Assembly: GCA_964552295.1 (NCBI GenBank)
Contig: CAZKFV010000101.1
Location: 2,401 to 66,400, forward strand
From: an uncultured Thermotogae bacterium
GTDB taxonomy: Bacteria > Bipolaricaulota > Bipolaricaulia > UBA7950 > UBA9294
Reading direction: 5' to 3'
DNA length: 64,000 bases
Shown: positions 1 through 64,000 of the stretch, piece by piece
How the letters are laid out: each line of letters begins with the position of its first letter
Position numbering within the stretch: position 1 is the stretch's first letter
The notes under the pieces: model-generated
Seen by the model: the letters and a program-made list of their open reading frames with translations, nothing else
What the model was told of the DNA's origin: nothing
Database searches by the model: none
Program-made: the position numbers and the translations under genes

Positions 1-2
1 TT

Positions 3-224
3 GTTCTTCTGTTATCCCAAGCAGGAGAACAGGTTATCTTGATTTGCAAGGTAAGCAAGGGCATCGGGGTTGACGCCGGAAAAATAGTGAGGGCGCTCAC
101 TTCAAAGTTCGGAGGAGGGGGAGGAGGAAATCGCACTTTTGCTCAAGGTGGCGGCCTGAAGGCAGGTTCTCTAGATAAGGCTCTTAGTGAAGGCGCGCAA
201 GCTATCCGCAATGCACTTGGTTGA
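3..224 (+). CDS. alaS: alanyl-tRNA synthetase, C-terminal fragment (gene begins upstream of window)
   Basis: The frame is open from the window edge to the stop at 222-224. The translation ...VILICKVSKGIGVDAGKIVRALTSKFGGGGGGNRTFAQGGG... matches the conserved C-terminal end of bacterial AlaRS (G-run followed by AQ-GGG). Confidence 0.7.
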   Translation, partial: VLLLSQAGEQVILICKVSKGIGVDAGKIVRALTSKFGGGGGGNRTFAQGGGLKAGSLDKALSEGAQAIRNALG

Positions 225-288
225 ATCCCTGCTAGCTATTTCGCGAAACGCTGTTAGCCCAACCTTTGTTGTGTCCTGAAAAGGTCGC

Positions 289-1440
289 TCAACCGCCGAG
301 GCGAACTGGCATGCACACGTAGAGAAAGCCTTCATCAAGAGGCGATATCCCATCACCAGTAGGTTCTATCAATCCGGCTTTCTCTGATGTTGCCAGCCAG
401 AGAGCTATCTGCTCAGAGCTCATCCGCTTTAGAACATCTATCAGATACTCCGCCTTGAATGATATCTCAATGTCGGCAGAGGGAACCTTGCCGAGGCGCA
501 CTCTTTCCTCCGCCTCACCTTTATCCTTAGAGGACGAATTTATCCTGGCCGCGCTTTCTTCAGTGCTCACACGGAAGATAATCGCCCCTGATTCCTCGGC
601 AGCGGTAATCTCTATCCTTTGCAAGCTAGCCAACAAGGCCTGTCTATTGAAGGTAAGATTGATATTGTTGTCCTTGGGGATAACCCGATCGAAGTCCGGA
701 AACTCCTCCGCTATGGGTTTAGCGATGAATGTTACTCCCCCAGCACTGAAGAACACCTGGCCGTCGTTACGATATATATCCACACTGGCCGCGTTGACTT
801 GGGAAAGCACGCGGTCCAAATCGCTTAACACGCCCGCTTCAATCAAGAATTCCCCTTCCTCCAATACTTCGTCCATGGGAAGCGTCTTAATTGCCAGGCG
901 ATATCCATTTGTGGCCACCATCTTCATCTCACCACCAGCAATCACGATGTCCACCCCAGTCAGACTCAGACGAGTGGTCTCATTGGCTTTTAAGGATGAA
1001 AAGCCGGTCTGTTCAAGGCCTCGGTGAAACTGCGCTACCTCAATCCTGGCTATACGTTTTTCCGGAAGAGGAGAGATATCAGGATAGTCTTCCACTGGAA
1101 GTGTGGGCAAATCGAACAGCGCTTCTCCACATCGGAGCTTAACCAAGGTTCCATCTTCTTGGCCCGACTTCATGGTTATCCGATCGTCCTCTGGCAGATG
1201 GTTGGCAATCTGAGAAACAATTGCCCCGTTTAAAACCACAGACTCATCTTCTCCCCTATTCTCTATTGGAAGCTCGCAGTGAACCGCACGCTCCAGATCT
1301 GTAGCGTAAAGGCTAAGTTTATCGCCAGAGATCTCCATCTTTAGCCCAGACAGGATAGGCATACTGCTTCTTGTTCCGAGCGCATAACTAGCCAGCTTTA
1401 CGCCGAAGACTAACTCGTTTTTGTTACTTACAAAGTCCAT
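289..1440 (-). CDS. dnaN: DNA polymerase III beta subunit (sliding clamp)
   Basis: 383-aa ORF. The N-terminus MDFVSNKNELVFGVKLASYALGTRSSMPILSGLKMEISGDKLSLYATDLE and the ...LPVEDYPDI... block follow the canonical beta-clamp pattern, and the length is typical. Confidence 0.9.
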   Translation of the reverse strand: MDFVSNKNELVFGVKLASYALGTRSSMPILSGLKMEISGDKLSLYATDLERAVHCELPIENRGEDESVVLNGAIVSQIANHLPEDDRITMKSGQEDGTLVKLRCGEALFDLPTLPVEDYPDISPLPEKRIARIEVAQFHRGLEQTGFSSLKANETTRLSLTGVDIVIAGGEMKMVATNGYRLAIKTLPMDEVLEEGEFLIEAGVLSDLDRVLSQVNAASVDIYRNDGQVFFSAGGVTFIAKPIAEEFPDFDRVIPKDNNINLTFNRQALLASLQRIEITAAEESGAIIFRVSTEESAARINSSSKDKGEAEERVRLGKVPSADIEISFKAEYLIDVLKRMSSEQIALWLATSEKAGLIEPTGDGISPLDEGFLYVCMPVRLGG

Positions 1441-1506
1441 CTTTCTCCCCCTTTAGAAGCGTCCGTGATTAACTAATCATACACAATTGGTCGCTTATCC
1501 CAAAGA

Positions 1507-2097
1507 CTACACCATAAGAATATCTCGCACCTTCTGCGCGATTTCAACTATCGATTGTGTCCCATTTATCACATGGACAGTCTGATCGCCGTGTGTGAGC
1601 TCAAGGTAGCCCTTGCGGACCCGTCGATAGAATTTCAGATCCTCTTGTTCTATACGGTCGCCTACTTCACCTCTCCTTTCAAACGCTTTGTGTGCAGGCA
1701 AATCTATCAGGAAAGTAAGATCAGGTTGTCTTCCACAGGTAGCTATGCTATTCATCCGGTCGATCAATGCTAGGTCAAGCCCTCGCCCATAGCCTTGATA
1801 AGCCAGGCTGGAAAGGCGATATCGGCTGGACAAAACAATGTTTCCAGAAGCCAGTGCCGGCTCAATTACCTCCGCCCATAACTGCGCACGACAACTGATA
1901 AAAAGCGATAATTCTGACAAAGGGACAAGCTGTGTCTGGTCTCTGGAGAGAATAACACGTCTTACCGTTTCACCAAGTGCTGTACCTCCCGGCTCACGGG
2001 TAGCTGTAACCGGAAGATTCTTGTCATGAAGGTGCTTTGCCAGTATATCCACCTGTGTAGATTTACCGGTGAAATCAAGTCCCTCAAATACGATCAG
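1507..2097 (-). CDS. tmk: thymidylate (dTMP) kinase; start assigned to a non-canonical CTG
   Basis: REPGGT, SSRYRLSSLAYQGYGRG and the lid region are typical Tmk. The P-loop FEGLDFTGKSTQ is encoded upstream of the first canonical start (GTG at 2050-2052). There is no ATG/GTG/TTG between the in-frame stop (2167-2169) and that GTG. CTG at 2095-2097 would give (M)IVFEGLDFTGKSTQ. Confidence 0.8.
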   Translation of the reverse strand: MIVFEGLDFTGKSTQVDILAKHLHDKNLPVTATREPGGTALGETVRRVILSRDQTQLVPLSELSLFISCRAQLWAEVIEPALASGNIVLSSRYRLSSLAYQGYGRGLDLALIDRMNSIATCGRQPDLTFLIDLPAHKAFERRGEVGDRIEQEDLKFYRRVRKGYLELTHGDQTVHVINGTQSIVEIAQKVRDILMV

Positions 2098-2561
2098 CTT
2101 GCCTCGTAGTTCGATTTCTTGTCCCTCCCAAAGATAACGTGCAGAATTATCACCGCTGTTCCTACGCTAATGCATACATCCGCCAAATTATTGACAAACA
2201 ATCCCCTTATCTCCAGAAAATCTAGCACATAGCCGTAGGCAAGTCGATCAATTAGGTTTCCCATGGCGCCGCCAAGCAGTAATGCAAGGCCTGTACACAT
2301 CAAGCTGCTTTCGTATTTTCGAACAAGTAACAAACCGACAATTACCAAAGACACAGCAAGTGATACGGCAACAAAGGCAGTAGAGCCTCCCGGGAGTATT
2401 CCCATCGCTCCACCCACGTTATGCACTCGAGTCAGGCGGATATTCTGCCCGATCAGAGCACGAGACTCATGGAGCGCAATGGTGCCTCTGACCCAACATT
2501 TCAACAGCCTATCAACACCGATAGATACAGCAGCGATGGAAAAGCAAAGGGATCTATTCAT
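2094..2561 (-). CDS. lspA: lipoprotein signal peptidase II
   Basis: GGAMGNLIDRLAYGYVLDFL matches the LspA conserved block, and the protein has four hydrophobic segments. ATG at 2559-2561 (MNRSLCFSIAAV...) is preferred; an alternative GTG lies at 2589-2591. Confidence 0.8.
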   Translation of the reverse strand: MNRSLCFSIAAVSIGVDRLLKCWVRGTIALHESRALIGQNIRLTRVHNVGGAMGILPGGSTAFVAVSLAVSLVIVGLLLVRKYESSLMCTGLALLLGGAMGNLIDRLAYGYVLDFLEIRGLFVNNLADVCISVGTAVIILHVIFGRDKKSNYEAS

Positions 2562-2671
2562 GATAGCACAGCCTATCCACTCAAAGCACACTGGTCAAGT
2601 ACACTCTTGCAAATCTCCGTCTCAAGATGTAGCTTGTGATAAGCCACGTTAATCTTAGTTAAGGAGTTGTT

Positions 2672-3397
2672 ATGCAGCTTGTACGATTTATCCACCCGGC
2701 ATCCAACCTAGCCATGGAAGGAAAACTAGAAAAAGACACTATCGTTTCCTCATCCGGTACTGTAAGCCTGTATGAGGCACGGCTGATTGCCCCGTGTGTG
2801 CCCACAAAGATCGTTTGCGTTGGACGCAACTACGCTGCACATGCTGCTGAACTGGGGAATGAGGTTCCCAAGCGTCCGCTTCTCTTCTTCAAACCACCAT
2901 CAGCGGTGATTGGCCCCCACGATAAGATCCGACTTCCGCAAAGCCGCCTTGTTCACCACGAGGCTGAGCTCGCAGTGGTAATAGGCAAGCGTTGCCATGA
3001 AGTCAAAGCAGAAGAGGCAATGGATGTCGTTCTTGGGTACACCTGCATGAATGATGTATCCGATCGCGAGGCACAAGAGTGGGATAAGAATTGGGTTCGT
3101 GCCAAAGGCTTCGACACTTCTGCTCCCCTCGGACCAGTTATCGTGACAAAAGATGAAATCGAAGGGCCTTTTCATGTGATATCACGCGTGAATGGACAGC
3201 TTCGTCAGGATGGATCAACCCGCGATTTCATCTTCTCTATTCCCACACTAATCGAAGAAATATCCCACTACATGACCCTCGAACCAGGAGACGTAATCGC
3301 CACCGGAACCCCAGCTGGAGTTGGCCCGCTGGTGCACGGGGATACAGTAGAGATAGAGATTGAGGGAATTGGGGTTCTGGTAAATACCGTCAAGTGA
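2672..3397 (+). CDS. fumarylacetoacetate hydrolase (FAH) family protein
   Basis: FAH-fold blocks are present: HHEAELAVVIGK, GYTCMNDVSDRE and LEPGDVIATGTPAGVGP. Confidence 0.8.
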   Translation: MQLVRFIHPASNLAMEGKLEKDTIVSSSGTVSLYEARLIAPCVPTKIVCVGRNYAAHAAELGNEVPKRPLLFFKPPSAVIGPHDKIRLPQSRLVHHEAELAVVIGKRCHEVKAEEAMDVVLGYTCMNDVSDREAQEWDKNWVRAKGFDTSAPLGPVIVTKDEIEGPFHVISRVNGQLRQDGSTRDFIFSIPTLIEEISHYMTLEPGDVIATGTPAGVGPLVHGDTVEIEIEGIGVLVNTVK

Positions 3398-3766
3398 ACA
3401 AAGAACAGCACAAACCAGACTATAAGACCTAACCCGAGATTGATGTTATGGATGTCTTTTAGGCAACCTTATGAGGGCATTGCGTTAGCGTAGCATCGCC
3501 CCTTGAGCTACAGCAGGTAAGTAGAGATGGATAGCAGAACCGGTCGGCCCTTTCTGTAAACCTTGCTAGCAGCAGAGGCTAACCAGTTACCAGAAGAAAC
3601 TTCAAATACTCTACTAGCAAGTACCGGAAGGCTTATCATGCAAGACTGGTCCGCACACAAAAACCGCAGGCCGTTCACATAATCTACATAGCTTTTGGGT
3701 AGGATAATTTCGGGCAACAGGAAGTAACGCTAAACCTCCTTGAAAGAAGCCCACTACGCCAGCACA

Positions 3767-3792
3767 GAGGGGCCCAATCAATAGGGCCCCTC
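3767..3792. terminator. perfect 9-bp GC-rich hairpin downstream of the amidohydrolase gene (possible terminator)
   Basis: gaggggccc (3767-3775) / aatcaata loop / gggcccctc (3784-3792). No clear U-run follows on either strand. Confidence 0.35.
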
Positions 3793-3836
3793 ACCCCTTT
3801 ACAAGATTCGCGGTTGATAAATAAGGTATGCCTTAC

Positions 3837-5195
3837 CTACTGGTTGATTAACCTCAACGAAATCTCGTTATGACGAGGGACTAATCGGTAAAGTGATTCG
3901 TCAACTAGCCGGCCTTCCAAAACGCGCATCTCACCATTGACCATTGAGGTATCAACCCCCTCGGCAGCACAGTGAACAATTGCAGCCAGAGGATCGGACT
4001 GCGCTCCCGCATATTCTATCGCCCGCATATCGAATGTTATTAGATCAGCTGCTTTGCCCACTTCTATCGATCCAATCTCTTCGTGTCGGTGAAGGACCTT
4101 CGCGCCTCCCATCGTAGCCAAATAGAGAGCATCGCGCGCAGTGAATGATTCTGCGCCGTATCGGACCCGCTGCAAGAGCATAGCCTGCCTTACTTCCCGG
4201 ACCATGCTTGACGAGTCGTTGCTTGCCGAACCATCTACTCCGATTCCCACCGCCATGTCGGTGGCTGCCATCTCTACAACAGGCGCAATGCCAGAGCCAA
4301 GCGTCATATTAGAGCTGGGACAGTGGGCAAGCCCACACTGCGCTGCTGATAGTTTGGTGATGTCTGCCTCGTTCACGTGCACAAGGTGGGCAAACCATAC
4401 ATCACGCCTGAGCCAACCGAGCTGCTCCATGTAATCAACCGGACGCGCGCCAAATCTCTTCAAACAGAACTCTTCCTCATCCAGAGTCTCAGCAAGATGG
4501 GTGTGCAACAACACCCCGTATTCGTCGGCAAGCTTGGTTGACTGCCTCATTAGCTGTGCAGTGACAGAAAACGGTGAACAGGGGGCAAGCGCAATCCGGA
4601 TCATAGAAAGAGGATCCGGGTTATGATAACGCTCTATAGCTAGCTGGCAATCGCGGAGTATTTCGTCTTCGCTCTGCACTACACTGTCCGGAGGAAGTCC
4701 TCCATCTTTCTTGGAAAGAGACATAGAACCACGACAAGGATGAAAGCGTATTCCAGTGGTCATTGCACCCTCTATTTCAGCGGAGAAGATATTGGGGTAA
4801 GCCTGAGGGAAAAGATAGAAATGATCAGACGTGGTTGTCGCCCCCGAAAGCAGCAGCTCTGCGCATCCTATCGCTGCGCTAATGCGAACAGCCTCGGGGT
4901 CAAGATTCTGCCATCTTCTGTACAGAAACACCAGCCAATCAAAGAGCTTGCTGTTATGTGCCCCGGGCACGCTACGAAATAGGGTCTGATACAAATGATG
5001 ATGCGTGTTTACAAAGCCGGGAAGCAAGATCTTTCCGGTTCCGTCAATTACTCGATCTGCGTGGGGTTCATTGTGATCATCGTATACACCACTGATAACA
5101 TTGCCATCTACAAGAACGCTGCCTCCCGGGATTTCGCGGCGCTCTTCGTCCATGGTGGCAACGAGGTCGAAGTTGCGAAAAAGGGTAGTCACCAT
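3837..5195 (-). CDS. amidohydrolase-superfamily deaminase (8-oxoguanine/guanine/MTA-deaminase-like)
   Basis: Metal-binding HxH in FVNTHHHLYQT, plus HTHLAET and GVDGSASND blocks. The length is 452 aa. Confidence 0.75.
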   Translation of the reverse strand: MVTTLFRNFDLVATMDEERREIPGGSVLVDGNVISGVYDDHNEPHADRVIDGTGKILLPGFVNTHHHLYQTLFRSVPGAHNSKLFDWLVFLYRRWQNLDPEAVRISAAIGCAELLLSGATTTSDHFYLFPQAYPNIFSAEIEGAMTTGIRFHPCRGSMSLSKKDGGLPPDSVVQSEDEILRDCQLAIERYHNPDPLSMIRIALAPCSPFSVTAQLMRQSTKLADEYGVLLHTHLAETLDEEEFCLKRFGARPVDYMEQLGWLRRDVWFAHLVHVNEADITKLSAAQCGLAHCPSSNMTLGSGIAPVVEMAATDMAVGIGVDGSASNDSSSMVREVRQAMLLQRVRYGAESFTARDALYLATMGGAKVLHRHEEIGSIEVGKAADLITFDMRAIEYAGAQSDPLAAIVHCAAEGVDTSMVNGEMRVLEGRLVDESLYRLVPRHNEISLRLINQ

Positions 5196-5197
5196 AT

Positions 5198-6232
5198 CTA
5201 TTCTCTGCTTAAATCCACGCTGTCAGCTGTTTCCAGGAACGCCGCCATAAGAGAGATCGCCGCTTCTAGATCATCCTGGTGTGCCATCTCTACCACGGAA
5301 TGAACGTACCGTGATGGAAGTGATAAGGTAACAGCAGCTGATCCTGAGCGGGCACGCTGCATCGCCCCAGCGTCGGTTCCACCCCGCGGCAGTATCTCCA
5401 TTTGGTAAGGGATCTTGCGCTGGGCGGCCAGATCCTTCATCGCACGCACAAGTCCAGCATGGGATATGGAAGAACTATCAGCAATCTTTATAGCAACGCC
5501 CTCTCCAAGCTTTGTGATCTGCTGTGAGCTGGGAACACCTGGCATGTCAACCGCCAAGGTTGTATCCAGGGCAATCGCAATATCAGGATCAACCGCAAAT
5601 CCAGCAACCTGCGCTCCCCTTAACCCGACTTCTTCCTGAGTTGTTCCGACAAAATACAGGTCGCAGGCAAGCTTGCTAGCCCGCTTAATAGCTTCTATAG
5701 CAATGTATAAGCTTGCACGGTCGTCGAGCGCCTTTCCAGATACCACCTCTTCTCCAATCAGGAAATCCTGGCGCAAGGTTACCATATCTCCTATTCCCAC
5801 TAACTCACGCACCCGCTCCTCGCCTAGCCCCAGATCCACGAATAGATCCTTCATCTCTGGTAGCTTCTTTCTTTCCTCCTCAGTCATGATATGGATAGGT
5901 TTTGACCCTATGCATCCAACAAGGTCCCCAGCTTCCGTGTGCACAATGACCCGCTGAGCAATCAGGGTCTTAACGTCAAACCCACCCAAGGGATGAATGC
6001 GCAAGAATCCCGTGTCCTTCTCGATGTAGCTTACGATAAACCCAATCTCATCCATGTGCGCAGCTATCATCACTACTGGTCCCTTGCCAGGGAAGTGACA
6101 GATGAGGTTTCCCAATTGATCAGTCTGAATAGTCTCTGCCACATCCTTCAATGCACCGCTGACGATCTCACGAATCCGTGCTTCGTGTCCAGGGATGCCT
6201 GCCGCCTCACTCAAGTTCTTAAGAAGCTCCAT
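5198..6232 (-). CDS. M42 family metallo-aminopeptidase (FrvX/PepA-like)
   Basis: Blocks IAAHMDEIGF, ALDDRAS and TTQEEVGLRGA are present. The gene ends 2 nt before the downstream amidohydrolase start. Confidence 0.8.
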   Translation of the reverse strand: MELLKNLSEAAGIPGHEARIREIVSGALKDVAETIQTDQLGNLICHFPGKGPVVMIAAHMDEIGFIVSYIEKDTGFLRIHPLGGFDVKTLIAQRVIVHTEAGDLVGCIGSKPIHIMTEEERKKLPEMKDLFVDLGLGEERVRELVGIGDMVTLRQDFLIGEEVVSGKALDDRASLYIAIEAIKRASKLACDLYFVGTTQEEVGLRGAQVAGFAVDPDIAIALDTTLAVDMPGVPSSQQITKLGEGVAIKIADSSSISHAGLVRAMKDLAAQRKIPYQMEILPRGGTDAGAMQRARSGSAAVTLSLPSRYVHSVVEMAHQDDLEAAISLMAAFLETADSVDLSRE

Positions 6233-6395
6233 TTGCCCTCCTTATACCCTCTGTATATTAAAGCCTTTACAGCACGCTGGATATCACAAGACTATGACAA
6301 TAATACTGATTCTTTCTAGGGCAAAACAAGCACGGGTATGATGCTGCAGTCTTTCTTCTTGTAGCGAATGTCCAAACATATAGTATCATTGCTAT

Positions 6396-7187
6396 ATGAT
6401 CCCGCTAAGAGACTACCGTAGAAGCAGAACATTTCCGGCCATTACGGTTGCCCTCATCGTGATTAACTTGCTTGTCTTTTCCTACCAGTTAACAAAAAGC
6501 CCGGACGAGAGCCTGATCCTTAACGTGTCATCATGGAGCTCTCATGATCTAAATTTTGCGGATCTCGATCGCCCAGCCTCCTATGTTAGTATTTCCCCCC
6601 GAGACCAATTTGTGTTTTCGTATGGATTCATTCCTGGAGAATTCTTCTCTGGCAAGGACCTTCCACCAGAAATCCCAATTCCACTTTGGATAACGCTGTT
6701 TACTTCCTTGTTCATTCACGGTAGTCTCTCTCATCTCTTGGGGAACATGCTATATTTGTGGATTTTCGGAGATAATGTCGAGGATGCTATGGGGCACTGG
6801 AAATTTCTGCTTTTCTACCTCTTGTGTGGTCTTGTAGCTACTTCTGCTCAGACCATCGTCTCTTCCCACAGTGCCATCCCTCAAATTGGTGCTTCCGGAG
6901 CGATAGCCGGTGTCTTGGCTGCATATTTCATGCTTTTCCCTTATTCTCGAGTCCTTACCTTAATTCCTATCTTTTTCTTCATCAGATTGATGGCGATACC
7001 GGCTGTAGTGCTTCTAGGTCTTTGGTTTATTTTTCAGGTGATAAGTGGGGCAGGGACAATCGGCGCCACTGGAGGAGGCATTGCCTTCTTCGCCCACATA
7101 GGAGGATTCATCGCCGGGGCCCTACTTGTTTTCATCTTCCGTAATCGCAATGTCCCTGTAATCCTGTGGGAAAGGATTCGCCACTGA
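6396..7187 (+). CDS. rhomboid family intramembrane serine protease
   Basis: Polytopic membrane protein with HxxxN (HGSLSHLLGNM), the catalytic GxSG (GASGAIAGVLAAY) and the downstream His (FAHIGGFIAGALL). Confidence 0.85.
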   Translation: MIPLRDYRRSRTFPAITVALIVINLLVFSYQLTKSPDESLILNVSSWSSHDLNFADLDRPASYVSISPRDQFVFSYGFIPGEFFSGKDLPPEIPIPLWITLFTSLFIHGSLSHLLGNMLYLWIFGDNVEDAMGHWKFLLFYLLCGLVATSAQTIVSSHSAIPQIGASGAIAGVLAAYFMLFPYSRVLTLIPIFFFIRLMAIPAVVLLGLWFIFQVISGAGTIGATGGGIAFFAHIGGFIAGALLVFIFRNRNVPVILWERIRH

Positions 7188-7305
7188 CACTTCTCTTGAT
7201 AACGCCGTAAACGTAACGATGAACTTTCTCTTGCTACTTCACATCGAAAGCGAAAGCTGTTATCATGATACATCATTCTAGAAATCGATAAAGAGGTGAT
7301 TAGTA

Positions 7306-8097
7306 ATGAGGACAAAGGCCCTTATGGGTTTTTCTTGTCTGCTTTTGCTGTTTGTCAGCATCGTGGCCATGGCTGATGGTGCTCTCACAGATCACAAACC
7401 GATCGTCATAGGTAGCAACTATGAGTTCACCGAAGAAAACGGCGTCATAGGAGGTTCAGGAACGGTCGACGACCCCTACATAATCGCTGGATGGAAGATC
7501 GATGCTGGCTACAGCCGTTATGGAATCAGCATTCACCGCACAGATCGTTACTTTGTCATTGACAATGTTCAAATAAGCGGCGCCTCGCAAGCTGGCATCT
7601 TCTTAAGCTATGTAGAGAACGGTTTAGTAAGTAATAGCATGATATCAGGAAACTGGATCGGTATTACGCTGAGTTTTGCTTCCTCGAATCGAATCGAGGC
7701 TTGTACGCTGACCGCCAATACCGACGGTGTTCACCTCTACTTCTCGCACGATAACCAGATTCTGTGGAGTGTAATCTCCAAGAATGATACGGGTCTCTGG
7801 CTTGATGCCTCAAACAACTCCGATATCATAGGAAACACGATATCCCGAAATTACATGGGGACTTATCTCGATCTGGGATCACAAGGAAACATCATATATG
7901 CTAATTCCTTTATCGATAATACCCATAACGCCCACTCAGTGAGTACAAATTTCTGGGACAAAGACGGATGTGGAAACTACTGGTCAAATTGGGAAGCAAT
8001 AGACGCTGACAAAGATGGCATCTGGGATTCCCCCTATGTGATACGAAGCCAAGGCGATCAAGACAATTTTCCGCTAGTTCAAATGTGCCAAGAATAG
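7306..8097 (+). CDS. secreted right-handed parallel beta-helix protein, NosD-like
   Basis: Signal peptide MRTKALMGFSCLLLLFVSIVAMA. Repeated beta-helix turns (ISGNWIGITL, LTANTDGVHL, ISKNDTGLWL, ISRNYMGTYL). The N-terminal block DDPYIIAGWKIDA is shared with the ORF at 50579. Confidence 0.65.
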   Translation: MRTKALMGFSCLLLLFVSIVAMADGALTDHKPIVIGSNYEFTEENGVIGGSGTVDDPYIIAGWKIDAGYSRYGISIHRTDRYFVIDNVQISGASQAGIFLSYVENGLVSNSMISGNWIGITLSFASSNRIEACTLTANTDGVHLYFSHDNQILWSVISKNDTGLWLDASNNSDIIGNTISRNYMGTYLDLGSQGNIIYANSFIDNTHNAHSVSTNFWDKDGCGNYWSNWEAIDADKDGIWDSPYVIRSQGDQDNFPLVQMCQE

Positions 8098-8382
8098 GCC
8101 AACTAGTTCTGACAAACTAACAACGGCGCATAGATCAGAAGACTTTCATACTGGGGTATGGATAACAAGAAGACGCTTGCATGTAGACACTTGGTGTTTC
8201 CTCTGGTGATATCTCACCAAAGATGTGTTCCTGCTAGTAGCCAAACCAGCGATCTAGCTACTCCGAAACCTCGGCCCTTATTAGGATTACCGTACCCTGC
8301 GGATCATTACCCCAGCTAGCAGCAATGCCGAATCGGAAGAAGGCGAGGAGACTAGACCAGATGTGGAAAGTAAGGAGGCTTG

Positions 8383-9411
8383 ATGTGCGCTGAGAAAATC
8401 TCGCAGTACTTGCATAAAGACATGCCTTACCCTCTAACACACGTTCCAATTAGGGATATACGCCAAGGGCAACACATTTCTCAGTGTTTTCTCGCCAAAC
8501 AGAAGTCTCTGCGCTCAACCAGAGCAGGAGATGCTTACCTAGAAATACTCCTTGGCGACAAGTCAGGAACGGTATCAGCACGTGCATGGACAGAGGCAAC
8601 CAAGCAGTTTGCCTCGCAATTCGATGAGGGAGATTTCGTGTTCGTTAATGGTCGCACCGAAATCTACCGCAACACGCTACAGATAATCGTACAGACGATC
8701 ACGCGCCTAGAGACTTATGAGAAGGAACAAGGAAAAATCACTGGCTTCGATCCCAGCCTTCTAGTTCCTACCAGCGAGCACAACATAGATGAGATGTGGA
8801 AAGAGCTTACAGAACTGATTTCAAAGATCTCTCCTGATCCCCTTCGGGAGCTTACTGCACAATTGATCAGCGAGAACGAGGACGCGCTACGGAAATACCC
8901 TGCAGCAGTGCAATACCACCACTCTTACCTGGGAGGTCTTCTAGAACACACGTTGGAAGTAGCGCGCGGGGTAAGCCAGTACGCATTGACCTGCTCCACG
9001 CTCGACCAAGGCATGGCTACAGCAGGAGCAATCCTGCATGACATTGGCAAGGTTAAGGAGCTAGAGAACCCAATTGCTCCTCACTACAGCTTTACTGGAC
9101 AGCTGTTGGGTCACCTGCTTCTGGGACGAGATATGGTCCGCGAGACAGCAAAGCACATCTCCTGGCCTAACCAACAAATGCCCGAATTGTTAGAACACAT
9201 TATTATTTCCCACCATGGGGAGTTAGAGTTTGGAGCGGCAATTGTGCCAAAGACTGCTGAAGCTATAACCGTGTACTATTTTGATAATCTCTCTGCCAGA
9301 TTAAACATGCTAAAAATGCATATAGCCAAAGACGCCGAAGAAGGTTGTTTCACTGATTGGCACGCTCTACTACAAAGGAAGCTTTTTAAAGGCTCTGACA
9401 AGCAGTGTTAG
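8383..9411 (+). CDS. OB-fold + HD-domain nuclease, YhaM-like 3'-5' exoribonuclease
   Basis: The N-terminal OB-like region (AYLEILLGDKSGTVSARAW...FVFVNG) is followed by HD-domain blocks (HHSYLGGLLEHTLEV, ILHDIGK, ISHHG). SD TAAGGAGG lies at 8371-8378. Confidence 0.7.
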   Translation: MCAEKISQYLHKDMPYPLTHVPIRDIRQGQHISQCFLAKQKSLRSTRAGDAYLEILLGDKSGTVSARAWTEATKQFASQFDEGDFVFVNGRTEIYRNTLQIIVQTITRLETYEKEQGKITGFDPSLLVPTSEHNIDEMWKELTELISKISPDPLRELTAQLISENEDALRKYPAAVQYHHSYLGGLLEHTLEVARGVSQYALTCSTLDQGMATAGAILHDIGKVKELENPIAPHYSFTGQLLGHLLLGRDMVRETAKHISWPNQQMPELLEHIIISHHGELEFGAAIVPKTAEAITVYYFDNLSARLNMLKMHIAKDAEEGCFTDWHALLQRKLFKGSDKQC

Positions 9412-9423
9412 TAGCGCTATGCC

Positions 9424-10419
9424 TTATTGATTTCCTTCTTTCAAGCGCGGCACACCCATATCTAGGGCGGCTTCTGCTACATTAAACGCATAGTCCCTGA
9501 CTCGTAATAAGCTGCTGAAAATTATTCCCAGGCTAAGCGCATTATGTCCAACCTTCGGCAGCTGTGCCTCTTCTTCCCATTTGCACGTCCGCTCACGCTC
9601 GCTGAGGGCTTTATTAGCCTCGCCCAAGTCAGCCTTAAGGAATGCCTCAACGCTTTGGCAAACGATCCTTTCCGCATCATCCTTGAGAAGCTTGATGCGA
9701 GAAGCTATCTCCGGCTCTATCGATTCATCAAGTCCTGTTACAGAACGAGAGATTCTAACCGCATGATCGCCGATTCGCTCTAAGATCTTCGCTACGCCAT
9801 GGAATTCATGAAACATGAGCCGGCTCATTCCTATCTCTTGTTCCAGCAGAAGGTCACGCAGAAGCAGGCCAAGTTCTCGAGACATTACCCTGGTCAAGCG
9901 GTCAGCCTCTACGTCCCTCTCCACAACATCGTTTGCAAGCACACTATCACGAGCTAGAAATGCAGCCACAGAATCGTTTAGCATGGCCTGGGTAATAGCA
10001 AAGATTCTGCGAAGCGTCGCTTCTCCTGTGAAATCGCGCATGCTAACTATACAGTGAAGGATTATAGAATCCTGAGTTTCATCCATAATCTCTAACCCAA
10101 CTAGTGATTGAGCAGTCTGCCGCACTGCGCGCCGCTGGTCGGGAGAGATACGAGTCCCGTTAGTCTCTATTACGTCAAAGCCAGTAACGTAACAAGAGAT
10201 AATCGCGCGCTCTATCCATATCGGGTCCTTACCCTGCAAGGAAAGGCAGACCTTGTTTTCTGTTTTAAGGTCTTCCGGCATCAACAGCAAGCTTCCCGTC
10301 TGATTTTCGACCACTATTACCTCTGAGCCACGGTGAATACCAACCTCCGTTGCCCATGCCTTGGGAAGGGTCACAAAGTAGGTCCCGCCGCCTGTAACCT
10401 GCACGCTTCTGCTGTTCAT
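9424..10419 (-). CDS. AbrB/SpoVT-domain fused to tandem PhoU-like domains (PhoU-family regulator)
   Basis: The N-terminus VQVTGGGTYFVTLPKAWATEVGIHRGSEV is a SpoVT/AbrB swapped-hairpin motif. The C-terminal helical repeats carry ERIGDHAVRI, a PhoU-like signature. Confidence 0.7.
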   Translation of the reverse strand: MNSRSVQVTGGGTYFVTLPKAWATEVGIHRGSEVIVVENQTGSLLLMPEDLKTENKVCLSLQGKDPIWIERAIISCYVTGFDVIETNGTRISPDQRRAVRQTAQSLVGLEIMDETQDSIILHCIVSMRDFTGEATLRRIFAITQAMLNDSVAAFLARDSVLANDVVERDVEADRLTRVMSRELGLLLRDLLLEQEIGMSRLMFHEFHGVAKILERIGDHAVRISRSVTGLDESIEPEIASRIKLLKDDAERIVCQSVEAFLKADLGEANKALSERERTCKWEEEAQLPKVGHNALSLGIIFSSLLRVRDYAFNVAEAALDMGVPRLKEGNQ

Positions 10420-10487
10420 TATACCTCCCTAACCTGAGTATAGATCCCAAGAGATATATATACAAGACAGCGCAATATGCACTCGTC

Positions 10488-10515
10488 TTGCCAATATGCT
10501 CTTTATTCCTATAAT
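10488..10515 (+). promoter_or_regulatory. sigma70-like promoter for aspS
   Basis: TTGCCA (10488-10493), a 16-nt spacer, then TATAAT (10510-10515). It sits 35 nt upstream of ATG 10550. Confidence 0.45.
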
Positions 10516-10549
10516 CATGGGCATACTCGAAAAGCCAAAAGGAGATACT

Positions 10550-12304
10550 ATGAACAGAAGCCACTATTGTGCCCGCCTGTCAGCAAAAGACATCGGACAA
10601 CAGGTAACCCTGTGCGGTTGGGTAAAGCGACGGCGCGATTTGGGAAGGCTAACTTTCATTGATCTCCGTGATAGCTCAGGGGTGATACAGCTCATATATC
10701 CTGGTGATAATACCCAACTCGCCGAGGGACATACACTTAACCGAGAGGATGTGATAGCCGTTTCTGGCGTTGTTCGCCCTCGTAGCGAAGGAAATATAAA
10801 CGCAGATATGGCGACCGGTGAAATCGAGGTTGAAGTGCATGAAATGGAGATACTCAACCGTTCGTTAACTCCGCCCTTCTTGATAGAGGGGGATGGCTCG
10901 GACACTACGGAAGAAACCAGACTGCGCTATCGATACGTTGATCTTAGACGCTCAAGCATGCAACGAAACTTGCGCCTGCGCCATCGGGTTTTTCATGGCC
11001 TTCGAAGTTTCTTTACCGAGCAGGATTTCGTCGAGATAGAGACCCCTGTACTTACCAAATCCACACCAGAAGGCGCGCGTGATTTTCTAGTTCCCAGCAG
11101 AATGTCTCCTGGATCCTTCTATGCCCTACCGCAATCTCCCCAGTTGTTTAAACAGCTATTTATGATCGGAGGTATAGACCGCTATTTCCAACTAGTAAAG
11201 TGCTTCCGCGATGAGGATCTGCGCGCAGACCGCCAGCCTGAGTTCACACAGCTTGATCTAGAAGTCTCCTTTCCCGAAGGGAAGGACGAGATATTCTCGC
11301 TACTGGAGGGCGCCCTGCAGCGCGTATTCCAAGATCTGTTATCAATAGAGCTTTCAATACCATTTCCACGGATGACTCATGCAGAGGCACTTGCTCGCTA
11401 CGGATCGGACAAACCCGACCTGCGCTTTGCAATGGAGATACACGACATCTCAAAGATAGTCGGTCATTCTGGATTCCGCGTCTTTGCAGAAGCCGTGTCA
11501 AAGGGCGAAAAAGTAGCCGGAATCTGCGCTAAGGGATGCTCTGGTTACTCTCGTGCGCAAATTGATAGGTTGCAAGAGATAGCCATAGCAGCCGGAGCAA
11601 AAGGGATGTCATACATTAAGGTTCAAGAACAGGCCTCCTCCCCGCTTCTGAAGTTTGTAGAGCCAGGGATTATTGAATCGATCATCTCCTCCTTTGAAGC
11701 AGAGCGGGGTGATCTGATACTCATACTTTCCGGAGAAGGAGTCGAGCAAGGGCTTGGCGCTATTAGGCTGTCGATAGCCAGACAAGAGAAGCTTGCTGGG
11801 CAGGGCTGGAACTTCATCTGGATTACCGACTTTCCGCTTTTTGGCCTGGACGAGCAAGGCAATATTACCAGCGAACATCACCCATTTACCTCACCTCACG
11901 CAGAGGATTTACACCTTCTGGAGCAATCACCTCTAGCCGTAAGATCAAATGCCTACGATCTGGTCTTAAATGGGATGGAGATGGGAAGTGGGAGTATCCG
12001 TATCCACTCGCGCGCTATCCAAGAGAAGGTTCTAGGAATGCTGGGGATAACGCCGGAGAGCGCGGAGGCTAGGTTCGGCTTCTTTTTGCATGCCTTGGAC
12101 TACGGAGCGCCCCCGCATGGCGGATTTGCCTTGGGATTAGACCGGCTAGTTATGCTGATGGCCGGCGAGAAGTCACTGCGGGACGTAATCGCCTTTCCGA
12201 AAACCACTGCGGGGATCTGTCCGCTAACAGACGCTCCAATGCCAGTAGATGACACCCAACTGGAAGAACTGGGACTGGCCCGCAGAGGGAGAGATTTATC
12301 TTGA
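10550..12304 (+). CDS. aspS: aspartyl-tRNA synthetase
   Basis: Class II aaRS blocks: [30 protein letters not shown] (motif 2) and [12 protein letters not shown] (motif 3). SD AAAGGAG lies just upstream of ATG 10550. The ORF-track start at 10496 would add 18 improbable residues. Confidence 0.92.
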
Positions 12305-12419
12305 AGCAAGCTACCCAACCAGATAAAGTCCAACAACTTGAGCTTATTATAGCCTTATCATAAGGATTAGCGCACGTTGAAGCGCGAAGTAATAGGGCGG
12401 ATAATTTCGTGGACTAGCC

Positions 12420-13328
12420 GTGAAAAAACCAGATAGCACACACATACGGAAGCTCATGTTGACCTTGGTGCTGATTGCCTTGGTCGCGGTTGTGTTCATT
12501 CTCGCTTCGGGAATAGATAGCGTAAGTCCCCTTGCTGGCAAGCGCCTTCCAAACCCATTTGCGGGCTTTGGAGACATCGCTCTATCAGAAAGCACTCAGG
12601 GATCGCCATGGGGAGCAAACACATTACGCATACTGATTCAGGCTCTCTTTGCTCTCGGAGCAGCAGCTGTTCTGCTTTTTGTCATCTTTTCAAGAGAGCA
12701 CAGGAAGCAGTTTGCTATTATTGCTGTTTTCCTGCTACTTATCACCTTGATCCTGGCCCAAGTGCGGGAGATTCCACAATCCCAACAACAAGTTCAATTG
12801 CAAAATGAGATGAATACAGAAATCGGACAGCCTCCACTTGTCGAGCAAGTGGAGATAGACATTCCAAAGGTCAATCCAACAAACTGGCAGTTGATAGTCA
12901 TAGCCCTTGGATCCTCATTGGTTCTAACCCTAGCTGGTTCCGTCTTCTTCATCAAGGTCTACCCGTTGCTTCGTTCACGTTCTTCGAATCGGATAAGTAT
13001 CTTAAACCAATTAGGCAAAAGCGCGGGCCTGGCTGCCCATCGAATAGTCACAGGTGATGATCCGCGGGCTGCTATTCTTCGATGCTATCAGGAAATGACA
13101 CAGATAGTAAGTAAACATGACGGGGTGCCCGACCACTCGTACTTCACCCCACGCGAGTTCGCCTCGCGCCTGAGCCAACGAGGGATGAACAACAAAGACG
13201 TTGACAGGTTGACCGCCATTTTTGAGGCTGTACGTTACGGTGGGCGGAGCGGAGCGGACTTTGTCAACGAAGCCATCTCTTGCCTACGATCAATTCATCG
13301 AACTCACGCACTGGGAGAGCCTGTATGA
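12420..13328 (+). CDS. membrane protein with C-terminal DUF4129-like domain
   Basis: GTG start and several TM segments. The C-terminus YFTPREFASRL...FEAVRYGGRS resembles the DUF4129 (transglutaminase-associated) signature. Confidence 0.6.
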   Translation: MKKPDSTHIRKLMLTLVLIALVAVVFILASGIDSVSPLAGKRLPNPFAGFGDIALSESTQGSPWGANTLRILIQALFALGAAAVLLFVIFSREHRKQFAIIAVFLLLITLILAQVREIPQSQQQVQLQNEMNTEIGQPPLVEQVEIDIPKVNPTNWQLIVIALGSSLVLTLAGSVFFIKVYPLLRSRSSNRISILNQLGKSAGLAAHRIVTGDDPRAAILRCYQEMTQIVSKHDGVPDHSYFTPREFASRLSQRGMNNKDVDRLTAIFEAVRYGGRSGADFVNEAISCLRSIHRTHALGEPV

Positions 13329-13915
13329 GACGCAAACCTAGGCTAGGGACTATCTTTATTGGCTTTGGTATCTTCATCAGCCTGACACTCGTCTTTGCTT
13401 TTCCATTAAGGACAATCTTCATGAGATCGATTGTCACTCCGCTCATAGATTCCATCCTGGTGCTGCGCTGGTACGTTCATCGATTACCACAGCTCATGCT
13501 ATGGATCATACTTATCATTGCTGGATCAATCATAGCAATGCGATTTCTAACAAGAGCATTTCCGTTTCCCAAGAGAAGAAAAACACAGCGATATAGCTTC
13601 TCCAAGCCTGATGCGAGAAGCGATCTCCAGCAGCTCTGCACACTGATTGATCGTAGCTCCCATCACACGTTTGCCCGCCGCAGAATCGCAAGCGAACTAG
13701 CACCTTTGTGTATACGGCTTATCGCTCACCGTGAGAGGCTGCTGCTAGGAGAGGCCAGCAAGCGCTTCAAGTCATTTCAATGGTGCGACGATGAGGCGGT
13801 GAAGACATTCTTTGATTTCCGCCAACCATATCACAGCATCAAGAAAGGAAAAGCTTTTCGCGCGAGGTTGGATCATGTTGTCTCTTTTCTCGAACGCTAT
13901 TACCAGGGGGTATAA
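13325..13915 (+). CDS. hypothetical membrane protein (2-3 TM + basic helical cytoplasmic domain)
   Basis: ATG 13325 overlaps the upstream stop as ATGA (13325-13328). The translation begins MRRKPRLGTIFIGFGIFISLTLVFAF.... The gene ends immediately before the MoxR ATG. Confidence 0.5.
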   Translation: MRRKPRLGTIFIGFGIFISLTLVFAFPLRTIFMRSIVTPLIDSILVLRWYVHRLPQLMLWIILIIAGSIIAMRFLTRAFPFPKRRKTQRYSFSKPDARSDLQQLCTLIDRSSHHTFARRRIASELAPLCIRLIAHRERLLLGEASKRFKSFQWCDDEAVKTFFDFRQPYHSIKKGKAFRARLDHVVSFLERYYQGV

Positions 13916-14866
13916 ATGGATATTGAAGCAACTGGTGAAAGAAGCCAGGCGATTATCGATGAAGTAAGCAAGGCAATCGTAGGTAAAGGTCCCCTTTTAA
14001 GCAAGGTGATGGTAGGCCTTCTTGCTGGGGCACATATCCTTTTTGAGGATTATCCAGGTCTTGCAAAGACGTTGATCGCTCGCAGCTTCGCTCAGGTACT
14101 GGGAATGGATTTTAAGCGCATCCAATTCACCCCTGACTTACTTCCAAGCGATATAACCGGTTCACATGTATTCGATCGCGAGACAGAGGAATTCACCCTT
14201 ACCGTTGGCCCTATATTTGCCAACATAATCCTTGCCGACGAGATCAACCGCGCTACGCCAAAGACACAGTCAGCACTACTAGAGGCAATGCAGGAATCGC
14301 AAGTAACAATAGACGGCGAAACCCATCCCCTTCCACTACCATTTATAGTCATAGCTACTCAGAACCCAATCGAATACGAGGGCACCTTTCCTCTGCCAGA
14401 AGCCCAGCTGGATCGTTTTATGGTTCGCCTCTCGGTGGGATATCCAAATAAAGACGAGGAAGTAGAGATATTAAGAAGAAGGCGAGAAAGAAAATCCGAC
14501 GAGATAAGGCTGACTCCCATCGCTAGTGCTGCCACTTTGCTGGAAATGCGTGCTTGCGTTGAAGAGATCTTCGTCGAGCCGGACATAGAGAGATACATAG
14601 TTTCAATCGTTGAAAGAACACGCACCGATAATGAAGTCTACGTAGGCTCCAGTCCTCGCGGATCTCTTGCCCTTCTGAAGCTCGCGCGGGCTCAGGCAGC
14701 CCTTTCTGGAAGAGACTTCGTCTTGCCCGATGATGTGAAGGAGTTTGCAGGACCAGCGTTGGCGCACCGCTTGATCCTCAATCCGGATCTTTGGTCAAAG
14801 AGGGTAACCGCAGCCGATATCATAGAAAGGATACTTCGACTTGTGCCCGTGCCAAAGGTAGACTAA
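13916..14866 (+). CDS. MoxR-family AAA+ ATPase
   Basis: AAA_3/MoxR blocks: YPGLAKT (Walker A-like), ILADEINRATPKTQSALLEAMQE (Walker B/sensor) and FIVIATQNPIEYEGTFPLPEAQLDRF. Confidence 0.9.
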   Translation: MDIEATGERSQAIIDEVSKAIVGKGPLLSKVMVGLLAGAHILFEDYPGLAKTLIARSFAQVLGMDFKRIQFTPDLLPSDITGSHVFDRETEEFTLTVGPIFANIILADEINRATPKTQSALLEAMQESQVTIDGETHPLPLPFIVIATQNPIEYEGTFPLPEAQLDRFMVRLSVGYPNKDEEVEILRRRRERKSDEIRLTPIASAATLLEMRACVEEIFVEPDIERYIVSIVERTRTDNEVYVGSSPRGSLALLKLARAQAALSGRDFVLPDDVKEFAGPALAHRLILNPDLWSKRVTAADIIERILRLVPVPKVD

Positions 14867-14868
14867 GC

Positions 14869-16152
14869 GTGTCCGGTTCTGGAAAGATTGGTACCATATT
14901 GACAATCGCCATAATGCTCTTGATTTTTGGCGTTGTTATAAGAGACGGAAGGGTCTTGAGCATAACTATCCCGTTCTTTCTATACGCTGGGGTCGCTCTG
15001 TTGAGCGCCGGTAAGGCTCGTGCGCCAGACATTATTCTTAGCAGAAAGCTAAGCACAGCCAGAACAACAGAAGGAGAAACGGTTGAAGTCGTAGTCACCC
15101 TAGAAAATACCGGCCCCCCGATCCCCTGGATTGGGGTAGTTGACCATATTCCATCTGAACTGTTAATTAAACAAGGTACAACTAGGCACTTCGCTAAGCT
15201 TGATGCAGGTGAGAAGACCACCTTTTTTTACACGTTGCGAGTTCCAAGAGGCTTGCATACGCTTGCGGGTGCAGACATAACCACGTGGCAGAAGACAACC
15301 CTAGTACCAAAACACGAGTTTCTTACAAGCAGTACAGACATCCTTGCTATTCCCATAGCGGAGCCAATAGGTGACATTGAAATAAGGCCAGAGCGTACGC
15401 GAGCCTACGCGGGGCTAGTCCGGGCAAGCATGGGAGGAAGCGGAATAGATTTCTTTGGATGCCACGCATACTCAAGCGGTGATGACATCCGTCGCATAAA
15501 CTGGCGGGCCTACGCGCGAACCCGCAAACTGATAGTCAATGAGTATGAACAAGAGAGGATCGCAGACATCACAATATTCCTTGACGCGCGGGAAAGAGCC
15601 AACCCAATCGTGGGAGAGAAGACAACATTTACGTACTCAGTTCGCGCTGCAGCGTCTATGTCAAGTTATTTCATCAAAAAAGGTAACAACGTTGGCTTGT
15701 TCATCTACGGTGAATACATGAACTGGACCTTTCCTGGGTATGGCAAGAATCAGCTAAGGAGAATCCTAGATTCACTAGCATTAGCCCAGACAGCCAATAA
15801 AGACGTCTTTGATGACCTCCAGGCTGTTCCAACTCGGCTCTTCCCGCCACGTTCGCAGCTGGTGATGATATCTGGATCTCTAGACGAGCACGATGTAGAG
15901 ATCATAGGAGTACTACGCGCCCGTGGCTACAGAATTATTATGATCATACCAGATATGCTTAGTTGCAAGGCACAACAGATCCCTACGACCCAGGAAAGCA
16001 CCTTGGCGCTACGCATCGTCAACCTTCGCCGTAGGCTGATAGTGGACGCTCTTGCCCGAATCGGGGTGGAAGTAGTTCAGTGGAACACTGCCTACTCATT
16101 GGCATCAGTTACTTCCTGGATCCTATCCAGACAGGGGCGCAGACTAGCATGA
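14869..16152 (+). CDS. DUF58 domain protein (MoxR partner, vWA-like fold)
   Basis: GTG 14869 lies 2 nt after the MoxR stop. N-terminal TM pair. Signature FFGCHAYSSGDDIRRINWRAYARTRKLIVNEYEQER...ITIFLDA. Confidence 0.85.
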   Translation: MSGSGKIGTILTIAIMLLIFGVVIRDGRVLSITIPFFLYAGVALLSAGKARAPDIILSRKLSTARTTEGETVEVVVTLENTGPPIPWIGVVDHIPSELLIKQGTTRHFAKLDAGEKTTFFYTLRVPRGLHTLAGADITTWQKTTLVPKHEFLTSSTDILAIPIAEPIGDIEIRPERTRAYAGLVRASMGGSGIDFFGCHAYSSGDDIRRINWRAYARTRKLIVNEYEQERIADITIFLDARERANPIVGEKTTFTYSVRAAASMSSYFIKKGNNVGLFIYGEYMNWTFPGYGKNQLRRILDSLALAQTANKDVFDDLQAVPTRLFPPRSQLVMISGSLDEHDVEIIGVLRARGYRIIMIIPDMLSCKAQQIPTTQESTLALRIVNLRRRLIVDALARIGVEVVQWNTAYSLASVTSWILSRQGRRLA

Positions 16153-16643
16153 GAAAGCTAGCAATGATATTTTCCATATCAAGCGCAGCGTTGATCGCCT
16201 TTACGTCCGCAAAGGCAGAATCTATTCCCCTTATGATTGGGGCAATCGCTTTTGGACTAGCTTGGATCATTGTTGTATCAATGGATGCCTCACCAGTAAA
16301 CATAAGCATGCTTTTAGCTGCAGAAACTGCTATCGCCTGTCTGAATATACTTTATGGGGCGTCTTTTTATCTGACAGGCTTAGCAATCGGTCTTTTCATC
16401 ATATCGTGGGATCTAGCCTTAACTGCCAGGACAATCGCAGGCTTATCATCAACTAACAGAAGACGCTTTTGCATCCATCACTTCATTCAGATAGCGACTA
16501 TCTCAGCGCTAGGATTTGGGTTTCTTATCATACCGAATCAGATTGAAATGACCATTGGTTTCCGAACCGCCCTTGGACTGAGCATGGCAGCATTGATGCT
16601 TGCCTGTCTTCTACTTAAGCTCATTACCAATAGAACCTCTTAG
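16149..16643 (+). CDS. hypothetical polytopic membrane protein
   Basis: ATG 16149 overlaps the DUF58 stop as ATGA (16149-16152). About 5 hydrophobic segments and no recognisable motif. Confidence 0.5.
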   Translation: MRKLAMIFSISSAALIAFTSAKAESIPLMIGAIAFGLAWIIVVSMDASPVNISMLLAAETAIACLNILYGASFYLTGLAIGLFIISWDLALTARTIAGLSSTNRRRFCIHHFIQIATISALGFGFLIIPNQIEMTIGFRTALGLSMAALMLACLLLKLITNRTS

Positions 16644-16689
16644 TGCAGACAGTTTCAATATTCGGTATCAAGCTTACTAGCATCTTGCA

Positions 16690-16728
16690 GTCAACAAAAG
16701 AAAACGGGCGATCGTAATGACCGCCCGT
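16690..16728 (-). terminator. intrinsic terminator of the minus-strand surface-protein operon
   Basis: On the minus strand, acgggcggtc/gatcgcccgt forms a 10-bp stem with 1 mismatch (16704-16728). It is followed by TTTTCTTTTGTTG. It lies between the convergent stops at 16643 and 16745. Confidence 0.55.
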
Positions 16729-16744
16729 GTGATCACATAAAGAT

Positions 16745-17428
16745 TTATTGGAAAATGACAGCATCTCCACTTATCGATACCTTAACTCGCCCATTGGAGT
16801 AACCGCTGATTGTGCCACCTAACGAAGGCGACCCCCTGCCAGCAGAGGGATAGAGGAAGTAAGATACTATCCATGTCTCCCCTGCCTGCATCGGATTCAT
16901 CCACAGTATCTGTAGGTTCTGTCCTTCTTTCTTGGTCACTGCATCCCCAATATCTAGTATCTCCCATTGCCAACCAACAGGAATCGTTTCCTCAAGCCCT
17001 ACTGCCTTTATTTCGTCGTATGCGCTAACGGCGATCTCCACCAAAACTGAACCATTCTTATCTGGCGTTACCTCGCGTACCGCAAAGAGAGAGCTGTCTC
17101 CCACGTAAAGTCCCTTCTTACATGTAGTGTAACGACCTCCGCCTTCATTTACCCTAAGGGTAACAACAACAAAACCGTCCTTGTAGAACGCGTGCTCAAC
17201 GGTAGGCTGCGGTGTAGAAACGTCGTAAACTCCATCCCCATCGAAATCCCAATCATAGCTTACAGCATCATTTGACAAACTGTCCTGGCATACCGTAAAA
17301 CTGATGTCTTCTCCAACCTCTGGATTATAAGTGGCTGGCGAATAGTCCACAGCTCCAGCCTGCGCGGTTATGCCAAACAAGGCCATCACACCAGCAGCAA
17401 CGAGGAGCAACTTAAACCTATTATTCAT
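16745..17428 (-). CDS. secreted protein: PKD domain + unassigned 'GW' beta-module
   Basis: Signal peptide MNNRFKLLLVAAGVMALFGITAQA. PKD signature YDWDFDGDGVYD. The C-terminal ~110 aa carry GLEETIPVGW, shared with the two upstream large proteins. Confidence 0.7.
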   Translation of the reverse strand: MNNRFKLLLVAAGVMALFGITAQAGAVDYSPATYNPEVGEDISFTVCQDSLSNDAVSYDWDFDGDGVYDVSTPQPTVEHAFYKDGFVVVTLRVNEGGGRYTTCKKGLYVGDSSLFAVREVTPDKNGSVLVEIAVSAYDEIKAVGLEETIPVGWQWEILDIGDAVTKKEGQNLQILWMNPMQAGETWIVSYFLYPSAGRGSPSLGGTISGYSNGRVKVSISGDAVIFQ

Positions 17429-17478
17429 TTTCCCCTCCTAAAATCTCAGTTCTAGACCACGAAGCACATCCAAAAAAG

Positions 17479-19641
17479 CTAGAAAAGCGGATCATGCACC
17501 GAGGCATCAATCAACCAATAGGCGATTAGATCGCGGATGTCGTCAAGTGTGACAATTTCTTCTGCCGTGTAAGCTACCGGCTGTGTGCTTAACCACAGCG
17601 AAACCGCATACTGGATTTGCTCGAACGAAATCTGCTCTGGCAAGCAAAGATCGATATCTTCCCCCTCAATGTTCCAACGCGAGATAACAACTCTTATTGG
17701 AAGGCGTGATTTAAGTGTAATCTTGTCCTCGCCTGTGATCACCTCGGACAATCGCGGAGACGAGCTTCGCACAACACCGCTTAGGGTACCCTCAACGGGC
17801 TCATCACAGGCTGCGGGCGCAGTAAGGGTATATTCAATAACCCGTGTGTCGCCCGGCTCAAGCGTCTCCATGAATAGCCAGTCAATTGTGTCCCTACGTA
17901 ATGTGGCAGTAGCATTATCTTTTTCAGTGAACGTCCATCCGTCCGGTATGTTCTCATGCATGGTCAGACCATGTATTAGTGTGTTTGCGGTAAGCGTTAT
18001 TCGTACCTTAACAGCGGCACCGGCAATGGTTTCATCCCCGGGAATACAAGTATCTATATCCCTTAGCGCGGTAAGGCTCTTGATAACGTTTAGAGTCTTA
18101 CTCAAGACGTCGCTTTCGCCTTCATTGTCAGTTACCTTTAAATTGACCGTGGTTTCACGCGCCTCAACAAATGTGTGTCGTATGTCTGAGGAGGCTCCAT
18201 CGATCTCAAACACCCCATCACCGTCCAAATCCCACGCATATGAGACTATGCTCCCATCCGCGTCGTACGATCCACTAGCGTCAAGAACCGTGGAAACAGC
18301 AACACGGGGATCGGCAGGATCCGTATCAAACAAAGCAGTAGGCGAAGAGTTCTTCACCACAATTTGCTTAATGGCAGGCGCAGATACTCTACCATCATTG
18401 TCTGTCACCACAAGCCTCACGGTGTAACTACCGCTACAGGAATAGCTGTGTTTCGCGTGCTGAACATCCGAGGTGCTTCCATCTCCGAAGCTCCATTCCC
18501 ATGAGACAATCTCTCCATCGGCATCCTCTGATTGATCAGTGAATACGATCGCATCCGTCGTGCTCGCTTTGGTCGGTGAATACGAAAAGCAGGCCTCAGG
18601 CGGTGATGGCGGGGCAGGTGGTACAATGGCCATAAATGAGCTGCCTGAAACATCGAGCTTGCCGCTGGTTCCACGAAATGTCACGTAAGAAACGCTCGTC
18701 GCGCCTACGTCTGTTGATAATTTCCCCTTGCGCGTTGCCTGAACCGCAATATCGGCTTTCCACTCTCTTCCCAATTCAATGTCCCCAATCTCGAATGTTA
18801 GGCTTGTGGTCCCATCAGCGTTTGCAATTACGCGGGTAGCAGCTGGAATAGATCCCAGATAACTTACACCACTTGGAAGCACCTTGTTTAGGACCACGCT
18901 AGTGCCCGGCGCACTTACAGCAAGCAAGTCGTGTATTCTTGGTATAGTGGAACTGATAGGACGGCTGAAGAATCCTCCGTCAGTCTCCGTAGCAAAGCCC
19001 TGCAGTAGATTGCTGTCCATTAGATATCCAATCCCGACCGAAATAATCCGGATACCAGCTTGGCTGGACAAATCACCTTCTTCCGCCGGATCACGACCAA
19101 CATTGCTCTGTCCGTCAACCAGTAGAATTTCTGTTAGAATTGCATCCGGCCTGCTGTTACTAGTTAGCTCCAGACGAGCAACCTCTAGGGCGTCACCAAA
19201 AGCAGATTTACCACCGGTTTCCATATTCGCAATTGCTTGCTTCACTTCAAGCTTACTGTAACTGAGAGGCACAACAAGTTGCGCCGACGTGGAAAAGGAA
19301 ACCACGCCGACACGATCTTCTTCAGACAGTGAATCAATTAGATCGAAAGCAAATTCTTGGGCCTTAGAAATCTGCGCAGTGGCAGATAAATCTATAACGA
19401 TCACACAGTCGATAGGGTACCGCACGTCGCCACTGCCTCCACCAACCGACAGGCTAATCGTTGCCGTGTCCGGCATCCCCGTTCCGGCAACGTATATCTC
19501 CTGCGGACTTATGGACTGCCTAACCTCCAGGTGAGCCGCCCCGTCAGCAAGGGCTGGTACCGTGAACAGCACAAGTACCAGTAATAGCCCGGCGAGGGGT
19601 CTCCCCCTCGCCGTTGCTCTACTCTTCCTATTTTGTCTCAT
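17479..19641 (-). CDS. secreted vWA-domain protein with 2 PKD repeats, 'GW' module and C-terminal 'WL' module
   Basis: Signal anchor GLLLVLVLFTVPALA. vWA/MIDAS-like VIVIDLSAT...LLVDGQSN. PKD repeats WEWSFGDGS and YAWDLDGDG. GW module at aa 521-645 and WL module at aa 646-720. Confidence 0.75.
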   Translation of the reverse strand: MRQNRKSRATARGRPLAGLLLVLVLFTVPALADGAAHLEVRQSISPQEIYVAGTGMPDTATISLSVGGGSGDVRYPIDCVIVIDLSATAQISKAQEFAFDLIDSLSEEDRVGVVSFSTSAQLVVPLSYSKLEVKQAIANMETGGKSAFGDALEVARLELTSNSRPDAILTEILLVDGQSNVGRDPAEEGDLSSQAGIRIISVGIGYLMDSNLLQGFATETDGGFFSRPISSTIPRIHDLLAVSAPGTSVVLNKVLPSGVSYLGSIPAATRVIANADGTTSLTFEIGDIELGREWKADIAVQATRKGKLSTDVGATSVSYVTFRGTSGKLDVSGSSFMAIVPPAPPSPPEACFSYSPTKASTTDAIVFTDQSEDADGEIVSWEWSFGDGSTSDVQHAKHSYSCSGSYTVRLVVTDNDGRVSAPAIKQIVVKNSSPTALFDTDPADPRVAVSTVLDASGSYDADGSIVSYAWDLDGDGVFEIDGASSDIRHTFVEARETTVNLKVTDNEGESDVLSKTLNVIKSLTALRDIDTCIPGDETIAGAAVKVRITLTANTLIHGLTMHENIPDGWTFTEKDNATATLRRDTIDWLFMETLEPGDTRVIEYTLTAPAACDEPVEGTLSGVVRSSSPRLSEVITGEDKITLKSRLPIRVVISRWNIEGEDIDLCLPEQISFEQIQYAVSLWLSTQPVAYTAEEIVTLDDIRDLIAYWLIDASVHDPLF

Positions 19642-19673
19642 ACGTTACCGTCTCCTAGTCCAAGATAGACCCA

Positions 19674-21905
19674 CTAGTCACCGCATGGCATGCAGCCGGT
19701 GCTGCCTTCACAGGGTCCAAGCACTGATCCAGGAAGCGGATCACAGATGTTAGTGCTGGTCAGCCAGTAGGCAATGATCGTCTTCAGGGTCTCGTAGCTG
19801 ACGGTCCTGCCACAGGTGCGCGGTACAAGCTCATCCTCTAACCAAAATGCTATCGCTCTCTGTACTTGCTGGAATGAGATCTTGTCTGATAGGTTTATGT
19901 CGATCGTGTCGTTATCCACGTCCCAACGAGATATTGCCACAATCACCGGAAGACAATCGCTAACTATGACGGTGCTATCACCAGTCACAAATTTATCCTG
20001 ACACGGAAGTGCGCTATCAACAACACCCCTGATCTTATCGTTACTGACATAGCAAGGGTCGCTCCCACTTGTCTCTATTGCCTCAGTTTGTGGGACTTCA
20101 ACCTGATAGATAATTGTCTTCATCATTCCAGCTTGGATCTTGCTCGGATACACCCATTCAACCTGGGAGCGCTTGTAGATGAACCCGTCGTTTTCGATGG
20201 GGATTACCTTCCATCCAGTTGGCAAATCCTCTGCAAGCCCTACGCCATACATGTCTTGATCAGCGCTGATCTCGACCTTAACGGTGAACGTATTTCCCGC
20301 AAGGTTTCCTTGACCGTCGATGTAGTTCAGTAGTATGTTATTGCACGGCACGGGTGTGGCAATAGTGCGCACCGCGTTTATGTTCGCTTCCTCCATCGGG
20401 GGAAGGTCTACATCTACCGGCGTGCAGGTGTAAGCATACGCCGAGATCTCTTTCATATCTTCCAGGCCGATAACCGCGCCCTGAGTCCAAGGAACATATT
20501 CCTCATTCTGCCACATCTCCAATGCCCGCTTCAGCTGCTCCGGCGAGATTTTCTGCGATAAGCGGAGATCTATGCTGTCCTCGCTCTCATAGTCAAACCT
20601 GGGAACAAGGTGCGCAATAGCTGTATTCAAAGGCAAAGCATCCGTAACCTCTATGCTGTAATCACCTTCTACAGGCAACTCCAACGCTGGAGTGCGCGCT
20701 TGGAAGATACCAGCAATATCGAAACAGACAGGAAGCGTCGTTGCAACCAAATCGCTGCTTCCAGGAACAGTTACTTCATAGGAAATTACCTTAGTTGTAC
20801 CGGCTTTTATTCTGTCTATAAACACCCACTGCACAGCAGCTCGCTTGAAGGCAGCCCCCGCATTCTCCAAAGGCTTAATCTTCCAACCCACCGGAAGCTT
20901 CTCCTCCAAACCAACACCGGCAAGATCCATTTCTGGTTCAATACGAACAACAACCTTGAATGTACTTCCCGGAAGAGCGGAAACCGTCGAAATGGTTCGA
21001 GTCACGTTAACAGCAAGATCGGATATGTTAAGCGACATACTAAATCTCTCAGTCGCCCCTTCCGAGTCTGTGGCACGCAATGTGACCCGCTTTGTTCCTG
21101 CTAGCGTGTAGTTATACGTCACAACAGGACTTGTTACTTTCTCATCGAATAACCCGTCACCATCGAAATCCCACGCATACTCAGTTATTGTGCCATCCGG
21201 ATCAAACGTAGAGCTGGCGTCAAAGGTAACTGGCTCATTGATGTGGGGTTTAGTAGGCGAAGTAACAAATGATACTTGGGGTGGCTCATTTGGCGTTCCC
21301 TTAACTACTATACCATCAATTAGGTTAAGATCCACTGCTTGTGGAGCGTCCAAGGACCCTGTTAGAAACTTAGCCGCGGTAATTCCTGATGCAAACAACG
21401 GCATTACCTTGAGTTCGAAGTCCCTTCCCAGGGGTCCAAGTACCATTCCATCAGCCTTTCCTTCATCCCAATGCCAGGAAACCTTTCCAGTGGGAGGTGT
21501 AATCTCCCAGGTCTCGCGGAAATCAACCGCGCCATCATCCGCAACAATGAAATCTGCTCCAGCAGGAACACCTGATAGAGTAAATGTTGTTGTACCTGCC
21601 GCGCCCCCTGTATCGCTCAACAGTACAAACAGGGATATCTCGCCTGTCGTGGTATTGCGATACAGGAACATCACAGCTGTGTTTGTTTCTTCAAGGCCTG
21701 TATCCGACTGGTTGTTAGCCAGACTGTAATAATCGATTGCAGCGGTCGTTCCAGCCAGCGGCGTTATTTGCACCGACTCGACCCTATCCCCTTGGCTCAC
21801 CGTGTAGTACCCCGACTCCTGGGCAAGTACACTCGCCGAGAGTAGGAGGGTGCCGAGTACCAAGAGGAGGAAAAGGCCATAAAGGCTAACCTTATACACC
21901 TTCAT
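19674..21905 (-). CDS. secreted protein: unassigned N-domain + PKD + two (GW+WL) module pairs + Cys-rich tail
   Basis: ATG 21903-21905 is preceded by AGGAGG with 5-nt spacing; the ORF-track start at 21929 is less likely. Signal LYGLFLLLVLGTLLLSASVLA. PKD signature YAWDFDGDG. The C-terminus is GPCEGSTGCMPCGD. Confidence 0.7.
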   Translation of the reverse strand: MKVYKVSLYGLFLLLVLGTLLLSASVLAQESGYYTVSQGDRVESVQITPLAGTTAAIDYYSLANNQSDTGLEETNTAVMFLYRNTTTGEISLFVLLSDTGGAAGTTTFTLSGVPAGADFIVADDGAVDFRETWEITPPTGKVSWHWDEGKADGMVLGPLGRDFELKVMPLFASGITAAKFLTGSLDAPQAVDLNLIDGIVVKGTPNEPPQVSFVTSPTKPHINEPVTFDASSTFDPDGTITEYAWDFDGDGLFDEKVTSPVVTYNYTLAGTKRVTLRATDSEGATERFSMSLNISDLAVNVTRTISTVSALPGSTFKVVVRIEPEMDLAGVGLEEKLPVGWKIKPLENAGAAFKRAAVQWVFIDRIKAGTTKVISYEVTVPGSSDLVATTLPVCFDIAGIFQARTPALELPVEGDYSIEVTDALPLNTAIAHLVPRFDYESEDSIDLRLSQKISPEQLKRALEMWQNEEYVPWTQGAVIGLEDMKEISAYAYTCTPVDVDLPPMEEANINAVRTIATPVPCNNILLNYIDGQGNLAGNTFTVKVEISADQDMYGVGLAEDLPTGWKVIPIENDGFIYKRSQVEWVYPSKIQAGMMKTIIYQVEVPQTEAIETSGSDPCYVSNDKIRGVVDSALPCQDKFVTGDSTVIVSDCLPVIVAISRWDVDNDTIDINLSDKISFQQVQRAIAFWLEDELVPRTCGRTVSYETLKTIIAYWLTSTNICDPLPGSVLGPCEGSTGCMPCGD

Positions 21906-22024
21906 TGCTACCTCCTTTGTGCTCATCATTTGTATTCAGTTCGCAAAAATACACCATTACCATTCTACCAATCACCTTCCTTGAAAGTCTGTAACGTCAG
22001 TTACTGTTACCTCTCGCCGTCGGC

Positions 22025-22690
22025 TCACAGCAATACCGCCAATTGGTACAAGGCATTATCGATTGCCGCTTTTGCAGCCTCTGTCGGATCAGCTGTTAAC
22101 AAAGAAAAGAGGGGTTTGTCCTCTGTGGTAACAGCTGTGGTAAACTCTATCTCTCCAGAAGAGCTAAAGACTGTAACAAAAACACCGACGGTTGCCTTCT
22201 TTTCCATGCCCAAAAAGAGACCGAGCGGGCTGGTAAGTAGCTTGACTGAATTATCGAGAAAGGAGCTAGCCCCAAGGAAGAGCAAAGAACGCTCAGGACA
22301 AAAAGAGATAAAGCTCTCCCAACGTACAATCCGAAAGACAACCAGATGATTCGCATCCAGTGCCTGTGCCAGCCTGCGCATCCCGTCAAGCGGAACGCTG
22401 TTTCCGATGTAAGTGTTCGTCAGCCTCTGCGCGTACATCAATTCTCCGGCTGAGGCAACGCTAGATCCGGTAATGACTGCGCAGTGCTGACTGGCGTAGT
22501 TCTTCAGTATATCTAGCTGTGCTGCTGGAACAGGAACCGCAGCCTGCACAAAAACCCCCACCTTTTCCTTCTGGCCGAACGCCGGCACGATCATCGTAAG
22601 AATGATCAACAGGAAAACAATTCCGCACAATGCGTTGCGCGCTCTGGTCAACATATCTCGTCCCACCACCCATTTGGATCCGTGTTTCAT
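22025..22690 (-). CDS. hypothetical protein with N-terminal signal anchor (first gene of surface-protein operon)
   Basis: Hydrophobic N-terminus ALCGIVFLLIILTMIVPAFG. No recognised motif. The start is uncertain (ATG 22690 or 22654). Confidence 0.45.
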   Translation of the reverse strand: MKHGSKWVVGRDMLTRARNALCGIVFLLIILTMIVPAFGQKEKVGVFVQAAVPVPAAQLDILKNYASQHCAVITGSSVASAGELMYAQRLTNTYIGNSVPLDGMRRLAQALDANHLVVFRIVRWESFISFCPERSLLFLGASSFLDNSVKLLTSPLGLFLGMEKKATVGVFVTVFSSSGEIEFTTAVTTEDKPLFSLLTADPTEAAKAAIDNALYQLAVLL

Positions 22691-22887
22691 TGCCCGAAGT
22701 CTAGCCGGAATGGGTAGTTGAGAGAAAGGAAAGGTGTCGATAGTGGTGCCCGGCTTTGTCTAGAGGGGGTTAGACAAATGTCCGCTGCCAGTCAGTCGTG
22801 CATCTTGAGAATGAGAAACCCAACAACTATAGCAGGAGGAATATGAGTAGCGTATTTACCAAAGCCCGTAGCTCAATTCCTATCTAA

Positions 22888-23337
22888 CTAGAACGAGATC
22901 TCTTTGGGGTTCTGAGCGGCGTGTGGATGTAGCGGACCAGAATAGATTTTCAGCTTACGCAGCATTCGCCTTCCAAGCGTATTCTTAGGAAGCATCCGGC
23001 GAACTGCCTCGCGCACAGGAACTGTCGGCCGTTTTTCAGAAAGCTTGCGGTATGTTATCTCCTTAAGACCACCCATGTACCCTGTATGACGTTGGAACAG
23101 TTTCTGATCCCACTTGTTCCCAGTTAGGCTTACCTTCTCAGCATTAATCACTACAACATAATCGCCTGTGTCAACGTGAGGGGTGTAAATGGCTTTGTGC
23201 TTTCCTTGCAACAAAACTGCTATTTCGCTGGCCAAACGGCCCAACGGTTTGCCATCCGCATTGACAACATACCAATCCCTGTTCCAGCTATTCCCTATTT
23301 CTTCGTTCTTTGCCACAAAAGTCCGTTGCATATTCAT
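22888..23337 (-). CDS. rplM: 50S ribosomal protein L13
   Basis: [47 protein letters not shown]...MLPKNTLGR is canonical L13. Confidence 0.93.
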
Positions 23338-23363
23338 TGCTCCTTGCTATTCACACTTGCAAA

Positions 23364-23392
23364 AGTATATCCCCGCGTCTTGCCGCTGTCAA
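23364..23392 (-). promoter_or_regulatory. near-consensus sigma70 promoter for rplM
   Basis: Minus strand: TTGACA (23392-23387), a 17-nt spacer, then TATACT (23369-23364). It is followed by a 26-nt leader with AAGGAG before ATG 23337. Confidence 0.55.
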
Positions 23393-23400
23393 AACATCCC

Positions 23401-23430
23401 TTGCACAGCTGATTGATAGAGCGCTAAAAT
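23401..23430 (+). promoter_or_regulatory. possible promoter giving a (near-)leaderless amrB transcript
   Basis: TTGCAC (23401-23406), an 18-nt spacer, then TAAAAT (23425-23430). The ATG at 23440 is only 9 nt after the -10 and has no SD. Confidence 0.3.
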
Positions 23431-23439
23431 CGTAATATC

Positions 23440-24273
23440 ATGAGCGTACATAGAAAGCCAATAGCTGCTGGAACATTTTATCCAGATGCATCCAGGGATC
23501 TGACGCTCGTATTAGAACGACTGTGCCCATTTGTGCCCAGCCAGACAAAGCTAAATTCATCGGTAGGATTGATTGCCCCGCACGCCGGCTATGTTTACTC
23601 GGGATCGGTGGCCGGGAAGGCCTTCTCACTACTTGCCTCAATGGGAACACCAGAGTGGGCAATTATATTGGGATCGAACCATACTGGAATGGGATATCCG
23701 ATATCGACCGTTATAGACCAGACTTGGGAGACCCCTCTGGGAACTTCCACCGTCTCATCAGAGATCGCTCAACAAATAATCACTGGAGGAGCACGGGTAG
23801 CTCCGGAGGCGTTCCTTCATGAACACTCAATCGAAGTGCAGCTTCCGTTTATTCAGCACCTGTTTGGGTTGGATATCCCATTTGTTCCCATCTGCATCAT
23901 GCTTCCCCCACTAGAGGATATTATCGCTCTAGGTGAGGTAATTGCGGGCGTGTCAAAAGAGACCACCGGCGTTGTTGTCGCTAGTAGTGATTTTACCCAT
24001 TACCAGCCCAGCCACATCGCTCACAGGTTAGACCACCAGGCAATCGAGCACATCGTTGCTCTCGATTTAGACGGGTTTTACCACAAGTTGATTTCCGAAA
24101 GGCTCACCATTTGTGGGGCAGGAGCAATAGCCGCATTGATGAGCTGTGCGCGCCGCCTGGATTGGAAGGGGGAACTCATCTCTTACACTACTTCAGGTGA
24201 CATCACCGGCGACCAGACTGCAGTTGTTGGATATGCTGCCATTTCATTTATTGGAGGAAAGGATGATAAATAG
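23440..24273 (+). CDS. amrB: Memo-like / AmmeMemoRadiSam system protein B
   Basis: Family blocks AAGTFYP, GLIAPHAGYVYSGSVAG and ASSDFTHY are present. Confidence 0.8.
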   Translation: MSVHRKPIAAGTFYPDASRDLTLVLERLCPFVPSQTKLNSSVGLIAPHAGYVYSGSVAGKAFSLLASMGTPEWAIILGSNHTGMGYPISTVIDQTWETPLGTSTVSSEIAQQIITGGARVAPEAFLHEHSIEVQLPFIQHLFGLDIPFVPICIMLPPLEDIIALGEVIAGVSKETTGVVVASSDFTHYQPSHIAHRLDHQAIEHIVALDLDGFYHKLISERLTICGAGAIAALMSCARRLDWKGELISYTTSGDITGDQTAVVGYAAISFIGGKDDK

Positions 24274-25126
24274 TATGACTGGCTTTGGCGTGGGAACAGC
24301 CACTGGCGAAGGTTGGAAAGCGGAGGTAACTCTCCGCACCCTGAATAATCGTTTTCTATCCGTCCACGTCCGTTCCTTCCACGATCGCCCACACTTGCAG
24401 GTAAAGGTAGAAGAGATGATCAAGCAATCGTTCAACCGGGGAGATGTCGGGGTGTTAGTCTCCCTAGAACGCGACTCAGAATCCGATGAAATGGAGGTTT
24501 TCTCTTCACAGATAGCCCAGAGATACCTAAGAGGATTGCAAAAGTTAGCTAACCAGTTCGCTCTTCCAACCCCTCCCAGCCTATCCGATCTGATAGCCGT
24601 GGGCGCATTACAGCTTTCAACTAACCAAGAGAGCGATCCGGGAATGGTAGTGCAGCAAGCCTTAAAGCAGGCGATCGCCGCAACAACAGAGGCAAGGGCC
24701 AAAGAGGGAGAACACCTAGCTGCTGAGATCGACAAAATTCTGAAGAAGCTGACGTCCCTAGTTAGCGAAGTGAAGGAGCGTCTTCCACAAGTGCAGAATA
24801 ACCTCCGACAGCGTATGCAAGAGAAGGTGAATTCTCTCGAAGTAGAGGTTGACGCTGCGCGAATGGAGATGGAGATCGCGCTAATTGTAGAACGCTACGA
24901 TATAGAAGAAGAGATCACGCGGTTGCGGGGACACATCAGCCGAGCGGGATCCATTCTCTCATCGGATCAGCCTGTCGGCAAAGAGCTGGACTTCCTTAGC
25001 CAAGAGATGCTTCGCGAAGTTAATACCCTGGGCTCAAAGTCTCGCGATCTGCAGATCAATGGTCTGGTTATAGACATGAAACTTGCTGTAAACGCCTTCA
25101 AGGAACAAGTACAGAATGTCGAATGA
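24263..25126 (+). CDS. yicC: YicC-family stress-induced protein
   Basis: The N-terminus MINSMTGFG and the C-terminal REVNTLGSKS block are typical of YicC (TIGR00255). SD GGAGGAAAGG lies upstream. The N-terminal extension in the ORF track (24146) is an overlap artefact. Confidence 0.8.
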   Translation: MINSMTGFGVGTATGEGWKAEVTLRTLNNRFLSVHVRSFHDRPHLQVKVEEMIKQSFNRGDVGVLVSLERDSESDEMEVFSSQIAQRYLRGLQKLANQFALPTPPSLSDLIAVGALQLSTNQESDPGMVVQQALKQAIAATTEARAKEGEHLAAEIDKILKKLTSLVSEVKERLPQVQNNLRQRMQEKVNSLEVEVDAARMEMEIALIVERYDIEEEITRLRGHISRAGSILSSDQPVGKELDFLSQEMLREVNTLGSKSRDLQINGLVIDMKLAVNAFKEQVQNVE

Positions 25127-25742
25127 CAGGATCAGTGAATACAGACGCGGGATTGGAGGTGGTACAGCATTCGTCGTTTGCGGACCATCTGGGGCTGGAA
25201 AAACCTCAGTAATCGAGCTTGTGATGCAGGCTTTGCCACAGCTTTCTTACTCTGTGTCTTTCACCACGCGTCCCCCACGAAGTGACGAGATAGACGGTGT
25301 AGATTATCACTTCATAAGCAACGCTCAGTTCGAAAGCCTCATTACGAATGGTGATGTGCTCGAGTATGTAACATACCTGGGACACCAATACGGCACTTCA
25401 CGCGATCAGCTTGTGAATCTCTTTGCCAAGGGCAAAGATGTGATACTTAACATAGACGTAAATGGCGCTAGAACGCTAATGAATCGAGGCTTGCTGCGGT
25501 TCTCAACTGTCTACATCTTTCTTACTCCGTCATCCTTGCGGATCCTCGATGCACGCCTGCAGGAACGTGGAACCGAAACGGAAAGGCAAGTTAAACTACG
25601 CCTACAAGTAGGAGCAGAAGAGATCAAGTCAGCCGAAATGTTCGACTATTTGGTAATCAATGATCAGCTCATGTCCGCTGTGGATGAGCTTCGCTCAATT
25701 ATTGTCGCCGAGCGATGTCGGGTGATTCAAGCACATGACTAG
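25116..25742 (+). CDS. gmk: guanylate kinase
   Basis: P-loop GPSGAGKTS and the TTRPPRSDEIDGVDYHF block. Confidence 0.92.
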   Translation: MSNDRISEYRRGIGGGTAFVVCGPSGAGKTSVIELVMQALPQLSYSVSFTTRPPRSDEIDGVDYHFISNAQFESLITNGDVLEYVTYLGHQYGTSRDQLVNLFAKGKDVILNIDVNGARTLMNRGLLRFSTVYIFLTPSSLRILDARLQERGTETERQVKLRLQVGAEEIKSAEMFDYLVINDQLMSAVDELRSIIVAERCRVIQAHD

Positions 25743-26079
25743 AACAGGAGTTGATATAGTAGAGGTTGACCGCATCAAGCGCCTTCATGCCCAATACGGG
25801 AATCACTTTCTCCAACGCGTATTCACAAAAAGGGAGATCGAGTATTCGTTTCAGGCAAAGACCAACACGCGCTACCAGAGATTGGCAACCCGATTTGCAG
25901 CCAAAGAAGCCGTAATCAAGGCTATAGGGCATGCAGTACCTTTCAGCGCCATCGAAGTGAATAATGAGACCTCAGGCAGACCTGCCATCATCTGCAATCT
26001 TACAAAAGGAAGAATTGAGGCCAGTCTGTCTCATACAGACAAACTGGCCATCGCTTTTGTACTAATTGAGGATACCTGA
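25735..26079 (+). CDS. acpS: holo-[acyl-carrier-protein] synthase
   Basis: GVDIVEVDRI and FAAKEAVIKA blocks. Length 114 aa. The gene overlaps gmk by 8 nt. Confidence 0.88.
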   Translation: MTRTGVDIVEVDRIKRLHAQYGNHFLQRVFTKREIEYSFQAKTNTRYQRLATRFAAKEAVIKAIGHAVPFSAIEVNNETSGRPAIICNLTKGRIEASLSHTDKLAIAFVLIEDT

Positions 26080-26083
26080 AGAC

Positions 26084-26395
26084 CTACTTACGCCCCACAC
26101 CCTGTCCGGTGACCTTTAGGTTCTTCTCCACAAGGCGCTTGAGTTCCTTTCCCGGCTTGAAAAGAGGCACTACCTTGGCGTCGACCTGAATCGGCTTCTT
26201 GGTTTGGGGATTAATGCGACTACTGGGGCGGCGCGCACGAACAGCGAACTTACCGAATCCTACCAGTTTAACTTCCTCCCCGTGCTTAAGCGAGTCAGAT
26301 ATAAGTTGAAGAATCGAGTCAAGAAGCTGGCGTGCTTCTTTCTTAGTCAAGTCCGCCGACTCAGACAAACGATCGATGAATTCACCTTTGTTCAT
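26084..26395 (-). CDS. hup: HU/IHF family DNA-binding protein
   Basis: MNKGEFIDRLSE...VKLVGFGKFAVRARRPSSRINPQTKKPIQV is the canonical HU arm. It has a short basic C-terminal extension. Confidence 0.88.
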   Translation of the reverse strand: MNKGEFIDRLSESADLTKKEARQLLDSILQLISDSLKHGEEVKLVGFGKFAVRARRPSSRINPQTKKPIQVDAKVVPLFKPGKELKRLVEKNLKVTGQGVGRK

Positions 26396-26425
26396 TATAG
26401 ATCCTCCTAAAAGATCCTCTAGTTA

Positions 26426-28201
26426 TTAAGATTCTGTGCCTTCGTCTATGGACGCGTTGTTCAGGAGGTCGCGCATACTCAAGCTCTCATGGCCGGAGTC
26501 ATCCAGAAAAGAGCTATCTACACGCTCCTTTGAGCGCTTTTTCGAACGCGGCCTTCGTGGCTCACGACTTACAGGCACCTCAGGCGGGCCGAATAAATTG
26601 CGCATAGTTAGCCGCACCTGCTTCTTATCTTCATTGATCCCGATGATTTTTGCCTGTACTTTGTCCCCCACAGAGAGGACATCTTGCGGTGTGGCAATCC
26701 GCTCATCGCTGATCTCAGATACGTGAATTAACCCATCAACATCATCAGTAATCTTCATGAAGGCTCCAAAATCCTTGATCTCGGTAATCTCGCCCTCGAT
26801 CACCTGATCTATGGAGTACTCATCAACAAACTTGCGCCATGGGTTGGCCTTCAACTCTCTAATACTCAGACTTATGCGCCTTTCCTGTGGATCAACGCTT
26901 AGTATCTTAACTTCCACATCATCGCCCTGCTTCAGAACGTCACGCGGATGGGCGACATGCCCCCAATCAAGTTCAGAGACGTGAACCAAACCTTCTACGC
27001 CATCCTCCAGCTTAACGAAGGCGCCAAAATCGGTGATCTTGGTAACTGTACCAACTACACGTTGTCCAATCGGATACTTAGCTTCCCCATCCTCCCACGG
27101 ATCACGCTGCGTACGGCGTAGCGAGAGACTGATCCTGTGTGTATCCTCATCGCAGCTAAGAACCACAACCTCTACTTCGTCACCTTCTCGCACGACTTCC
27201 TTAGGGTTATCCGGATAACCCCAGGACAGCTCAGATATGTGCACCAAACCTTCAACGTCTTCCTCCAGCTCCACAAATGCGCCAAAATCGGTTACGCTTA
27301 CTACCTTCCCCTTAACTAAAGTCCCCGCGGTGTACCGCTCACTTATTCCTTCCCACGGGTTAGGACGAAGGCGCTTGATGGACAACGAGACTTTCCCTTT
27401 CTCCTTGTCAAAATCGATAACCATAACCTCGACCTTGTCATTTGACTTGTACTGACTAGGCGGAACAGGAAGGTCCTTCCATGCAATCTCCGAGCGATGC
27501 ACAAGCCCCTCAAAACCACCGATGTCAACAAACAAACCGAAGTCGACAACGCTACGGATAGTCCCCTCAATTACCTGTCCGTTTTCTAGGTTCTCGAACA
27601 GGGCCATGCGTTGCTTCTTTTCCTCATCTTTCAGGTATTGCTTGTGCGACACAACAAGGTTCTTGTCACGACGGGAGAGCTCCAGGATCTTCAACGGAAC
27701 ACGCATCCCTTTCAGCTCTTCTATCGCACTTGGAAGGTCACTTCCCAGGTGCGAACCTGGGAGAAAAGCACGAATCCCATCAAGGTTAACGTGGTAACCT
27801 GCGTTCTTTACCTCGTTTACGATCTCTCCCTCAATGATCCCGCCATCGCGGTGGGCTTCTTCGAGAGAGTCGATTCGCTTCTCGTATTCAGCTTGTTTTT
27901 CCGATGCATATACGGTTCCCTTCTCCTCATCAATGTAGGTTACGAGAACCTCTATCTCTTCCCCTTCCTCAACCTTTCCCTCTTTGCGGAAGGGGGAAAG
28001 CTCTCCCACAGGGAGAATGCCTTCGGATTTGTAGCCAATGTCTACGAGAATCTCGTTATCGTTTATCTGTACCACCGTTCCTGTGATTGTGTCACCACGG
28101 CTGTACATCTTTACGTCGCTTTCAGCAAAAGCGTCTTCCATCCTAATTTTTTCTTCCATATTCCTATCACCTGTTAGTAAGATTTCCCCTTCCCCTTTCA
28201 T
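26426..28201 (-). CDS. rpsA: 30S ribosomal protein S1
   Basis: Six S1/OB repeats, each with G.V..V.DFG(A/L)FV and GL(V/I)H(I/V)SE motifs. An alternative start is ATG 28159 (MEEKIRMEDAF...). Confidence 0.9.
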   Translation of the reverse strand: MKGEGEILLTGDRNMEEKIRMEDAFAESDVKMYSRGDTITGTVVQINDNEILVDIGYKSEGILPVGELSPFRKEGKVEEGEEIEVLVTYIDEEKGTVYASEKQAEYEKRIDSLEEAHRDGGIIEGEIVNEVKNAGYHVNLDGIRAFLPGSHLGSDLPSAIEELKGMRVPLKILELSRRDKNLVVSHKQYLKDEEKKQRMALFENLENGQVIEGTIRSVVDFGLFVDIGGFEGLVHRSEIAWKDLPVPPSQYKSNDKVEVMVIDFDKEKGKVSLSIKRLRPNPWEGISERYTAGTLVKGKVVSVTDFGAFVELEEDVEGLVHISELSWGYPDNPKEVVREGDEVEVVVLSCDEDTHRISLSLRRTQRDPWEDGEAKYPIGQRVVGTVTKITDFGAFVKLEDGVEGLVHVSELDWGHVAHPRDVLKQGDDVEVKILSVDPQERRISLSIRELKANPWRKFVDEYSIDQVIEGEITEIKDFGAFMKITDDVDGLIHVSEISDERIATPQDVLSVGDKVQAKIIGINEDKKQVRLTMRNLFGPPEVPVSREPRRPRSKKRSKERVDSSFLDDSGHESLSMRDLLNNASIDEGTES

Positions 28202-28258
28202 CTCAGGGTCGGAGCCCGCAAGCAGATCTTATAAGTTTTCTACTATCCTCCTCCTTTA

Positions 28259-28894
28259 TCAAGCTGCGTCTATCCGCTCCATTAGACGTTTAGTTAGAAC
28301 AGATACTCGTTGACTCGGCTTTTTCGGAAGCACTTCAACTTCTTTCTCAAGCTCCGCTAAACTCACTGCCTTGCCAATTAATATAGTCACTCGCGGAAAG
28401 CCAAACGGATAGCGGGGCGGATAGGGTCCTTCACTTTTAAGCTGCACGGGAAGAATAAGCTTTCGAGTACGCCTGGCAAAGTGTAACACGCCTGGCTTAG
28501 CATCCCCTTCCAGCCTGGTTGTTCCCTCTGGAAAGATTCCCACAAGTCTTTCTTTTCTCATCATGTCCAGAACACGCCGTAAATCGCTCTTACTAAAGTC
28601 TTCCCGATTAATGGTCGTGGAAAAGAGCCTTAGCAATGGGCGAAAAATGAGGTTTCTTTCCAGCCCTTTTCGAGCAACAAAATGGATCCGCTTACCGATA
28701 CCAAAAGCTACAGCCAAAAGAGGAATGTCCCAGTAGCTACGATGACGAGCTACGACAATGTACTCTTTTCCTGCCTCGATCATCTCTCTTCCCTGCACTC
28801 GCACCTTAAATAGAGCTCGAGCAGGAATAAAAACAAGAAAAACCACTAAAGCATAAACACAATTTCTAAAGAGATCATTAAGCCGCTTCGTCAC
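28259..28894 (-). CDS. plsC: 1-acyl-sn-glycerol-3-phosphate acyltransferase
   Basis: HX4D motif (HRSYWDIP) and the FPEGTT block. Confidence 0.8.
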   Translation of the reverse strand: MTKRLNDLFRNCVYALVVFLVFIPARALFKVRVQGREMIEAGKEYIVVARHRSYWDIPLLAVAFGIGKRIHFVARKGLERNLIFRPLLRLFSTTINREDFSKSDLRRVLDMMRKERLVGIFPEGTTRLEGDAKPGVLHFARRTRKLILPVQLKSEGPYPPRYPFGFPRVTILIGKAVSLAELEKEVEVLPKKPSQRVSVLTKRLMERIDAA

Positions 28895-29504
28895 CAGTAT
28901 GGAACCGCTCCTCGACCAGAGCTATCGCCAGCGAAGTAACCTCGGCGAGGCTCTTATTGTCCGTACGAATTATAGTTGCATCGAATGCAGGGTTCAAGGG
29001 TGCAATAGTACGAGTTTGGTCGCGTGTATCACGCTCGATTATCTCCTCCAATATCCCGCCTGAGTTCATCTCGTGACGCTGTCTTGCTCGCCGCCCGGCC
29101 CGTTCCTCTGCTGATGCCTCCAGGAATATCTTCACATCCGCGTGTGGCAAGACAACCGTCCCGATATCCCGTCCTTCCATGACAACGTCCCTGTTTGCAG
29201 CGATCTCCCGTTGTAGTGAAACCAGAAGATCACGCACCTCCGGCCTCGTGGCGACACGGGATGACGCCTGGTCAAGCCGCGGAGTGTGAAGGATATCATT
29301 GACATCTTCCCCGTTCAGAAGAATCCGGCCATCTTTGCCCATCGTGATCTTCATATTCCTCAAGGAAAGCCCACGTTCCAGCCCCAGCGCCACGGCACGA
29401 TACATCTTTCCGGTCTCTACAAGCAAAAAACCGAACCGCTGAGCGATTGCCTGGCTCACCGATGTCTTACCGGATGCGGCGGGACCGTCTATCGCAATTT
29501 GCAT
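28878..29504 (-). CDS. cmk: cytidylate kinase
   Basis: MQIAIDGPAASGKTSVSQ at ATG 29502-29504, directly after the ispE stop. The ORF-track extension to 29573 overlaps ispE and is unlikely. Confidence 0.9.
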   Translation of the reverse strand: MQIAIDGPAASGKTSVSQAIAQRFGFLLVETGKMYRAVALGLERGLSLRNMKITMGKDGRILLNGEDVNDILHTPRLDQASSRVATRPEVRDLLVSLQREIAANRDVVMEGRDIGTVVLPHADVKIFLEASAEERAGRRARQRHEMNSGGILEEIIERDTRDQTRTIAPLNPAFDATIIRTDNKSLAEVTSLAIALVEERFHTGDEAA

Positions 29505-29506
29505 AG

Positions 29507-30340
29507 CTATTCTCCCCTCGCAGCAAATCCCATACCGACTCCCTGGCTCAAAAATACTCTCGCTTGAGGACACTGCCCTTCCAGATTCTTATGTGCTAAT
29601 GCCGCCTTATCTCCATCGTCAAATGCTGCATAAAAAGCTGATCCACTCCCACTCATCCCTCCGTATGCCCCGCCAATGTCAGCAACTGCTTCTCCATAAC
29701 GTTTTAATTGAGGGTACAGTTGCAGCGCTGCTCCGTACAGATCGTTATTTCCAAATGGCTGCTTTCCAGCATTGTCTATCTCAGCCGGATATTTCAATTG
29801 CACTCTGCTGTAAACCTGCCCTGTATTACAGTTTATAGGAGGTACAATAACCACAAACCACTCCCGGCGACATGGAAACACCGCATCAACCTCTTCCCCT
29901 CTGCCCTTAACACGGACACGCCCCCCGCAAAGGAACAGAGGGACATCCGAACCCAGACAACCAGCAAGTCGCAACAGCTGGTTACCGGGAATGACTGGCG
30001 GAGTAAGAATGTTTACCGCCCACAGAACTGCAGCTGCGTCACTCGATCCACCACCCAATCCCGCACCGGTCGGTATGGATTTGTGTACACAGATGCGCAT
30101 CCCCCTCTGCGAGCGCTTCTCATCAAGCAATAGGCGAGCGGCTAGCCAGCTAAGATCCTCCCGAGGAGCTATCCCCAGATCGTTCTCTACCACCAGTGAA
30201 TCCTCTGTTGCATCTACGGTTATCTCGTCAGCTAAATCAATATTCTGGACCATTGACTCGATCTGGTGAAACCCGTCTTGACGTTTGCCAAGTACACTTA
30301 ATGAAAGATTTAGTTTGGCATAGGCAAGAAGGCGGATCAT
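29507..30340 (-). CDS. ispE: 4-diphosphocytidyl-2-C-methyl-D-erythritol kinase
   Basis: AKLNLSLSVLGKRQDGFHQIES and the GHMP-kinase motif IPTGAGLGGGSSDAAA. Confidence 0.88.
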   Translation of the reverse strand: MIRLLAYAKLNLSLSVLGKRQDGFHQIESMVQNIDLADEITVDATEDSLVVENDLGIAPREDLSWLAARLLLDEKRSQRGMRICVHKSIPTGAGLGGGSSDAAAVLWAVNILTPPVIPGNQLLRLAGCLGSDVPLFLCGGRVRVKGRGEEVDAVFPCRREWFVVIVPPINCNTGQVYSRVQLKYPAEIDNAGKQPFGNNDLYGAALQLYPQLKRYGEAVADIGGAYGGMSGSGSAFYAAFDDGDKAALAHKNLEGQCPQARVFLSQGVGMGFAARGE

Positions 30341-30345
30341 AACCC

Positions 30346-31656
30346 CTAGTGCGCTCCTAGCCCAGCCGAGCTTCCTCCAACAAGCATCCTTCTACTCCCT
30401 TGGTGCTTACCGTTCGCGGCCAGGCCGTGTACATCCGTGCCATTCCACGCTGTGTCGAAGGCGATTTCACCATTGCAAATTACCATACGAACAGGATTAT
30501 ATCCGAAGAAGTAAGGTATCTGTCGGTAGTTCTCGAGGTCAAGAAGTATCAGGTCGGCTCGTTTGCCTTCCTCAATTGACCCCACATCACTTGACAAATC
30601 AAGCGCTGCGGCCGCGTTCAATGTTGAAGCAGTAAGCGCTTCCTCAATGGTGAGCCCCATCTTCATCACAGCTAGAGCGATGATCACCCACATTGAGTAT
30701 ATAAGGCAAGTCCCAGGATTAAAGTCAGTAGCAAGCGCAATAGGAAGATCAAGATTGATCATTTTTCTTGCTGGAGCATAGTCAGATCCAAGCGTAAATG
30801 CCGTGCCGGGAAGAAGAACGGGTATCACGCCCGCTTCTCGCAGGCGCTGCATCCCGTGCTCGTTGGTGCGCAACAAGTGATCGGCCGATGTTGCTTGTAA
30901 ATCGGCGGCAAGTTCAGCTCCTCCAACATCTGCAAGCTCATCGGCGTGCAGCTTCAATCGCAGTCCAGCCCCTTGGGCAGCACGTAAGATGGTCCGAGTT
31001 TCATCCAAGCTAAAGAAGCCCTGATCACAGAAGACGTCACAAAACTGCGCCAATCTACGGCGACGCACAGCAGGTATCATCTCAGTAATGATCGTAGATA
31101 TGTAATCATCACGTCTCACTCCCTCTGGAAATGCATGAGCCCCTAAGAAAGTTGGGATCACCCTCATGGGGGCAGATTTACGCAAGCTTCTTATCGCTAG
31201 AAGTAGTTTCGTTTCTCCCTCTAGGCTCAACCCGTAACCGCTCTTGATCTCCACAGTGGTTGTTCCGCTTTCTAGCATCAGTTGAAGCCGCGGGAGTGTT
31301 CCTTGTACTAGATCTTTTTCGCTTGCCGCAACCACGGCCCGCGCTGTTGACTGAATTCCTCCCTCATCATAAGGCTTGCCTTGCAAGCGCGCTAGGAATT
31401 CATCTTCCCGTGTGCCTGCAAACACAGCATGTGTATGCGGATCTACCAGTCCGGGCAGAACTATGGCTTCATTTGCATCTATAACAAGATCCATCCCCCG
31501 ACTAGGTACGCTCTTGCAGATCTTGCTTATTACCCCGTCTTCAATAAAAATGGACACGTTCTCCTCAACAGAGATGTCCTTCATCAAGGAGCCACATACA
31601 GGCCCATCGCCACGTGGGGTGACAAGCTGGGATACATTAGTAATGAGAGTATTCAT
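30346..31656 (-). CDS. hutI: imidazolonepropionase
   Basis: LPGLVDPHTHAVFAG, KLHADE and ATDFNPG blocks are typical of HutI-type amidohydrolases. Confidence 0.85.
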   Translation of the reverse strand: MNTLITNVSQLVTPRGDGPVCGSLMKDISVEENVSIFIEDGVISKICKSVPSRGMDLVIDANEAIVLPGLVDPHTHAVFAGTREDEFLARLQGKPYDEGGIQSTARAVVAASEKDLVQGTLPRLQLMLESGTTTVEIKSGYGLSLEGETKLLLAIRSLRKSAPMRVIPTFLGAHAFPEGVRRDDYISTIITEMIPAVRRRRLAQFCDVFCDQGFFSLDETRTILRAAQGAGLRLKLHADELADVGGAELAADLQATSADHLLRTNEHGMQRLREAGVIPVLLPGTAFTLGSDYAPARKMINLDLPIALATDFNPGTCLIYSMWVIIALAVMKMGLTIEEALTASTLNAAAALDLSSDVGSIEEGKRADLILLDLENYRQIPYFFGYNPVRMVICNGEIAFDTAWNGTDVHGLAANGKHQGSRRMLVGGSSAGLGAH

Positions 31657-31774
31657 ATAATGTTTAGTATAGTTACAGCGTCGCCTCTTTACAATTGCGA
31701 TAGAAAAGCGTCAGCTCATGAATTGATCGGTGCGCGGATTGAGATAAGCTAGACTTCAGGGGAGATGTGAGCGA

Positions 31775-33268
31775 ATGATAGAACTCGACGGAAATGCACT
31801 TTCGCTTGACCAGGTTAGGCGTGTGACGTTCGATGGTGAACCGGTAGCGCTTACAGAAGCAGCAAGATTGCGCATTTGCACTGGGGCCCAGGTGGTGGAG
31901 AATGTTATCGCTGAGGACATGCCAGTATACGGTATAAACACAGGTTTCGGGTACTTAAGCACGCAACCGATAGCCCGTGATGACCTCGAGCAGCTGCAAA
32001 CAAACGTGATACTATCACATGCCGTGGGGGTGGGTGAACCTGCGCCGGAAGAGGCAGTGAGAGCGATGCTTCTGTTCCGCATAAACTCCTTGGCTAAGGG
32101 AAAGTCCGGAATCCGCGAGACAACCATCGATTACCTTGCCGATCTTCTAAACAATCATGTACACCCAATCGTACCCATGCAGGGTTCAGTTGGATCATCA
32201 GGCGACTTGGCTCCACTGGCCCACCTTGCCCTGGTTCTCCTCGGAGAGGGGGAAGCTATATACAAGGCAACGCGCATCGATGGGAAGAGAGCCCTTGAGA
32301 TAATCGGCCGCGAGCCGATTTCTCTTGCTCCAAAGGAGGGGCTGGCGCTCCTGAATGGAACCCAGTTTATGAGTAGTCTTTCCTTTCTGGCATATACAAG
32401 AGGAAGCTTATTGCTGGACAATGCAGTTGGGGCTGCGGCTCTGGCCCTAGAAGCCCTGCGCGGATTCAGTGCCCCATTTAACGCAGTTCTACACACAAAT
32501 CGCCCCCATCCTGGTCAGGTGTTGATCGCCAAGAAAATGAGAGAACTCATCCAGGGAAGCAGGCTTATCGATAGCACCAAAGACGATGTTCAGGACGCCT
32601 ACAGCCTGCGCTGCATCCCCCAGGTACTGGGGCCAGCGGTGGAGGCTCTGTCTTTCCTGAGTGAAAAACTGAAGATTGAGATCAACTCAGCAACTGATAA
32701 CCCGCTTGTCTTCGCCGACGGCTCCGTGCTATCTGGGGGAAACTTCCACGGAGAGATCCTGGGCCTAGCACTGGAGATGACAGGAATGGCCCTGGCTGAA
32801 GTTGGAAACATCACCGAGCGACAGATCGATCGTTTACTAACAAGCACCAATAGAGGGTTACCACTCTTTCTAGTAAAAGAAGGAGGACTAAACTCCGGGC
32901 TTATGCTAACGCAGTACACAGCCGCAGCTCTAGTAAGCGAAAATAAGATTCTCTGCCATCCAGCGCTTGTTGACTCCATTCCTACCTCTGCTGGCAAGGA
33001 AGATCACAACAGCTTAGCGACGATCTCAGGGCGCAAAGTGCTTCGAATATTGGAGAATCTAGAGAGAATAATAGGGATTGGGTACCTCTGCGCAGCCCAA
33101 GCCATCGACTTCCAAGGCGAAGACAAGCTTGCACCAGCAACTAGAAGAATTTACTCTCGGGTACGCGAGATAATGCCTCATATCGATCGGGACACCTACA
33201 TTGCCCCAAAAATAGAGCAATTGGCTAGATCAGTACACTCGGGGGATCTAATAGATGACAACGCATAG
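31775..33268 (+). CDS. hutH: histidine ammonia-lyase
   Basis: YGINTGFG, the MIO region GSVGSSGDLAPLAHL, and the SLRCIPQVLG and TDNPL blocks. Confidence 0.9.
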   Translation: MIELDGNALSLDQVRRVTFDGEPVALTEAARLRICTGAQVVENVIAEDMPVYGINTGFGYLSTQPIARDDLEQLQTNVILSHAVGVGEPAPEEAVRAMLLFRINSLAKGKSGIRETTIDYLADLLNNHVHPIVPMQGSVGSSGDLAPLAHLALVLLGEGEAIYKATRIDGKRALEIIGREPISLAPKEGLALLNGTQFMSSLSFLAYTRGSLLLDNAVGAAALALEALRGFSAPFNAVLHTNRPHPGQVLIAKKMRELIQGSRLIDSTKDDVQDAYSLRCIPQVLGPAVEALSFLSEKLKIEINSATDNPLVFADGSVLSGGNFHGEILGLALEMTGMALAEVGNITERQIDRLLTSTNRGLPLFLVKEGGLNSGLMLTQYTAAALVSENKILCHPALVDSIPTSAGKEDHNSLATISGRKVLRILENLERIIGIGYLCAAQAIDFQGEDKLAPATRRIYSRVREIMPHIDRDTYIAPKIEQLARSVHSGDLIDDNA

Positions 33269-34142
33269 ATCAGGTATCGTAGGTATTCTTGGCCAGACCA
33301 ACGTCGGGAAGTCAACTTTCCTTAACACGATAATGGGCCAGAAACTTCTGATCACATCCTCTAAGCCCCAAACAACCCGCAACCGAGTCCGCTGCGTTTA
33401 TACCACTTGCCAAGAGCAGATAGTATTCGTGGACACCCCTGGTCTGCACCGAGCACACAACCAGCTAAGCCGCCATATTCTCCGCGAGGCATTTCGGTCT
33501 CTGCGTGAGTTGAATATAATTGTGTACATGGTCGCCCCTTGGGGAAAAGTCAGCGCATATGATCGTACTATCTTGGAAAGGTTGGATCCCAAAGAACGGC
33601 CGATTATCCTGCTTGCTAACAAGATGGACACAGCTCGCGGAAATGCTCTTGAAGAAACGCTTTTAGCCTATGAGGCAACTGGGGTTTTTCGGGAACTTGT
33701 ACCCATTTCTTCCACTCAACGAACTAACATCGACGAGGCCATAAATACCATTGTGCCTTACCTGCCCGAAGGGCCAGCCATTTTTCCGCCCGACGTGAGG
33801 ATAGATCGTCCTTTGGAGTTTCTTGTCGCTGAGCTAGTTCGGGAGAAAGTGTTTGCTGTTACTTTCAAGGAGGTACCTTACAAGACAGCGGTACAGGTCA
33901 AATGGATCCGGAGGCGAGAAGATGGATTGGTTGAAATAAGGGCGGACATAATAGTTGACAGTAAGTCCCATAAAGGCATTATAATCGGAACACGTGGAAA
34001 GCTAATCAGAAAGATCGGAAGTGCAGCGCGCCCACAGATAGAAGCCCTTCTGGGAGCGCACATTTACCTAGAGCTAATTGTTAAGATAAGGCAAGGATGG
34101 ACAAAGGACAGCAGCGAGATCCAGGAACTGGCGGGATCGTGA
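33255..34142 (+). CDS. era: GTPase Era
   Basis: G1 GQTNVGKST, G3 DTPG, G4 NKMD, and the C-terminal KH domain (KGIIIGTRGKLIRKIG). Confidence 0.92.
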   Translation: MTTHRSGIVGILGQTNVGKSTFLNTIMGQKLLITSSKPQTTRNRVRCVYTTCQEQIVFVDTPGLHRAHNQLSRHILREAFRSLRELNIIVYMVAPWGKVSAYDRTILERLDPKERPIILLANKMDTARGNALEETLLAYEATGVFRELVPISSTQRTNIDEAINTIVPYLPEGPAIFPPDVRIDRPLEFLVAELVREKVFAVTFKEVPYKTAVQVKWIRRREDGLVEIRADIIVDSKSHKGIIIGTRGKLIRKIGSAARPQIEALLGAHIYLELIVKIRQGWTKDSSEIQELAGS

Positions 34143-34157
34143 GGCGAGGTATCGGAG

Positions 34158-36950
34158 ATGCTTACCGTGGTATCAGGAAGGATACTAGTTGTAGACGATG
34201 ATCCAAACTGGGGCCTCATCGTCAAAAAGCTCCTGAGCAACTACAGCGAAGTGGTTACAGTGGAAACCGGCGCCGGCGCGCTTGAGTCTATTGAGAAAGA
34301 ACATTTCGATATCGTAATGTTAGATATCGTGCTCCCCGATATCCTAGGAATTGACCTGATCCCCGCAATTCGCGCTCATCTCCCACATACCTCGATCTAT
34401 GTTGTTAGCGGCCACACAGATGATTACAGTGAGACTACCGCTTTTCAATCAGGTGCAGAGAGATACTTAGACAAGTCAGTTGAACCTCACGCGCTTAGCA
34501 AAATGGTCGAGAATACCCTTGAACAGCAAAGGCTCCTGAGATCATTGCGTACTGAACAAGAACGGTACGTACGATTAGTAGCAAACGCGCCAATCGGGGT
34601 ATTTACTCTAAACCCCAACAATTTGAAGTTAACATTTGTTAACAAATTCCTCCTCGACATTACAGGATACGACAACGAAGATTTGATCGGCCACTCCCCA
34701 AGGGAATTTGTTATCCCAGAACACGCTGATTTACTGGTCTCCCGCCTTGACGAACGTATCAAGGGCTCATTGATTGTCAACGGTGAGAGAACCGCTTATC
34801 GCTTCTTAAAGAAGGATGGCTCTACGGTAGATCTACAGGTAGAGACACACCTTGTAGAGGAGAGTGGAGAGCGTTTCCTGGAGGGCACGGCACGGGATGT
34901 CACAACAGAGGAACGAGTTGCTCGCTTGCAGAAGACCGTAATTGACCTAGGGCAGTCCATAGTCTCGTCAAGTAACATCGATCAGATGCTTCAGAGCGTG
35001 CTGGACGCAATAGTAGAACAGAGCGGATTTCAGCGCGCTGTAGCTTCTCTATACGACCTCTCTACCAAGAAACCAGAGCTAGGAGAAGTCTATAAGACCC
35101 TAGCTGCTGGCCTGAACAATGAAGAGATATCGAAGCTGCGCGCTGGCGGAACGTTAAGTGCCGCGCAAAGAAAGCTTGCGTTCCGCGAGGAGTTTCGCAT
35201 GGGGGATGCATACTATATTCCCCATGATAAGGTACCGTGGAGCACAGAGCTTGGGCTGAGCGGAAATGTATCGATCGAGGGGTGGGATCCTAATGACTAC
35301 CTGTTCATTCCCTTGCGGGCAGAAAGCGGGATCATCGGACATATATCCATAGACGATCCACTAGACCGTTCGGCTCCAACTTTACAGACGCTACAGCCGG
35401 TGGTAGCACTAGCTAACCTCGCTGCTCTGGCAGTAGAGCGAACGTACCGCTTCGCACAGCTTCAGAAACAGAAGCAAATCCTACATGGTCTAGCTCTATT
35501 CAGCCAGCAGCTGTCAAGCGCGCAAGACGTGGAACAAATGTGCACTCTAGCTGCTAATCGTTTAGAAGAAGACATGGGCTACGACTTCCTGGGCATATGG
35601 ATCTTAGAAGGAGAAGAACTCGTACTAACAAGCTTCGCCTCACAGGGAAGATACAACGGCAAACATGATCTTTACCCTGGCCTACGCATGCATATCAGCG
35701 GAAATGGCTTTGCTCGTTGGGCAATCAAGAAACGGCAGTCTATAATCGTGCCCGATGTAAGTAGCGAAGACAGGTATCTAAAATGGAGCGACTTAACACG
35801 TTCCGAGATCGACATCCCCATCATATCCTTGAGGGAAGCGCTGGGGGTAATTAGCGTTGAGTCAGCCTGTTTGGACGCTTTCGGTGTCCAAGATAAAGAG
35901 ATTATCACTTCCCTTGCTAATCAGCTATCGGTAGCAATCAGTAACCTTAAGCATCGGACGTTCTTATTCCAGATACATGATCTTGCCCACATGCTCGTTG
36001 GAGCAACCTCAATTGAAGAACTAATAAGCAGCACATTAGACTTCATAGGTGAGCAGTTTTCTATGCAACAAAGCATTATTCTTCTAAGAGAGGGAGATCA
36101 TCTGGTAGTGCGTGGGCTGCGTAATGCCGCAAGAAGATCCGGTGTTAGCGAGGGAAGCTACATTGAGCAAGGTGAAGGAATCGTTGGCTGGGTTATGGAG
36201 CACGGGATGCATGCTTTGGTTGATGACGTAAAGACTGATAAACGCTATGTTGAGGGGTTTTATGGAACGCGCTCCGAGCTGGCTGTCCCAGTAATGATAA
36301 GCGATAATGTTCTTGGAGTATTGAACATAGAGAGCCCCCGGGCAAGCTTCTTTGACGAAAAGGACAGACGTCTGCTGGCGGCAGCCGCGGCGCAGTTTGC
36401 GGTAGCCTTGTCCAATCTCAGTGCTCAATCCAAGTTGCGTGAACAGGCAGTTCGGGATCCCTTGACCCAGCTCTTTAACCGACACTACCTTAACGAAGTC
36501 ATCGATGGTGAACTCGATCGAGCTGATCGCTACTCCCGCGAGATAACTTTAATGATGATAGATATCAACGGATTCCGGCGGGTCAACAACACACTCGGAC
36601 ACCTGAAGGGCGACGAAGTCCTGCAAAAAGTAGCTCAGGTACTTACGCAAAGCGTACGCAGTTCCGACCGGGTTATTCGCTACGGTGGCGATGAATTCTT
36701 AATCTTCATGCCCGAAACGGTGGAGGAAGAAATGATAGTTGCTGCCAGATTAAAGAAAAAGGTTGAAGCTCTTCCCTCAAAGCTAGAACTGGGAAACCTG
36801 ACAATAGGGCTGTCTATCGGAACCTATACCCGCCACCCTGGTGATGAGCACTCAGTAGAGGAAATACTCGCTCTGGCAGATCGACTCATGTACGAGAACA
36901 AGAGGCAAAATTACTCGACGGAAATTCAGAACGATGAGTATCGTTATTAA
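34158..36950 (+). CDS. response-regulator receiver / PAS / multiple GAF-like / GGDEF diguanylate cyclase
   Basis: REC domain (ILVVDDDP...DIVMLDIVLPD). PAS domain (PIGVFTLN...). Long GAF-like middle region. GGDEF domain with RYGGDEF, and an RxxD I-site (RSSD) 5 residues upstream. Confidence 0.88.
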   Translation: MLTVVSGRILVVDDDPNWGLIVKKLLSNYSEVVTVETGAGALESIEKEHFDIVMLDIVLPDILGIDLIPAIRAHLPHTSIYVVSGHTDDYSETTAFQSGAERYLDKSVEPHALSKMVENTLEQQRLLRSLRTEQERYVRLVANAPIGVFTLNPNNLKLTFVNKFLLDITGYDNEDLIGHSPREFVIPEHADLLVSRLDERIKGSLIVNGERTAYRFLKKDGSTVDLQVETHLVEESGERFLEGTARDVTTEERVARLQKTVIDLGQSIVSSSNIDQMLQSVLDAIVEQSGFQRAVASLYDLSTKKPELGEVYKTLAAGLNNEEISKLRAGGTLSAAQRKLAFREEFRMGDAYYIPHDKVPWSTELGLSGNVSIEGWDPNDYLFIPLRAESGIIGHISIDDPLDRSAPTLQTLQPVVALANLAALAVERTYRFAQLQKQKQILHGLALFSQQLSSAQDVEQMCTLAANRLEEDMGYDFLGIWILEGEELVLTSFASQGRYNGKHDLYPGLRMHISGNGFARWAIKKRQSIIVPDVSSEDRYLKWSDLTRSEIDIPIISLREALGVISVESACLDAFGVQDKEIITSLANQLSVAISNLKHRTFLFQIHDLAHMLVGATSIEELISSTLDFIGEQFSMQQSIILLREGDHLVVRGLRNAARRSGVSEGSYIEQGEGIVGWVMEHGMHALVDDVKTDKRYVEGFYGTRSELAVPVMISDNVLGVLNIESPRASFFDEKDRRLLAAAAAQFAVALSNLSAQSKLREQAVRDPLTQLFNRHYLNEVIDGELDRADRYSREITLMMIDINGFRRVNNTLGHLKGDEVLQKVAQVLTQSVRSSDRVIRYGGDEFLIFMPETVEEEMIVAARLKKKVEALPSKLELGNLTIGLSIGTYTRHPGDEHSVEEILALADRLMYENKRQNYSTEIQNDEYRY

Positions 36951-37797
36951 GCCCCTAAGTACACCAAAGGAATTCTTGGCTTGTCAGGAGCTTCAAGCCG
37001 ATTCATGTGATGGCTTGCCTTTCCTTACCGTTCAAGCACTGGTTGCCGTGAAACAGGGTAACGGATTGATCCTTGGAGCAACTGATGATCGGGAAGAAAT
37101 GCAAGGGGCAATTATCGATGTGGCCTGGGAGGACCGGAAGCTGCCTTCCTTGTTCACCGCCTTCCGCGCTGTGCGTGCGGGCAAGAGAAACATGGGAATC
37201 GGCACGAAGCTGAGGTACCACGAGCGGGACTTAGCAGTTGAACGAGGAACATTGCTTGCCAGATGGCCAATAGACCCCTTGCGTGGACTGGAATCACATG
37301 TGGCGTTCAACAAACTTGGCGCTATAGCTGTCGGATACGAGCGTGACGTGTACGGAGAGCTGCACGATTCCAGAAATGATGGTCTGGCCACCGATCGTCT
37401 TATTGTGGAGTGGTGGCTTACTTCTCCGCGAGTCCAGGCCGTAGTAGACAGTCAACATCTTCCCTATCACTTTCATCTAGGCCTTGATAAGATGGAGGTG
37501 GCAACGCGTACCGTGCTAACCGATGATGGATATAGACGGTTGGTCAAGTTTGATGATTACGTGTGTAATGGCATAACAAGAAGCTCAGCAGTTCTCGTTG
37601 AAATTCCAGCAAAGCTCGACAGCGTTCGATCGGACAATCTAGGCTTGGCTCGAGATTGGCGTCTGAAGACACGCGATATCTTTGAGCGAATGTTCAGTGC
37701 AGGTTACATGATTACAGGGCTTGTACACGAGGGCGGACGCAGCTTCCAGCTATGCGAAAGAGAAAGCAAATCAACTATTTTAGAGCGGTCTAGCTGA
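36934..37797 (+). CDS. uncharacterised protein, probably GNAT-fold (COG3375-like)
   Basis: The gene overlaps the GGDEF gene by 17 nt. The block RGLESHVAFNKLGAIAVGYERDVYGE...DRLIVEWWL recalls predicted GNAT-superfamily proteins. This assignment is from memory only. Confidence 0.45.
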   Translation: MSIVIKPLSTPKEFLACQELQADSCDGLPFLTVQALVAVKQGNGLILGATDDREEMQGAIIDVAWEDRKLPSLFTAFRAVRAGKRNMGIGTKLRYHERDLAVERGTLLARWPIDPLRGLESHVAFNKLGAIAVGYERDVYGELHDSRNDGLATDRLIVEWWLTSPRVQAVVDSQHLPYHFHLGLDKMEVATRTVLTDDGYRRLVKFDDYVCNGITRSSAVLVEIPAKLDSVRSDNLGLARDWRLKTRDIFERMFSAGYMITGLVHEGGRSFQLCERESKSTILERSS

Positions 37798-37902
37798 ACC
37801 TCGGGCGGCAAATGCAGATAACAGACGATAGCAAGAAAAAGCTGTATCATGCGTGGTAAGGAACAATTTCTGCCTCGATAAAGCATTACTATAGGAGGAA
37901 CA

Positions 37903-38574
37903 ATGAACAAGAGAGAATTATCAAGAATAATAGATCACACGCTCCTAGGGCCAACTGCTTCCATTGACGGGGTAAGAAAACTGTGCGCGGAAGCCAAAGA
38001 ATACGGATTTGCATCGGTATGTGTGAACCCGTTTTATGCCCTCTTGGCCAGCGAGCTTCTCGAAGGAAGTACGTCAAAAGTATGTGTTGTTATAGGGTTT
38101 CCTCATGGTATGTCAACAAGCGCGGTCAAAGGCTATGAAGCCGAGAAAGCAATCGCGGACGGAGCACAAGAGCTAGATATGGTGATCAATGTAGCAGCTT
38201 TGAAAGCAGGGGAATACCTTACTGTATCAGAAGATATACGCACGGTGTGCATAGCTGCCACCAAGGCTCCTAGAGAAGTGCTAGTCAAAGTAATACTGGA
38301 GACGGCCCTTCTTACCGATAATGAAAAGCGCGCGGGAGCAATACTTGCCAAATCAGCTGGAGCAGCCTTTGTGAAGACTTCAACAGGCTTTTCCTCGGGT
38401 GGAGCAACGGTTGACGATGTCGCGCTCCTGAGGGAAACGATAGGACCACACATGGGATTGAAAGCAGCCGGCGGAATCCATACGCACCAAGAAGCCTTGG
38501 CGATGGTCAGCGCTGGAGCCACAAGGATAGGTGCTAGCCACAGCGTAGAGATTATAGAAGGCGCTTCGGATTAG
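37903..38574 (+). CDS. deoC: deoxyribose-phosphate aldolase
   Basis: IDHTLLGP, SVCVNP, VIGFPHG and FVKTSTGF (Schiff-base Lys) blocks. Confidence 0.9.
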   Translation: MNKRELSRIIDHTLLGPTASIDGVRKLCAEAKEYGFASVCVNPFYALLASELLEGSTSKVCVVIGFPHGMSTSAVKGYEAEKAIADGAQELDMVINVAALKAGEYLTVSEDIRTVCIAATKAPREVLVKVILETALLTDNEKRAGAILAKSAGAAFVKTSTGFSSGGATVDDVALLRETIGPHMGLKAAGGIHTHQEALAMVSAGATRIGASHSVEIIEGASD

Positions 38575-38575
38575 A

Positions 38576-39292
38576 GTGGCAATCAAACTAGGTCAAGCAT
38601 TCGTCCTTCGCGTCCGCGACTTTGCAGAGTCAGATGTGATAGTCACCCTATTCACCAAAGAGTGGGGCAAAAGAGCGGCAATAGCTAAGGGGGTACGGCG
38701 CCTAGCTTCCCGTATGGGTGGGGTATTCGACCTATTGAACCTGGTAGAGATAGTCTACTACTCTAAGGAACAACTAGACCTTGTAAGTCAAGCAGATCTG
38801 ATATCGAGTTATCCTCGATTGAAGAACTCCATGCAATCCACGCTTACAGCCCTTAGGGCCTGCAAGCTTCTAGATCAATTGCTTCCTCTTCATCAACAAG
38901 AACCATCAGCTTACACCATTTTTGCGCAATTGTTAACGGTATTGGAATATGAGAAACAGCCCCGCGAACAGACGGGAGTAGCAGCTATGTTGAAACTCCT
39001 AGCCGTCCTAGGACACCGACCCGAACTCAGGGCATGTCTGCGATGTGGCAGTACAAGCGGCCCATTTCGATTCATAGCCTCACGAGGTGGAATCTTATGC
39101 GACAAGTGCACCAAAGAAGGTATTAACGTCAGTCGCGGGTTGGGTCTTTCTCTGAATACTTTAATCGATATCCCGCTACTACGAGCTGGTATCGTTCGCC
39201 TTAGAGATGAGGATCTTTGGCAAGCAAATCAAATAGTCAATTTATACATACAAGAGCTAACCGGACACCCCAGTCACAAAACGTCTACTTGA
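38576..39292 (+). CDS. recO: DNA repair protein RecO
   Basis: GTG start 1 nt after the deoC stop. FVLRVRDFAESDVIVTLFTKEWGKRAAIAKGVRR (OB fold) and a Cys4 zinc motif (CLRCGS...CDKC). Confidence 0.85.
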   Translation: MAIKLGQAFVLRVRDFAESDVIVTLFTKEWGKRAAIAKGVRRLASRMGGVFDLLNLVEIVYYSKEQLDLVSQADLISSYPRLKNSMQSTLTALRACKLLDQLLPLHQQEPSAYTIFAQLLTVLEYEKQPREQTGVAAMLKLLAVLGHRPELRACLRCGSTSGPFRFIASRGGILCDKCTKEGINVSRGLGLSLNTLIDIPLLRAGIVRLRDEDLWQANQIVNLYIQELTGHPSHKTST

Positions 39293-39336
39293 ACTGAGCT
39301 ACAACATTTGCCTATAGTTTCCCACCAGGAGGTCAA

Positions 39337-39738
39337 ATGCACTGCCAGTTACAATCCCCCGAGAAGGTTTTATTCAACGGCGAAGCGGAAATCGTCGTGG
39401 CTCGCAGCTTCCAAGGCGAATTCGCAGTGATGGATAAGCACGCTCCACTTCTAGCCGCTCTCGACGCCTCACCTCTCAGAATCAAGGCTCAAGGGCATGA
39501 GTATACATTTGCTTTGAGCGGTGGAGTCATACAGGTAACCAAGAGCGGTGTTACGATCCTTGCCCGCGAGGCGATTCCTGCATCAGAGATTGATCTGGCT
39601 GCGGTAACCGCCCGTAGACGAGAGCTCGAAAACACTAAAGACTTGCAGACAGATGAAATGAATGCAAAAGATTCTCCGACACAGGAAGAGATCGCATTTC
39701 TCATTGTACAAGAAAAGATAGGAGACGGCCTTGGATAA
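39337..39738 (+). CDS. atpC: F1-ATPase epsilon-subunit-like protein (orphan)
   Basis: PEKVLFNGEAEIVVARSFQGEFAVMDKHAPLLAAL...SGGVIQV matches the epsilon beta-sandwich pattern. SD AGGAGG lies upstream. No other atp genes occur in the window. Confidence 0.65.
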   Translation: MHCQLQSPEKVLFNGEAEIVVARSFQGEFAVMDKHAPLLAALDASPLRIKAQGHEYTFALSGGVIQVTKSGVTILAREAIPASEIDLAAVTARRRELENTKDLQTDEMNAKDSPTQEEIAFLIVQEKIGDGLG

Positions 39739-40975
39739 GCATGTCGTTGTTACAGGTATCGGACCGTTGACCCCCATAGGAATTGGTAAGGAGGCTTTCT
39801 GGGATTCTCTGATTTCTGGGAAAAGCGGCGTGCGCCGTGTTGATGATCTGATCGACCTTAGTGATATCGACGTGAAGATCGGGGCTACCGTGCAAGACTT
39901 CGATCCTCTTGACTATATGGACAGAAGGAGGGCTAGACGAATCGATCGCAGTGCGCAGTTTGCCCTGGCAGCTTCCAAACTAGCGCTTTGTGATGCCAAC
40001 TTACTCCCGGACAAGATACCATCCTCAAGAGCTGCAGTAATCGCTGGCACCGGCATTGGGGGATTACAAACCATGGAGGAAAATTTCGCCGCGCTAGCTG
40101 AGTACGGCCCTCGCCGAATAAGTCCGTTCTTTATTCCTCGATTAATGCCCAACGCTGTTGCAGGAGAGATCGCAATTGAGTTCGGGATGCGGGGCCCAAA
40201 CTTTGGTTTGGTTTCTGCTTGCGCCAGTTCCGCGCATGCGATTGGGATCGCCTACGAGCTTATCAAGTCAGGGCTCTGCGATATGGCTCTAGCTGGCGGA
40301 GCAGAGGCAGTACTGGTGAGGATTGCTTATGCCGGGTTTACTAAGATCGGAGCCTTATCCAAGCGCAATAGTGAGCCTGAGCGAGCATCCCGGCCTTTCG
40401 ACCTTCACCGCGACGGATTCATAATGGCAGAGGGAGGAGGATTCTTGATCCTAGAAGAGGAGAATAGGGCAATCAACCGCGGCGCACACATTTACGGCAA
40501 GCTAATTGGGTTTGGTATGAGCGCTGATGCAGAGCATATTACAGCCCCTGCTGAAGACGGTTCAGGTGCCGCGCAGGCGATGAAACAGGCGATGCAGCGC
40601 GCTAAGATCAACGCTTCACAGATTGATTACATAAACGCCCACGGCACATCCACCGTCCTCAACGACAAGGTAGAAACAATAGCAATAAAGGCTGTTTTCA
40701 AAGACTACGCCAGGAGTATAAAAGTAAGTTCTACCAAATCCCAAACCGGCCATCTGTTAGGAGCAGCTGGCGCTGTAGAGGTAATCGCGACATTGCTTTC
40801 CATGCAACATGGACTTATCCCCGCCACACAGAACTACGAACATGCTGATCCAGACTGCGATCTTGATTACACCCCAAAGAACACTGAAAAAGATATCGAC
40901 GTTGCCTTGAGCAACTCCTTTGGCTTCGGAGGTCAGAACGCTGCGCTTATATTTAGAAAACTAGACCATCAATAG
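39731..40975 (+). CDS. fabF: 3-oxoacyl-ACP synthase II
   Basis: VVVTGIGPLTPIG, active-site SACASSAHAIG, HGTST, GHLLGAAG and FGFGGQNA blocks. The TTG start overlaps the atpC-like stop by 8 nt. Confidence 0.93.
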   Translation: MDKHVVVTGIGPLTPIGIGKEAFWDSLISGKSGVRRVDDLIDLSDIDVKIGATVQDFDPLDYMDRRRARRIDRSAQFALAASKLALCDANLLPDKIPSSRAAVIAGTGIGGLQTMEENFAALAEYGPRRISPFFIPRLMPNAVAGEIAIEFGMRGPNFGLVSACASSAHAIGIAYELIKSGLCDMALAGGAEAVLVRIAYAGFTKIGALSKRNSEPERASRPFDLHRDGFIMAEGGGFLILEEENRAINRGAHIYGKLIGFGMSADAEHITAPAEDGSGAAQAMKQAMQRAKINASQIDYINAHGTSTVLNDKVETIAIKAVFKDYARSIKVSSTKSQTGHLLGAAGAVEVIATLLSMQHGLIPATQNYEHADPDCDLDYTPKNTEKDIDVALSNSFGFGGQNAALIFRKLDHQ

Positions 40976-41093
40976 AGGCTATCATAATAGATCTTATCTC
41001 AACTACAAAGCAACTTATCTAGTTTTTAGGGTCCGATAACAGATGTCATTACCGGCTGAAGCCAGCTCCCTCTGATGACAAATCAATTATGTT

Positions 41094-41548
41094 TCAGAAC
41101 ACGATATCAAAGCTTATTCCAGCGCCAAGAACGCCACTCCACCAGCCAAGCTCAACTAGTATGCGTACACTATCTGCAAGATCAAGATGCAATCCACCTG
41201 AAAACTGATGAATCAGCTGCAGGCTGCTACTGCTTAGAGGGAGAATCAAACGATATACAGCATAAATAGGAAAGAACATGATGTTGCTGTCAAGATAGAC
41301 TGATCCTTCTACGCCCCATCCAAGTAGACCCGGACTATATCCTCCGCTCACACCAAGTGATATAGAAAGCGTTTTGCGATCATCGAGCAGTGAGAGCTTG
41401 ATATCTCCTATCGCGCCAAAGAACGAGGGCTTACCAGATGAATCAACCATCAAGCAGCTTTGCAAACCTAAATCAACGCTTTCCGACAAGCCGGCGGTAA
41501 GCCAAGCTTGAGGAGTGAAAACAAGCGAGCTTTGCGCAACGGAATCAT
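41094..41548 (-). pseudogene. possible frameshifted small beta-barrel-like (OMP-like) gene
   Basis: The open frame 41094-41558 is Gly/Ser-rich with alternating hydrophobic residues and ends ...GAGISFDIVF (C-terminal Phe). It has no ATG and no signal peptide. A 26-codon ORF in another frame (41548-41468, MIPLRKARLFSLLKLGLPPAC..., preceded by GAGGAG) looks like the missing N-terminus. Confidence 0.3.
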
Positions 41549-41848
41549 CGCTCCTCGTTTATGCATATCAAGCTCCGCTACTGACCACTCTTACATGACT
41601 CTTCTAAATATGCAAAGTTCTACAACAAATAAGGCTCTTCACTGTTTACAGCGGGTACCAAAGATTGCAAATTATAACTGACACAAAACTTTCTCTCGCC
41701 CGCTCGCTCTGGCTCACTTGAGCTGCTGAACCCGTTTATAAATGCTCTTACTGCCTTCTTTCTTAACAATATGCTACTTCTTTTTGTCCGCATCTGCGCG
41801 CGATGTAGTGTTGTAGATGCTCTACAGCTTCCTTTCTCCCTGCAACTA

Positions 41849-41912
41849 TGCGCCTGCCTGTCCTTCGGACCTGTCTGCGTGCGTACACGCACAGGCAGGC
41901 GCAGACAGGTCC
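41849..41912. repeat. two interleaved 13-bp inverted repeats (A-B-A'-B' topology)
   Basis: A, tgcgcctgcctgt (41849-41861), pairs with acaggcaggcgca (41891-41903). B, ggacctgtctgcg (41867-41879), pairs with cgcagacaggtcc (41900-41912). A' and B' overlap by 4 nt. An inner mini-hairpin tgcgtg-cgta-cacgca is also present. Confidence 0.6.
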
Positions 41913-42516
41913 CTGCGCGAGTATGCTTTTGGTCTTTCTTACTCACCAAGCATCACTGTATTACGTCTCTTTTGAAAGCCACCCTGTTAGCACAACTACC
42001 TTCAACTACCCACTCGAAACAGCAGAGAACCAATTTATTGCATACTTTGACTGTTAGCTCGATATAATATCGCATTAATTAAGCACAAGTAGTACATGGT
42101 AAAGAATACTTAGATGCATTCCGTACAATCCTTTTTTAAGCACTAACTAAATTATCTGCCTATTCTTTGGCGCTCGGTTTTTTCAACGTCCGAGGGCAAA
42201 AACTCTCTGCTAGAGCTTCCCCCTTTAGCGCTGATGCAGTCCATATTCTTTTTGTCAAACCCGAGGTCTTCGCCCTTGCCCTTTTCGTAAAATATTTATT
42301 TATGGAGTGTCATTGCATTCCGCATTTAGAATTTAGTTGTAGAAGGCACTTTTCTCAACACTGTAACGAGACATTATGCATCATACCCTATATTATAAAA
42401 CATTACTTTGTTTGACTTGACCGTGTCTTGTCAAAAGCTGGATTGCGTAATAAGCGCTAAGCATGAAAAATACTGGACAATCGGAGACTAGGAGACAAAT
42501 TAAACAAGTCCATCAC

Positions 42517-42545
42517 TTGACTTCTGCACATTTAAGTGCTAGAAT
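42517..42545 (+). promoter_or_regulatory. sigma70-like promoter for the liv operon
   Basis: TTGACT (42517-42522), a 17-nt spacer, then TAGAAT (42540-42545). This leaves a ~140-nt leader before the livH start at 42690. Confidence 0.45.
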
Positions 42546-42689
42546 CGCGCGTGTTTTGCAGATCTAGGTATCTTGTATTTCAGATGTTTAGGAACAGTGC
42601 GCATATTAATTGAAGACTGTTTAGTTATCTTAGTAGGCAATGTTCTCTTGTATTAAGCGTTACACTAATTCTGCAAAGGCGGGTGTGGT

Positions 42690-43565
42690 ATGTTTCTGCG
42701 CGTTATTGTAATTGGCCTGTCGCTTGGCGCAGTTTATGCGTTGATATCCATTGGCTATAGCATGGTATATGGCATCCTGAAACTGATGAATTTCGCCCAC
42801 GGTGATATCTACGTCTTCGGGACATTCATCGCTTATATGCTCATGCAGCAATATGAAGTGAACATGTTTCTGGCTATTTTCTTGGCCATGGTAGTGGGCG
42901 GAGTACTAGCTTCAATAGTTGAAATCGTTGCATATCGTCCATTGCGTGGCAAGTCATTTAGGAATATGTCCATGATAAGTGCGCTGGGCGTCGCATACAT
43001 AATACAGAATTTCTCAGAGAATATCTGGACTACCAGGGTCCATTTCTTCCCCTCCATCATCACCATCCCATTTGTAAACATCTTCGGTGTAAAGATACCG
43101 GCTACTCAACTTGCTACCTTGGCCATCGTAATAGCAGTAGTAGTCGTGCTAAACCTTTTCTTAAAACATCACAAAGTCGGCAAAGCTATCCTGTGCATGT
43201 CGCAAGATATCCCTACAGCAAGCCTGATGGGCATACCCGCAAACAAGACTATTGAGATTGTCTACGTGCTAGGTGGGATGCTCGGCGTTATAGCTGGAGT
43301 TCTCTACGCGTCTTCTTACAACTCCCTATCGATCAGCATGGGGTTCTCTGGGACAATAGTCGCCTTTACCGCTGCAGTCATCGGGGGCATAGGCAGCATG
43401 AACGGAGCTCTAGTTGGTGGACTGCTCTTAGGACTTATTCATAGCATTGTTGGCGTATATATTTCGACTGCTTATCGAGATGTTATAACTTTCGCCTTCC
43501 TAATTGTCGTTTTATTGATCAGGCCTAGAGGTATTCTGGGAGAATATGTTGAGGAAAAGGTGTAG
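42690..43565 (+). CDS. livH: branched-chain amino acid ABC transporter permease
   Basis: Polytopic LivH/BraD pattern (GLSLGAVYALISIGYSMVYG...NFAHGD...). Confidence 0.88.
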   Translation: MFLRVIVIGLSLGAVYALISIGYSMVYGILKLMNFAHGDIYVFGTFIAYMLMQQYEVNMFLAIFLAMVVGGVLASIVEIVAYRPLRGKSFRNMSMISALGVAYIIQNFSENIWTTRVHFFPSIITIPFVNIFGVKIPATQLATLAIVIAVVVVLNLFLKHHKVGKAILCMSQDIPTASLMGIPANKTIEIVYVLGGMLGVIAGVLYASSYNSLSISMGFSGTIVAFTAAVIGGIGSMNGALVGGLLLGLIHSIVGVYISTAYRDVITFAFLIVVLLIRPRGILGEYVEEKV

Positions 43566-43568
43566 ACC

Positions 43569-44528
43569 GTGAATAGAAGCAGGCGCTTTATAGCTCTCAT
43601 TTTGATCGCAGTAATGACATTTCTTATCCCTACCGTGGTTAAGAGCGGATACTGGTTAGGAGTTCTGAACCTCCTACTTCTATACGTGATACTTGGACTG
43701 GGACTGAACTTAATAGCAGGTTACACTGGACTGCTATCGTTCGGCCATGCGGCCTTCTATGGGCTCGGCGCATACACTGCCGGTATTTTGCTAACTCGAT
43801 CGAACCTTCCTTTTCTGCTCGTCTTACTGCTATCGGGATTGATCGCCTTCGCAGCTGGTTTCGTGCTATCTACTTCGACAGCCAGGGTTCGTGGTGATTA
43901 TTTTGTCATCATAACCATTATATTTGGTGAAGTCTTTAGACTGGTAGCACAAGCTTGGAGGTCTTTTACCGGCGGGGCGATGGGAATAGTAGGCATTCCT
44001 GCCCCAAAAATCTTCTCTTGGACAATGATATCTGAGAAAGACTATTTCTTTTTCGGCCTAATACTTTTCTGGTTTACTTATGTTACACTCCATATGTTGG
44101 TTAAGTCCAAGTATGGGCGCGCTTTTGTCGCTATTCGCGAAGATCAACTGGCTGCTTCCGCTGCTGGAATCAATACAACACTGTACAAGATCCTGGCCTT
44201 TTCAATCGGTACTTTCTACGCTGGGATTGCTGGCTGTTATTCCGCAGTCTATAACACAGCTATAGATCCATCAGGATTCACGCTTGCTGAATCTTGTCTA
44301 ATGGTAATTATGGTCGTACTGGGAGGCTCCGGCAATCTTTTGGCCACTATTCCGGGTGTTGCTGTTATGGTTATCATTACAGAAGCTTTCCGACCACTAT
44401 ACCATTACCGCATACTTCTAATCGGCTTCATTATGGTAGCTATCATAGTAAGATATCCATATGGCTTTTGGGGAATCTATCAGGCGTTATCATCACGAAT
44501 CAGCAAATACGCTAAGAAGAAGGCATAA
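43569..44528 (+). CDS. livM: branched-chain amino acid ABC transporter permease
   Basis: GTG start. LivM/BraE pattern (GLNLIAGYTGLLSFGHAAFYGLGAY...). Confidence 0.88.
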   Translation: MNRSRRFIALILIAVMTFLIPTVVKSGYWLGVLNLLLLYVILGLGLNLIAGYTGLLSFGHAAFYGLGAYTAGILLTRSNLPFLLVLLLSGLIAFAAGFVLSTSTARVRGDYFVIITIIFGEVFRLVAQAWRSFTGGAMGIVGIPAPKIFSWTMISEKDYFFFGLILFWFTYVTLHMLVKSKYGRAFVAIREDQLAASAAGINTTLYKILAFSIGTFYAGIAGCYSAVYNTAIDPSGFTLAESCLMVIMVVLGGSGNLLATIPGVAVMVIITEAFRPLYHYRILLIGFIMVAIIVRYPYGFWGIYQALSSRISKYAKKKA

Positions 44529-45301
44529 TGGAACAACAAACACTGCTTCAAAGCGAAGATATAAGGAAGGACTTCGGTGGCATACATGCGGTACGCGACT
44601 TAAATGTTTCAATTAACAAGGGCGAAATTGTTGGAATGATCGGCCCTAATGGTTCAGGCAAGACCACCTTTTTCAATATACTGTCCAGCATATACCGCCC
44701 AGATTCGGGCACTATAAGATTCAAAGGCGAGGATATTACACATTTACCAATATACGCTATCGTAGCCAAGGGTATTACTAGAACTTTTCAGAACCTAAGG
44801 GTTTTCAGAGATATATCAGTGTTGGAGAACGTGTTAATTGGAAGACATCATTTAATTAACACTTCATTATTGCACCTCTATTTCAACCCTTTTCTAGCCC
44901 TCAAGAGGGAAAAGGAAGCGTATCTTAAGGCTATTGAACTCTTGAGATTAGTACACTTAGAGAATCAAGAGCGTGAATATGCAAGAAATCTACCTTACGG
45001 CCAGCAAAGGCTATTGGAAATAGCTCGAGGGCTGATGGCGGAACCGGACTTGTTACTTCTTGACGAACCAACTGCTGGTATGAACCCTAAGGAGGTAGCA
45101 GTATTGTGCTCGTTCTTAGAGGAGGTTAGGGAAAGAGGGTTTAGCCTTTTCATCATCGAGCACAATATGAAAGCAATCATGTCACTTGCAGACAGGATTA
45201 TCGTTTTAAATGCGGGCGCCAAAATAAGAGAAGGTACGCCAAGCGAGATTCAGGCAGATGAAGAAGTAAAAGAAATATACCTGGGAAAAGAGGAAGACTG
45301 A
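44528..45301 (+). CDS. livG: branched-chain amino acid ABC transporter ATP-binding protein
   Basis: Walker A GPNGSGKTT, signature YGQQRLLE, Walker B LLLLDEP. The start overlaps the livM stop. Confidence 0.9.
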   Translation: MEQQTLLQSEDIRKDFGGIHAVRDLNVSINKGEIVGMIGPNGSGKTTFFNILSSIYRPDSGTIRFKGEDITHLPIYAIVAKGITRTFQNLRVFRDISVLENVLIGRHHLINTSLLHLYFNPFLALKREKEAYLKAIELLRLVHLENQEREYARNLPYGQQRLLEIARGLMAEPDLLLLDEPTAGMNPKEVAVLCSFLEEVRERGFSLFIIEHNMKAIMSLADRIIVLNAGAKIREGTPSEIQADEEVKEIYLGKEED

Positions 45302-46009
45302 ATGCTTGAGATTAAAGAGCTATCTGCTGGGTACGGACATATTGAGGTGTTGCACAAGCTATCTGTGCAAATCGTAGAGCCAGAGATTATAGCCCTAGTT
45401 GGGGCAAACGGCGCCGGAAAGACTACATTACTTAAGACGATCTCAGGGTTGCTGCGCCCTACTATGGGAACAATCACATTTATGGGCGAGGAACTTAACA
45501 AAATAGCCCCTGAGAAGATAGTCAGATTAGGAATTGCACATGTCCAGGAGGGCAGGCAGGTATTCCCAAATTCCACTATCAAGGTCAATCTGGAAATGGG
45601 TGGTTACATCAGGAAGGACTCTAAAGAACTCCTAAAGTCAATGCAGCAATACTACGAAATGTTTCCTATTCTTTTTGAAAGGCGCAATATGCCTGCCTCC
45701 CTATTAAGTGGAGGGGAACAGCAGATGCTAGTTATTGCCAGAGCCTTAATGAGTAATCCAAAGCTTCTTCTGTTGGACGAACCATCGATGGGGCTTGCTC
45801 CCAATCTTGTAAACGAGGTGTTCAGTATTATCGAAGACATCCATTCGCAGGGAGTAGCTGTTTTCCTAGTTGAACAAAACGTGAAGAAGGCTCTCCAGAT
45901 ATCTAAGAGAGGTTATGTAATAGAGACAGGAAGCATTGTTCTTCAGGGGGCTGCAGAAGAGCTCTTAGATTCAGATGAAGTGAGAAAGGCATATTTAGGA
46001 GTAGTATAA
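45302..46009 (+). CDS. livF: branched-chain amino acid ABC transporter ATP-binding protein
   Basis: Walker A GANGAGKTT, signature SGGEQQML, Walker B LLLLDEP. Confidence 0.9.
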   Translation: MLEIKELSAGYGHIEVLHKLSVQIVEPEIIALVGANGAGKTTLLKTISGLLRPTMGTITFMGEELNKIAPEKIVRLGIAHVQEGRQVFPNSTIKVNLEMGGYIRKDSKELLKSMQQYYEMFPILFERRNMPASLLSGGEQQMLVIARALMSNPKLLLLDEPSMGLAPNLVNEVFSIIEDIHSQGVAVFLVEQNVKKALQISKRGYVIETGSIVLQGAAEELLDSDEVRKAYLGVV

Positions 46010-46095
46010 ATTTCAGCAATAGGGGGGCGATATATGAGTTGTTACACTGTAGCTGTTGGAAAGGTAGTCAGATTAGCAGGCGAAAAGGAGGAATT

Positions 46096-47256
46096 ATGAA
46101 CAAGCGTTTGGTGTTTCTGGCTGTAGTTGCGTTCGGTTTACTTGTGGGCTCAGTCATGGCTCTCGCTGCAGATGGTGTAGATCACAACAATAAAGTAATA
46201 ACATTTGCGTTCTGCGATGCGCTTAGTGGTCCCGCTGGAGAATATGGCTCAGGATGCCTGCACGGAGCAGAAGTGGCCGTAGCTGAAATCAATGAGCAGG
46301 GCGGTGTTGGAGAAGGCCCCCTAGCAGGATACACACTAAAACTAGAAGCCTTCGACGATAGAGGAGACGCAAAGGAAGCTGCAAGCGTTGGTAGGAAGGT
46401 AGCTAGTGGAGAATATCTCTTTGTTTCGGGCGCAACCATAAGCACCGCTGCTTTGGGTATTTCGCCAGTGCTAAACCGAGCTAGGGTCCCCTACATAATG
46501 GGCTGGGCTAGTGCCTCTTCTCTTACTCACCAAGGATTTGATAACCTTGTAAGGACAACCTACACTACCGAAGCAGAAGCTCTTGCTATGCTAAAGGCTA
46601 TGCAGGAGCGGTTTGGTGTGGAGAAAGCGTCTATAATCGTGGAAAACGGAAGCTATGGGCAAGAGCTCTTAGAGACTATGCTGGCTAACGCCGGCGATTT
46701 CGGCATTGAGTTGGGTACTCCGCTGACCATTGTACCGAAGCAGGATGTCGATTTTAACGCCGTGCTTCTAAAGGCTCAGGGAGAAAACCCAGATATGCTA
46801 GTCATCCTGGTTGAACGAAACGAGGGTGGAATGATACTAAGCCAGGCTAGAAAGCTGGGTTGGGAAGTTCCGATCTATGGTCCCAAATCACTTGGTGAAC
46901 CGCAGTTCTTTGAGCTAGCAGGCGAACAACTAGGGGAGATCTATCTAACCTGTACTCCATCCTTGGATACAACTGATCCCGTTGTGCAGAATTTCCTCGC
47001 AAATTGGGGTGAAGTTTATGATTACCCACCAGATATGGCAGCTATCTATGGTTATGACTCTGTAAAGATAGCTCTAGAGGTCATAGAAATGGGCGGAGTA
47101 GATAGGGAATCGTTCATTGAAAGACTTCGCACCGTTGAGGTTCCAGGAATCGGAAACCCGCTCTATTCATTCAACGAAAATGGCGATGTTCAGGTGCCCA
47201 ACCTTATTACAATATCAGGGCAAGAATTTAAGGAAGAATTCTTAGGTCAGGAATAG
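46096..47256 (+). CDS. ABC transporter substrate-binding protein (Leu/Ile/Val-binding family)
   Basis: SD AGGAGG lies before ATG 46096. Signal peptide MNKRLVFLAVVAFGLLVGSVMALA. Type I periplasmic-binding-fold pattern. This is the last gene of the liv cluster. Confidence 0.85.
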   Translation: MNKRLVFLAVVAFGLLVGSVMALAADGVDHNNKVITFAFCDALSGPAGEYGSGCLHGAEVAVAEINEQGGVGEGPLAGYTLKLEAFDDRGDAKEAASVGRKVASGEYLFVSGATISTAALGISPVLNRARVPYIMGWASASSLTHQGFDNLVRTTYTTEAEALAMLKAMQERFGVEKASIIVENGSYGQELLETMLANAGDFGIELGTPLTIVPKQDVDFNAVLLKAQGENPDMLVILVERNEGGMILSQARKLGWEVPIYGPKSLGEPQFFELAGEQLGEIYLTCTPSLDTTDPVVQNFLANWGEVYDYPPDMAAIYGYDSVKIALEVIEMGGVDRESFIERLRTVEVPGIGNPLYSFNENGDVQVPNLITISGQEFKEEFLGQE

Positions 47257-47283
47257 CAGCTTTATCCAAATGAACTGATTTTG

Positions 47284-47330
47284 CTGGAAGGGCATCTGTC
47301 TTTAGAACCAGTGTCCTTCCAGTTTTCTTG
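47284..47330 (+). terminator. intrinsic terminator after the liv operon
   Basis: The stem ctggaagggca / tgtccttccag has 11 bp including one G-U pair (47284-47294 with 47312-47322). It is followed by TTTTCTTG. Confidence 0.55.
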
Positions 47331-47483
47331 ATTGGCATCCTTTTGTCACTTTCGAGGTGTCATAAGCTACCACAGGAAACCACTAAGTCTCAGTGATAAC
47401 CAGTTATCTCACCAGATAGATCACACTTCAAGCCAGGCGCACTGGATCCCTAAGACATCGCTAACAACCTATACTAACGTAGA

Positions 47484-48332
47484 CTATTCTATCCCAACTA
47501 CTCGTCCTGGCGGAATAAGGGTAACTTTGAAGCCGAGCCCCTCATAGTGCCCACTTGCATCTGTAATCTCTCGTACTTTGTTCTTATACCGCGTTGATAT
47601 ATGTAGGCATATTAACTCTTTTCTAACCCCCGCAACGCGTGCAACCTCGATAGCCTCAGCAAGTGTAGCATGCTTATATTCCTTGCGATCCTTATCGTCT
47701 AGAAATGTTGTATCATGGCACAGCACCTCTGTTTGTGAGACGTATTCTGCTTTTATGGGTACTGAGTCGCCCCCGTAGGAAAAGAGCCGCTGATCATACG
47801 TCTCGCTAATCGCTTCTCTGCCTTTCTTCTTAACCATAACCATAATGTCTTCCTTAGAAGCCCCAGCAAGTTCCTTCCTAAGACGGTGTCGCACCTCAAC
47901 TATGTTATATCCAAGCGATGTTTCATTGTAGGTGTGCACGGTAGGGAAAGTCTCAATGTAGCGGGGAAGTTGGCCGCCTATGAGATCCACGCGATCACCT
48001 GCTTCTAAGGGAACCCACTCCAAATTGTAGTTCAATCGCCTGTTAGTACGTGCTATGAAGTTCATCATTTCAGAGATAAGATAATTACCTTTAGGGTAAT
48101 AAACGGTGAGATCTTTTTCTTTGTCACCCATTGCGTTATTGCGTATGTTAACTAGCGAGACAAGACCAGCAATATGATCAGCATGGCCATGAGAGAGAAA
48201 CACCCGCTTTATGGCAAAAGCCTTGTTTCCCAAGATGGAGCTTGCTCCCTCACCAGCATCAAAGAGTATGCGATCCGCGCTGTAATATACCCAGCTTGCA
48301 TAAAGTGCTTTAGAATAGATAAGTAGTCTCAT
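47484..48332 (-). CDS. MBL-fold metallo-hydrolase (RNase Z-like)
   Basis: The HxHxDH motif in FLSHGHADHIAGL, plus downstream His/Asp ligands. Confidence 0.75.
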   Translation of the reverse strand: MRLLIYSKALYASWVYYSADRILFDAGEGASSILGNKAFAIKRVFLSHGHADHIAGLVSLVNIRNNAMGDKEKDLTVYYPKGNYLISEMMNFIARTNRRLNYNLEWVPLEAGDRVDLIGGQLPRYIETFPTVHTYNETSLGYNIVEVRHRLRKELAGASKEDIMVMVKKKGREAISETYDQRLFSYGGDSVPIKAEYVSQTEVLCHDTTFLDDKDRKEYKHATLAEAIEVARVAGVRKELICLHISTRYKNKVREITDASGHYEGLGFKVTLIPPGRVVGIE

Positions 48333-48426
48333 TTGTGCAGCAATTATAGCCTCAAATCACACTCGCTTCATATTGTGCTAGAAGGCTTCTTGCACTAGAA
48401 TCCAGCTTTAGTGGAGGCGAAAAACA

Positions 48427-49686
48427 TTGTTAGATATTCATAAACTGAGAAAAGACGGAGAAGAGATAGAGCGCCGCCTGAGGACTAGGGACAGGTCGTT
48501 GAGCATCCAAGATATTCTCGAGCTTGATACCCAAAGGCTAGATATCATAAGCACGGTTGAAAACTTAAAGGCCGAGAGGAATCGCGGCTCGCAAGAGATC
48601 GGCCGCCTAAAGAAAGAAGGAAAGGGCACAAAAGATCAGATAGAGGCAATGTCTGCTGTGGCTGCAAGGATAGGCGAGCTTGATTCCAAGCTCTCTGAGA
48701 TAACAGAAAAGATTGATTATCTCCTATCGCTTTTACCCAATGTCCCTCACCAATCCGTTCCCCTTGGTAAGAAAGACCAAAAGGTGGTTTTGCGCACCTA
48801 CGGTCGACCGCCAGAAGCTGATTTTCCTTTCAAACACCACATGGAAATCGCCGAGGAAAAGAAGCTTCTCGACTTTGCCCGCGGCGCAGCGATCGCTGGA
48901 GCTCGCTTTCCAATGTACTTTGGGATGGGAGCAATGCTGGAAATGGCACTTATTCAGTTTATGTTCTTCTACCACACCCGTCGTGGTTATACACCTGTTT
49001 TCCCCCCCTTCCTAGCCAATCGCGAGAGTTTTTATGTCTCCTCACAGCTTCCCAAATTTGCACATGAAGACTACTACTGCGAGAAGGACGATCTGTACTT
49101 GGCGCCCACTGCGGAGACACTTCTAGCCAATCTCCATAGAGATGAGATACTCTCATTTGAGGATCTACCGAAGAAGTACGTAGCATATACCCCGTGCTTC
49201 CGTCGCGAGGCAGGAGCCTACGGAGAGGACGAGCGTGGGCTAATTAGGATGCACCAATTTAACAAAGTCGAGCTATTCAAGTTCACCTCTTCGGAAACAT
49301 CATACGACGAGCTGGAGACCCTGATAAAAGACGCTGAAGGCGTTCTCCAGGCACTTGATATCCATTACAGGGTTGTCTTGCTGCCAACACAGGATATGGC
49401 GCAACAGGCTACCAAGACAGTGGATATCGAAGTATACCTTCCCGGACAGGGCCGCTACTATGAAGTATCATCGTGCAGCAATTGCGAAGACTTCCAAGCC
49501 CGCAGGGGAAACACGCGCTATCGACCGTCAAAGGGCGAGAAACCAGAATACATCCACACACTAAATGGATCGGGCGTGGCAACTTCCAGGCTCATGGCCG
49601 CTATTCTGGAGAACAATCAAACTGTGGATGGATGGGTGCGTGTACCTGAAGTCTTACAAGAGATAATGCAAGTGGAGCGCTTATGA
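48427..49686 (+). CDS. serS: seryl-tRNA synthetase
   Basis: TTG start. N-terminal coiled-coil arm. Motif 2 TPCFRREAG and motif 3 LNGSGVATSRLMAAILEN. Confidence 0.93.
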   Translation: MLDIHKLRKDGEEIERRLRTRDRSLSIQDILELDTQRLDIISTVENLKAERNRGSQEIGRLKKEGKGTKDQIEAMSAVAARIGELDSKLSEITEKIDYLLSLLPNVPHQSVPLGKKDQKVVLRTYGRPPEADFPFKHHMEIAEEKKLLDFARGAAIAGARFPMYFGMGAMLEMALIQFMFFYHTRRGYTPVFPPFLANRESFYVSSQLPKFAHEDYYCEKDDLYLAPTAETLLANLHRDEILSFEDLPKKYVAYTPCFRREAGAYGEDERGLIRMHQFNKVELFKFTSSETSYDELETLIKDAEGVLQALDIHYRVVLLPTQDMAQQATKTVDIEVYLPGQGRYYEVSSCSNCEDFQARRGNTRYRPSKGEKPEYIHTLNGSGVATSRLMAAILENNQTVDGWVRVPEVLQEIMQVERL

Positions 49687-50453
49687 TTGAGCCTGTTAGC
49701 CATTCCACAACAGCGGATGTGATGGTCGAAGCTAATGGCCTGGAGAAGGTTTTCCGAACTCGTAAGGGCCAGGTCAGGGCCGTCGATGGTGTGTCGTTTA
49801 AATGTAAGAAGGGAGAGATCTTTGGTCTACTCGGACCAAACGGAGCAGGGAAAACTACAACGCTTCGTATACTGGCAACAATCTTGACGCCAACTCAGGG
49901 AAGGGCCATCCTAGCAGGATACGACACAACAGCTCACGCGGGGAAGGTTCGTGAACAGATAGGATTTCTAGCCACAGAAACAGGGCTTTACGATCGCTTC
50001 ACTGCCCGTGAAACAATCCGATTCTTCGGTAAGATAAACCGGTTAAGCGAAGAGGAGATAGCTTCTCGTACTGAGCAGATATTCTCCTTGTTAGAGTTGA
50101 GCAAGCTGGCTGATCGCAGGGTGGGAACATTCTCCACAGGCGAGAAACAGAAGCTGTCGCTTGCCCGAAGCATCATTCATAATCCGCCGATCCTCATTCT
50201 AGATGAGCCTACGTTTGGCCTTGATGTGATGGCGGCTCGTGCAGTTGTAGAATCTATAAAGCTGTTCCGTGATCAAGGGCGCACCATTATCCTCTCCACG
50301 CATATCATGCGTATTGCAGAGAAGCTTTGTGATCGTATCGGCATACTATACGGTGGCAAACTACGTGCGCTGGGCACCCTTAATGAACTAAGACAGACCT
50401 ATTCGGCAGCGGATATGGAGGAGGTTTTCTTCTCAGCGGTGGGGATTCCTTAG
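49683..50453 (+). CDS. ABC transporter ATP-binding protein (ABC-2 / NatA-NosF-like)
   Basis: The ATG overlaps the serS stop as ATGA. Walker A GPNGAGKTT, signature STGEKQKL, Walker B ILILDEP. Confidence 0.88.
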   Translation: MIEPVSHSTTADVMVEANGLEKVFRTRKGQVRAVDGVSFKCKKGEIFGLLGPNGAGKTTTLRILATILTPTQGRAILAGYDTTAHAGKVREQIGFLATETGLYDRFTARETIRFFGKINRLSEEEIASRTEQIFSLLELSKLADRRVGTFSTGEKQKLSLARSIIHNPPILILDEPTFGLDVMAARAVVESIKLFRDQGRTIILSTHIMRIAEKLCDRIGILYGGKLRALGTLNELRQTYSAADMEEVFFSAVGIP

Positions 50454-50578
50454 TCCGTGTCACAGAATAGAGTAATGCGACCTATGTGTACAACGAATTT
50501 ACAAGATGCTTCATTTTCAAGCTTGGATGTGTTATCCTATGACGGTTAACTCGACAGATTGTTAAGGAGGAGATAGTG

Positions 50579-52078
50579 ATGGGCAGGAAGGTCGCATTAG
50601 TAATGGCAACGGTTCTATTCGCTGTCGTTTCGGTCGTCCTGATGGGGGGGCAATCTGATGTTGGGATACGCTGGTGGAGGACCCATGAACCGATTTACAT
50701 CTACGGTGACGATGATTTCACGCTCAAAAACGGCGTCATCTCTGGATCTGGAAGCCAACAGGACCCCTACATCATTGAGGGTTGGTACATCGATGCTTGG
50801 GATATAGACTATGGCATATACATTGATCACACAGAAGCTCACTTCGTCATACGTGGCTGTGTGATAGAGAGGGCACGTGACGCGGCAATCTACTTAAACT
50901 CCGTAACAAACGGTAACATTGAGAAGTGCCAAGTTAGCCTAAGCCAGGTCGGAGTATGCTTCTTCAATGCCAACCAGAACAGACTTACAAATACCGTGAT
51001 CGCTGAAAACTGCTACGGCGTAGTTATGACGTTAGGCTCCAAAGATAACGTGGTTTATGCTAACAGCTTTTTTGACAACGGCTCGTCCGGCCTTGATCGA
51101 TGTAGCCTCAATAGCTGGTCGGGAGAGACCGGTAACTATTGGAGTGACTATAGCGCCCAAGACAAGGATGGGGATGGAGTTGGTGACCAACCTTACTATA
51201 ATAGGTTTTTCGATCCTAAACCCCTTGTAGAACCACCGGTTGAGCGGATGCAAGTTGCCCCAATGTTGACAGGAACAGCCGGAACACCGGTGTCTAACAA
51301 GGGACGAATGATCATAACATCACAAATGCCGATCACTCTAACTGCGACAGATCCGGGAAGCGGAGTAGATAAGATACTCTACTCTATCAACGGAGACGAT
51401 TGGCGGGAGTACACTGGGCCATTTACTTTGAGCGGATCAGACGGTGAATACACCGTCTATTACTACAGCGTGGATAAACTAGGAAATGCTGAGCCGTCAA
51501 CAAAGCTCACATTAGTCCTAGACAACAATCCCCCAGAGACAGCAATTTCCTTTGGCAGCCCTAATTACAGTGACGAGATGGGAACCTGGTTGACTTCCAA
51601 AACCTTAGTTATGCTGGATCTGGTCTCCGCGTCAAGTTACGGTCAGCCAAAGACATTTTATGCAATCGACGGTGGACCCTGGCAGCGGTACCACTGTCCA
51701 TTTCATATCACTGGGCCCGATGGACCACACCAAGTAAGCTATTACAGCAGCAATGCCTCGGGAATAACAGAAAAAGTCCATGTAGTTACAGTTCTCAAGG
51801 ACGATTCGCCCCCAATAACGCAACAGGAACAAGGCGCAATAGAAGAGAGCATGTGCCCGCAAAGTAATGCGACCACTAATTGGGTTGTGCCAGAACCACA
51901 AGAGCAGAATGAAGTATCTGTAACACCACAGCCAGAGGCATCGGCTGTGGTGCCTGTGGTGAAACCAGAAGTTGCAACCCCCTCGCAGACCACTGCCAAG
52001 CCTGCAAGCAACTTGCCCGATTCCCCTGATACATCTTCGGCCCCGACGACGGTTCAGACCCCCTCCACAACTGACTGA
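50579..52078 (+). CDS. secreted NosD-like parallel beta-helix protein with two Ig-like repeats and Pro/Thr-rich tail
   Basis: SD AAGGAGG lies 9 nt before ATG 50579. Signal MGRKVALVMATVLFAVVSVVLM. The beta-helix N-half is paralogous to the ORF at 7306 (QDPYIIEGWYIDA). Two repeats of the Y(S/A)I(N/D)G..W..Y..PF type. The tail is PEASAVVPVVKPEVATPSQTTAKP... Confidence 0.7.
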   Translation: MGRKVALVMATVLFAVVSVVLMGGQSDVGIRWWRTHEPIYIYGDDDFTLKNGVISGSGSQQDPYIIEGWYIDAWDIDYGIYIDHTEAHFVIRGCVIERARDAAIYLNSVTNGNIEKCQVSLSQVGVCFFNANQNRLTNTVIAENCYGVVMTLGSKDNVVYANSFFDNGSSGLDRCSLNSWSGETGNYWSDYSAQDKDGDGVGDQPYYNRFFDPKPLVEPPVERMQVAPMLTGTAGTPVSNKGRMIITSQMPITLTATDPGSGVDKILYSINGDDWREYTGPFTLSGSDGEYTVYYYSVDKLGNAEPSTKLTLVLDNNPPETAISFGSPNYSDEMGTWLTSKTLVMLDLVSASSYGQPKTFYAIDGGPWQRYHCPFHITGPDGPHQVSYYSSNASGITEKVHVVTVLKDDSPPITQQEQGAIEESMCPQSNATTNWVVPEPQEQNEVSVTPQPEASAVVPVVKPEVATPSQTTAKPASNLPDSPDTSSAPTTVQTPSTTD

Positions 52079-52083
52079 TCAGC

Positions 52084-53289
52084 ATGTGGAATAATGTTAG
52101 CCTTCTCTTTTCCAAAGAGCTCCTAGGAGCCGTACGCGACAGACGTACATTAATCCTTACGGTCTTCTTTCCGCTGATTTTTTACCCCCTTATTGTCGGT
52201 ATGATGGGGCGCTTTACCACAGTCGAACAGGGTAGACTCGACTCTATGATCCCCACAGTTATCGTGGTGGATCACTCGGATGATCAGATATTTAGCCAGC
52301 AAGTGCTCGAAACAACTTCTTTCTACCCTCTATTTGCCAAAAACGTGGAAAACGGCTTACAGCGCCTGAAAGAAGAGAACGGGCAAGTCATGATGGCGGT
52401 AGAAAAGGAGAACGGAGGTCCGGGAATCGGCCTCGATATTACCCTCTACTACGATCAGACCGACCAAATCGGTGTTGTTGCAGCTGCACGAGTTCGTGAC
52501 TTTCTCCAGGTATACCTAAATGATGTGCTACGGGGGAAACTCGATGAACTAGGCATGGATTACGACTCGCTTTCCCCACCTATCAATCTCACCGTAGAAA
52601 ACGTAGCTACCAGCGAATCGATAGGAAGGGTAATTCTCAGCAAGCTTCTACCGTACTTCATGGTACTGGCAATTCTCACCGGAGCTATGGGGCTAGGCGC
52701 TGAGATAACTGCTGGTGAGAAGGAGAGAGGGACTATAGCCACCTTGCTTGTCAGTCAGCTATCCCGCACCGAAATCGTGCTAGGGAAGTTCCTTACCATT
52801 CTCGCAGCTTCACTAACCTCTTCCATTCTTTCTGCTGTTGGCTTATTAGTCGGCGTGCATCTATTCGGTGGAAACCTTGCAGCTACAAGTGCAGGTCAGC
52901 AAGTAGAGGCAAGCTTCTCACTTAGCCTAGGAGCATTCGGATGGATTCTAGCCATTCTCATCCCGCTTGCCATCATCCTTTCTGCCCTGGTGGTGATTGT
53001 AGGAAGTTACGCCCGCAGCCAGAAAGAGGCAAGTATGTACCTAATGCCAATATACATGGTCATCGTCCTAATTGGGCTTGTTTCCATGACCGGGAGCACC
53101 AGCTTCATAGGCACTCGCTTTCTTATACCTGTTGCCAATGCCCTGTACGCTTTGCAGGAGATAATAATCGGCAATCTAGAGCTCTCACATATCTTTTACA
53201 CCCTGGCAGCAAACCTGATCTGCGGTGGTATCTTGATTGCAGCCTCAGTGAAAGCCTTCAAGAGGGAAGCTGTTCTCTTCCGAAGCTAA
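52084..53289 (+). CDS. ABC-2 type transporter permease (NatB/NosY-like)
   Basis: TM1, then a ~150-aa external loop, then 5 TM segments, as in the ABC-2 family. It begins 5 nt after the beta-helix gene stop. Confidence 0.75.
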   Translation: MWNNVSLLFSKELLGAVRDRRTLILTVFFPLIFYPLIVGMMGRFTTVEQGRLDSMIPTVIVVDHSDDQIFSQQVLETTSFYPLFAKNVENGLQRLKEENGQVMMAVEKENGGPGIGLDITLYYDQTDQIGVVAAARVRDFLQVYLNDVLRGKLDELGMDYDSLSPPINLTVENVATSESIGRVILSKLLPYFMVLAILTGAMGLGAEITAGEKERGTIATLLVSQLSRTEIVLGKFLTILAASLTSSILSAVGLLVGVHLFGGNLAATSAGQQVEASFSLSLGAFGWILAILIPLAIILSALVVIVGSYARSQKEASMYLMPIYMVIVLIGLVSMTGSTSFIGTRFLIPVANALYALQEIIIGNLELSHIFYTLAANLICGGILIAASVKAFKREAVLFRS

Positions 53290-53482
53290 CAAGAAACACC
53301 ACGGTTATTAGAAGCCCTTTATCAAGTTCTGAAATCACAATTGTAGTAATGTGTCCTGAAAGCAAGTTTTGGATATTGAATATCCGCCAACCCATGTTGT
53401 GTTAACAAATTTCCAAGTTGAATCTCGTATTCACCTTGGTTACCAAAGCTTAGCGCTGTCGTGAAAAGTTCCGTCTCTGTCA

Positions 53483-53950
53483 TCATACGCGCTTGCCGCG
53501 GCTGTAGTTCTTCATCGCCTCCTGTGTACGTCGACGCTCGTCTTCATCGCGCAACTTGCGTCTCTTATCGTAGGTTTTCCTCCCCTTTCCCAATCCTAGT
53601 TCTACCTTAGCTTTTCCTCTACTAAAATAGATGCGGAGGGGAACAAGTGTGTGTCCCCGCTCCTTGACTTTTGTATGTAAGCGCATTATCTCCTGCTTGT
53701 GTAACAAAAGACGGCGCTCCCGATCCGGGTCAACATTGAATATCGAGGCCTCCTTATAAGGAGCTATGTGCACTCCGCGCAGAGCGACCTCTCCATTTCT
53801 GATTACGGCGTACCCATCTTGGAGCGAGCAATTTCCATCCCGCAGGCTCTTAACCTCGCTCCCAACAAGAACAATCCCTACTTCGATGGTATCGAGTATC
53901 TCGTATTCGTGCCTTACTCTGCGATTGGTAGCAACAACCTTGATGTCCAT
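53483..53950 (-). CDS. smpB: SsrA-binding protein
   Basis: NRRVRHEYEILDTIEVGIVLVGSEVKSLR...LLLHKQEI is canonical SmpB. Confidence 0.93.
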   Translation of the reverse strand: MDIKVVATNRRVRHEYEILDTIEVGIVLVGSEVKSLRDGNCSLQDGYAVIRNGEVALRGVHIAPYKEASIFNVDPDRERRLLLHKQEIMRLHTKVKERGHTLVPLRIYFSRGKAKVELGLGKGRKTYDKRRKLRDEDERRRTQEAMKNYSRGKRV

Positions 53951-54049
53951 AAGGCAAGGCTACAACAACCATTCAAATTGCGCAACTTGGGTCCGGTTGC
54001 TAGCATACAGAAGCAGTTCATTGGCCATTGCAACCAAAAAGGAGTTGGG

Positions 54050-54568
54050 ATGAAGGTAAATGTCGGGAGCATGAACCGATTGAAAGTAGAAGCCGTTGAA
54101 GAAACATTTGGCGCAGTCTTTCCAAGCGACAGTATTCAAGCAAATGGTGTTCGGGTACCCTCCGGTGTTCCACCCCAGCCATTTGGAGATGATGTATCAA
54201 TCGGAGCCATCAACCGTGCGCAAGCGGCCCTTTTAGATGCCCATTATGGAGTAGGAATAGAGGCCGGGATCATTGACTTTCCCGGCTGTAGTCAAAGCTT
54301 CAGCGTGCAGTTCTGCGCTATCATAGATAGAAAAGGAATCCTGAGCGTAGGGCATGGACCGGGATTCATTATTCCCAAGGATGTTCTGATCCGCCTGAAA
54401 GGCGGGTCGGATCTAAATAGAGAGATGAGCCAGATATCGGGAATTGATAACATAAGTGAAAAGATAGGCGCAATCGGGTATCTATCCAATGGAATCATCA
54501 ATCGGCTTGAGATAACCCGTCAGGCTGTGCTGATGGCCCTTATCCCTCGTCTCAAGCAGACAAGCTAA
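54050..54568 (+). CDS. inosine/xanthosine triphosphatase-like (YjjX/DUF84 family)
   Basis: SD AAAGGAG lies before ATG 54050. MKVNVGSMNRLKVEAVEETF...GVPPQPFGD. The ORF-track start at 53768 runs antisense through smpB and is an artefact. Confidence 0.7.
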   Translation: MKVNVGSMNRLKVEAVEETFGAVFPSDSIQANGVRVPSGVPPQPFGDDVSIGAINRAQAALLDAHYGVGIEAGIIDFPGCSQSFSVQFCAIIDRKGILSVGHGPGFIIPKDVLIRLKGGSDLNREMSQISGIDNISEKIGAIGYLSNGIINRLEITRQAVLMALIPRLKQTS

Positions 54569-54965
54569 GGCTTACCCATACCTTGCGTGAACGGGGTCCG
54601 TCAAACTCGCACAAAAAAACCCCTTGCCAAGTTCCCAAGCAAAGCTTTCCTTGCTCAACAATCACAGAAACAGAAGAGCCTACAAGAGATGCTTTTATGT
54701 GCGCGGGAGAGTTCCCCTCGGCATGCGTCCAGGGCAAACTGTCTGGGACAGCTTTCTTCATCAATGTAATAATGTCCCGGGCTACAGCAGGATCAGCATG
54801 CTCATTGACGGTGAGGCCAGCTGTGGTGTGGGGGCAGAATACCGTGCAAACGCCGCTCGTAACCCCGGCCTTATCGATGGCTTGTTGTAGCTGAGCGGTA
54901 ATATCTACAAACTGATCTTGAGCGTTGGTTTCAATATTTAGTACCACGCTTGGCATAGGAGTCAT
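54552..54965 (-). CDS. yjbQ: YjbQ/UPF0047 family (secondary thiamine-phosphate synthase) protein
   Basis: FCPHTTAGLTVNEHADPAV and GNSPAHIKASL blocks. Confidence 0.8.
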   Translation of the reverse strand: MTPMPSVVLNIETNAQDQFVDITAQLQQAIDKAGVTSGVCTVFCPHTTAGLTVNEHADPAVARDIITLMKKAVPDSLPWTHAEGNSPAHIKASLVGSSVSVIVEQGKLCLGTWQGVFLCEFDGPRSRKVWVSLSLSA

Positions 54966-55549
54966 TCCTGGCGGAGGACAGACTCAAGCTTTTCGGTTAG
55001 TAGCGCCTTATCCTTGATTCCCTGAGCACGCAGAATCAGTTCCTGGTAGCGTTCAGTCTTTCCCCCACGGGCCAAACTAACCAGCATAACATCCTGTTCA
55101 GCTAGTGTATCCAGCAGCCTATAAACCAGTTTTCCATTGGTACTATTGGGTAACTTGATAGTAATTCGCGTACCCTCTAAACCGATGCCCAATGCGGTTG
55201 CGAGCGCTCGCAGCACTTCGCTCTGGGAGATTACCCCAACTAGTTTATCATCCTTTACTACTGGGAGCAAAACTAGCTGATTCTCAATCAATATAAGAGC
55301 TGCTTTTTCCAGCGTATCCTCTGGCTCTACCGCAAAACGCGCCTCAAAACACATCTTTTCTAAAGGGGTATCCCAGTCGGTCACCCCTTTTAGGGCTGCC
55401 TTAGTAATAAACCCTTTTAAAGCGGTATTCTTGTCCACCACCAGGAGAAGCGAGAACCCCTTTTCATCCATCACTTTCCTAGCTTCGGAGAGAGGAGCAT
55501 CCACTGCAACTGTCACCGGGTCGGAGTGCATGTAAATACCTACTTTCAT
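54962..55549 (-). CDS. CBS-pair domain protein with C-terminal ACT-like region
   Basis: Two CBS-like motifs (VTVAVDAPLSEARKVMDEKGFSLLLVV and LVLLPVVKDDKLVGVISQSEVL). 4-nt overlaps with both neighbouring genes. Confidence 0.7.
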   Translation of the reverse strand: MKVGIYMHSDPVTVAVDAPLSEARKVMDEKGFSLLLVVDKNTALKGFITKAALKGVTDWDTPLEKMCFEARFAVEPEDTLEKAALILIENQLVLLPVVKDDKLVGVISQSEVLRALATALGIGLEGTRITIKLPNSTNGKLVYRLLDTLAEQDVMLVSLARGGKTERYQELILRAQGIKDKALLTEKLESVLRQE

Positions 55550-57513
55550 TCCTCTTCCGCCTTGGCTTGCGCAATGATCTTCTCTTGAAGATTCGCAGGA
55601 ACTTGTTGATACTTCAAAAATCTCATCTGGAAAGTAGCTCTTGCCTGCGTTAACGACTTAAGATCAAGAGCATAACTCTGCACTTCAATAAGCGGCACCT
55701 CGGCCTTAATGGTAGTTATCCGACCAAGCGGCTCCATTCCCAGTATACGTCCGCGCCTTCCGTTCAGATCGCTCACAATGTCGCCGGTGTGATCCTCGGG
55801 GACACGTACTTCAAGATGCATGATAGGCTCCAGAAGACACGGGCTAGCCTGGTCAAACGCCGCGCGAAAAGCATTGCGAGCCGCCAGCTTGAATGCCAAT
55901 TCTGACGAATCAACCGGATGAAAACTCCCATCAAAGACGGCCACGGAGATATTTGTTACTGGGTATTGAGCTAAGTTACCTTCCTCCATAGCCTCCAACA
56001 CACCTTTCTCCACACCGGGTATATATTGGCCGGGGATCGATGCTCCCTTGATCTCGTCGATAAATTTGTACTCTTCATCGGTTAGCGGCTCAACCCGTAG
56101 TACAACCTCGCCGAACTGACCACGTCCCCCAGACTGCTTCTTATGGCGATACTTCGCTTCCGCCTTCTTGCGAATTGTCTCTTTGTAAGGAATACGTGGC
56201 CGATGCGTCTCCAGCTCAACGTTATAACGGTTCTTAAGCCTGTCTATGAACACTGATAGGTGAACATCGCCCATTCCCCAGAACAGGGTCTCCTTCGTCA
56301 CGGGATCACGTTGCACGCTTATCGTTGCCTTCTCCGTGGATATCTCCTTCAGCGCACTGCTCATCTTCTCGACATCAGACTGACTCTTCGGAAGAATCAT
56401 ACGGGAATACACTGGCTGTGGAAATTCCGGCATTGCGAAAGCCTCTGCCCCTTCCTGAGCAGCAATGGTGGCACCTAATCCAATATCTTCAATTTTGCCT
56501 AATGCTACAGTGTCTCCCGCTACTGCCTGTGTTACACGCTTTTGCTTTACCCCATCGATCTGGTACAAATCGCGAATTTCAATCTTGTGTCCGCTTCCTG
56601 CTTCATAACAAGTGGCCCCTTCTTTGAGAGTCCCCTCAATAACCCTCACGTAGTTAAGGCGCCCCACATAAGGATCATTGTCCAAATTGAAGACAATTGC
56701 TCGCACTGGCACATTAGCCTTGACCTCTTGCTCCGGCAATACGTTAATCAAGGCCTCACTAAGCATATCGATTCCCTTATCCTCAGATGCAGAACCGCAA
56801 GAGACAGGCACGATCTTGCCACTTGTTACCCCTTTACCAAGGGCCGCTTTCACCTCATCTGGAGTAATCTCTTCTTCCTCCAGGAATTTCATCATCAGTT
56901 CATCATCAACCCCAGAGATCTCCTCCAGCATCAGGTTCCGCAGTTCATCTACCTTACCTCGTAAATCCGGCGGGACCTCTTTCTTTCCCTTGTCCATGAA
57001 GTAAAGAGCTTTGTTGGCGAGGATATCTACCATACCAACAAAAGTCCCTCCTTCACGAATCGGATACTGAAGCGGGACAAACTTGCCCCCAAATTGCTCC
57101 TCCAACAAGGACACCAGACCAGAGAAATCAACATCGGCGTGGTCCATGTGGTTCACAAAAACAGCTGTTGGCCGGTGAGCTCCGCCAGTCAGATCCCAGG
57201 CGCGTTCAGTCACCACTTCAATCCCCTTCTCGCCATTCAGTACAAGAACGGAAAGGTCAGCCACTGGAATGGCCTTGTACATCTCTTCCACAAATTCATC
57301 CCCGCCCGGGGTGTCGACAATAGCGACTCGCGTACCCTTTACATCAAATGATCCGATAGCCATATCAATCGAGTACCCGCGGTTCTTTTCCTCTGTGGAT
57401 GAATCGAGTGTAATTTGGTCCTTAACGCCACCCTTCTGCAAAAGTAAAGTGGCAAGGGTTGTCTTGCCAGAACCGGAATGTCCCACAAGACATATATTCC
57501 TCGCTTGCCCCAT
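55546..57513 (-). CDS. EF-G-like translational GTPase paralog with degenerate G motifs
   Basis: G1 GHSGSGKTT. G3 DTPGGDEF, where canonical factors have DTPGH.DF. G4 NHMD, where NKxD is expected. EF-G domain II-V-like remainder. 655 aa. SD GGGGGA. Confidence 0.8.
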   Translation of the reverse strand: MGQARNICLVGHSGSGKTTLATLLLQKGGVKDQITLDSSTEEKNRGYSIDMAIGSFDVKGTRVAIVDTPGGDEFVEEMYKAIPVADLSVLVLNGEKGIEVVTERAWDLTGGAHRPTAVFVNHMDHADVDFSGLVSLLEEQFGGKFVPLQYPIREGGTFVGMVDILANKALYFMDKGKKEVPPDLRGKVDELRNLMLEEISGVDDELMMKFLEEEEITPDEVKAALGKGVTSGKIVPVSCGSASEDKGIDMLSEALINVLPEQEVKANVPVRAIVFNLDNDPYVGRLNYVRVIEGTLKEGATCYEAGSGHKIEIRDLYQIDGVKQKRVTQAVAGDTVALGKIEDIGLGATIAAQEGAEAFAMPEFPQPVYSRMILPKSQSDVEKMSSALKEISTEKATISVQRDPVTKETLFWGMGDVHLSVFIDRLKNRYNVELETHRPRIPYKETIRKKAEAKYRHKKQSGGRGQFGEVVLRVEPLTDEEYKFIDEIKGASIPGQYIPGVEKGVLEAMEEGNLAQYPVTNISVAVFDGSFHPVDSSELAFKLAARNAFRAAFDQASPCLLEPIMHLEVRVPEDHTGDIVSDLNGRRGRILGMEPLGRITTIKAEVPLIEVQSYALDLKSLTQARATFQMRFLKYQQVPANLQEKIIAQAKAEEE

Positions 57514-57580
57514 TAGGTATCCCCCTTAAGCATAATTAATCTGAATTCCTGTGTAATTGCCTACAGGTGAACTCACAAGC

Positions 57581-57609
57581 AGTATACCAATGGTTGCGAA
57601 CAATAGCAA
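57581..57609 (-). promoter_or_regulatory. possible extended -10 promoter for the EF-G-like operon
   Basis: Minus strand: TTGCTA (57609-57604), a 17-nt spacer, then TGgTATACT (-10 at 57586-57581). Confidence 0.4.
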
Positions 57610-57793
57610 CACACCTCGCCGTCAGGGGTTGCGGCAACTTATGCGGAAGTTTATCCTTAATTATGGGCTTGCCATGGCAGGTAATTGGCTATTGTACCAT
57701 CCAATGCGATAACACATTGGTGGTAAATTCTCATCACTGTTATCGAGTATTTCGTAAGACTGTTGCGATCCCTTTACCAAGTAGGAGGTAACG

Positions 57794-59398
57794 ATGACCA
57801 TCAAACTGCTATTGGGCAACGAAGCCCTAGCACAGGGCGCACTGGATGCTGGACTCTCCGGCGCTTATGCGTATCCAGGAACACCATCAACCGAGATTAC
57901 TGAATACATACAGCAGAGCCAACAGGCAAAGCAAGATAATGTTCATAGCCGCTGGTCCACAAATGAGAAAGTTGCCCTGGAAGAAGCTATTGGAATGAGC
58001 TATGCGGGCAAGCGTGCCATGGCGAGTATGAAGCACGTGGGGTTAAATGTAGCTGCTGATCCATTCATCAACGCAGCGATAGCGGGCGCAAACGGTGGCC
58101 TGCTGATCAACGTAGCTGATGATCCATCAATGCACTCCTCACAGAATGAACAGGATTCTAGGCTGTATGGCGACCTCGCTTTTGTGCCATGCTTAGAACC
58201 TTCAAGCCAACAAGAGGCCTATGATGCACCATCATACGCGTTCGAGCTCTCTGAAAGAATGAATATGCCTGTACTTATCAGGTTAACAACACGGCTTGCG
58301 CACTCGCGCTCAAAAGTCAAGCTACGTGTGGCGGAGGACAAAAACAGACTTGACCCTCCTACAGACCGTAATCAGTACATATTGCTTCCAATAAACGCGC
58401 GTAAGGCTTATCGAAACCTAATTGATAGTCAGCCAAAGCTGCTGGAAGAAAGCGAGAACAGTACTTTCAATAGATATCAAGATGCGCCTGACAAGAAGCT
58501 GGGAATCATCGCTAGCGGTATTGCTTACAACTATGTTCAAGAGGTTTACAACGGCTCTTGTCCCCATCCTCTCCTTAAGATATCGCAATATCCTATACCT
58601 TCGAAACAGGTCAGGCACCTGATCGATGACTGTGATGAAATAGTGATATTTGAGGAAGGATACCCCTTCATCGAGGGCAAGCTACGCGGCATTCTTGGAG
58701 ACAGGGACAATGTAATACACGGAAGGCTTGACGGCAGTATACCCAGAACCGGCGAGCTTAACCCTGGTATTGTTGGAAAAGCACTTGGTCTTGAAGCAGA
58801 ACTCTTTTTTTCGCAGCCAGATATCCTTGTAGCCCGGCCTCCAGCCCTATGCCCGGGATGTCCCCATGCTGATACTTACTTAGCGCTAAATGCCGTAATG
58901 GAGAACTACCCTCACGGCCGTGTGTTCTCGGACATAGGTTGCTATACCCTGGGAGCGCTTCCACCATACGAGTCAATTGACACTTGCATAGAAATGGGAG
59001 CATCCATCACAATGGCCAAGGGAGCATCCGATGCTGGCCTTGCTCCAGCAGTGGCTGTGATCGGCGACTCTACCTTTACTCATTCAGGCATGACCGGCCT
59101 TCTAGACTGCATAAGCGAGAATGTGCCGGTGACTGTAATCATCCTCGACAACCTCACTGTAGCTATGACCGGTGGACAAGAGTCGAACGCTACCAATCGG
59201 CTTGCTTCGATTTGTCAGGGCCTTGGAATAGATGAAAAACACATCGTGACAATTATACCTATTCCTAAGAACCACAAAGAAAATATCTCAGTAATTACAA
59301 ATGAAATAGCTTATCAAGGAACATCTGTAATTATAGCCAAGAGAGAGTGCGTACAGACGCTGGGGCGCCATATCCACAAAGGAGGTAATAAGAAGTGA
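57794..59398 (+). CDS. iorA: indolepyruvate:ferredoxin oxidoreductase alpha subunit
   Basis: The N-terminus MTIKLLLGNEALAQGALDAGLSGAYAYPGTPSTEI, CPGCPH, and the TPP block GDSTFTHSG. SD AGGAGG. Confidence 0.85.
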   Translation: MTIKLLLGNEALAQGALDAGLSGAYAYPGTPSTEITEYIQQSQQAKQDNVHSRWSTNEKVALEEAIGMSYAGKRAMASMKHVGLNVAADPFINAAIAGANGGLLINVADDPSMHSSQNEQDSRLYGDLAFVPCLEPSSQQEAYDAPSYAFELSERMNMPVLIRLTTRLAHSRSKVKLRVAEDKNRLDPPTDRNQYILLPINARKAYRNLIDSQPKLLEESENSTFNRYQDAPDKKLGIIASGIAYNYVQEVYNGSCPHPLLKISQYPIPSKQVRHLIDDCDEIVIFEEGYPFIEGKLRGILGDRDNVIHGRLDGSIPRTGELNPGIVGKALGLEAELFFSQPDILVARPPALCPGCPHADTYLALNAVMENYPHGRVFSDIGCYTLGALPPYESIDTCIEMGASITMAKGASDAGLAPAVAVIGDSTFTHSGMTGLLDCISENVPVTVIILDNLTVAMTGGQESNATNRLASICQGLGIDEKHIVTIIPIPKNHKENISVITNEIAYQGTSVIIAKRECVQTLGRHIHKGGNKK

Positions 59399-59979
59399 AG
59401 AAAGACATCATTTTGGCAGGCGTAGGGGGACAGGGACTGCTTTCCATAGCCGCGGTGATCGGTGAGGCTGCGCTACAAACAGGGATTTTCATCAAGCAGT
59501 CCGAGGTTCATGGAATGGCTCAGCGCGGTGGGGTTGTACAAAGCCATGTGCGCTTAAGCGATCATATTATTTACTCTAATTTAATACAGAAGGGGACATG
59601 CGACCTAATCCTAGCCACGGAGCCACTGGAATCGTTGCGACACCTGGAGTTCCTAAGGGAGACCGGGATGCTTGTAACTAACTGCGTTCCATTCAGAAAT
59701 ATCGATACCTACCCCAACGAGTATAAGATCAACGAGAGTATCAAGGCCATAGAACACCATCTATTAGTAGACGCCGTAGCTCTGGCCAAGGAAGCCAGAT
59801 CTTCTCTCTGCGCGAACATGGTGGTTCTAGGCGCGGGGTCACCGTTTATTGGCCTCGATGAATCTGTTCTTCGTGACGCTATAGAGAACATCTTTTCTAA
59901 GAAAGGCTCAAAAATAGTCGAGATCAATTTGGCGGCGTTCACTGCGGGTAGAAACGAAGTTCATACAGCAACAGAATGA
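59395..59979 (+). CDS. iorB: indolepyruvate:ferredoxin oxidoreductase beta subunit
   Basis: ILAGVGGQGLL...SEVHGMAQRGG is typical of the IorB/gamma-type subunit. 4-nt overlap with iorA. Confidence 0.85.
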   Translation: MKKDIILAGVGGQGLLSIAAVIGEAALQTGIFIKQSEVHGMAQRGGVVQSHVRLSDHIIYSNLIQKGTCDLILATEPLESLRHLEFLRETGMLVTNCVPFRNIDTYPNEYKINESIKAIEHHLLVDAVALAKEARSSLCANMVVLGAGSPFIGLDESVLRDAIENIFSKKGSKIVEINLAAFTAGRNEVHTATE

Positions 59980-59980
59980 A

Positions 59981-60298
59981 TCAAGCAAGCTTACCACCAT
60001 GCCTATACGGGCGCGTTTCATTGTAGTTCATTTTCGCTCTGAGAGCGCCTTCGATATCCAGGTCATGACGCCCAGCAAAATCGAGCAGACGGATCACGAC
60101 ATCAGCAAGCTCTTCTTCCATCTGAGAGAACCCTGGTGTCTTAAGGCTCTGAGGGTTTCCACTGCGGTAAGCCTCCATTACCTCGGATAACTCCGTTACC
60201 ATTAGCATTAGAATCTCACCGACCGAGCGAGGGCGATCCCACCATCCATGCTCGACCGCAGTCCGGTGTACCTCCCTCTGTACTTGACTGATCTCCAT
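59981..60298 (-). CDS. MazG-like nucleotide pyrophosphohydrolase
   Basis: Four-helix MazG pattern: LMVTELSEVMEAYR and EEELADVVIRLLD. Confidence 0.7.
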   Translation of the reverse strand: MEISQVQREVHRTAVEHGWWDRPRSVGEILMLMVTELSEVMEAYRSGNPQSLKTPGFSQMEEELADVVIRLLDFAGRHDLDIEGALRAKMNYNETRPYRHGGKLA

Positions 60299-60407
60299 TA
60301 TCTATTCTCCTTGTTACTTGTTCACACTAAGGTACCATCTATAAGAAGCTTGTCAACCGTTCATATTGGTGCTACGCTGATGCGATACATGTACGAAGGA
60401 GGATAGC

Positions 60408-61316
60408 ATGAGAATAATTAAGTTATTAGGCATAGTGCTACTTGAAGCTGCCCTTGTGATCAGCCTCGGATTGGTGACTGCAGCAGATGATTCAGACAGG
60501 AATGTGCTACGAGTTGGCATCTTCGCTGACCTGCACGCACACGATACAGATTCGCCCGTTGAAGGCAAGACAATGACCAGCTATAAGGAGAGATTAGAAG
60601 CATGCGTTGAAGCATTTAACGATTGGCCAGCAGATCTTGTCATCCAGCTCGGTGACTTTGTAAACGGTAATTACGTAATGGGAGTACCTCTGGGAGATCC
60701 AGCGCGCATAGTAAGTATTCTTGACGAGGCGGAAGCAATCTACGCCAAAGTTGCTGCCCCGCGCTATTACTTGCTGGGAAACCACGACGTTTACGACCTC
60801 TCCAAGGAAGAATTCATCGCTCACACGCAAGCCAGTTCAACGTTTGGAAGCTTCGATGCCGGCGCGTACCACTTTGTGATTCTTGACGCCCAGTACGACA
60901 AACATGGCGAAGACCTAGGACACGAGTTTTGGGTGGTTCAAGGAAATATACCGCAGCCCCAAATCGATTGGCTGGAAAGCGATCTTGCCTCAACTGACAA
61001 ACCGACGATCGTGTGTGTTCATCAACGCCTCGATGTCGACGAAGACCTCCTATCTGGTGGCGGACCGGAAATCATACATAACAAGGAAGTACAGAAGGTT
61101 TTGGAAGACTCCGGCGTAGTAATAGCCGTTTTTCAAGGCCACGACCACGAGAATGCCCACAACATAATAAACGGCATCCACTATATAGAATTTGACCAAT
61201 TAGCAGATGAGGATGGAAGCGCCCCCTCTTGGGCATACGTAACCCTCGACCCAGTGGGCCGCGTCATTACAATAGTAGGGGCAGGAGACCAGGCTAATTG
61301 GGAACTGGCCTACTAA
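60408..61316 (+). CDS. secreted/membrane-anchored calcineurin-like metallophosphoesterase
   Basis: Signal LLGIVLLEAALVISLGLVTA. Motifs FADLH, GDFVNG, GNHD and GHDHEN. Confidence 0.75.
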   Translation: MRIIKLLGIVLLEAALVISLGLVTAADDSDRNVLRVGIFADLHAHDTDSPVEGKTMTSYKERLEACVEAFNDWPADLVIQLGDFVNGNYVMGVPLGDPARIVSILDEAEAIYAKVAAPRYYLLGNHDVYDLSKEEFIAHTQASSTFGSFDAGAYHFVILDAQYDKHGEDLGHEFWVVQGNIPQPQIDWLESDLASTDKPTIVCVHQRLDVDEDLLSGGGPEIIHNKEVQKVLEDSGVVIAVFQGHDHENAHNIINGIHYIEFDQLADEDGSAPSWAYVTLDPVGRVITIVGAGDQANWELAY

Positions 61317-61323
61317 GGAAATC

Positions 61324-61620
61324 ATGATCGTTGACTTCACAATTTCACCAATCGGCGTTGGCGAATCTCTAAGCTCTTATGTCGCGGATATGTTCAAGAT
61401 AATCGAGCGTAGCGGACTTCCCCACGAGCAACATTCCATGGGAACCAACATCGAAGGAAACTGGGATGAAGTAATGAGCGTGATCAAGGAATGCCGAGAT
61501 CGAATGCTTGAGCGAGCAAATCGAATATCTATTTCCATTAAGATCGACGAACGAAAGGGCATTAAAAAAGGAATAGATAAGAAGGTTGCCTCCGCAAAAG
61601 CCAAGCTTGCGGAGAAGTAA
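61324..61620 (+). CDS. MTH1187/YkoF-family (thiamine-binding, DUF77) protein
   Basis: MIVDFTISPIGVGESLSSYVA...HSMGTNIEG is the characteristic pattern. Confidence 0.75.
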   Translation: MIVDFTISPIGVGESLSSYVADMFKIIERSGLPHEQHSMGTNIEGNWDEVMSVIKECRDRMLERANRISISIKIDERKGIKKGIDKKVASAKAKLAEK

Positions 61621-61633
61621 CCAAGCTTTTTTT
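61603..61633 (+). terminator. intrinsic terminator
   Basis: aagcttg (61603-61609) pairs with caagctt (61622-61628). The 12-nt loop contains the stop codon. The T-run 61627-61633 begins inside the 3' stem arm and extends 5 nt past it. Confidence 0.65.
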
Positions 61634-61877
61634 GCATCAAGCTTGCCCGTGCTCACCTATTTGAGCAACGTCTTCAAGTGATCTAGATCTGCCTAAGGCA
61701 CTTACGCCACCTCCGCGCTGCACTCTGGAGGAGTACCTTGGGGCCTTCGAGGTCACTGTTTCAGTGCTGTAAAGTGAGAGCGCACTCGAACGAGCAGCCT
61801 GTTAACTATGCGAGGATGCGACAAAAGTGCCGCCGAATAAGGGTTATATTTTCTCGTCTCATTTTTGGGTGTCATCT

Positions 61878-62636
61878 ATGGCTTTTCCAGCTCAAACTGC
61901 ACGCGCGGAGTTGAAAACGGTGCGGGTCCTGATGATTGGTTTCAATCCAGTCGTCCGGGAGGGACTGCGGGCGATCCTGGCTATGGATTATGGGATTGAA
62001 CTGATTCCGGATGTTACGGATGCGGATCAAGCTCTTCTGCAGTTAAAACAGGCATCTGACCAGGGACGTCCTGTCGACGTCATGTTGACCGAGGCGCGGA
62101 CCAGCACCTTGGATGGCATCCAGACAACGAGGCTTATCAAGGAGCAATTCCCGGAGGTAGCTGTCCTAGTGCTGACGGAGAACATCAACGATTCTTATGT
62201 CGTTGACGCCATCCACGCGGGTGCGGGGGGATACATCTTCCTCAAGGACATGGCTCCTGAAGAGTTGCTTCAAGGCATCCGGCGTGTAGTTATGGGCGGC
62301 ATGCAGATAAAGAGGGAATTGTTGCACACTGCCGTGGAGAATCTGATGCAAAACGGCAGGAAGACGCTTGCCGAGCGTACGACTGAGGCGGCTCACCTCA
62401 CCGAGAGAGAAGTTGATGTGCTCAGGCTCTTGGGGCACGGAGACTCGAACAACGCAATTTTCGCAACCCTGGGTATCACCCTGGACACGACCAAAAAACA
62501 CGTCCGAAACGTTATCCGCAAGTTGCAGGCACGCAGCCGCACCCATGCGGCTATTATCGCGGCCCAAGCAGGTATCGTGGGCAATCCTGTCTCTCCTGTC
62601 GTTGAGGCACAATCTGAGCCGGGGTCAGTTATCTGA
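61878..62636 (+). CDS. LuxR/NarL-family regulator with atypical (pseudo-)receiver domain
   Basis: The C-terminal HTH is TEREVDVLRLLGHGDSNNAIFATLGITLDTTKKHVRNV. The REC-like N-half lacks the acidic pair (MIGFNP) and has Glu at the phospho-acceptor position (VDVMLTEA). The start is uncertain (ATG 61878 or GTG 61827). Confidence 0.8.
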   Translation: MAFPAQTARAELKTVRVLMIGFNPVVREGLRAILAMDYGIELIPDVTDADQALLQLKQASDQGRPVDVMLTEARTSTLDGIQTTRLIKEQFPEVAVLVLTENINDSYVVDAIHAGAGGYIFLKDMAPEELLQGIRRVVMGGMQIKRELLHTAVENLMQNGRKTLAERTTEAAHLTEREVDVLRLLGHGDSNNAIFATLGITLDTTKKHVRNVIRKLQARSRTHAAIIAAQAGIVGNPVSPVVEAQSEPGSVI

Positions 62637-62885
62637 AAGATTCCCCTATATTGTCAGGCGCGATAACGACCCCCGTCTACCAGTCCACTACTTCTAACTT
62701 GGTATTAGCTTTCTTTGGCCGCATGCTAGTTTTACCTTGAGCTTATCCGCCTCAATATCCGGCAGGTCCTCAGCTATTTCAAGTAACATTTCATTTTGTG
62801 TGATCAAACAAAATAAGTGCTTGTTGCATGAAACATACGCATCACGGAGTATTTTGACTCATCTCAATCTAAGAAATAATTTAAA

Positions 62886-62948
62886 GGTCTTAGTTCTGTC
62901 TACCATACAGTACCGCCCACTGAGTGTACGGTAAGCAGAACTAAGACC
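62886..62948 (-). terminator. long hairpin downstream of the GH130 gene (probable terminator)
   Basis: A 13-bp stem, ggtcttagttctg (62886-62898) with cagaactaagacc (62936-62948). On the minus strand it is followed by TTTAAATTATTTCTT. Confidence 0.5.
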
Positions 62949-62980
62949 CTCTCTTTTAAGCCCCCGTTTATGGGCAAGTG

Positions 62981-63913
62981 TCATTCAAGCCATTTCAGAA
63001 TGGCTTGAATGCTGCCGGTAGCAAGAGCAATGCTTGTATCCGCCGCTCCGTAATATAGGTGAATCGTGTCTCCATCGGCGGCGACGGTGTAGCCGCACGG
63101 AAAAACGACGTTGTCGACATCCCCGCGCCGCTCGTAAGGTTGTTCCGGACCAAATATCCATTCATCGCTGCGTTTGAGGCAAATCTCTGGAGTATGCAAA
63201 TCAAACAAAGCCAGGCCGAGCCGGTAAATTGAGCCGGCTACGTTTGGTCGCACGCCGTGGAAAATCACCAGCCATCCTTTAACAGTTTCGATAGGCGGAC
63301 AGTTGAGCCCGACTTTATTCGCGTCCCACCATCCTCCCCGCCGGGCTTCCAGCATTATCTTGTGACTACCCCAATGCCGCAAGTCTGGTGAGTAGGACAG
63401 CCACATATGCGCCCCCGATCCACTGACTGGGCGATGGATCAATACCCAATGGTCGCCAATTCGATGTGGAAACAAAGCAGCATCCTTATCCTCCGGCGCC
63501 ATAATCATGCCATAACGTTCGAAGGTATAGAAATCATCTGTAAGCGCAAGCGCCACCCCTGGGCCGCTACTGGAGAAGGCGGTATAAACGACAGCATACC
63601 TTTTTATTTCAGGGGCATAGGTGATGCGCGGGTCTTCAATACCCCACAGTTCTTCAGGGAAGTTATCTGCATCAGGCATAAGAGTAGGCTGTCTATCAAT
63701 TTCCCAGCCATCTATACCATTAGCGGAGCGGGCAGCGCACAAGTGCGAAAGTCCGCTGCGATCTTCGACACGACACAGCAGCAGGGTGGTTCCGTCATGT
63801 AGCAACGTTGCACCGGGATTGAACACGCTATTGACCGGATAAGGCCAATCGGCCGCGGTCAGTATGGGATTGTGTTGATGACGTTTGAAAAGTTCAAGGT
63901 GTTGATTAGTCAT
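62981..63913 (-). CDS. GH130-family glycoside phosphorylase/hydrolase
   Basis: NPILTAADWPYPVNSVFNPGA, WGIEDPRITY, YTAFS and YYGAADT blocks are typical of the GH130 five-bladed propeller. Confidence 0.8.
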   Translation of the reverse strand: MTNQHLELFKRHQHNPILTAADWPYPVNSVFNPGATLLHDGTTLLLCRVEDRSGLSHLCAARSANGIDGWEIDRQPTLMPDADNFPEELWGIEDPRITYAPEIKRYAVVYTAFSSSGPGVALALTDDFYTFERYGMIMAPEDKDAALFPHRIGDHWVLIHRPVSGSGAHMWLSYSPDLRHWGSHKIMLEARRGGWWDANKVGLNCPPIETVKGWLVIFHGVRPNVAGSIYRLGLALFDLHTPEICLKRSDEWIFGPEQPYERRGDVDNVVFPCGYTVAADGDTIHLYYGAADTSIALATGSIQAILKWLE

Positions 63914-64000
63914 TAGCTTTGGTCCTGCAGGGCAATAAAAGTCTCAGCTAGACGGAGTTCCAGCAGCGCCTGGAGAAAGGCCAGTGTCGATTCTGCGCCC
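63913..64000 (-). CDS. 3' end of an unidentified gene (begins beyond window)
   Basis: The frame is open from the window edge: ...GAESTLAFLQALLELRLAETFIALQDQS. Its stop TAA (63915-63913) shares one base with the GH130 ATG. Confidence 0.35.
   Translation of the reverse strand, partial: GAESTLAFLQALLELRLAETFIALQDQS

Follow-up and report, generated by a model that had tools for sequence, protein, structure and literature searches.

What do four neighbouring genes for exported proteins build, when the cluster is kept across a phylum as little known as the Bipolaricaulota? The genes lie on the minus strand of the window, by which we mean the whole 64,000-nucleotide stretch analysed here, and encode proteins of 209/221, 743, 720 and 227 amino acids (P221, P743, P720 and P227); all coordinates below are window positions of minus-strand features. 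The answer we tentatively favour is that they constitute a conserved Bipolaricaulota operon encoding a constitutive extracytoplasmic envelope complex.

A four-gene cluster beside rplM

The open reading frames at 22025-22690 (221 aa), 19674-21929 (751 aa), 17479-19641 (720 aa) and 16745-17428 (227 aa) lie exactly where the first-pass annotation had placed four genes, and its intergenic gaps of 119, 32 and 50 nt were recovered on re-checking. P743 most likely starts at an ATG eight codons into the 751-aa frame, behind an AAGGAGG site, which yields the 743 residues (19674-21905) and the 119-nt gap given in that annotation, while P221 probably starts at M13 (22654), giving 209 residues, because its homologues are almost all of this length. 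The operon is closed by a strong intrinsic terminator (16694-16728), already noted as a hairpin with a T-run, in which a 10-bp stem with 7 G-C pairs (16728-16704) is followed by TTTCTTTTGT.

The invariant upstream neighbour of the cluster is rplM, encoding ribosomal protein L13 (22888-23337). A promoter-like site upstream of rplM (23364-23392; TTGACA-17-TATACT, 11/12 matches) may drive rplM and the four genes together, and is a lead only, because the regional total of such sites equals the shuffle expectation. A search between rplM and P221 for a comparable promoter site or a terminator-like site found none. Genes for DUF4129, DUF7269, MoxR, DUF58 and a small membrane protein follow immediately downstream and run towards the cluster, both in the window and in most of the related loci.

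We compared 54 loci from species-representative genomes, all, or nearly all, of them Bipolaricaulota. The order rplM-P221-P743-P720-P227 is retained on one strand in every related locus with enough flank, and rplM directly precedes the P221 homologue wherever enough upstream flank is available. The four genes are real, as this conserved order and orientation shows, and the order is kept far more widely than in the single syntenic relative on which the first-pass annotation had let its proposal hang; the position beside rplM could partly reflect general gene-order conservation within one phylum. Median identities to the window proteins are 77% for rplM, 69% for MoxR, 66% for P743 (52 loci), 61% for P221, 43% for P720 and 36% for P227. 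Among the three large proteins (P743, P720 and P227), conservation is thus highest in P743, which has a fixed, single-copy architecture and comes close to the neighbouring AAA+ ATPase MoxR; the conservation of P743 and P221 would be more in line with fixed partners than with a variable ligand from the environment. In one divergent locus (L064), a P227-like gene lies directly 3' of a P743-like gene, without an intervening vWA gene. Our literature search returned no published description of the four-gene cluster, in keeping with its having been called undescribed, although one of its modules, GW, maps to a known family (see below).

Domain architecture of the exported proteins

All four N-termini carry a basic stretch, a hydrophobic core and an A-x-A/A-x-G-type site, with putative cleavage at AQA|G, ALA|D, VLA|Q and AFG|Q, so that the signal peptides or anchors noticed on first reading can be described as Sec-type directly from the sequence. 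Searches for LPXTG, lipobox and PEP-CTERM motifs found none in the cluster proteins, again as first reported. The mature forms of the three large proteins are acidic (pI ~4.3), contain 2, 6 and 11 cysteines, and are modular, combining PKD domains with immunoglobulin-type GW modules. The repeats that link them, initially recognised by eye, are evident from between-protein matches (P720 against P743, E = 9e-45 and 1e-29; P227 against both, ~5e-18).

P743 consists of a signal peptide, an N-domain, a PKD domain, two GW+WL pairs and a Cys-rich tail. The N-domain (21279-21827), which the first-pass annotation could not assign, spans ~180 residues and indeed has no Pfam or PDB match; a few relatives of it, 30-33% identical, are found within other secreted proteins that lack annotation (P0323, P0325, P0327 and P0328). 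The PKD domain (21045-21290) matches PKD_4 at 54 bits and the PKD domains of collagenase ColH in the PDB at E = 1e-15. It is followed by GW-a (20640-21044), placed by a local HMM, WL-a (20400-20636; local HMM E = 2.6e-28), GW-b (19953-20396; DUF11 at 17.1 bits, below cut-off; local HMM E = 1.7e-36) and WL-b (19731-19952; local HMM E = 1.5e-36). The chain ends in the Cys-rich tail GSVLGPCEGSTGCMPCGD (19677-19730), whose counterparts in homologues are variable and hold 1-3 cysteines.

P720 (17479-19641) carries, after its signal peptide, a vWA domain (18967-19410; 67.3 bits, cut-off 23.8) whose MIDAS-like motif is conserved, the elements D-x-S-x-[TS], [KR]-S-A-[LF]-G and D-G-Q being kept in 51/51 homologues. 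Next comes the beta-rich spacer of the first reading (18601-18936), which is present, but to which no domain had been assigned and which is weakly DUF11-like (E = 0.0089, 16.8 bits, below cut-off). Two PKD domains (18097-18600; PKD_4, 96 bits over two stretches, plus a K319L-like PKD match), a GW (17707-18102; NPCBM_assoc E = 0.0068, DUF11 E = 0.033, local HMM E = 1.4e-39) and a WL (17485-17703) complete the protein, and the vWA and PKD assignments made by eye thus have profile support. P227 (16745-17428) likewise agrees with its first description, with a signal peptide, a PKD domain (17123-17320), a GW (16751-17119) and no WL.

GW had been listed as unassigned, a view that no longer holds. 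Judged by profile matches, it is a DUF11/CLIPPER/NPCBM_assoc-type Ig domain, since P743 GW-a exceeds the DUF11 cut-off (29.5 against 24.6 bits) and 10/16 family members match DUF11. The residues for a CLIPPER isopeptide bond were checked and are not conserved.

Fibrillar adhesins typically use vWA, PKD and DUF11/CLIPPER as their adhesion and stalk domains (bioRxiv 10.1101/2025.04.25.650565), which raises the alternative of a fibrillar adhesin or biofilm-matrix set. Here the three large proteins would be released or loosely attached, the vWA and N-domain would bind external substrates such as mineral, polymer or other cells, and P221 would be unrelated. The acidic, disulfide-containing character of the proteins and the faster divergence of P720 and P227 are consistent with such a role, which we nevertheless consider unlikely: P743 is almost as conserved as cytoplasmic MoxR and keeps its architecture, the gene order next to rplM is the same phylum-wide with P221 always there, and the cluster has neither a long tandem stalk array nor the conserved isopeptide residues.

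WL, unlike GW, has kept its unassigned status, with no match in Pfam, NCBIfam or the PDB. It is a confidently folded two-helix module found in ~200 representative clusters; the P720 copy was modelled with AF2 at pLDDT 93.5, with helices at 3-8, 27-39 and 53-65. In most complete representatives it follows a GW, separated by a few residues at most in the complete proteins listed. Cysteine columns of the GW+WL unit co-occur, 30 with 285 in 20/20 units and 234 with 325 in 36/36.

These features bear on the idea, put forward in the first-pass annotation, of a cohesin/dockerin-like assembly, in which WL modules would be plugs binding the GW of other subunits in trans, the GW of P227 a free socket and the vWA a ligand-binding head. 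P227 does carry a GW without a WL, and where no vWA gene is present a P227-like gene is still found with the P743-like gene. At the level of the fold the idea gains weak support: WL builds a dockerin-like loop-helix-loop-helix, 6 of its 17 Foldseek matches, none of them significant, are dockerins (TM 0.33-0.43, E above 2), and distant relatives, one in a haloarchaeon, have canonical EF-hand-like calcium loops (EF-hand_6, E = 1.4e-4). Profile comparison speaks against it, with an hhalign probability of 0.1% between the WL family and dockerins and no Dockerin_1 match at E up to 10; moreover, the window copies are without calcium-binding loops and GW is a DUF11-type Ig domain rather than a cohesin. 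The joint presence of a GW and a WL cysteine in 20/20 units, together with the near-absence of a linker, suggests that WL is fixed to its own GW, the two packing together in a single chain, and is not a free docking module; we regard assembly in trans as unlikely, slightly more so than the adhesin set.

A third proposal is a Bat-like arrangement in which the vWA protein serves the adjacent MoxR/DUF58 module as client or partner, as known from other MoxR-vWA pairs. It draws on the neighbourhood and on a weak BatA-type match (E = 1e-10) and appears very improbable, given that this unit is convergent with the cluster and not co-transcribed with it, that the P720 vWA is exported, lying downstream of a Sec signal peptide, whereas MoxR shows no signal sequence, that the BatA match reaches 41 bits where the cut-off is 380, and that both DUF58 and MoxR were undetected downstream in seven loci (L001, L019, L021, L040, L055, L060 and L062) and MoxR alone in three (L007, L030 and L032).

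P221 and a candidate envelope complex

Returning to the envelope complex that we favour, its membrane anchor would be P221 (22025-22690), in which a hydrophobic helix at the N-terminus leads into an alpha/beta domain. We found no match for P221 in Pfam, NCBIfam or PDB sequences; its 166 homologues show 58-100% identity among the 120 listed, and the few that bear a source name among the matches listed are all Bipolaricaulota/Acetothermia. The first reading had found no recognisable motif in this protein, and it is here that structure prediction changes the picture, since the AF2 model (pLDDT 80.8) is predicted to have a CsgG/TraT/PelC/FlgT/LpoB-type fold. Foldseek matched it, at probability 1.00, to an LPHT ring (E = 1.3e-5), FlgT (2e-5), CsgG (7e-5), GNA1162 (9e-5), TraT (1.5e-4) and PelC (2e-4), with TM scores to CsgG, TraT, PelC and LpoB of only 0.41-0.51.

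CsgG, TraT, PelC, FlgT and LpoB are outer-membrane-associated proteins; the solved structures of CsgG, TraT and PelC are oligomeric, and FlgT was solved within a flagellar ring. The same type of fold is also seen in LpoB and LptE, which are not among the proteins solved as rings here.

Between two long beta-strands of P221 lies a conserved helical hairpin, PERSLLFLGASSFLDNSVKLLTSPLGLFLG (22208-22297), with helices at 120-130 and 135-149 in the model. Many of its residues are invariant or nearly so in the homologue alignment, and its mean Kyte-Doolittle hydropathy is 0.69, only moderate. In the order of elements it corresponds to the alpha3/alpha4 hairpin by which the surface-exclusion protein TraT is anchored in the membrane. 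TraT forms an outer-membrane decamer, and its protomer arranges an N-terminal membrane helix and this hairpin around a beta-sandwich with two flanking helices (PMC11733297).

The predicted fold of P221 offers a candidate answer to how proteins without an anchoring signal are retained. P221, possibly oligomerised into a ring, would be located in the outer 'toga' membrane and give the other three proteins an anchor or platform. Each GW+WL pair would form one rigid unit, disulfide-stapled as the cysteine co-occurrence suggests, the three Ig/vWA proteins would be disulfide-stabilised, and contacts within the complex, or to a ligand, could be made by the vWA metal site and by the unpaired GW of P227. 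The retained gene order, the ring-protein-like fold of P221 and the three exported Ig-type proteins together make it probable that the four genes build a cell-envelope structure not yet described. The Bipolaricaulota envelope includes an outer sheath-like membrane and an S-layer; in the passages searched, the preprint describing them assigns no genes to the S-layer (bioRxiv 10.1101/2025.11.21.689855).

Relation to known systems

Among known systems, P221 is predicted to share its alpha/beta core with TraT, CsgG, PelC and FlgT, and with TraT also the order of N-terminal hydrophobic helix, helix-flanked beta-sandwich and inserted helical hairpin. It differs from CsgG, TraT, PelC and LpoB in having no lipobox or lipidated cysteine, and from TraT, CsgG, PelC and FlgT in that there is no sequence-level relation. 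The gene context is also distinct: P221 lies beside Ig/vWA proteins, not among curli, Pel, flagellar or conjugation genes.

With fibrillar adhesins, the cluster proteins share export, acidity, modular Ig architecture, the DUF11 match of GW, PKD domains and a vWA with a metal site. However, they lack long tandem arrays, LPXTG, OmpA-like, T9SS or T1SS signals and conserved isopeptide residues; a WL caps every GW of P743 and P720, the sequences are unusually well conserved, and the three genes form a fixed group with P221 as partner. Compared with dockerins and EF-hand pairs, WL is likewise a duplicated loop-helix module of ~70 residues, and its distant relatives have D-x-N-x-[ND]-G-x-I-x-x-x-E loops at the C-terminus of secreted multidomain proteins, but it has no significant sequence, profile or fold match to dockerins, no calcium loops in the window copies, a nearly or fully linker-free fusion to an Ig domain, and no cohesin alongside.

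Sortase-assembled Gram-positive pili combine a vWA tip adhesin, an Ig-fold backbone pilin and a small basal pilin. While the present cluster has no LPXTG, pilin motif, isopeptide triad or sortase, and its host is diderm-like, it resembles these pili in jointly encoding three exported Ig-fold proteins, one of them with a vWA/MIDAS head.

Gene layout and conservation of the cluster

The four genes, named here by the amino-acid length of their products, lie on the minus strand as open reading frames at 22025–22690 (P221, 221 aa as called), 19674–21929 (P743, 751 aa as called), 17479–19641 (P720, 720 aa) and 16745–17428 (P227, 227 aa), at the positions where the first-pass annotation had placed them. 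P743 most likely starts eight codons into its 751-aa frame, behind an AAGGAGG site, and with the resulting 743-aa protein the intergenic gaps described earlier (119, 32 and 50 nt) hold. P221 probably starts at M13, since nearly all of its homologues are 209 aa long. The unit is closed by an intrinsic terminator on the same strand (16728–16694), a 10-bp hairpin with seven G-C pairs followed by a T-run. Because a near-consensus promoter-like site (TTGACA-17-TATACT) stands upstream of rplM, the ribosomal protein L13 gene, and because neither a comparable site nor a terminator-like site was found between rplM and P221, it is possible that the four genes are co-transcribed with rplM. Rfam returned no RNA family anywhere in the window. 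In all four N-termini, a basic stretch and a hydrophobic core are accompanied by a cleavage motif of small residues; LPXTG, lipobox and PEP-CTERM motifs are absent from the four proteins, and a sortase pilus, a lipoprotein system and PEP-CTERM anchoring are rejected on these grounds.

Scanning one genome per species with a P221 alignment as query yielded 54 loci, nearly all labelled Bipolaricaulota and some carrying other MAG labels, which we take to be mislabels. Wherever a locus has enough flanking sequence, the genes run rplM-P221-P743-P720-P227, all on one strand. In bacteria, the usual partner after rplM is rpsI; in this phylum the gene after rplM (window 22888–23337; loci L001–L062) is P221 and not rpsI, and a tblastn search using the E. 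coli S9 sequence matched nothing in the 64-kb window, nor in the flanking sequence (up to ~9–10 kb on each side) of any of the 62 related loci. In one locus, L003 (5530–7755, metagenome contig ML8_10000831), which is otherwise near-identical, gene calling splits P743 into three pieces (170, 64 and 532 aa), probably reflecting frameshifts or assembly errors. Elsewhere in the window, G+C dips to 0.43 at 42000–46000, where a Liv-type branched-chain amino-acid ABC transporter, with two permeases, two ATPases and a binding protein in translations read by eye, looks ordinary.

Median identities to the window proteins are 77% for rplM, 61% for P221, 43% for P720, 40% for DUF58 and 36% for P227, while P743, the main component, comes close to the adjacent housekeeping-type ATPase (66% against 69% for MoxR). 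Adhesins that meet variable ligands would be expected to be far less conserved than P743 and P221, and we consider it less likely that the cluster simply encodes adhesins. In one divergent contig (L064), a P227-like gene directly follows a P743-like gene with no vWA gene between them, which suggests that P743 and P227 form the core pair there. P743-like proteins of roughly 30% identity also occur in deeper lineages.

Downstream of the cluster, a DUF4129/DUF7269/MoxR AAA+/DUF58/small-membrane-protein unit on the plus strand (about 11000–16643) ends ~100 nt from the cluster terminator. Its presence in most related loci, next to a gene for a vWA protein, could be read as a Bat/MoxR-type partnership with P720; however, P720 scores 41 bits against a cut-off of 380 for BatA-type vWA and is Sec-exported, the two units are convergent, and the linkage is not constant, with neither DUF58 nor MoxR found downstream in at least seven loci and MoxR alone undetected in L007, L030 and L032. 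This partnership is therefore less likely, and we regard the MoxR/DUF58 unit as adjacent to the cluster but not belonging to it.

Domains of the three large proteins

Pfam searches agreed with the vWA and PKD domains that had been read by eye. The vWA domain of P720 (PF00092, residues 78–225) scored 67.3 bits against a cut-off of 23.8, and PKD domains (PF18911/PF00801) were found twice in P720 (96 bits) and once each in P743 (54 bits) and P227 (29.3 bits against a cut-off of 27). Compared with the reference MIDAS pattern (D-x-S-x-S ... T ... D), the P720 vWA carries a variant with D-x-S-x-[TS], [KR]-S where Thr is usual, and D-G-Q. Retention of this MIDAS-like motif in 51/51 vWA homologues argues for a putative functional metal-dependent binding site.

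GW, an Ig-type module present in P743 (GW-a and GW-b), P720 and P227, had been considered unassigned, which no longer holds: GW-a of P743 exceeds the DUF11 (PF01345) cut-off, with 29.5 against 24.6 bits. The P720 GW and GW-b of P743 reach only 14.9–17.1 bits for DUF11 and stay below the cut-off for DUF11 or NPCBM_assoc; for the P227 GW, the Pfam search gave no DUF11 match. Among 16 GW family members, DUF11 matched ten, NPCBM_assoc six and bMG10 four. The "beta-rich spacer" noted earlier in P720 stands as a region, now with a weak likeness to DUF11. DUF11 has lately been renamed CLIPPER, a CnaA-like Ig fold of fibrillar-adhesin stalks that often carries an isopeptide bond, and the defining paper describes some DUF11 domains that likewise do without it (bioRxiv 10.1101/2025.04.25.650565). 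Ten positions are invariant among the 16 GW domains (R18, V33, E50, P53, W56, G84, Y91, P96, G114 and G129); as no Lys or Asn of the isopeptide triad (Lys, Asn, catalytic Asp/Glu) is among the invariant residues, the CLIPPER isopeptide bond is not conserved in GW. A search of PDB sequences with the GW profile gave no match, not even to the CLIPPER structure 9IFR. The N-terminal part of the neighbouring DUF58 protein (window 15022–15249, plus strand) weakly matches the DUF11-like GW profile (E = 0.031) and may be an Ig-like domain.

The N-domain of P743, its ~180-aa N-terminal region, has no Pfam, NCBIfam or PDB sequence match; a search covering up to 8000 candidates gave few relatives outside the P743 family, which are 30–33% identical and belong to other unannotated secreted proteins. 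One of these distant relatives, P0325 (33% identity), lies within a row of six same-strand genes (L063, 1–5712) with no Pfam match on record for the four inner genes searched; the row may be another uncharacterised secreted-protein cluster. At its other end, P743 closes with an acidic, Cys-rich tail, GPCEGSTGCMPCGD (window 19677–19730, minus strand), to which no known sorting signal fits; the tails of P743 homologues are variable and hold one to three cysteines. S-layer proteins usually have few or no cysteines and are poorly conserved. P743 has 11 cysteines, which disfavours a classical S-layer protein and leaves that identity only as a case of low probability.

The WL module and its pairing with GW

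No Pfam or NCBIfam family and no PDB sequence matches WL, the small two-helix module that follows GW in P743 and P720. A confident model built from 35 aligned copies (pLDDT 93.5) contains one short and two long helices plus a small beta-hairpin loop; Foldseek returned nothing significant for it, dockerins making up 6 of the 17 weak matches (E = 2.7–8.9, TM 0.33–0.43). Searched exhaustively with a profile, 1.8 billion representatives yielded 197 clusters at E ≤ 1e-3, 71 of them at E ≤ 1e-10. The distant matches cover the two-helix core only and mostly lie at the very C-terminal end of multidomain secreted proteins with PKD, CARDB, NPCBM_assoc, beta-helix or PQQ domains, where the WL-like region is unannotated; a Halogranum malectin-domain protein is among the carriers. 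Their consensus reads aGxDgxIsLxEIQxAIxxWaxdxxVPxTGGxtIsLxxIQxLIxxWa, and several carry canonical EF-hand loops such as DRNGNGWIDTPE, in the first repeat only.

Scores of these distant relatives stay below threshold for EF-hand_6 (E = 1.4e-4, 21.7 bits against a cut-off of 25, the best EF-hand score) and EF-hand_7 (17.1 bits against 30). The window copies of WL, as read from their sequences, lack D-x-[DN]-x-D-G calcium loops and give no Pfam match to an EF-hand pair. Sequence and profile comparison with dockerins is negative: Dockerin (PF00404) gives no Pfam match at E up to 10, and hhalign of the WL family against three dockerins (CelS and two whose sequences were verified against the PDB) gave a probability of 0.1%. 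Because the relatives carry EF-hand loops with sub-threshold EF-hand matches while the dockerin profile comparison is negative, we classify WL as a divergent, calcium-loop-less member of an unannotated EF-hand-like twin-helix family that resembles dockerin in layout only.

GW and WL probably form one unit. Architectures among 148 WL-containing representatives include GW-WL (47), N-GW-WL-GW-WL (17), variants of these, and WL alone (46, mostly core-only matches or fragments), and in the complete proteins listed no more than a few residues separate the end of GW from the start of WL. Of 118 full GW+WL units, 20 have both a Cys in strand one of GW (T-C-[IL]-P) and a Cys in the loop of WL (D-[LP]-C-L); the GW Cys never occurs without its WL counterpart, and a second Cys pair co-occurs in 36/36 cases. 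In the GW+WL unit of P720 (residues 516–720), the first pair lies in DTCIP and IDLCLP. From this co-occurrence we infer intrachain disulfides that would hold each WL on its own GW, and the cysteines further speak for folding outside the cytoplasm. In two loci (L005, 2400–3221; L007, 446–1282; both minus strand), a predicted exported PKD + AhpC/thioredoxin-fold protein is encoded a few genes upstream of the cluster; it has no homologue in the window and could be a disulfide oxidoreductase for the Cys-containing cluster proteins. The first-pass annotation had proposed a dockerin-like assembly in trans, involving the WL-less GW of P227. This is possible, but we found no positive evidence for it, and no cohesin domain was detected in the four-gene cluster.

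A candidate envelope complex and its likeness to outer-membrane ring proteins

The cluster is real, conserved across the phylum and undescribed, as no paper describing it was found in the literature searched. Its parts are mostly of known kinds, together with three families missing from Pfam and NCBIfam: WL (about 200 representative clusters, with members in at least one haloarchaeon and in other secreted proteins), the P743 N-domain, and P221, a non-lipidated, fold-level relative of CsgG/TraT/PelC. The three large proteins are acidic (pI about 4.3), with disulfide-type cysteines and Sec-type N-termini. The best-supported interpretation is that the four genes encode a constitutive envelope complex, in which three Sec-exported acidic Ig/vWA proteins without an anchor of their own would be held at the envelope by P221, whose fold is typical of outer-membrane-associated proteins. 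What the data establish is the gene structure, the domains, the predicted folds, the conservation and the cysteine co-occurrence; the assembly, its location and the role of P221 are all putative.

The first cultured member of the Bipolaricaulota stains Gram-negative and has an outer sheath ("toga") and, by cryo-EM, a hexagonal surface layer; the passages searched on this organism assign no genes to either structure (bioRxiv 10.1101/2025.11.21.689855). The phylum branches deeply, was brought into culture only recently, and has a surface layer in addition to its unusual, toga-like outer membrane. The rplM-adjacent four-gene set kept phylum-wide is a concrete candidate for part of this envelope, and its three new families can be targeted directly by proteomics and cryo-electron tomography of the new isolate. 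A far-reaching version, which we regard as improbable, is an unrecognised envelope machine, perhaps near-universal in Bipolaricaulota, in which a non-lipidated TraT/CsgG-fold ring anchored in the toga by alpha-helical hairpins would carry a lattice or fibre of the three Ig/vWA proteins, their Ig domains capped by a calcium-free descendant of an EF-hand/dockerin-like module; this lattice could be the hexagonal surface layer.

Searches of Pfam, NCBIfam and PDB sequences returned nothing for P221, the proposed anchor. The 120 homologues listed are 58–100% identical, and the few with a source name come from Bipolaricaulota or Acetothermia. Its model (pLDDT 80.8) consists of an N-terminal hydrophobic helix, a long-strand alpha/beta sandwich, a conserved helical hairpin between two strands (residues 120–149) and a C-terminal helix. 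Its Foldseek matches, at probability 1.00 and with E values of 1e-5 to 6e-3, include the Vibrio LPHT ring, FlgT (2e-5), CsgG (7e-5), GNA1162, TraT (1.5e-4), PelC (2e-4), LpoB and LptE, with query-normalised TM scores of 0.41–0.51 for FlgT, CsgG, TraT and PelC. P221 is thus predicted to share the alpha/beta fold of CsgG/TraT/PelC-type proteins. These relatives are periplasmic or outer-membrane proteins of diderm bacteria, and CsgG, PelC and TraT have been solved as oligomers.

P221 differs from them in having no sequence relation to them, no lipobox, no conserved Cys in the N-terminal region among 43 homologues, and a hairpin that is only moderately hydrophobic. It also differs from CsgG in that the model has alpha-helices where CsgG has membrane beta-hairpins; for this reason, and because a CsgG-type pore would not let folded, disulfide-bonded Ig proteins through, a curli-like secretion channel seems less likely than an anchor. 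A parallel in layout is TraT, a decamer anchored in the outer membrane, each protomer of which has three amphipathic membrane helices (one N-terminal and an inserted hairpin) and a beta-sandwich flanked by two helices (PMC11733297), an order of elements that the P221 model matches.
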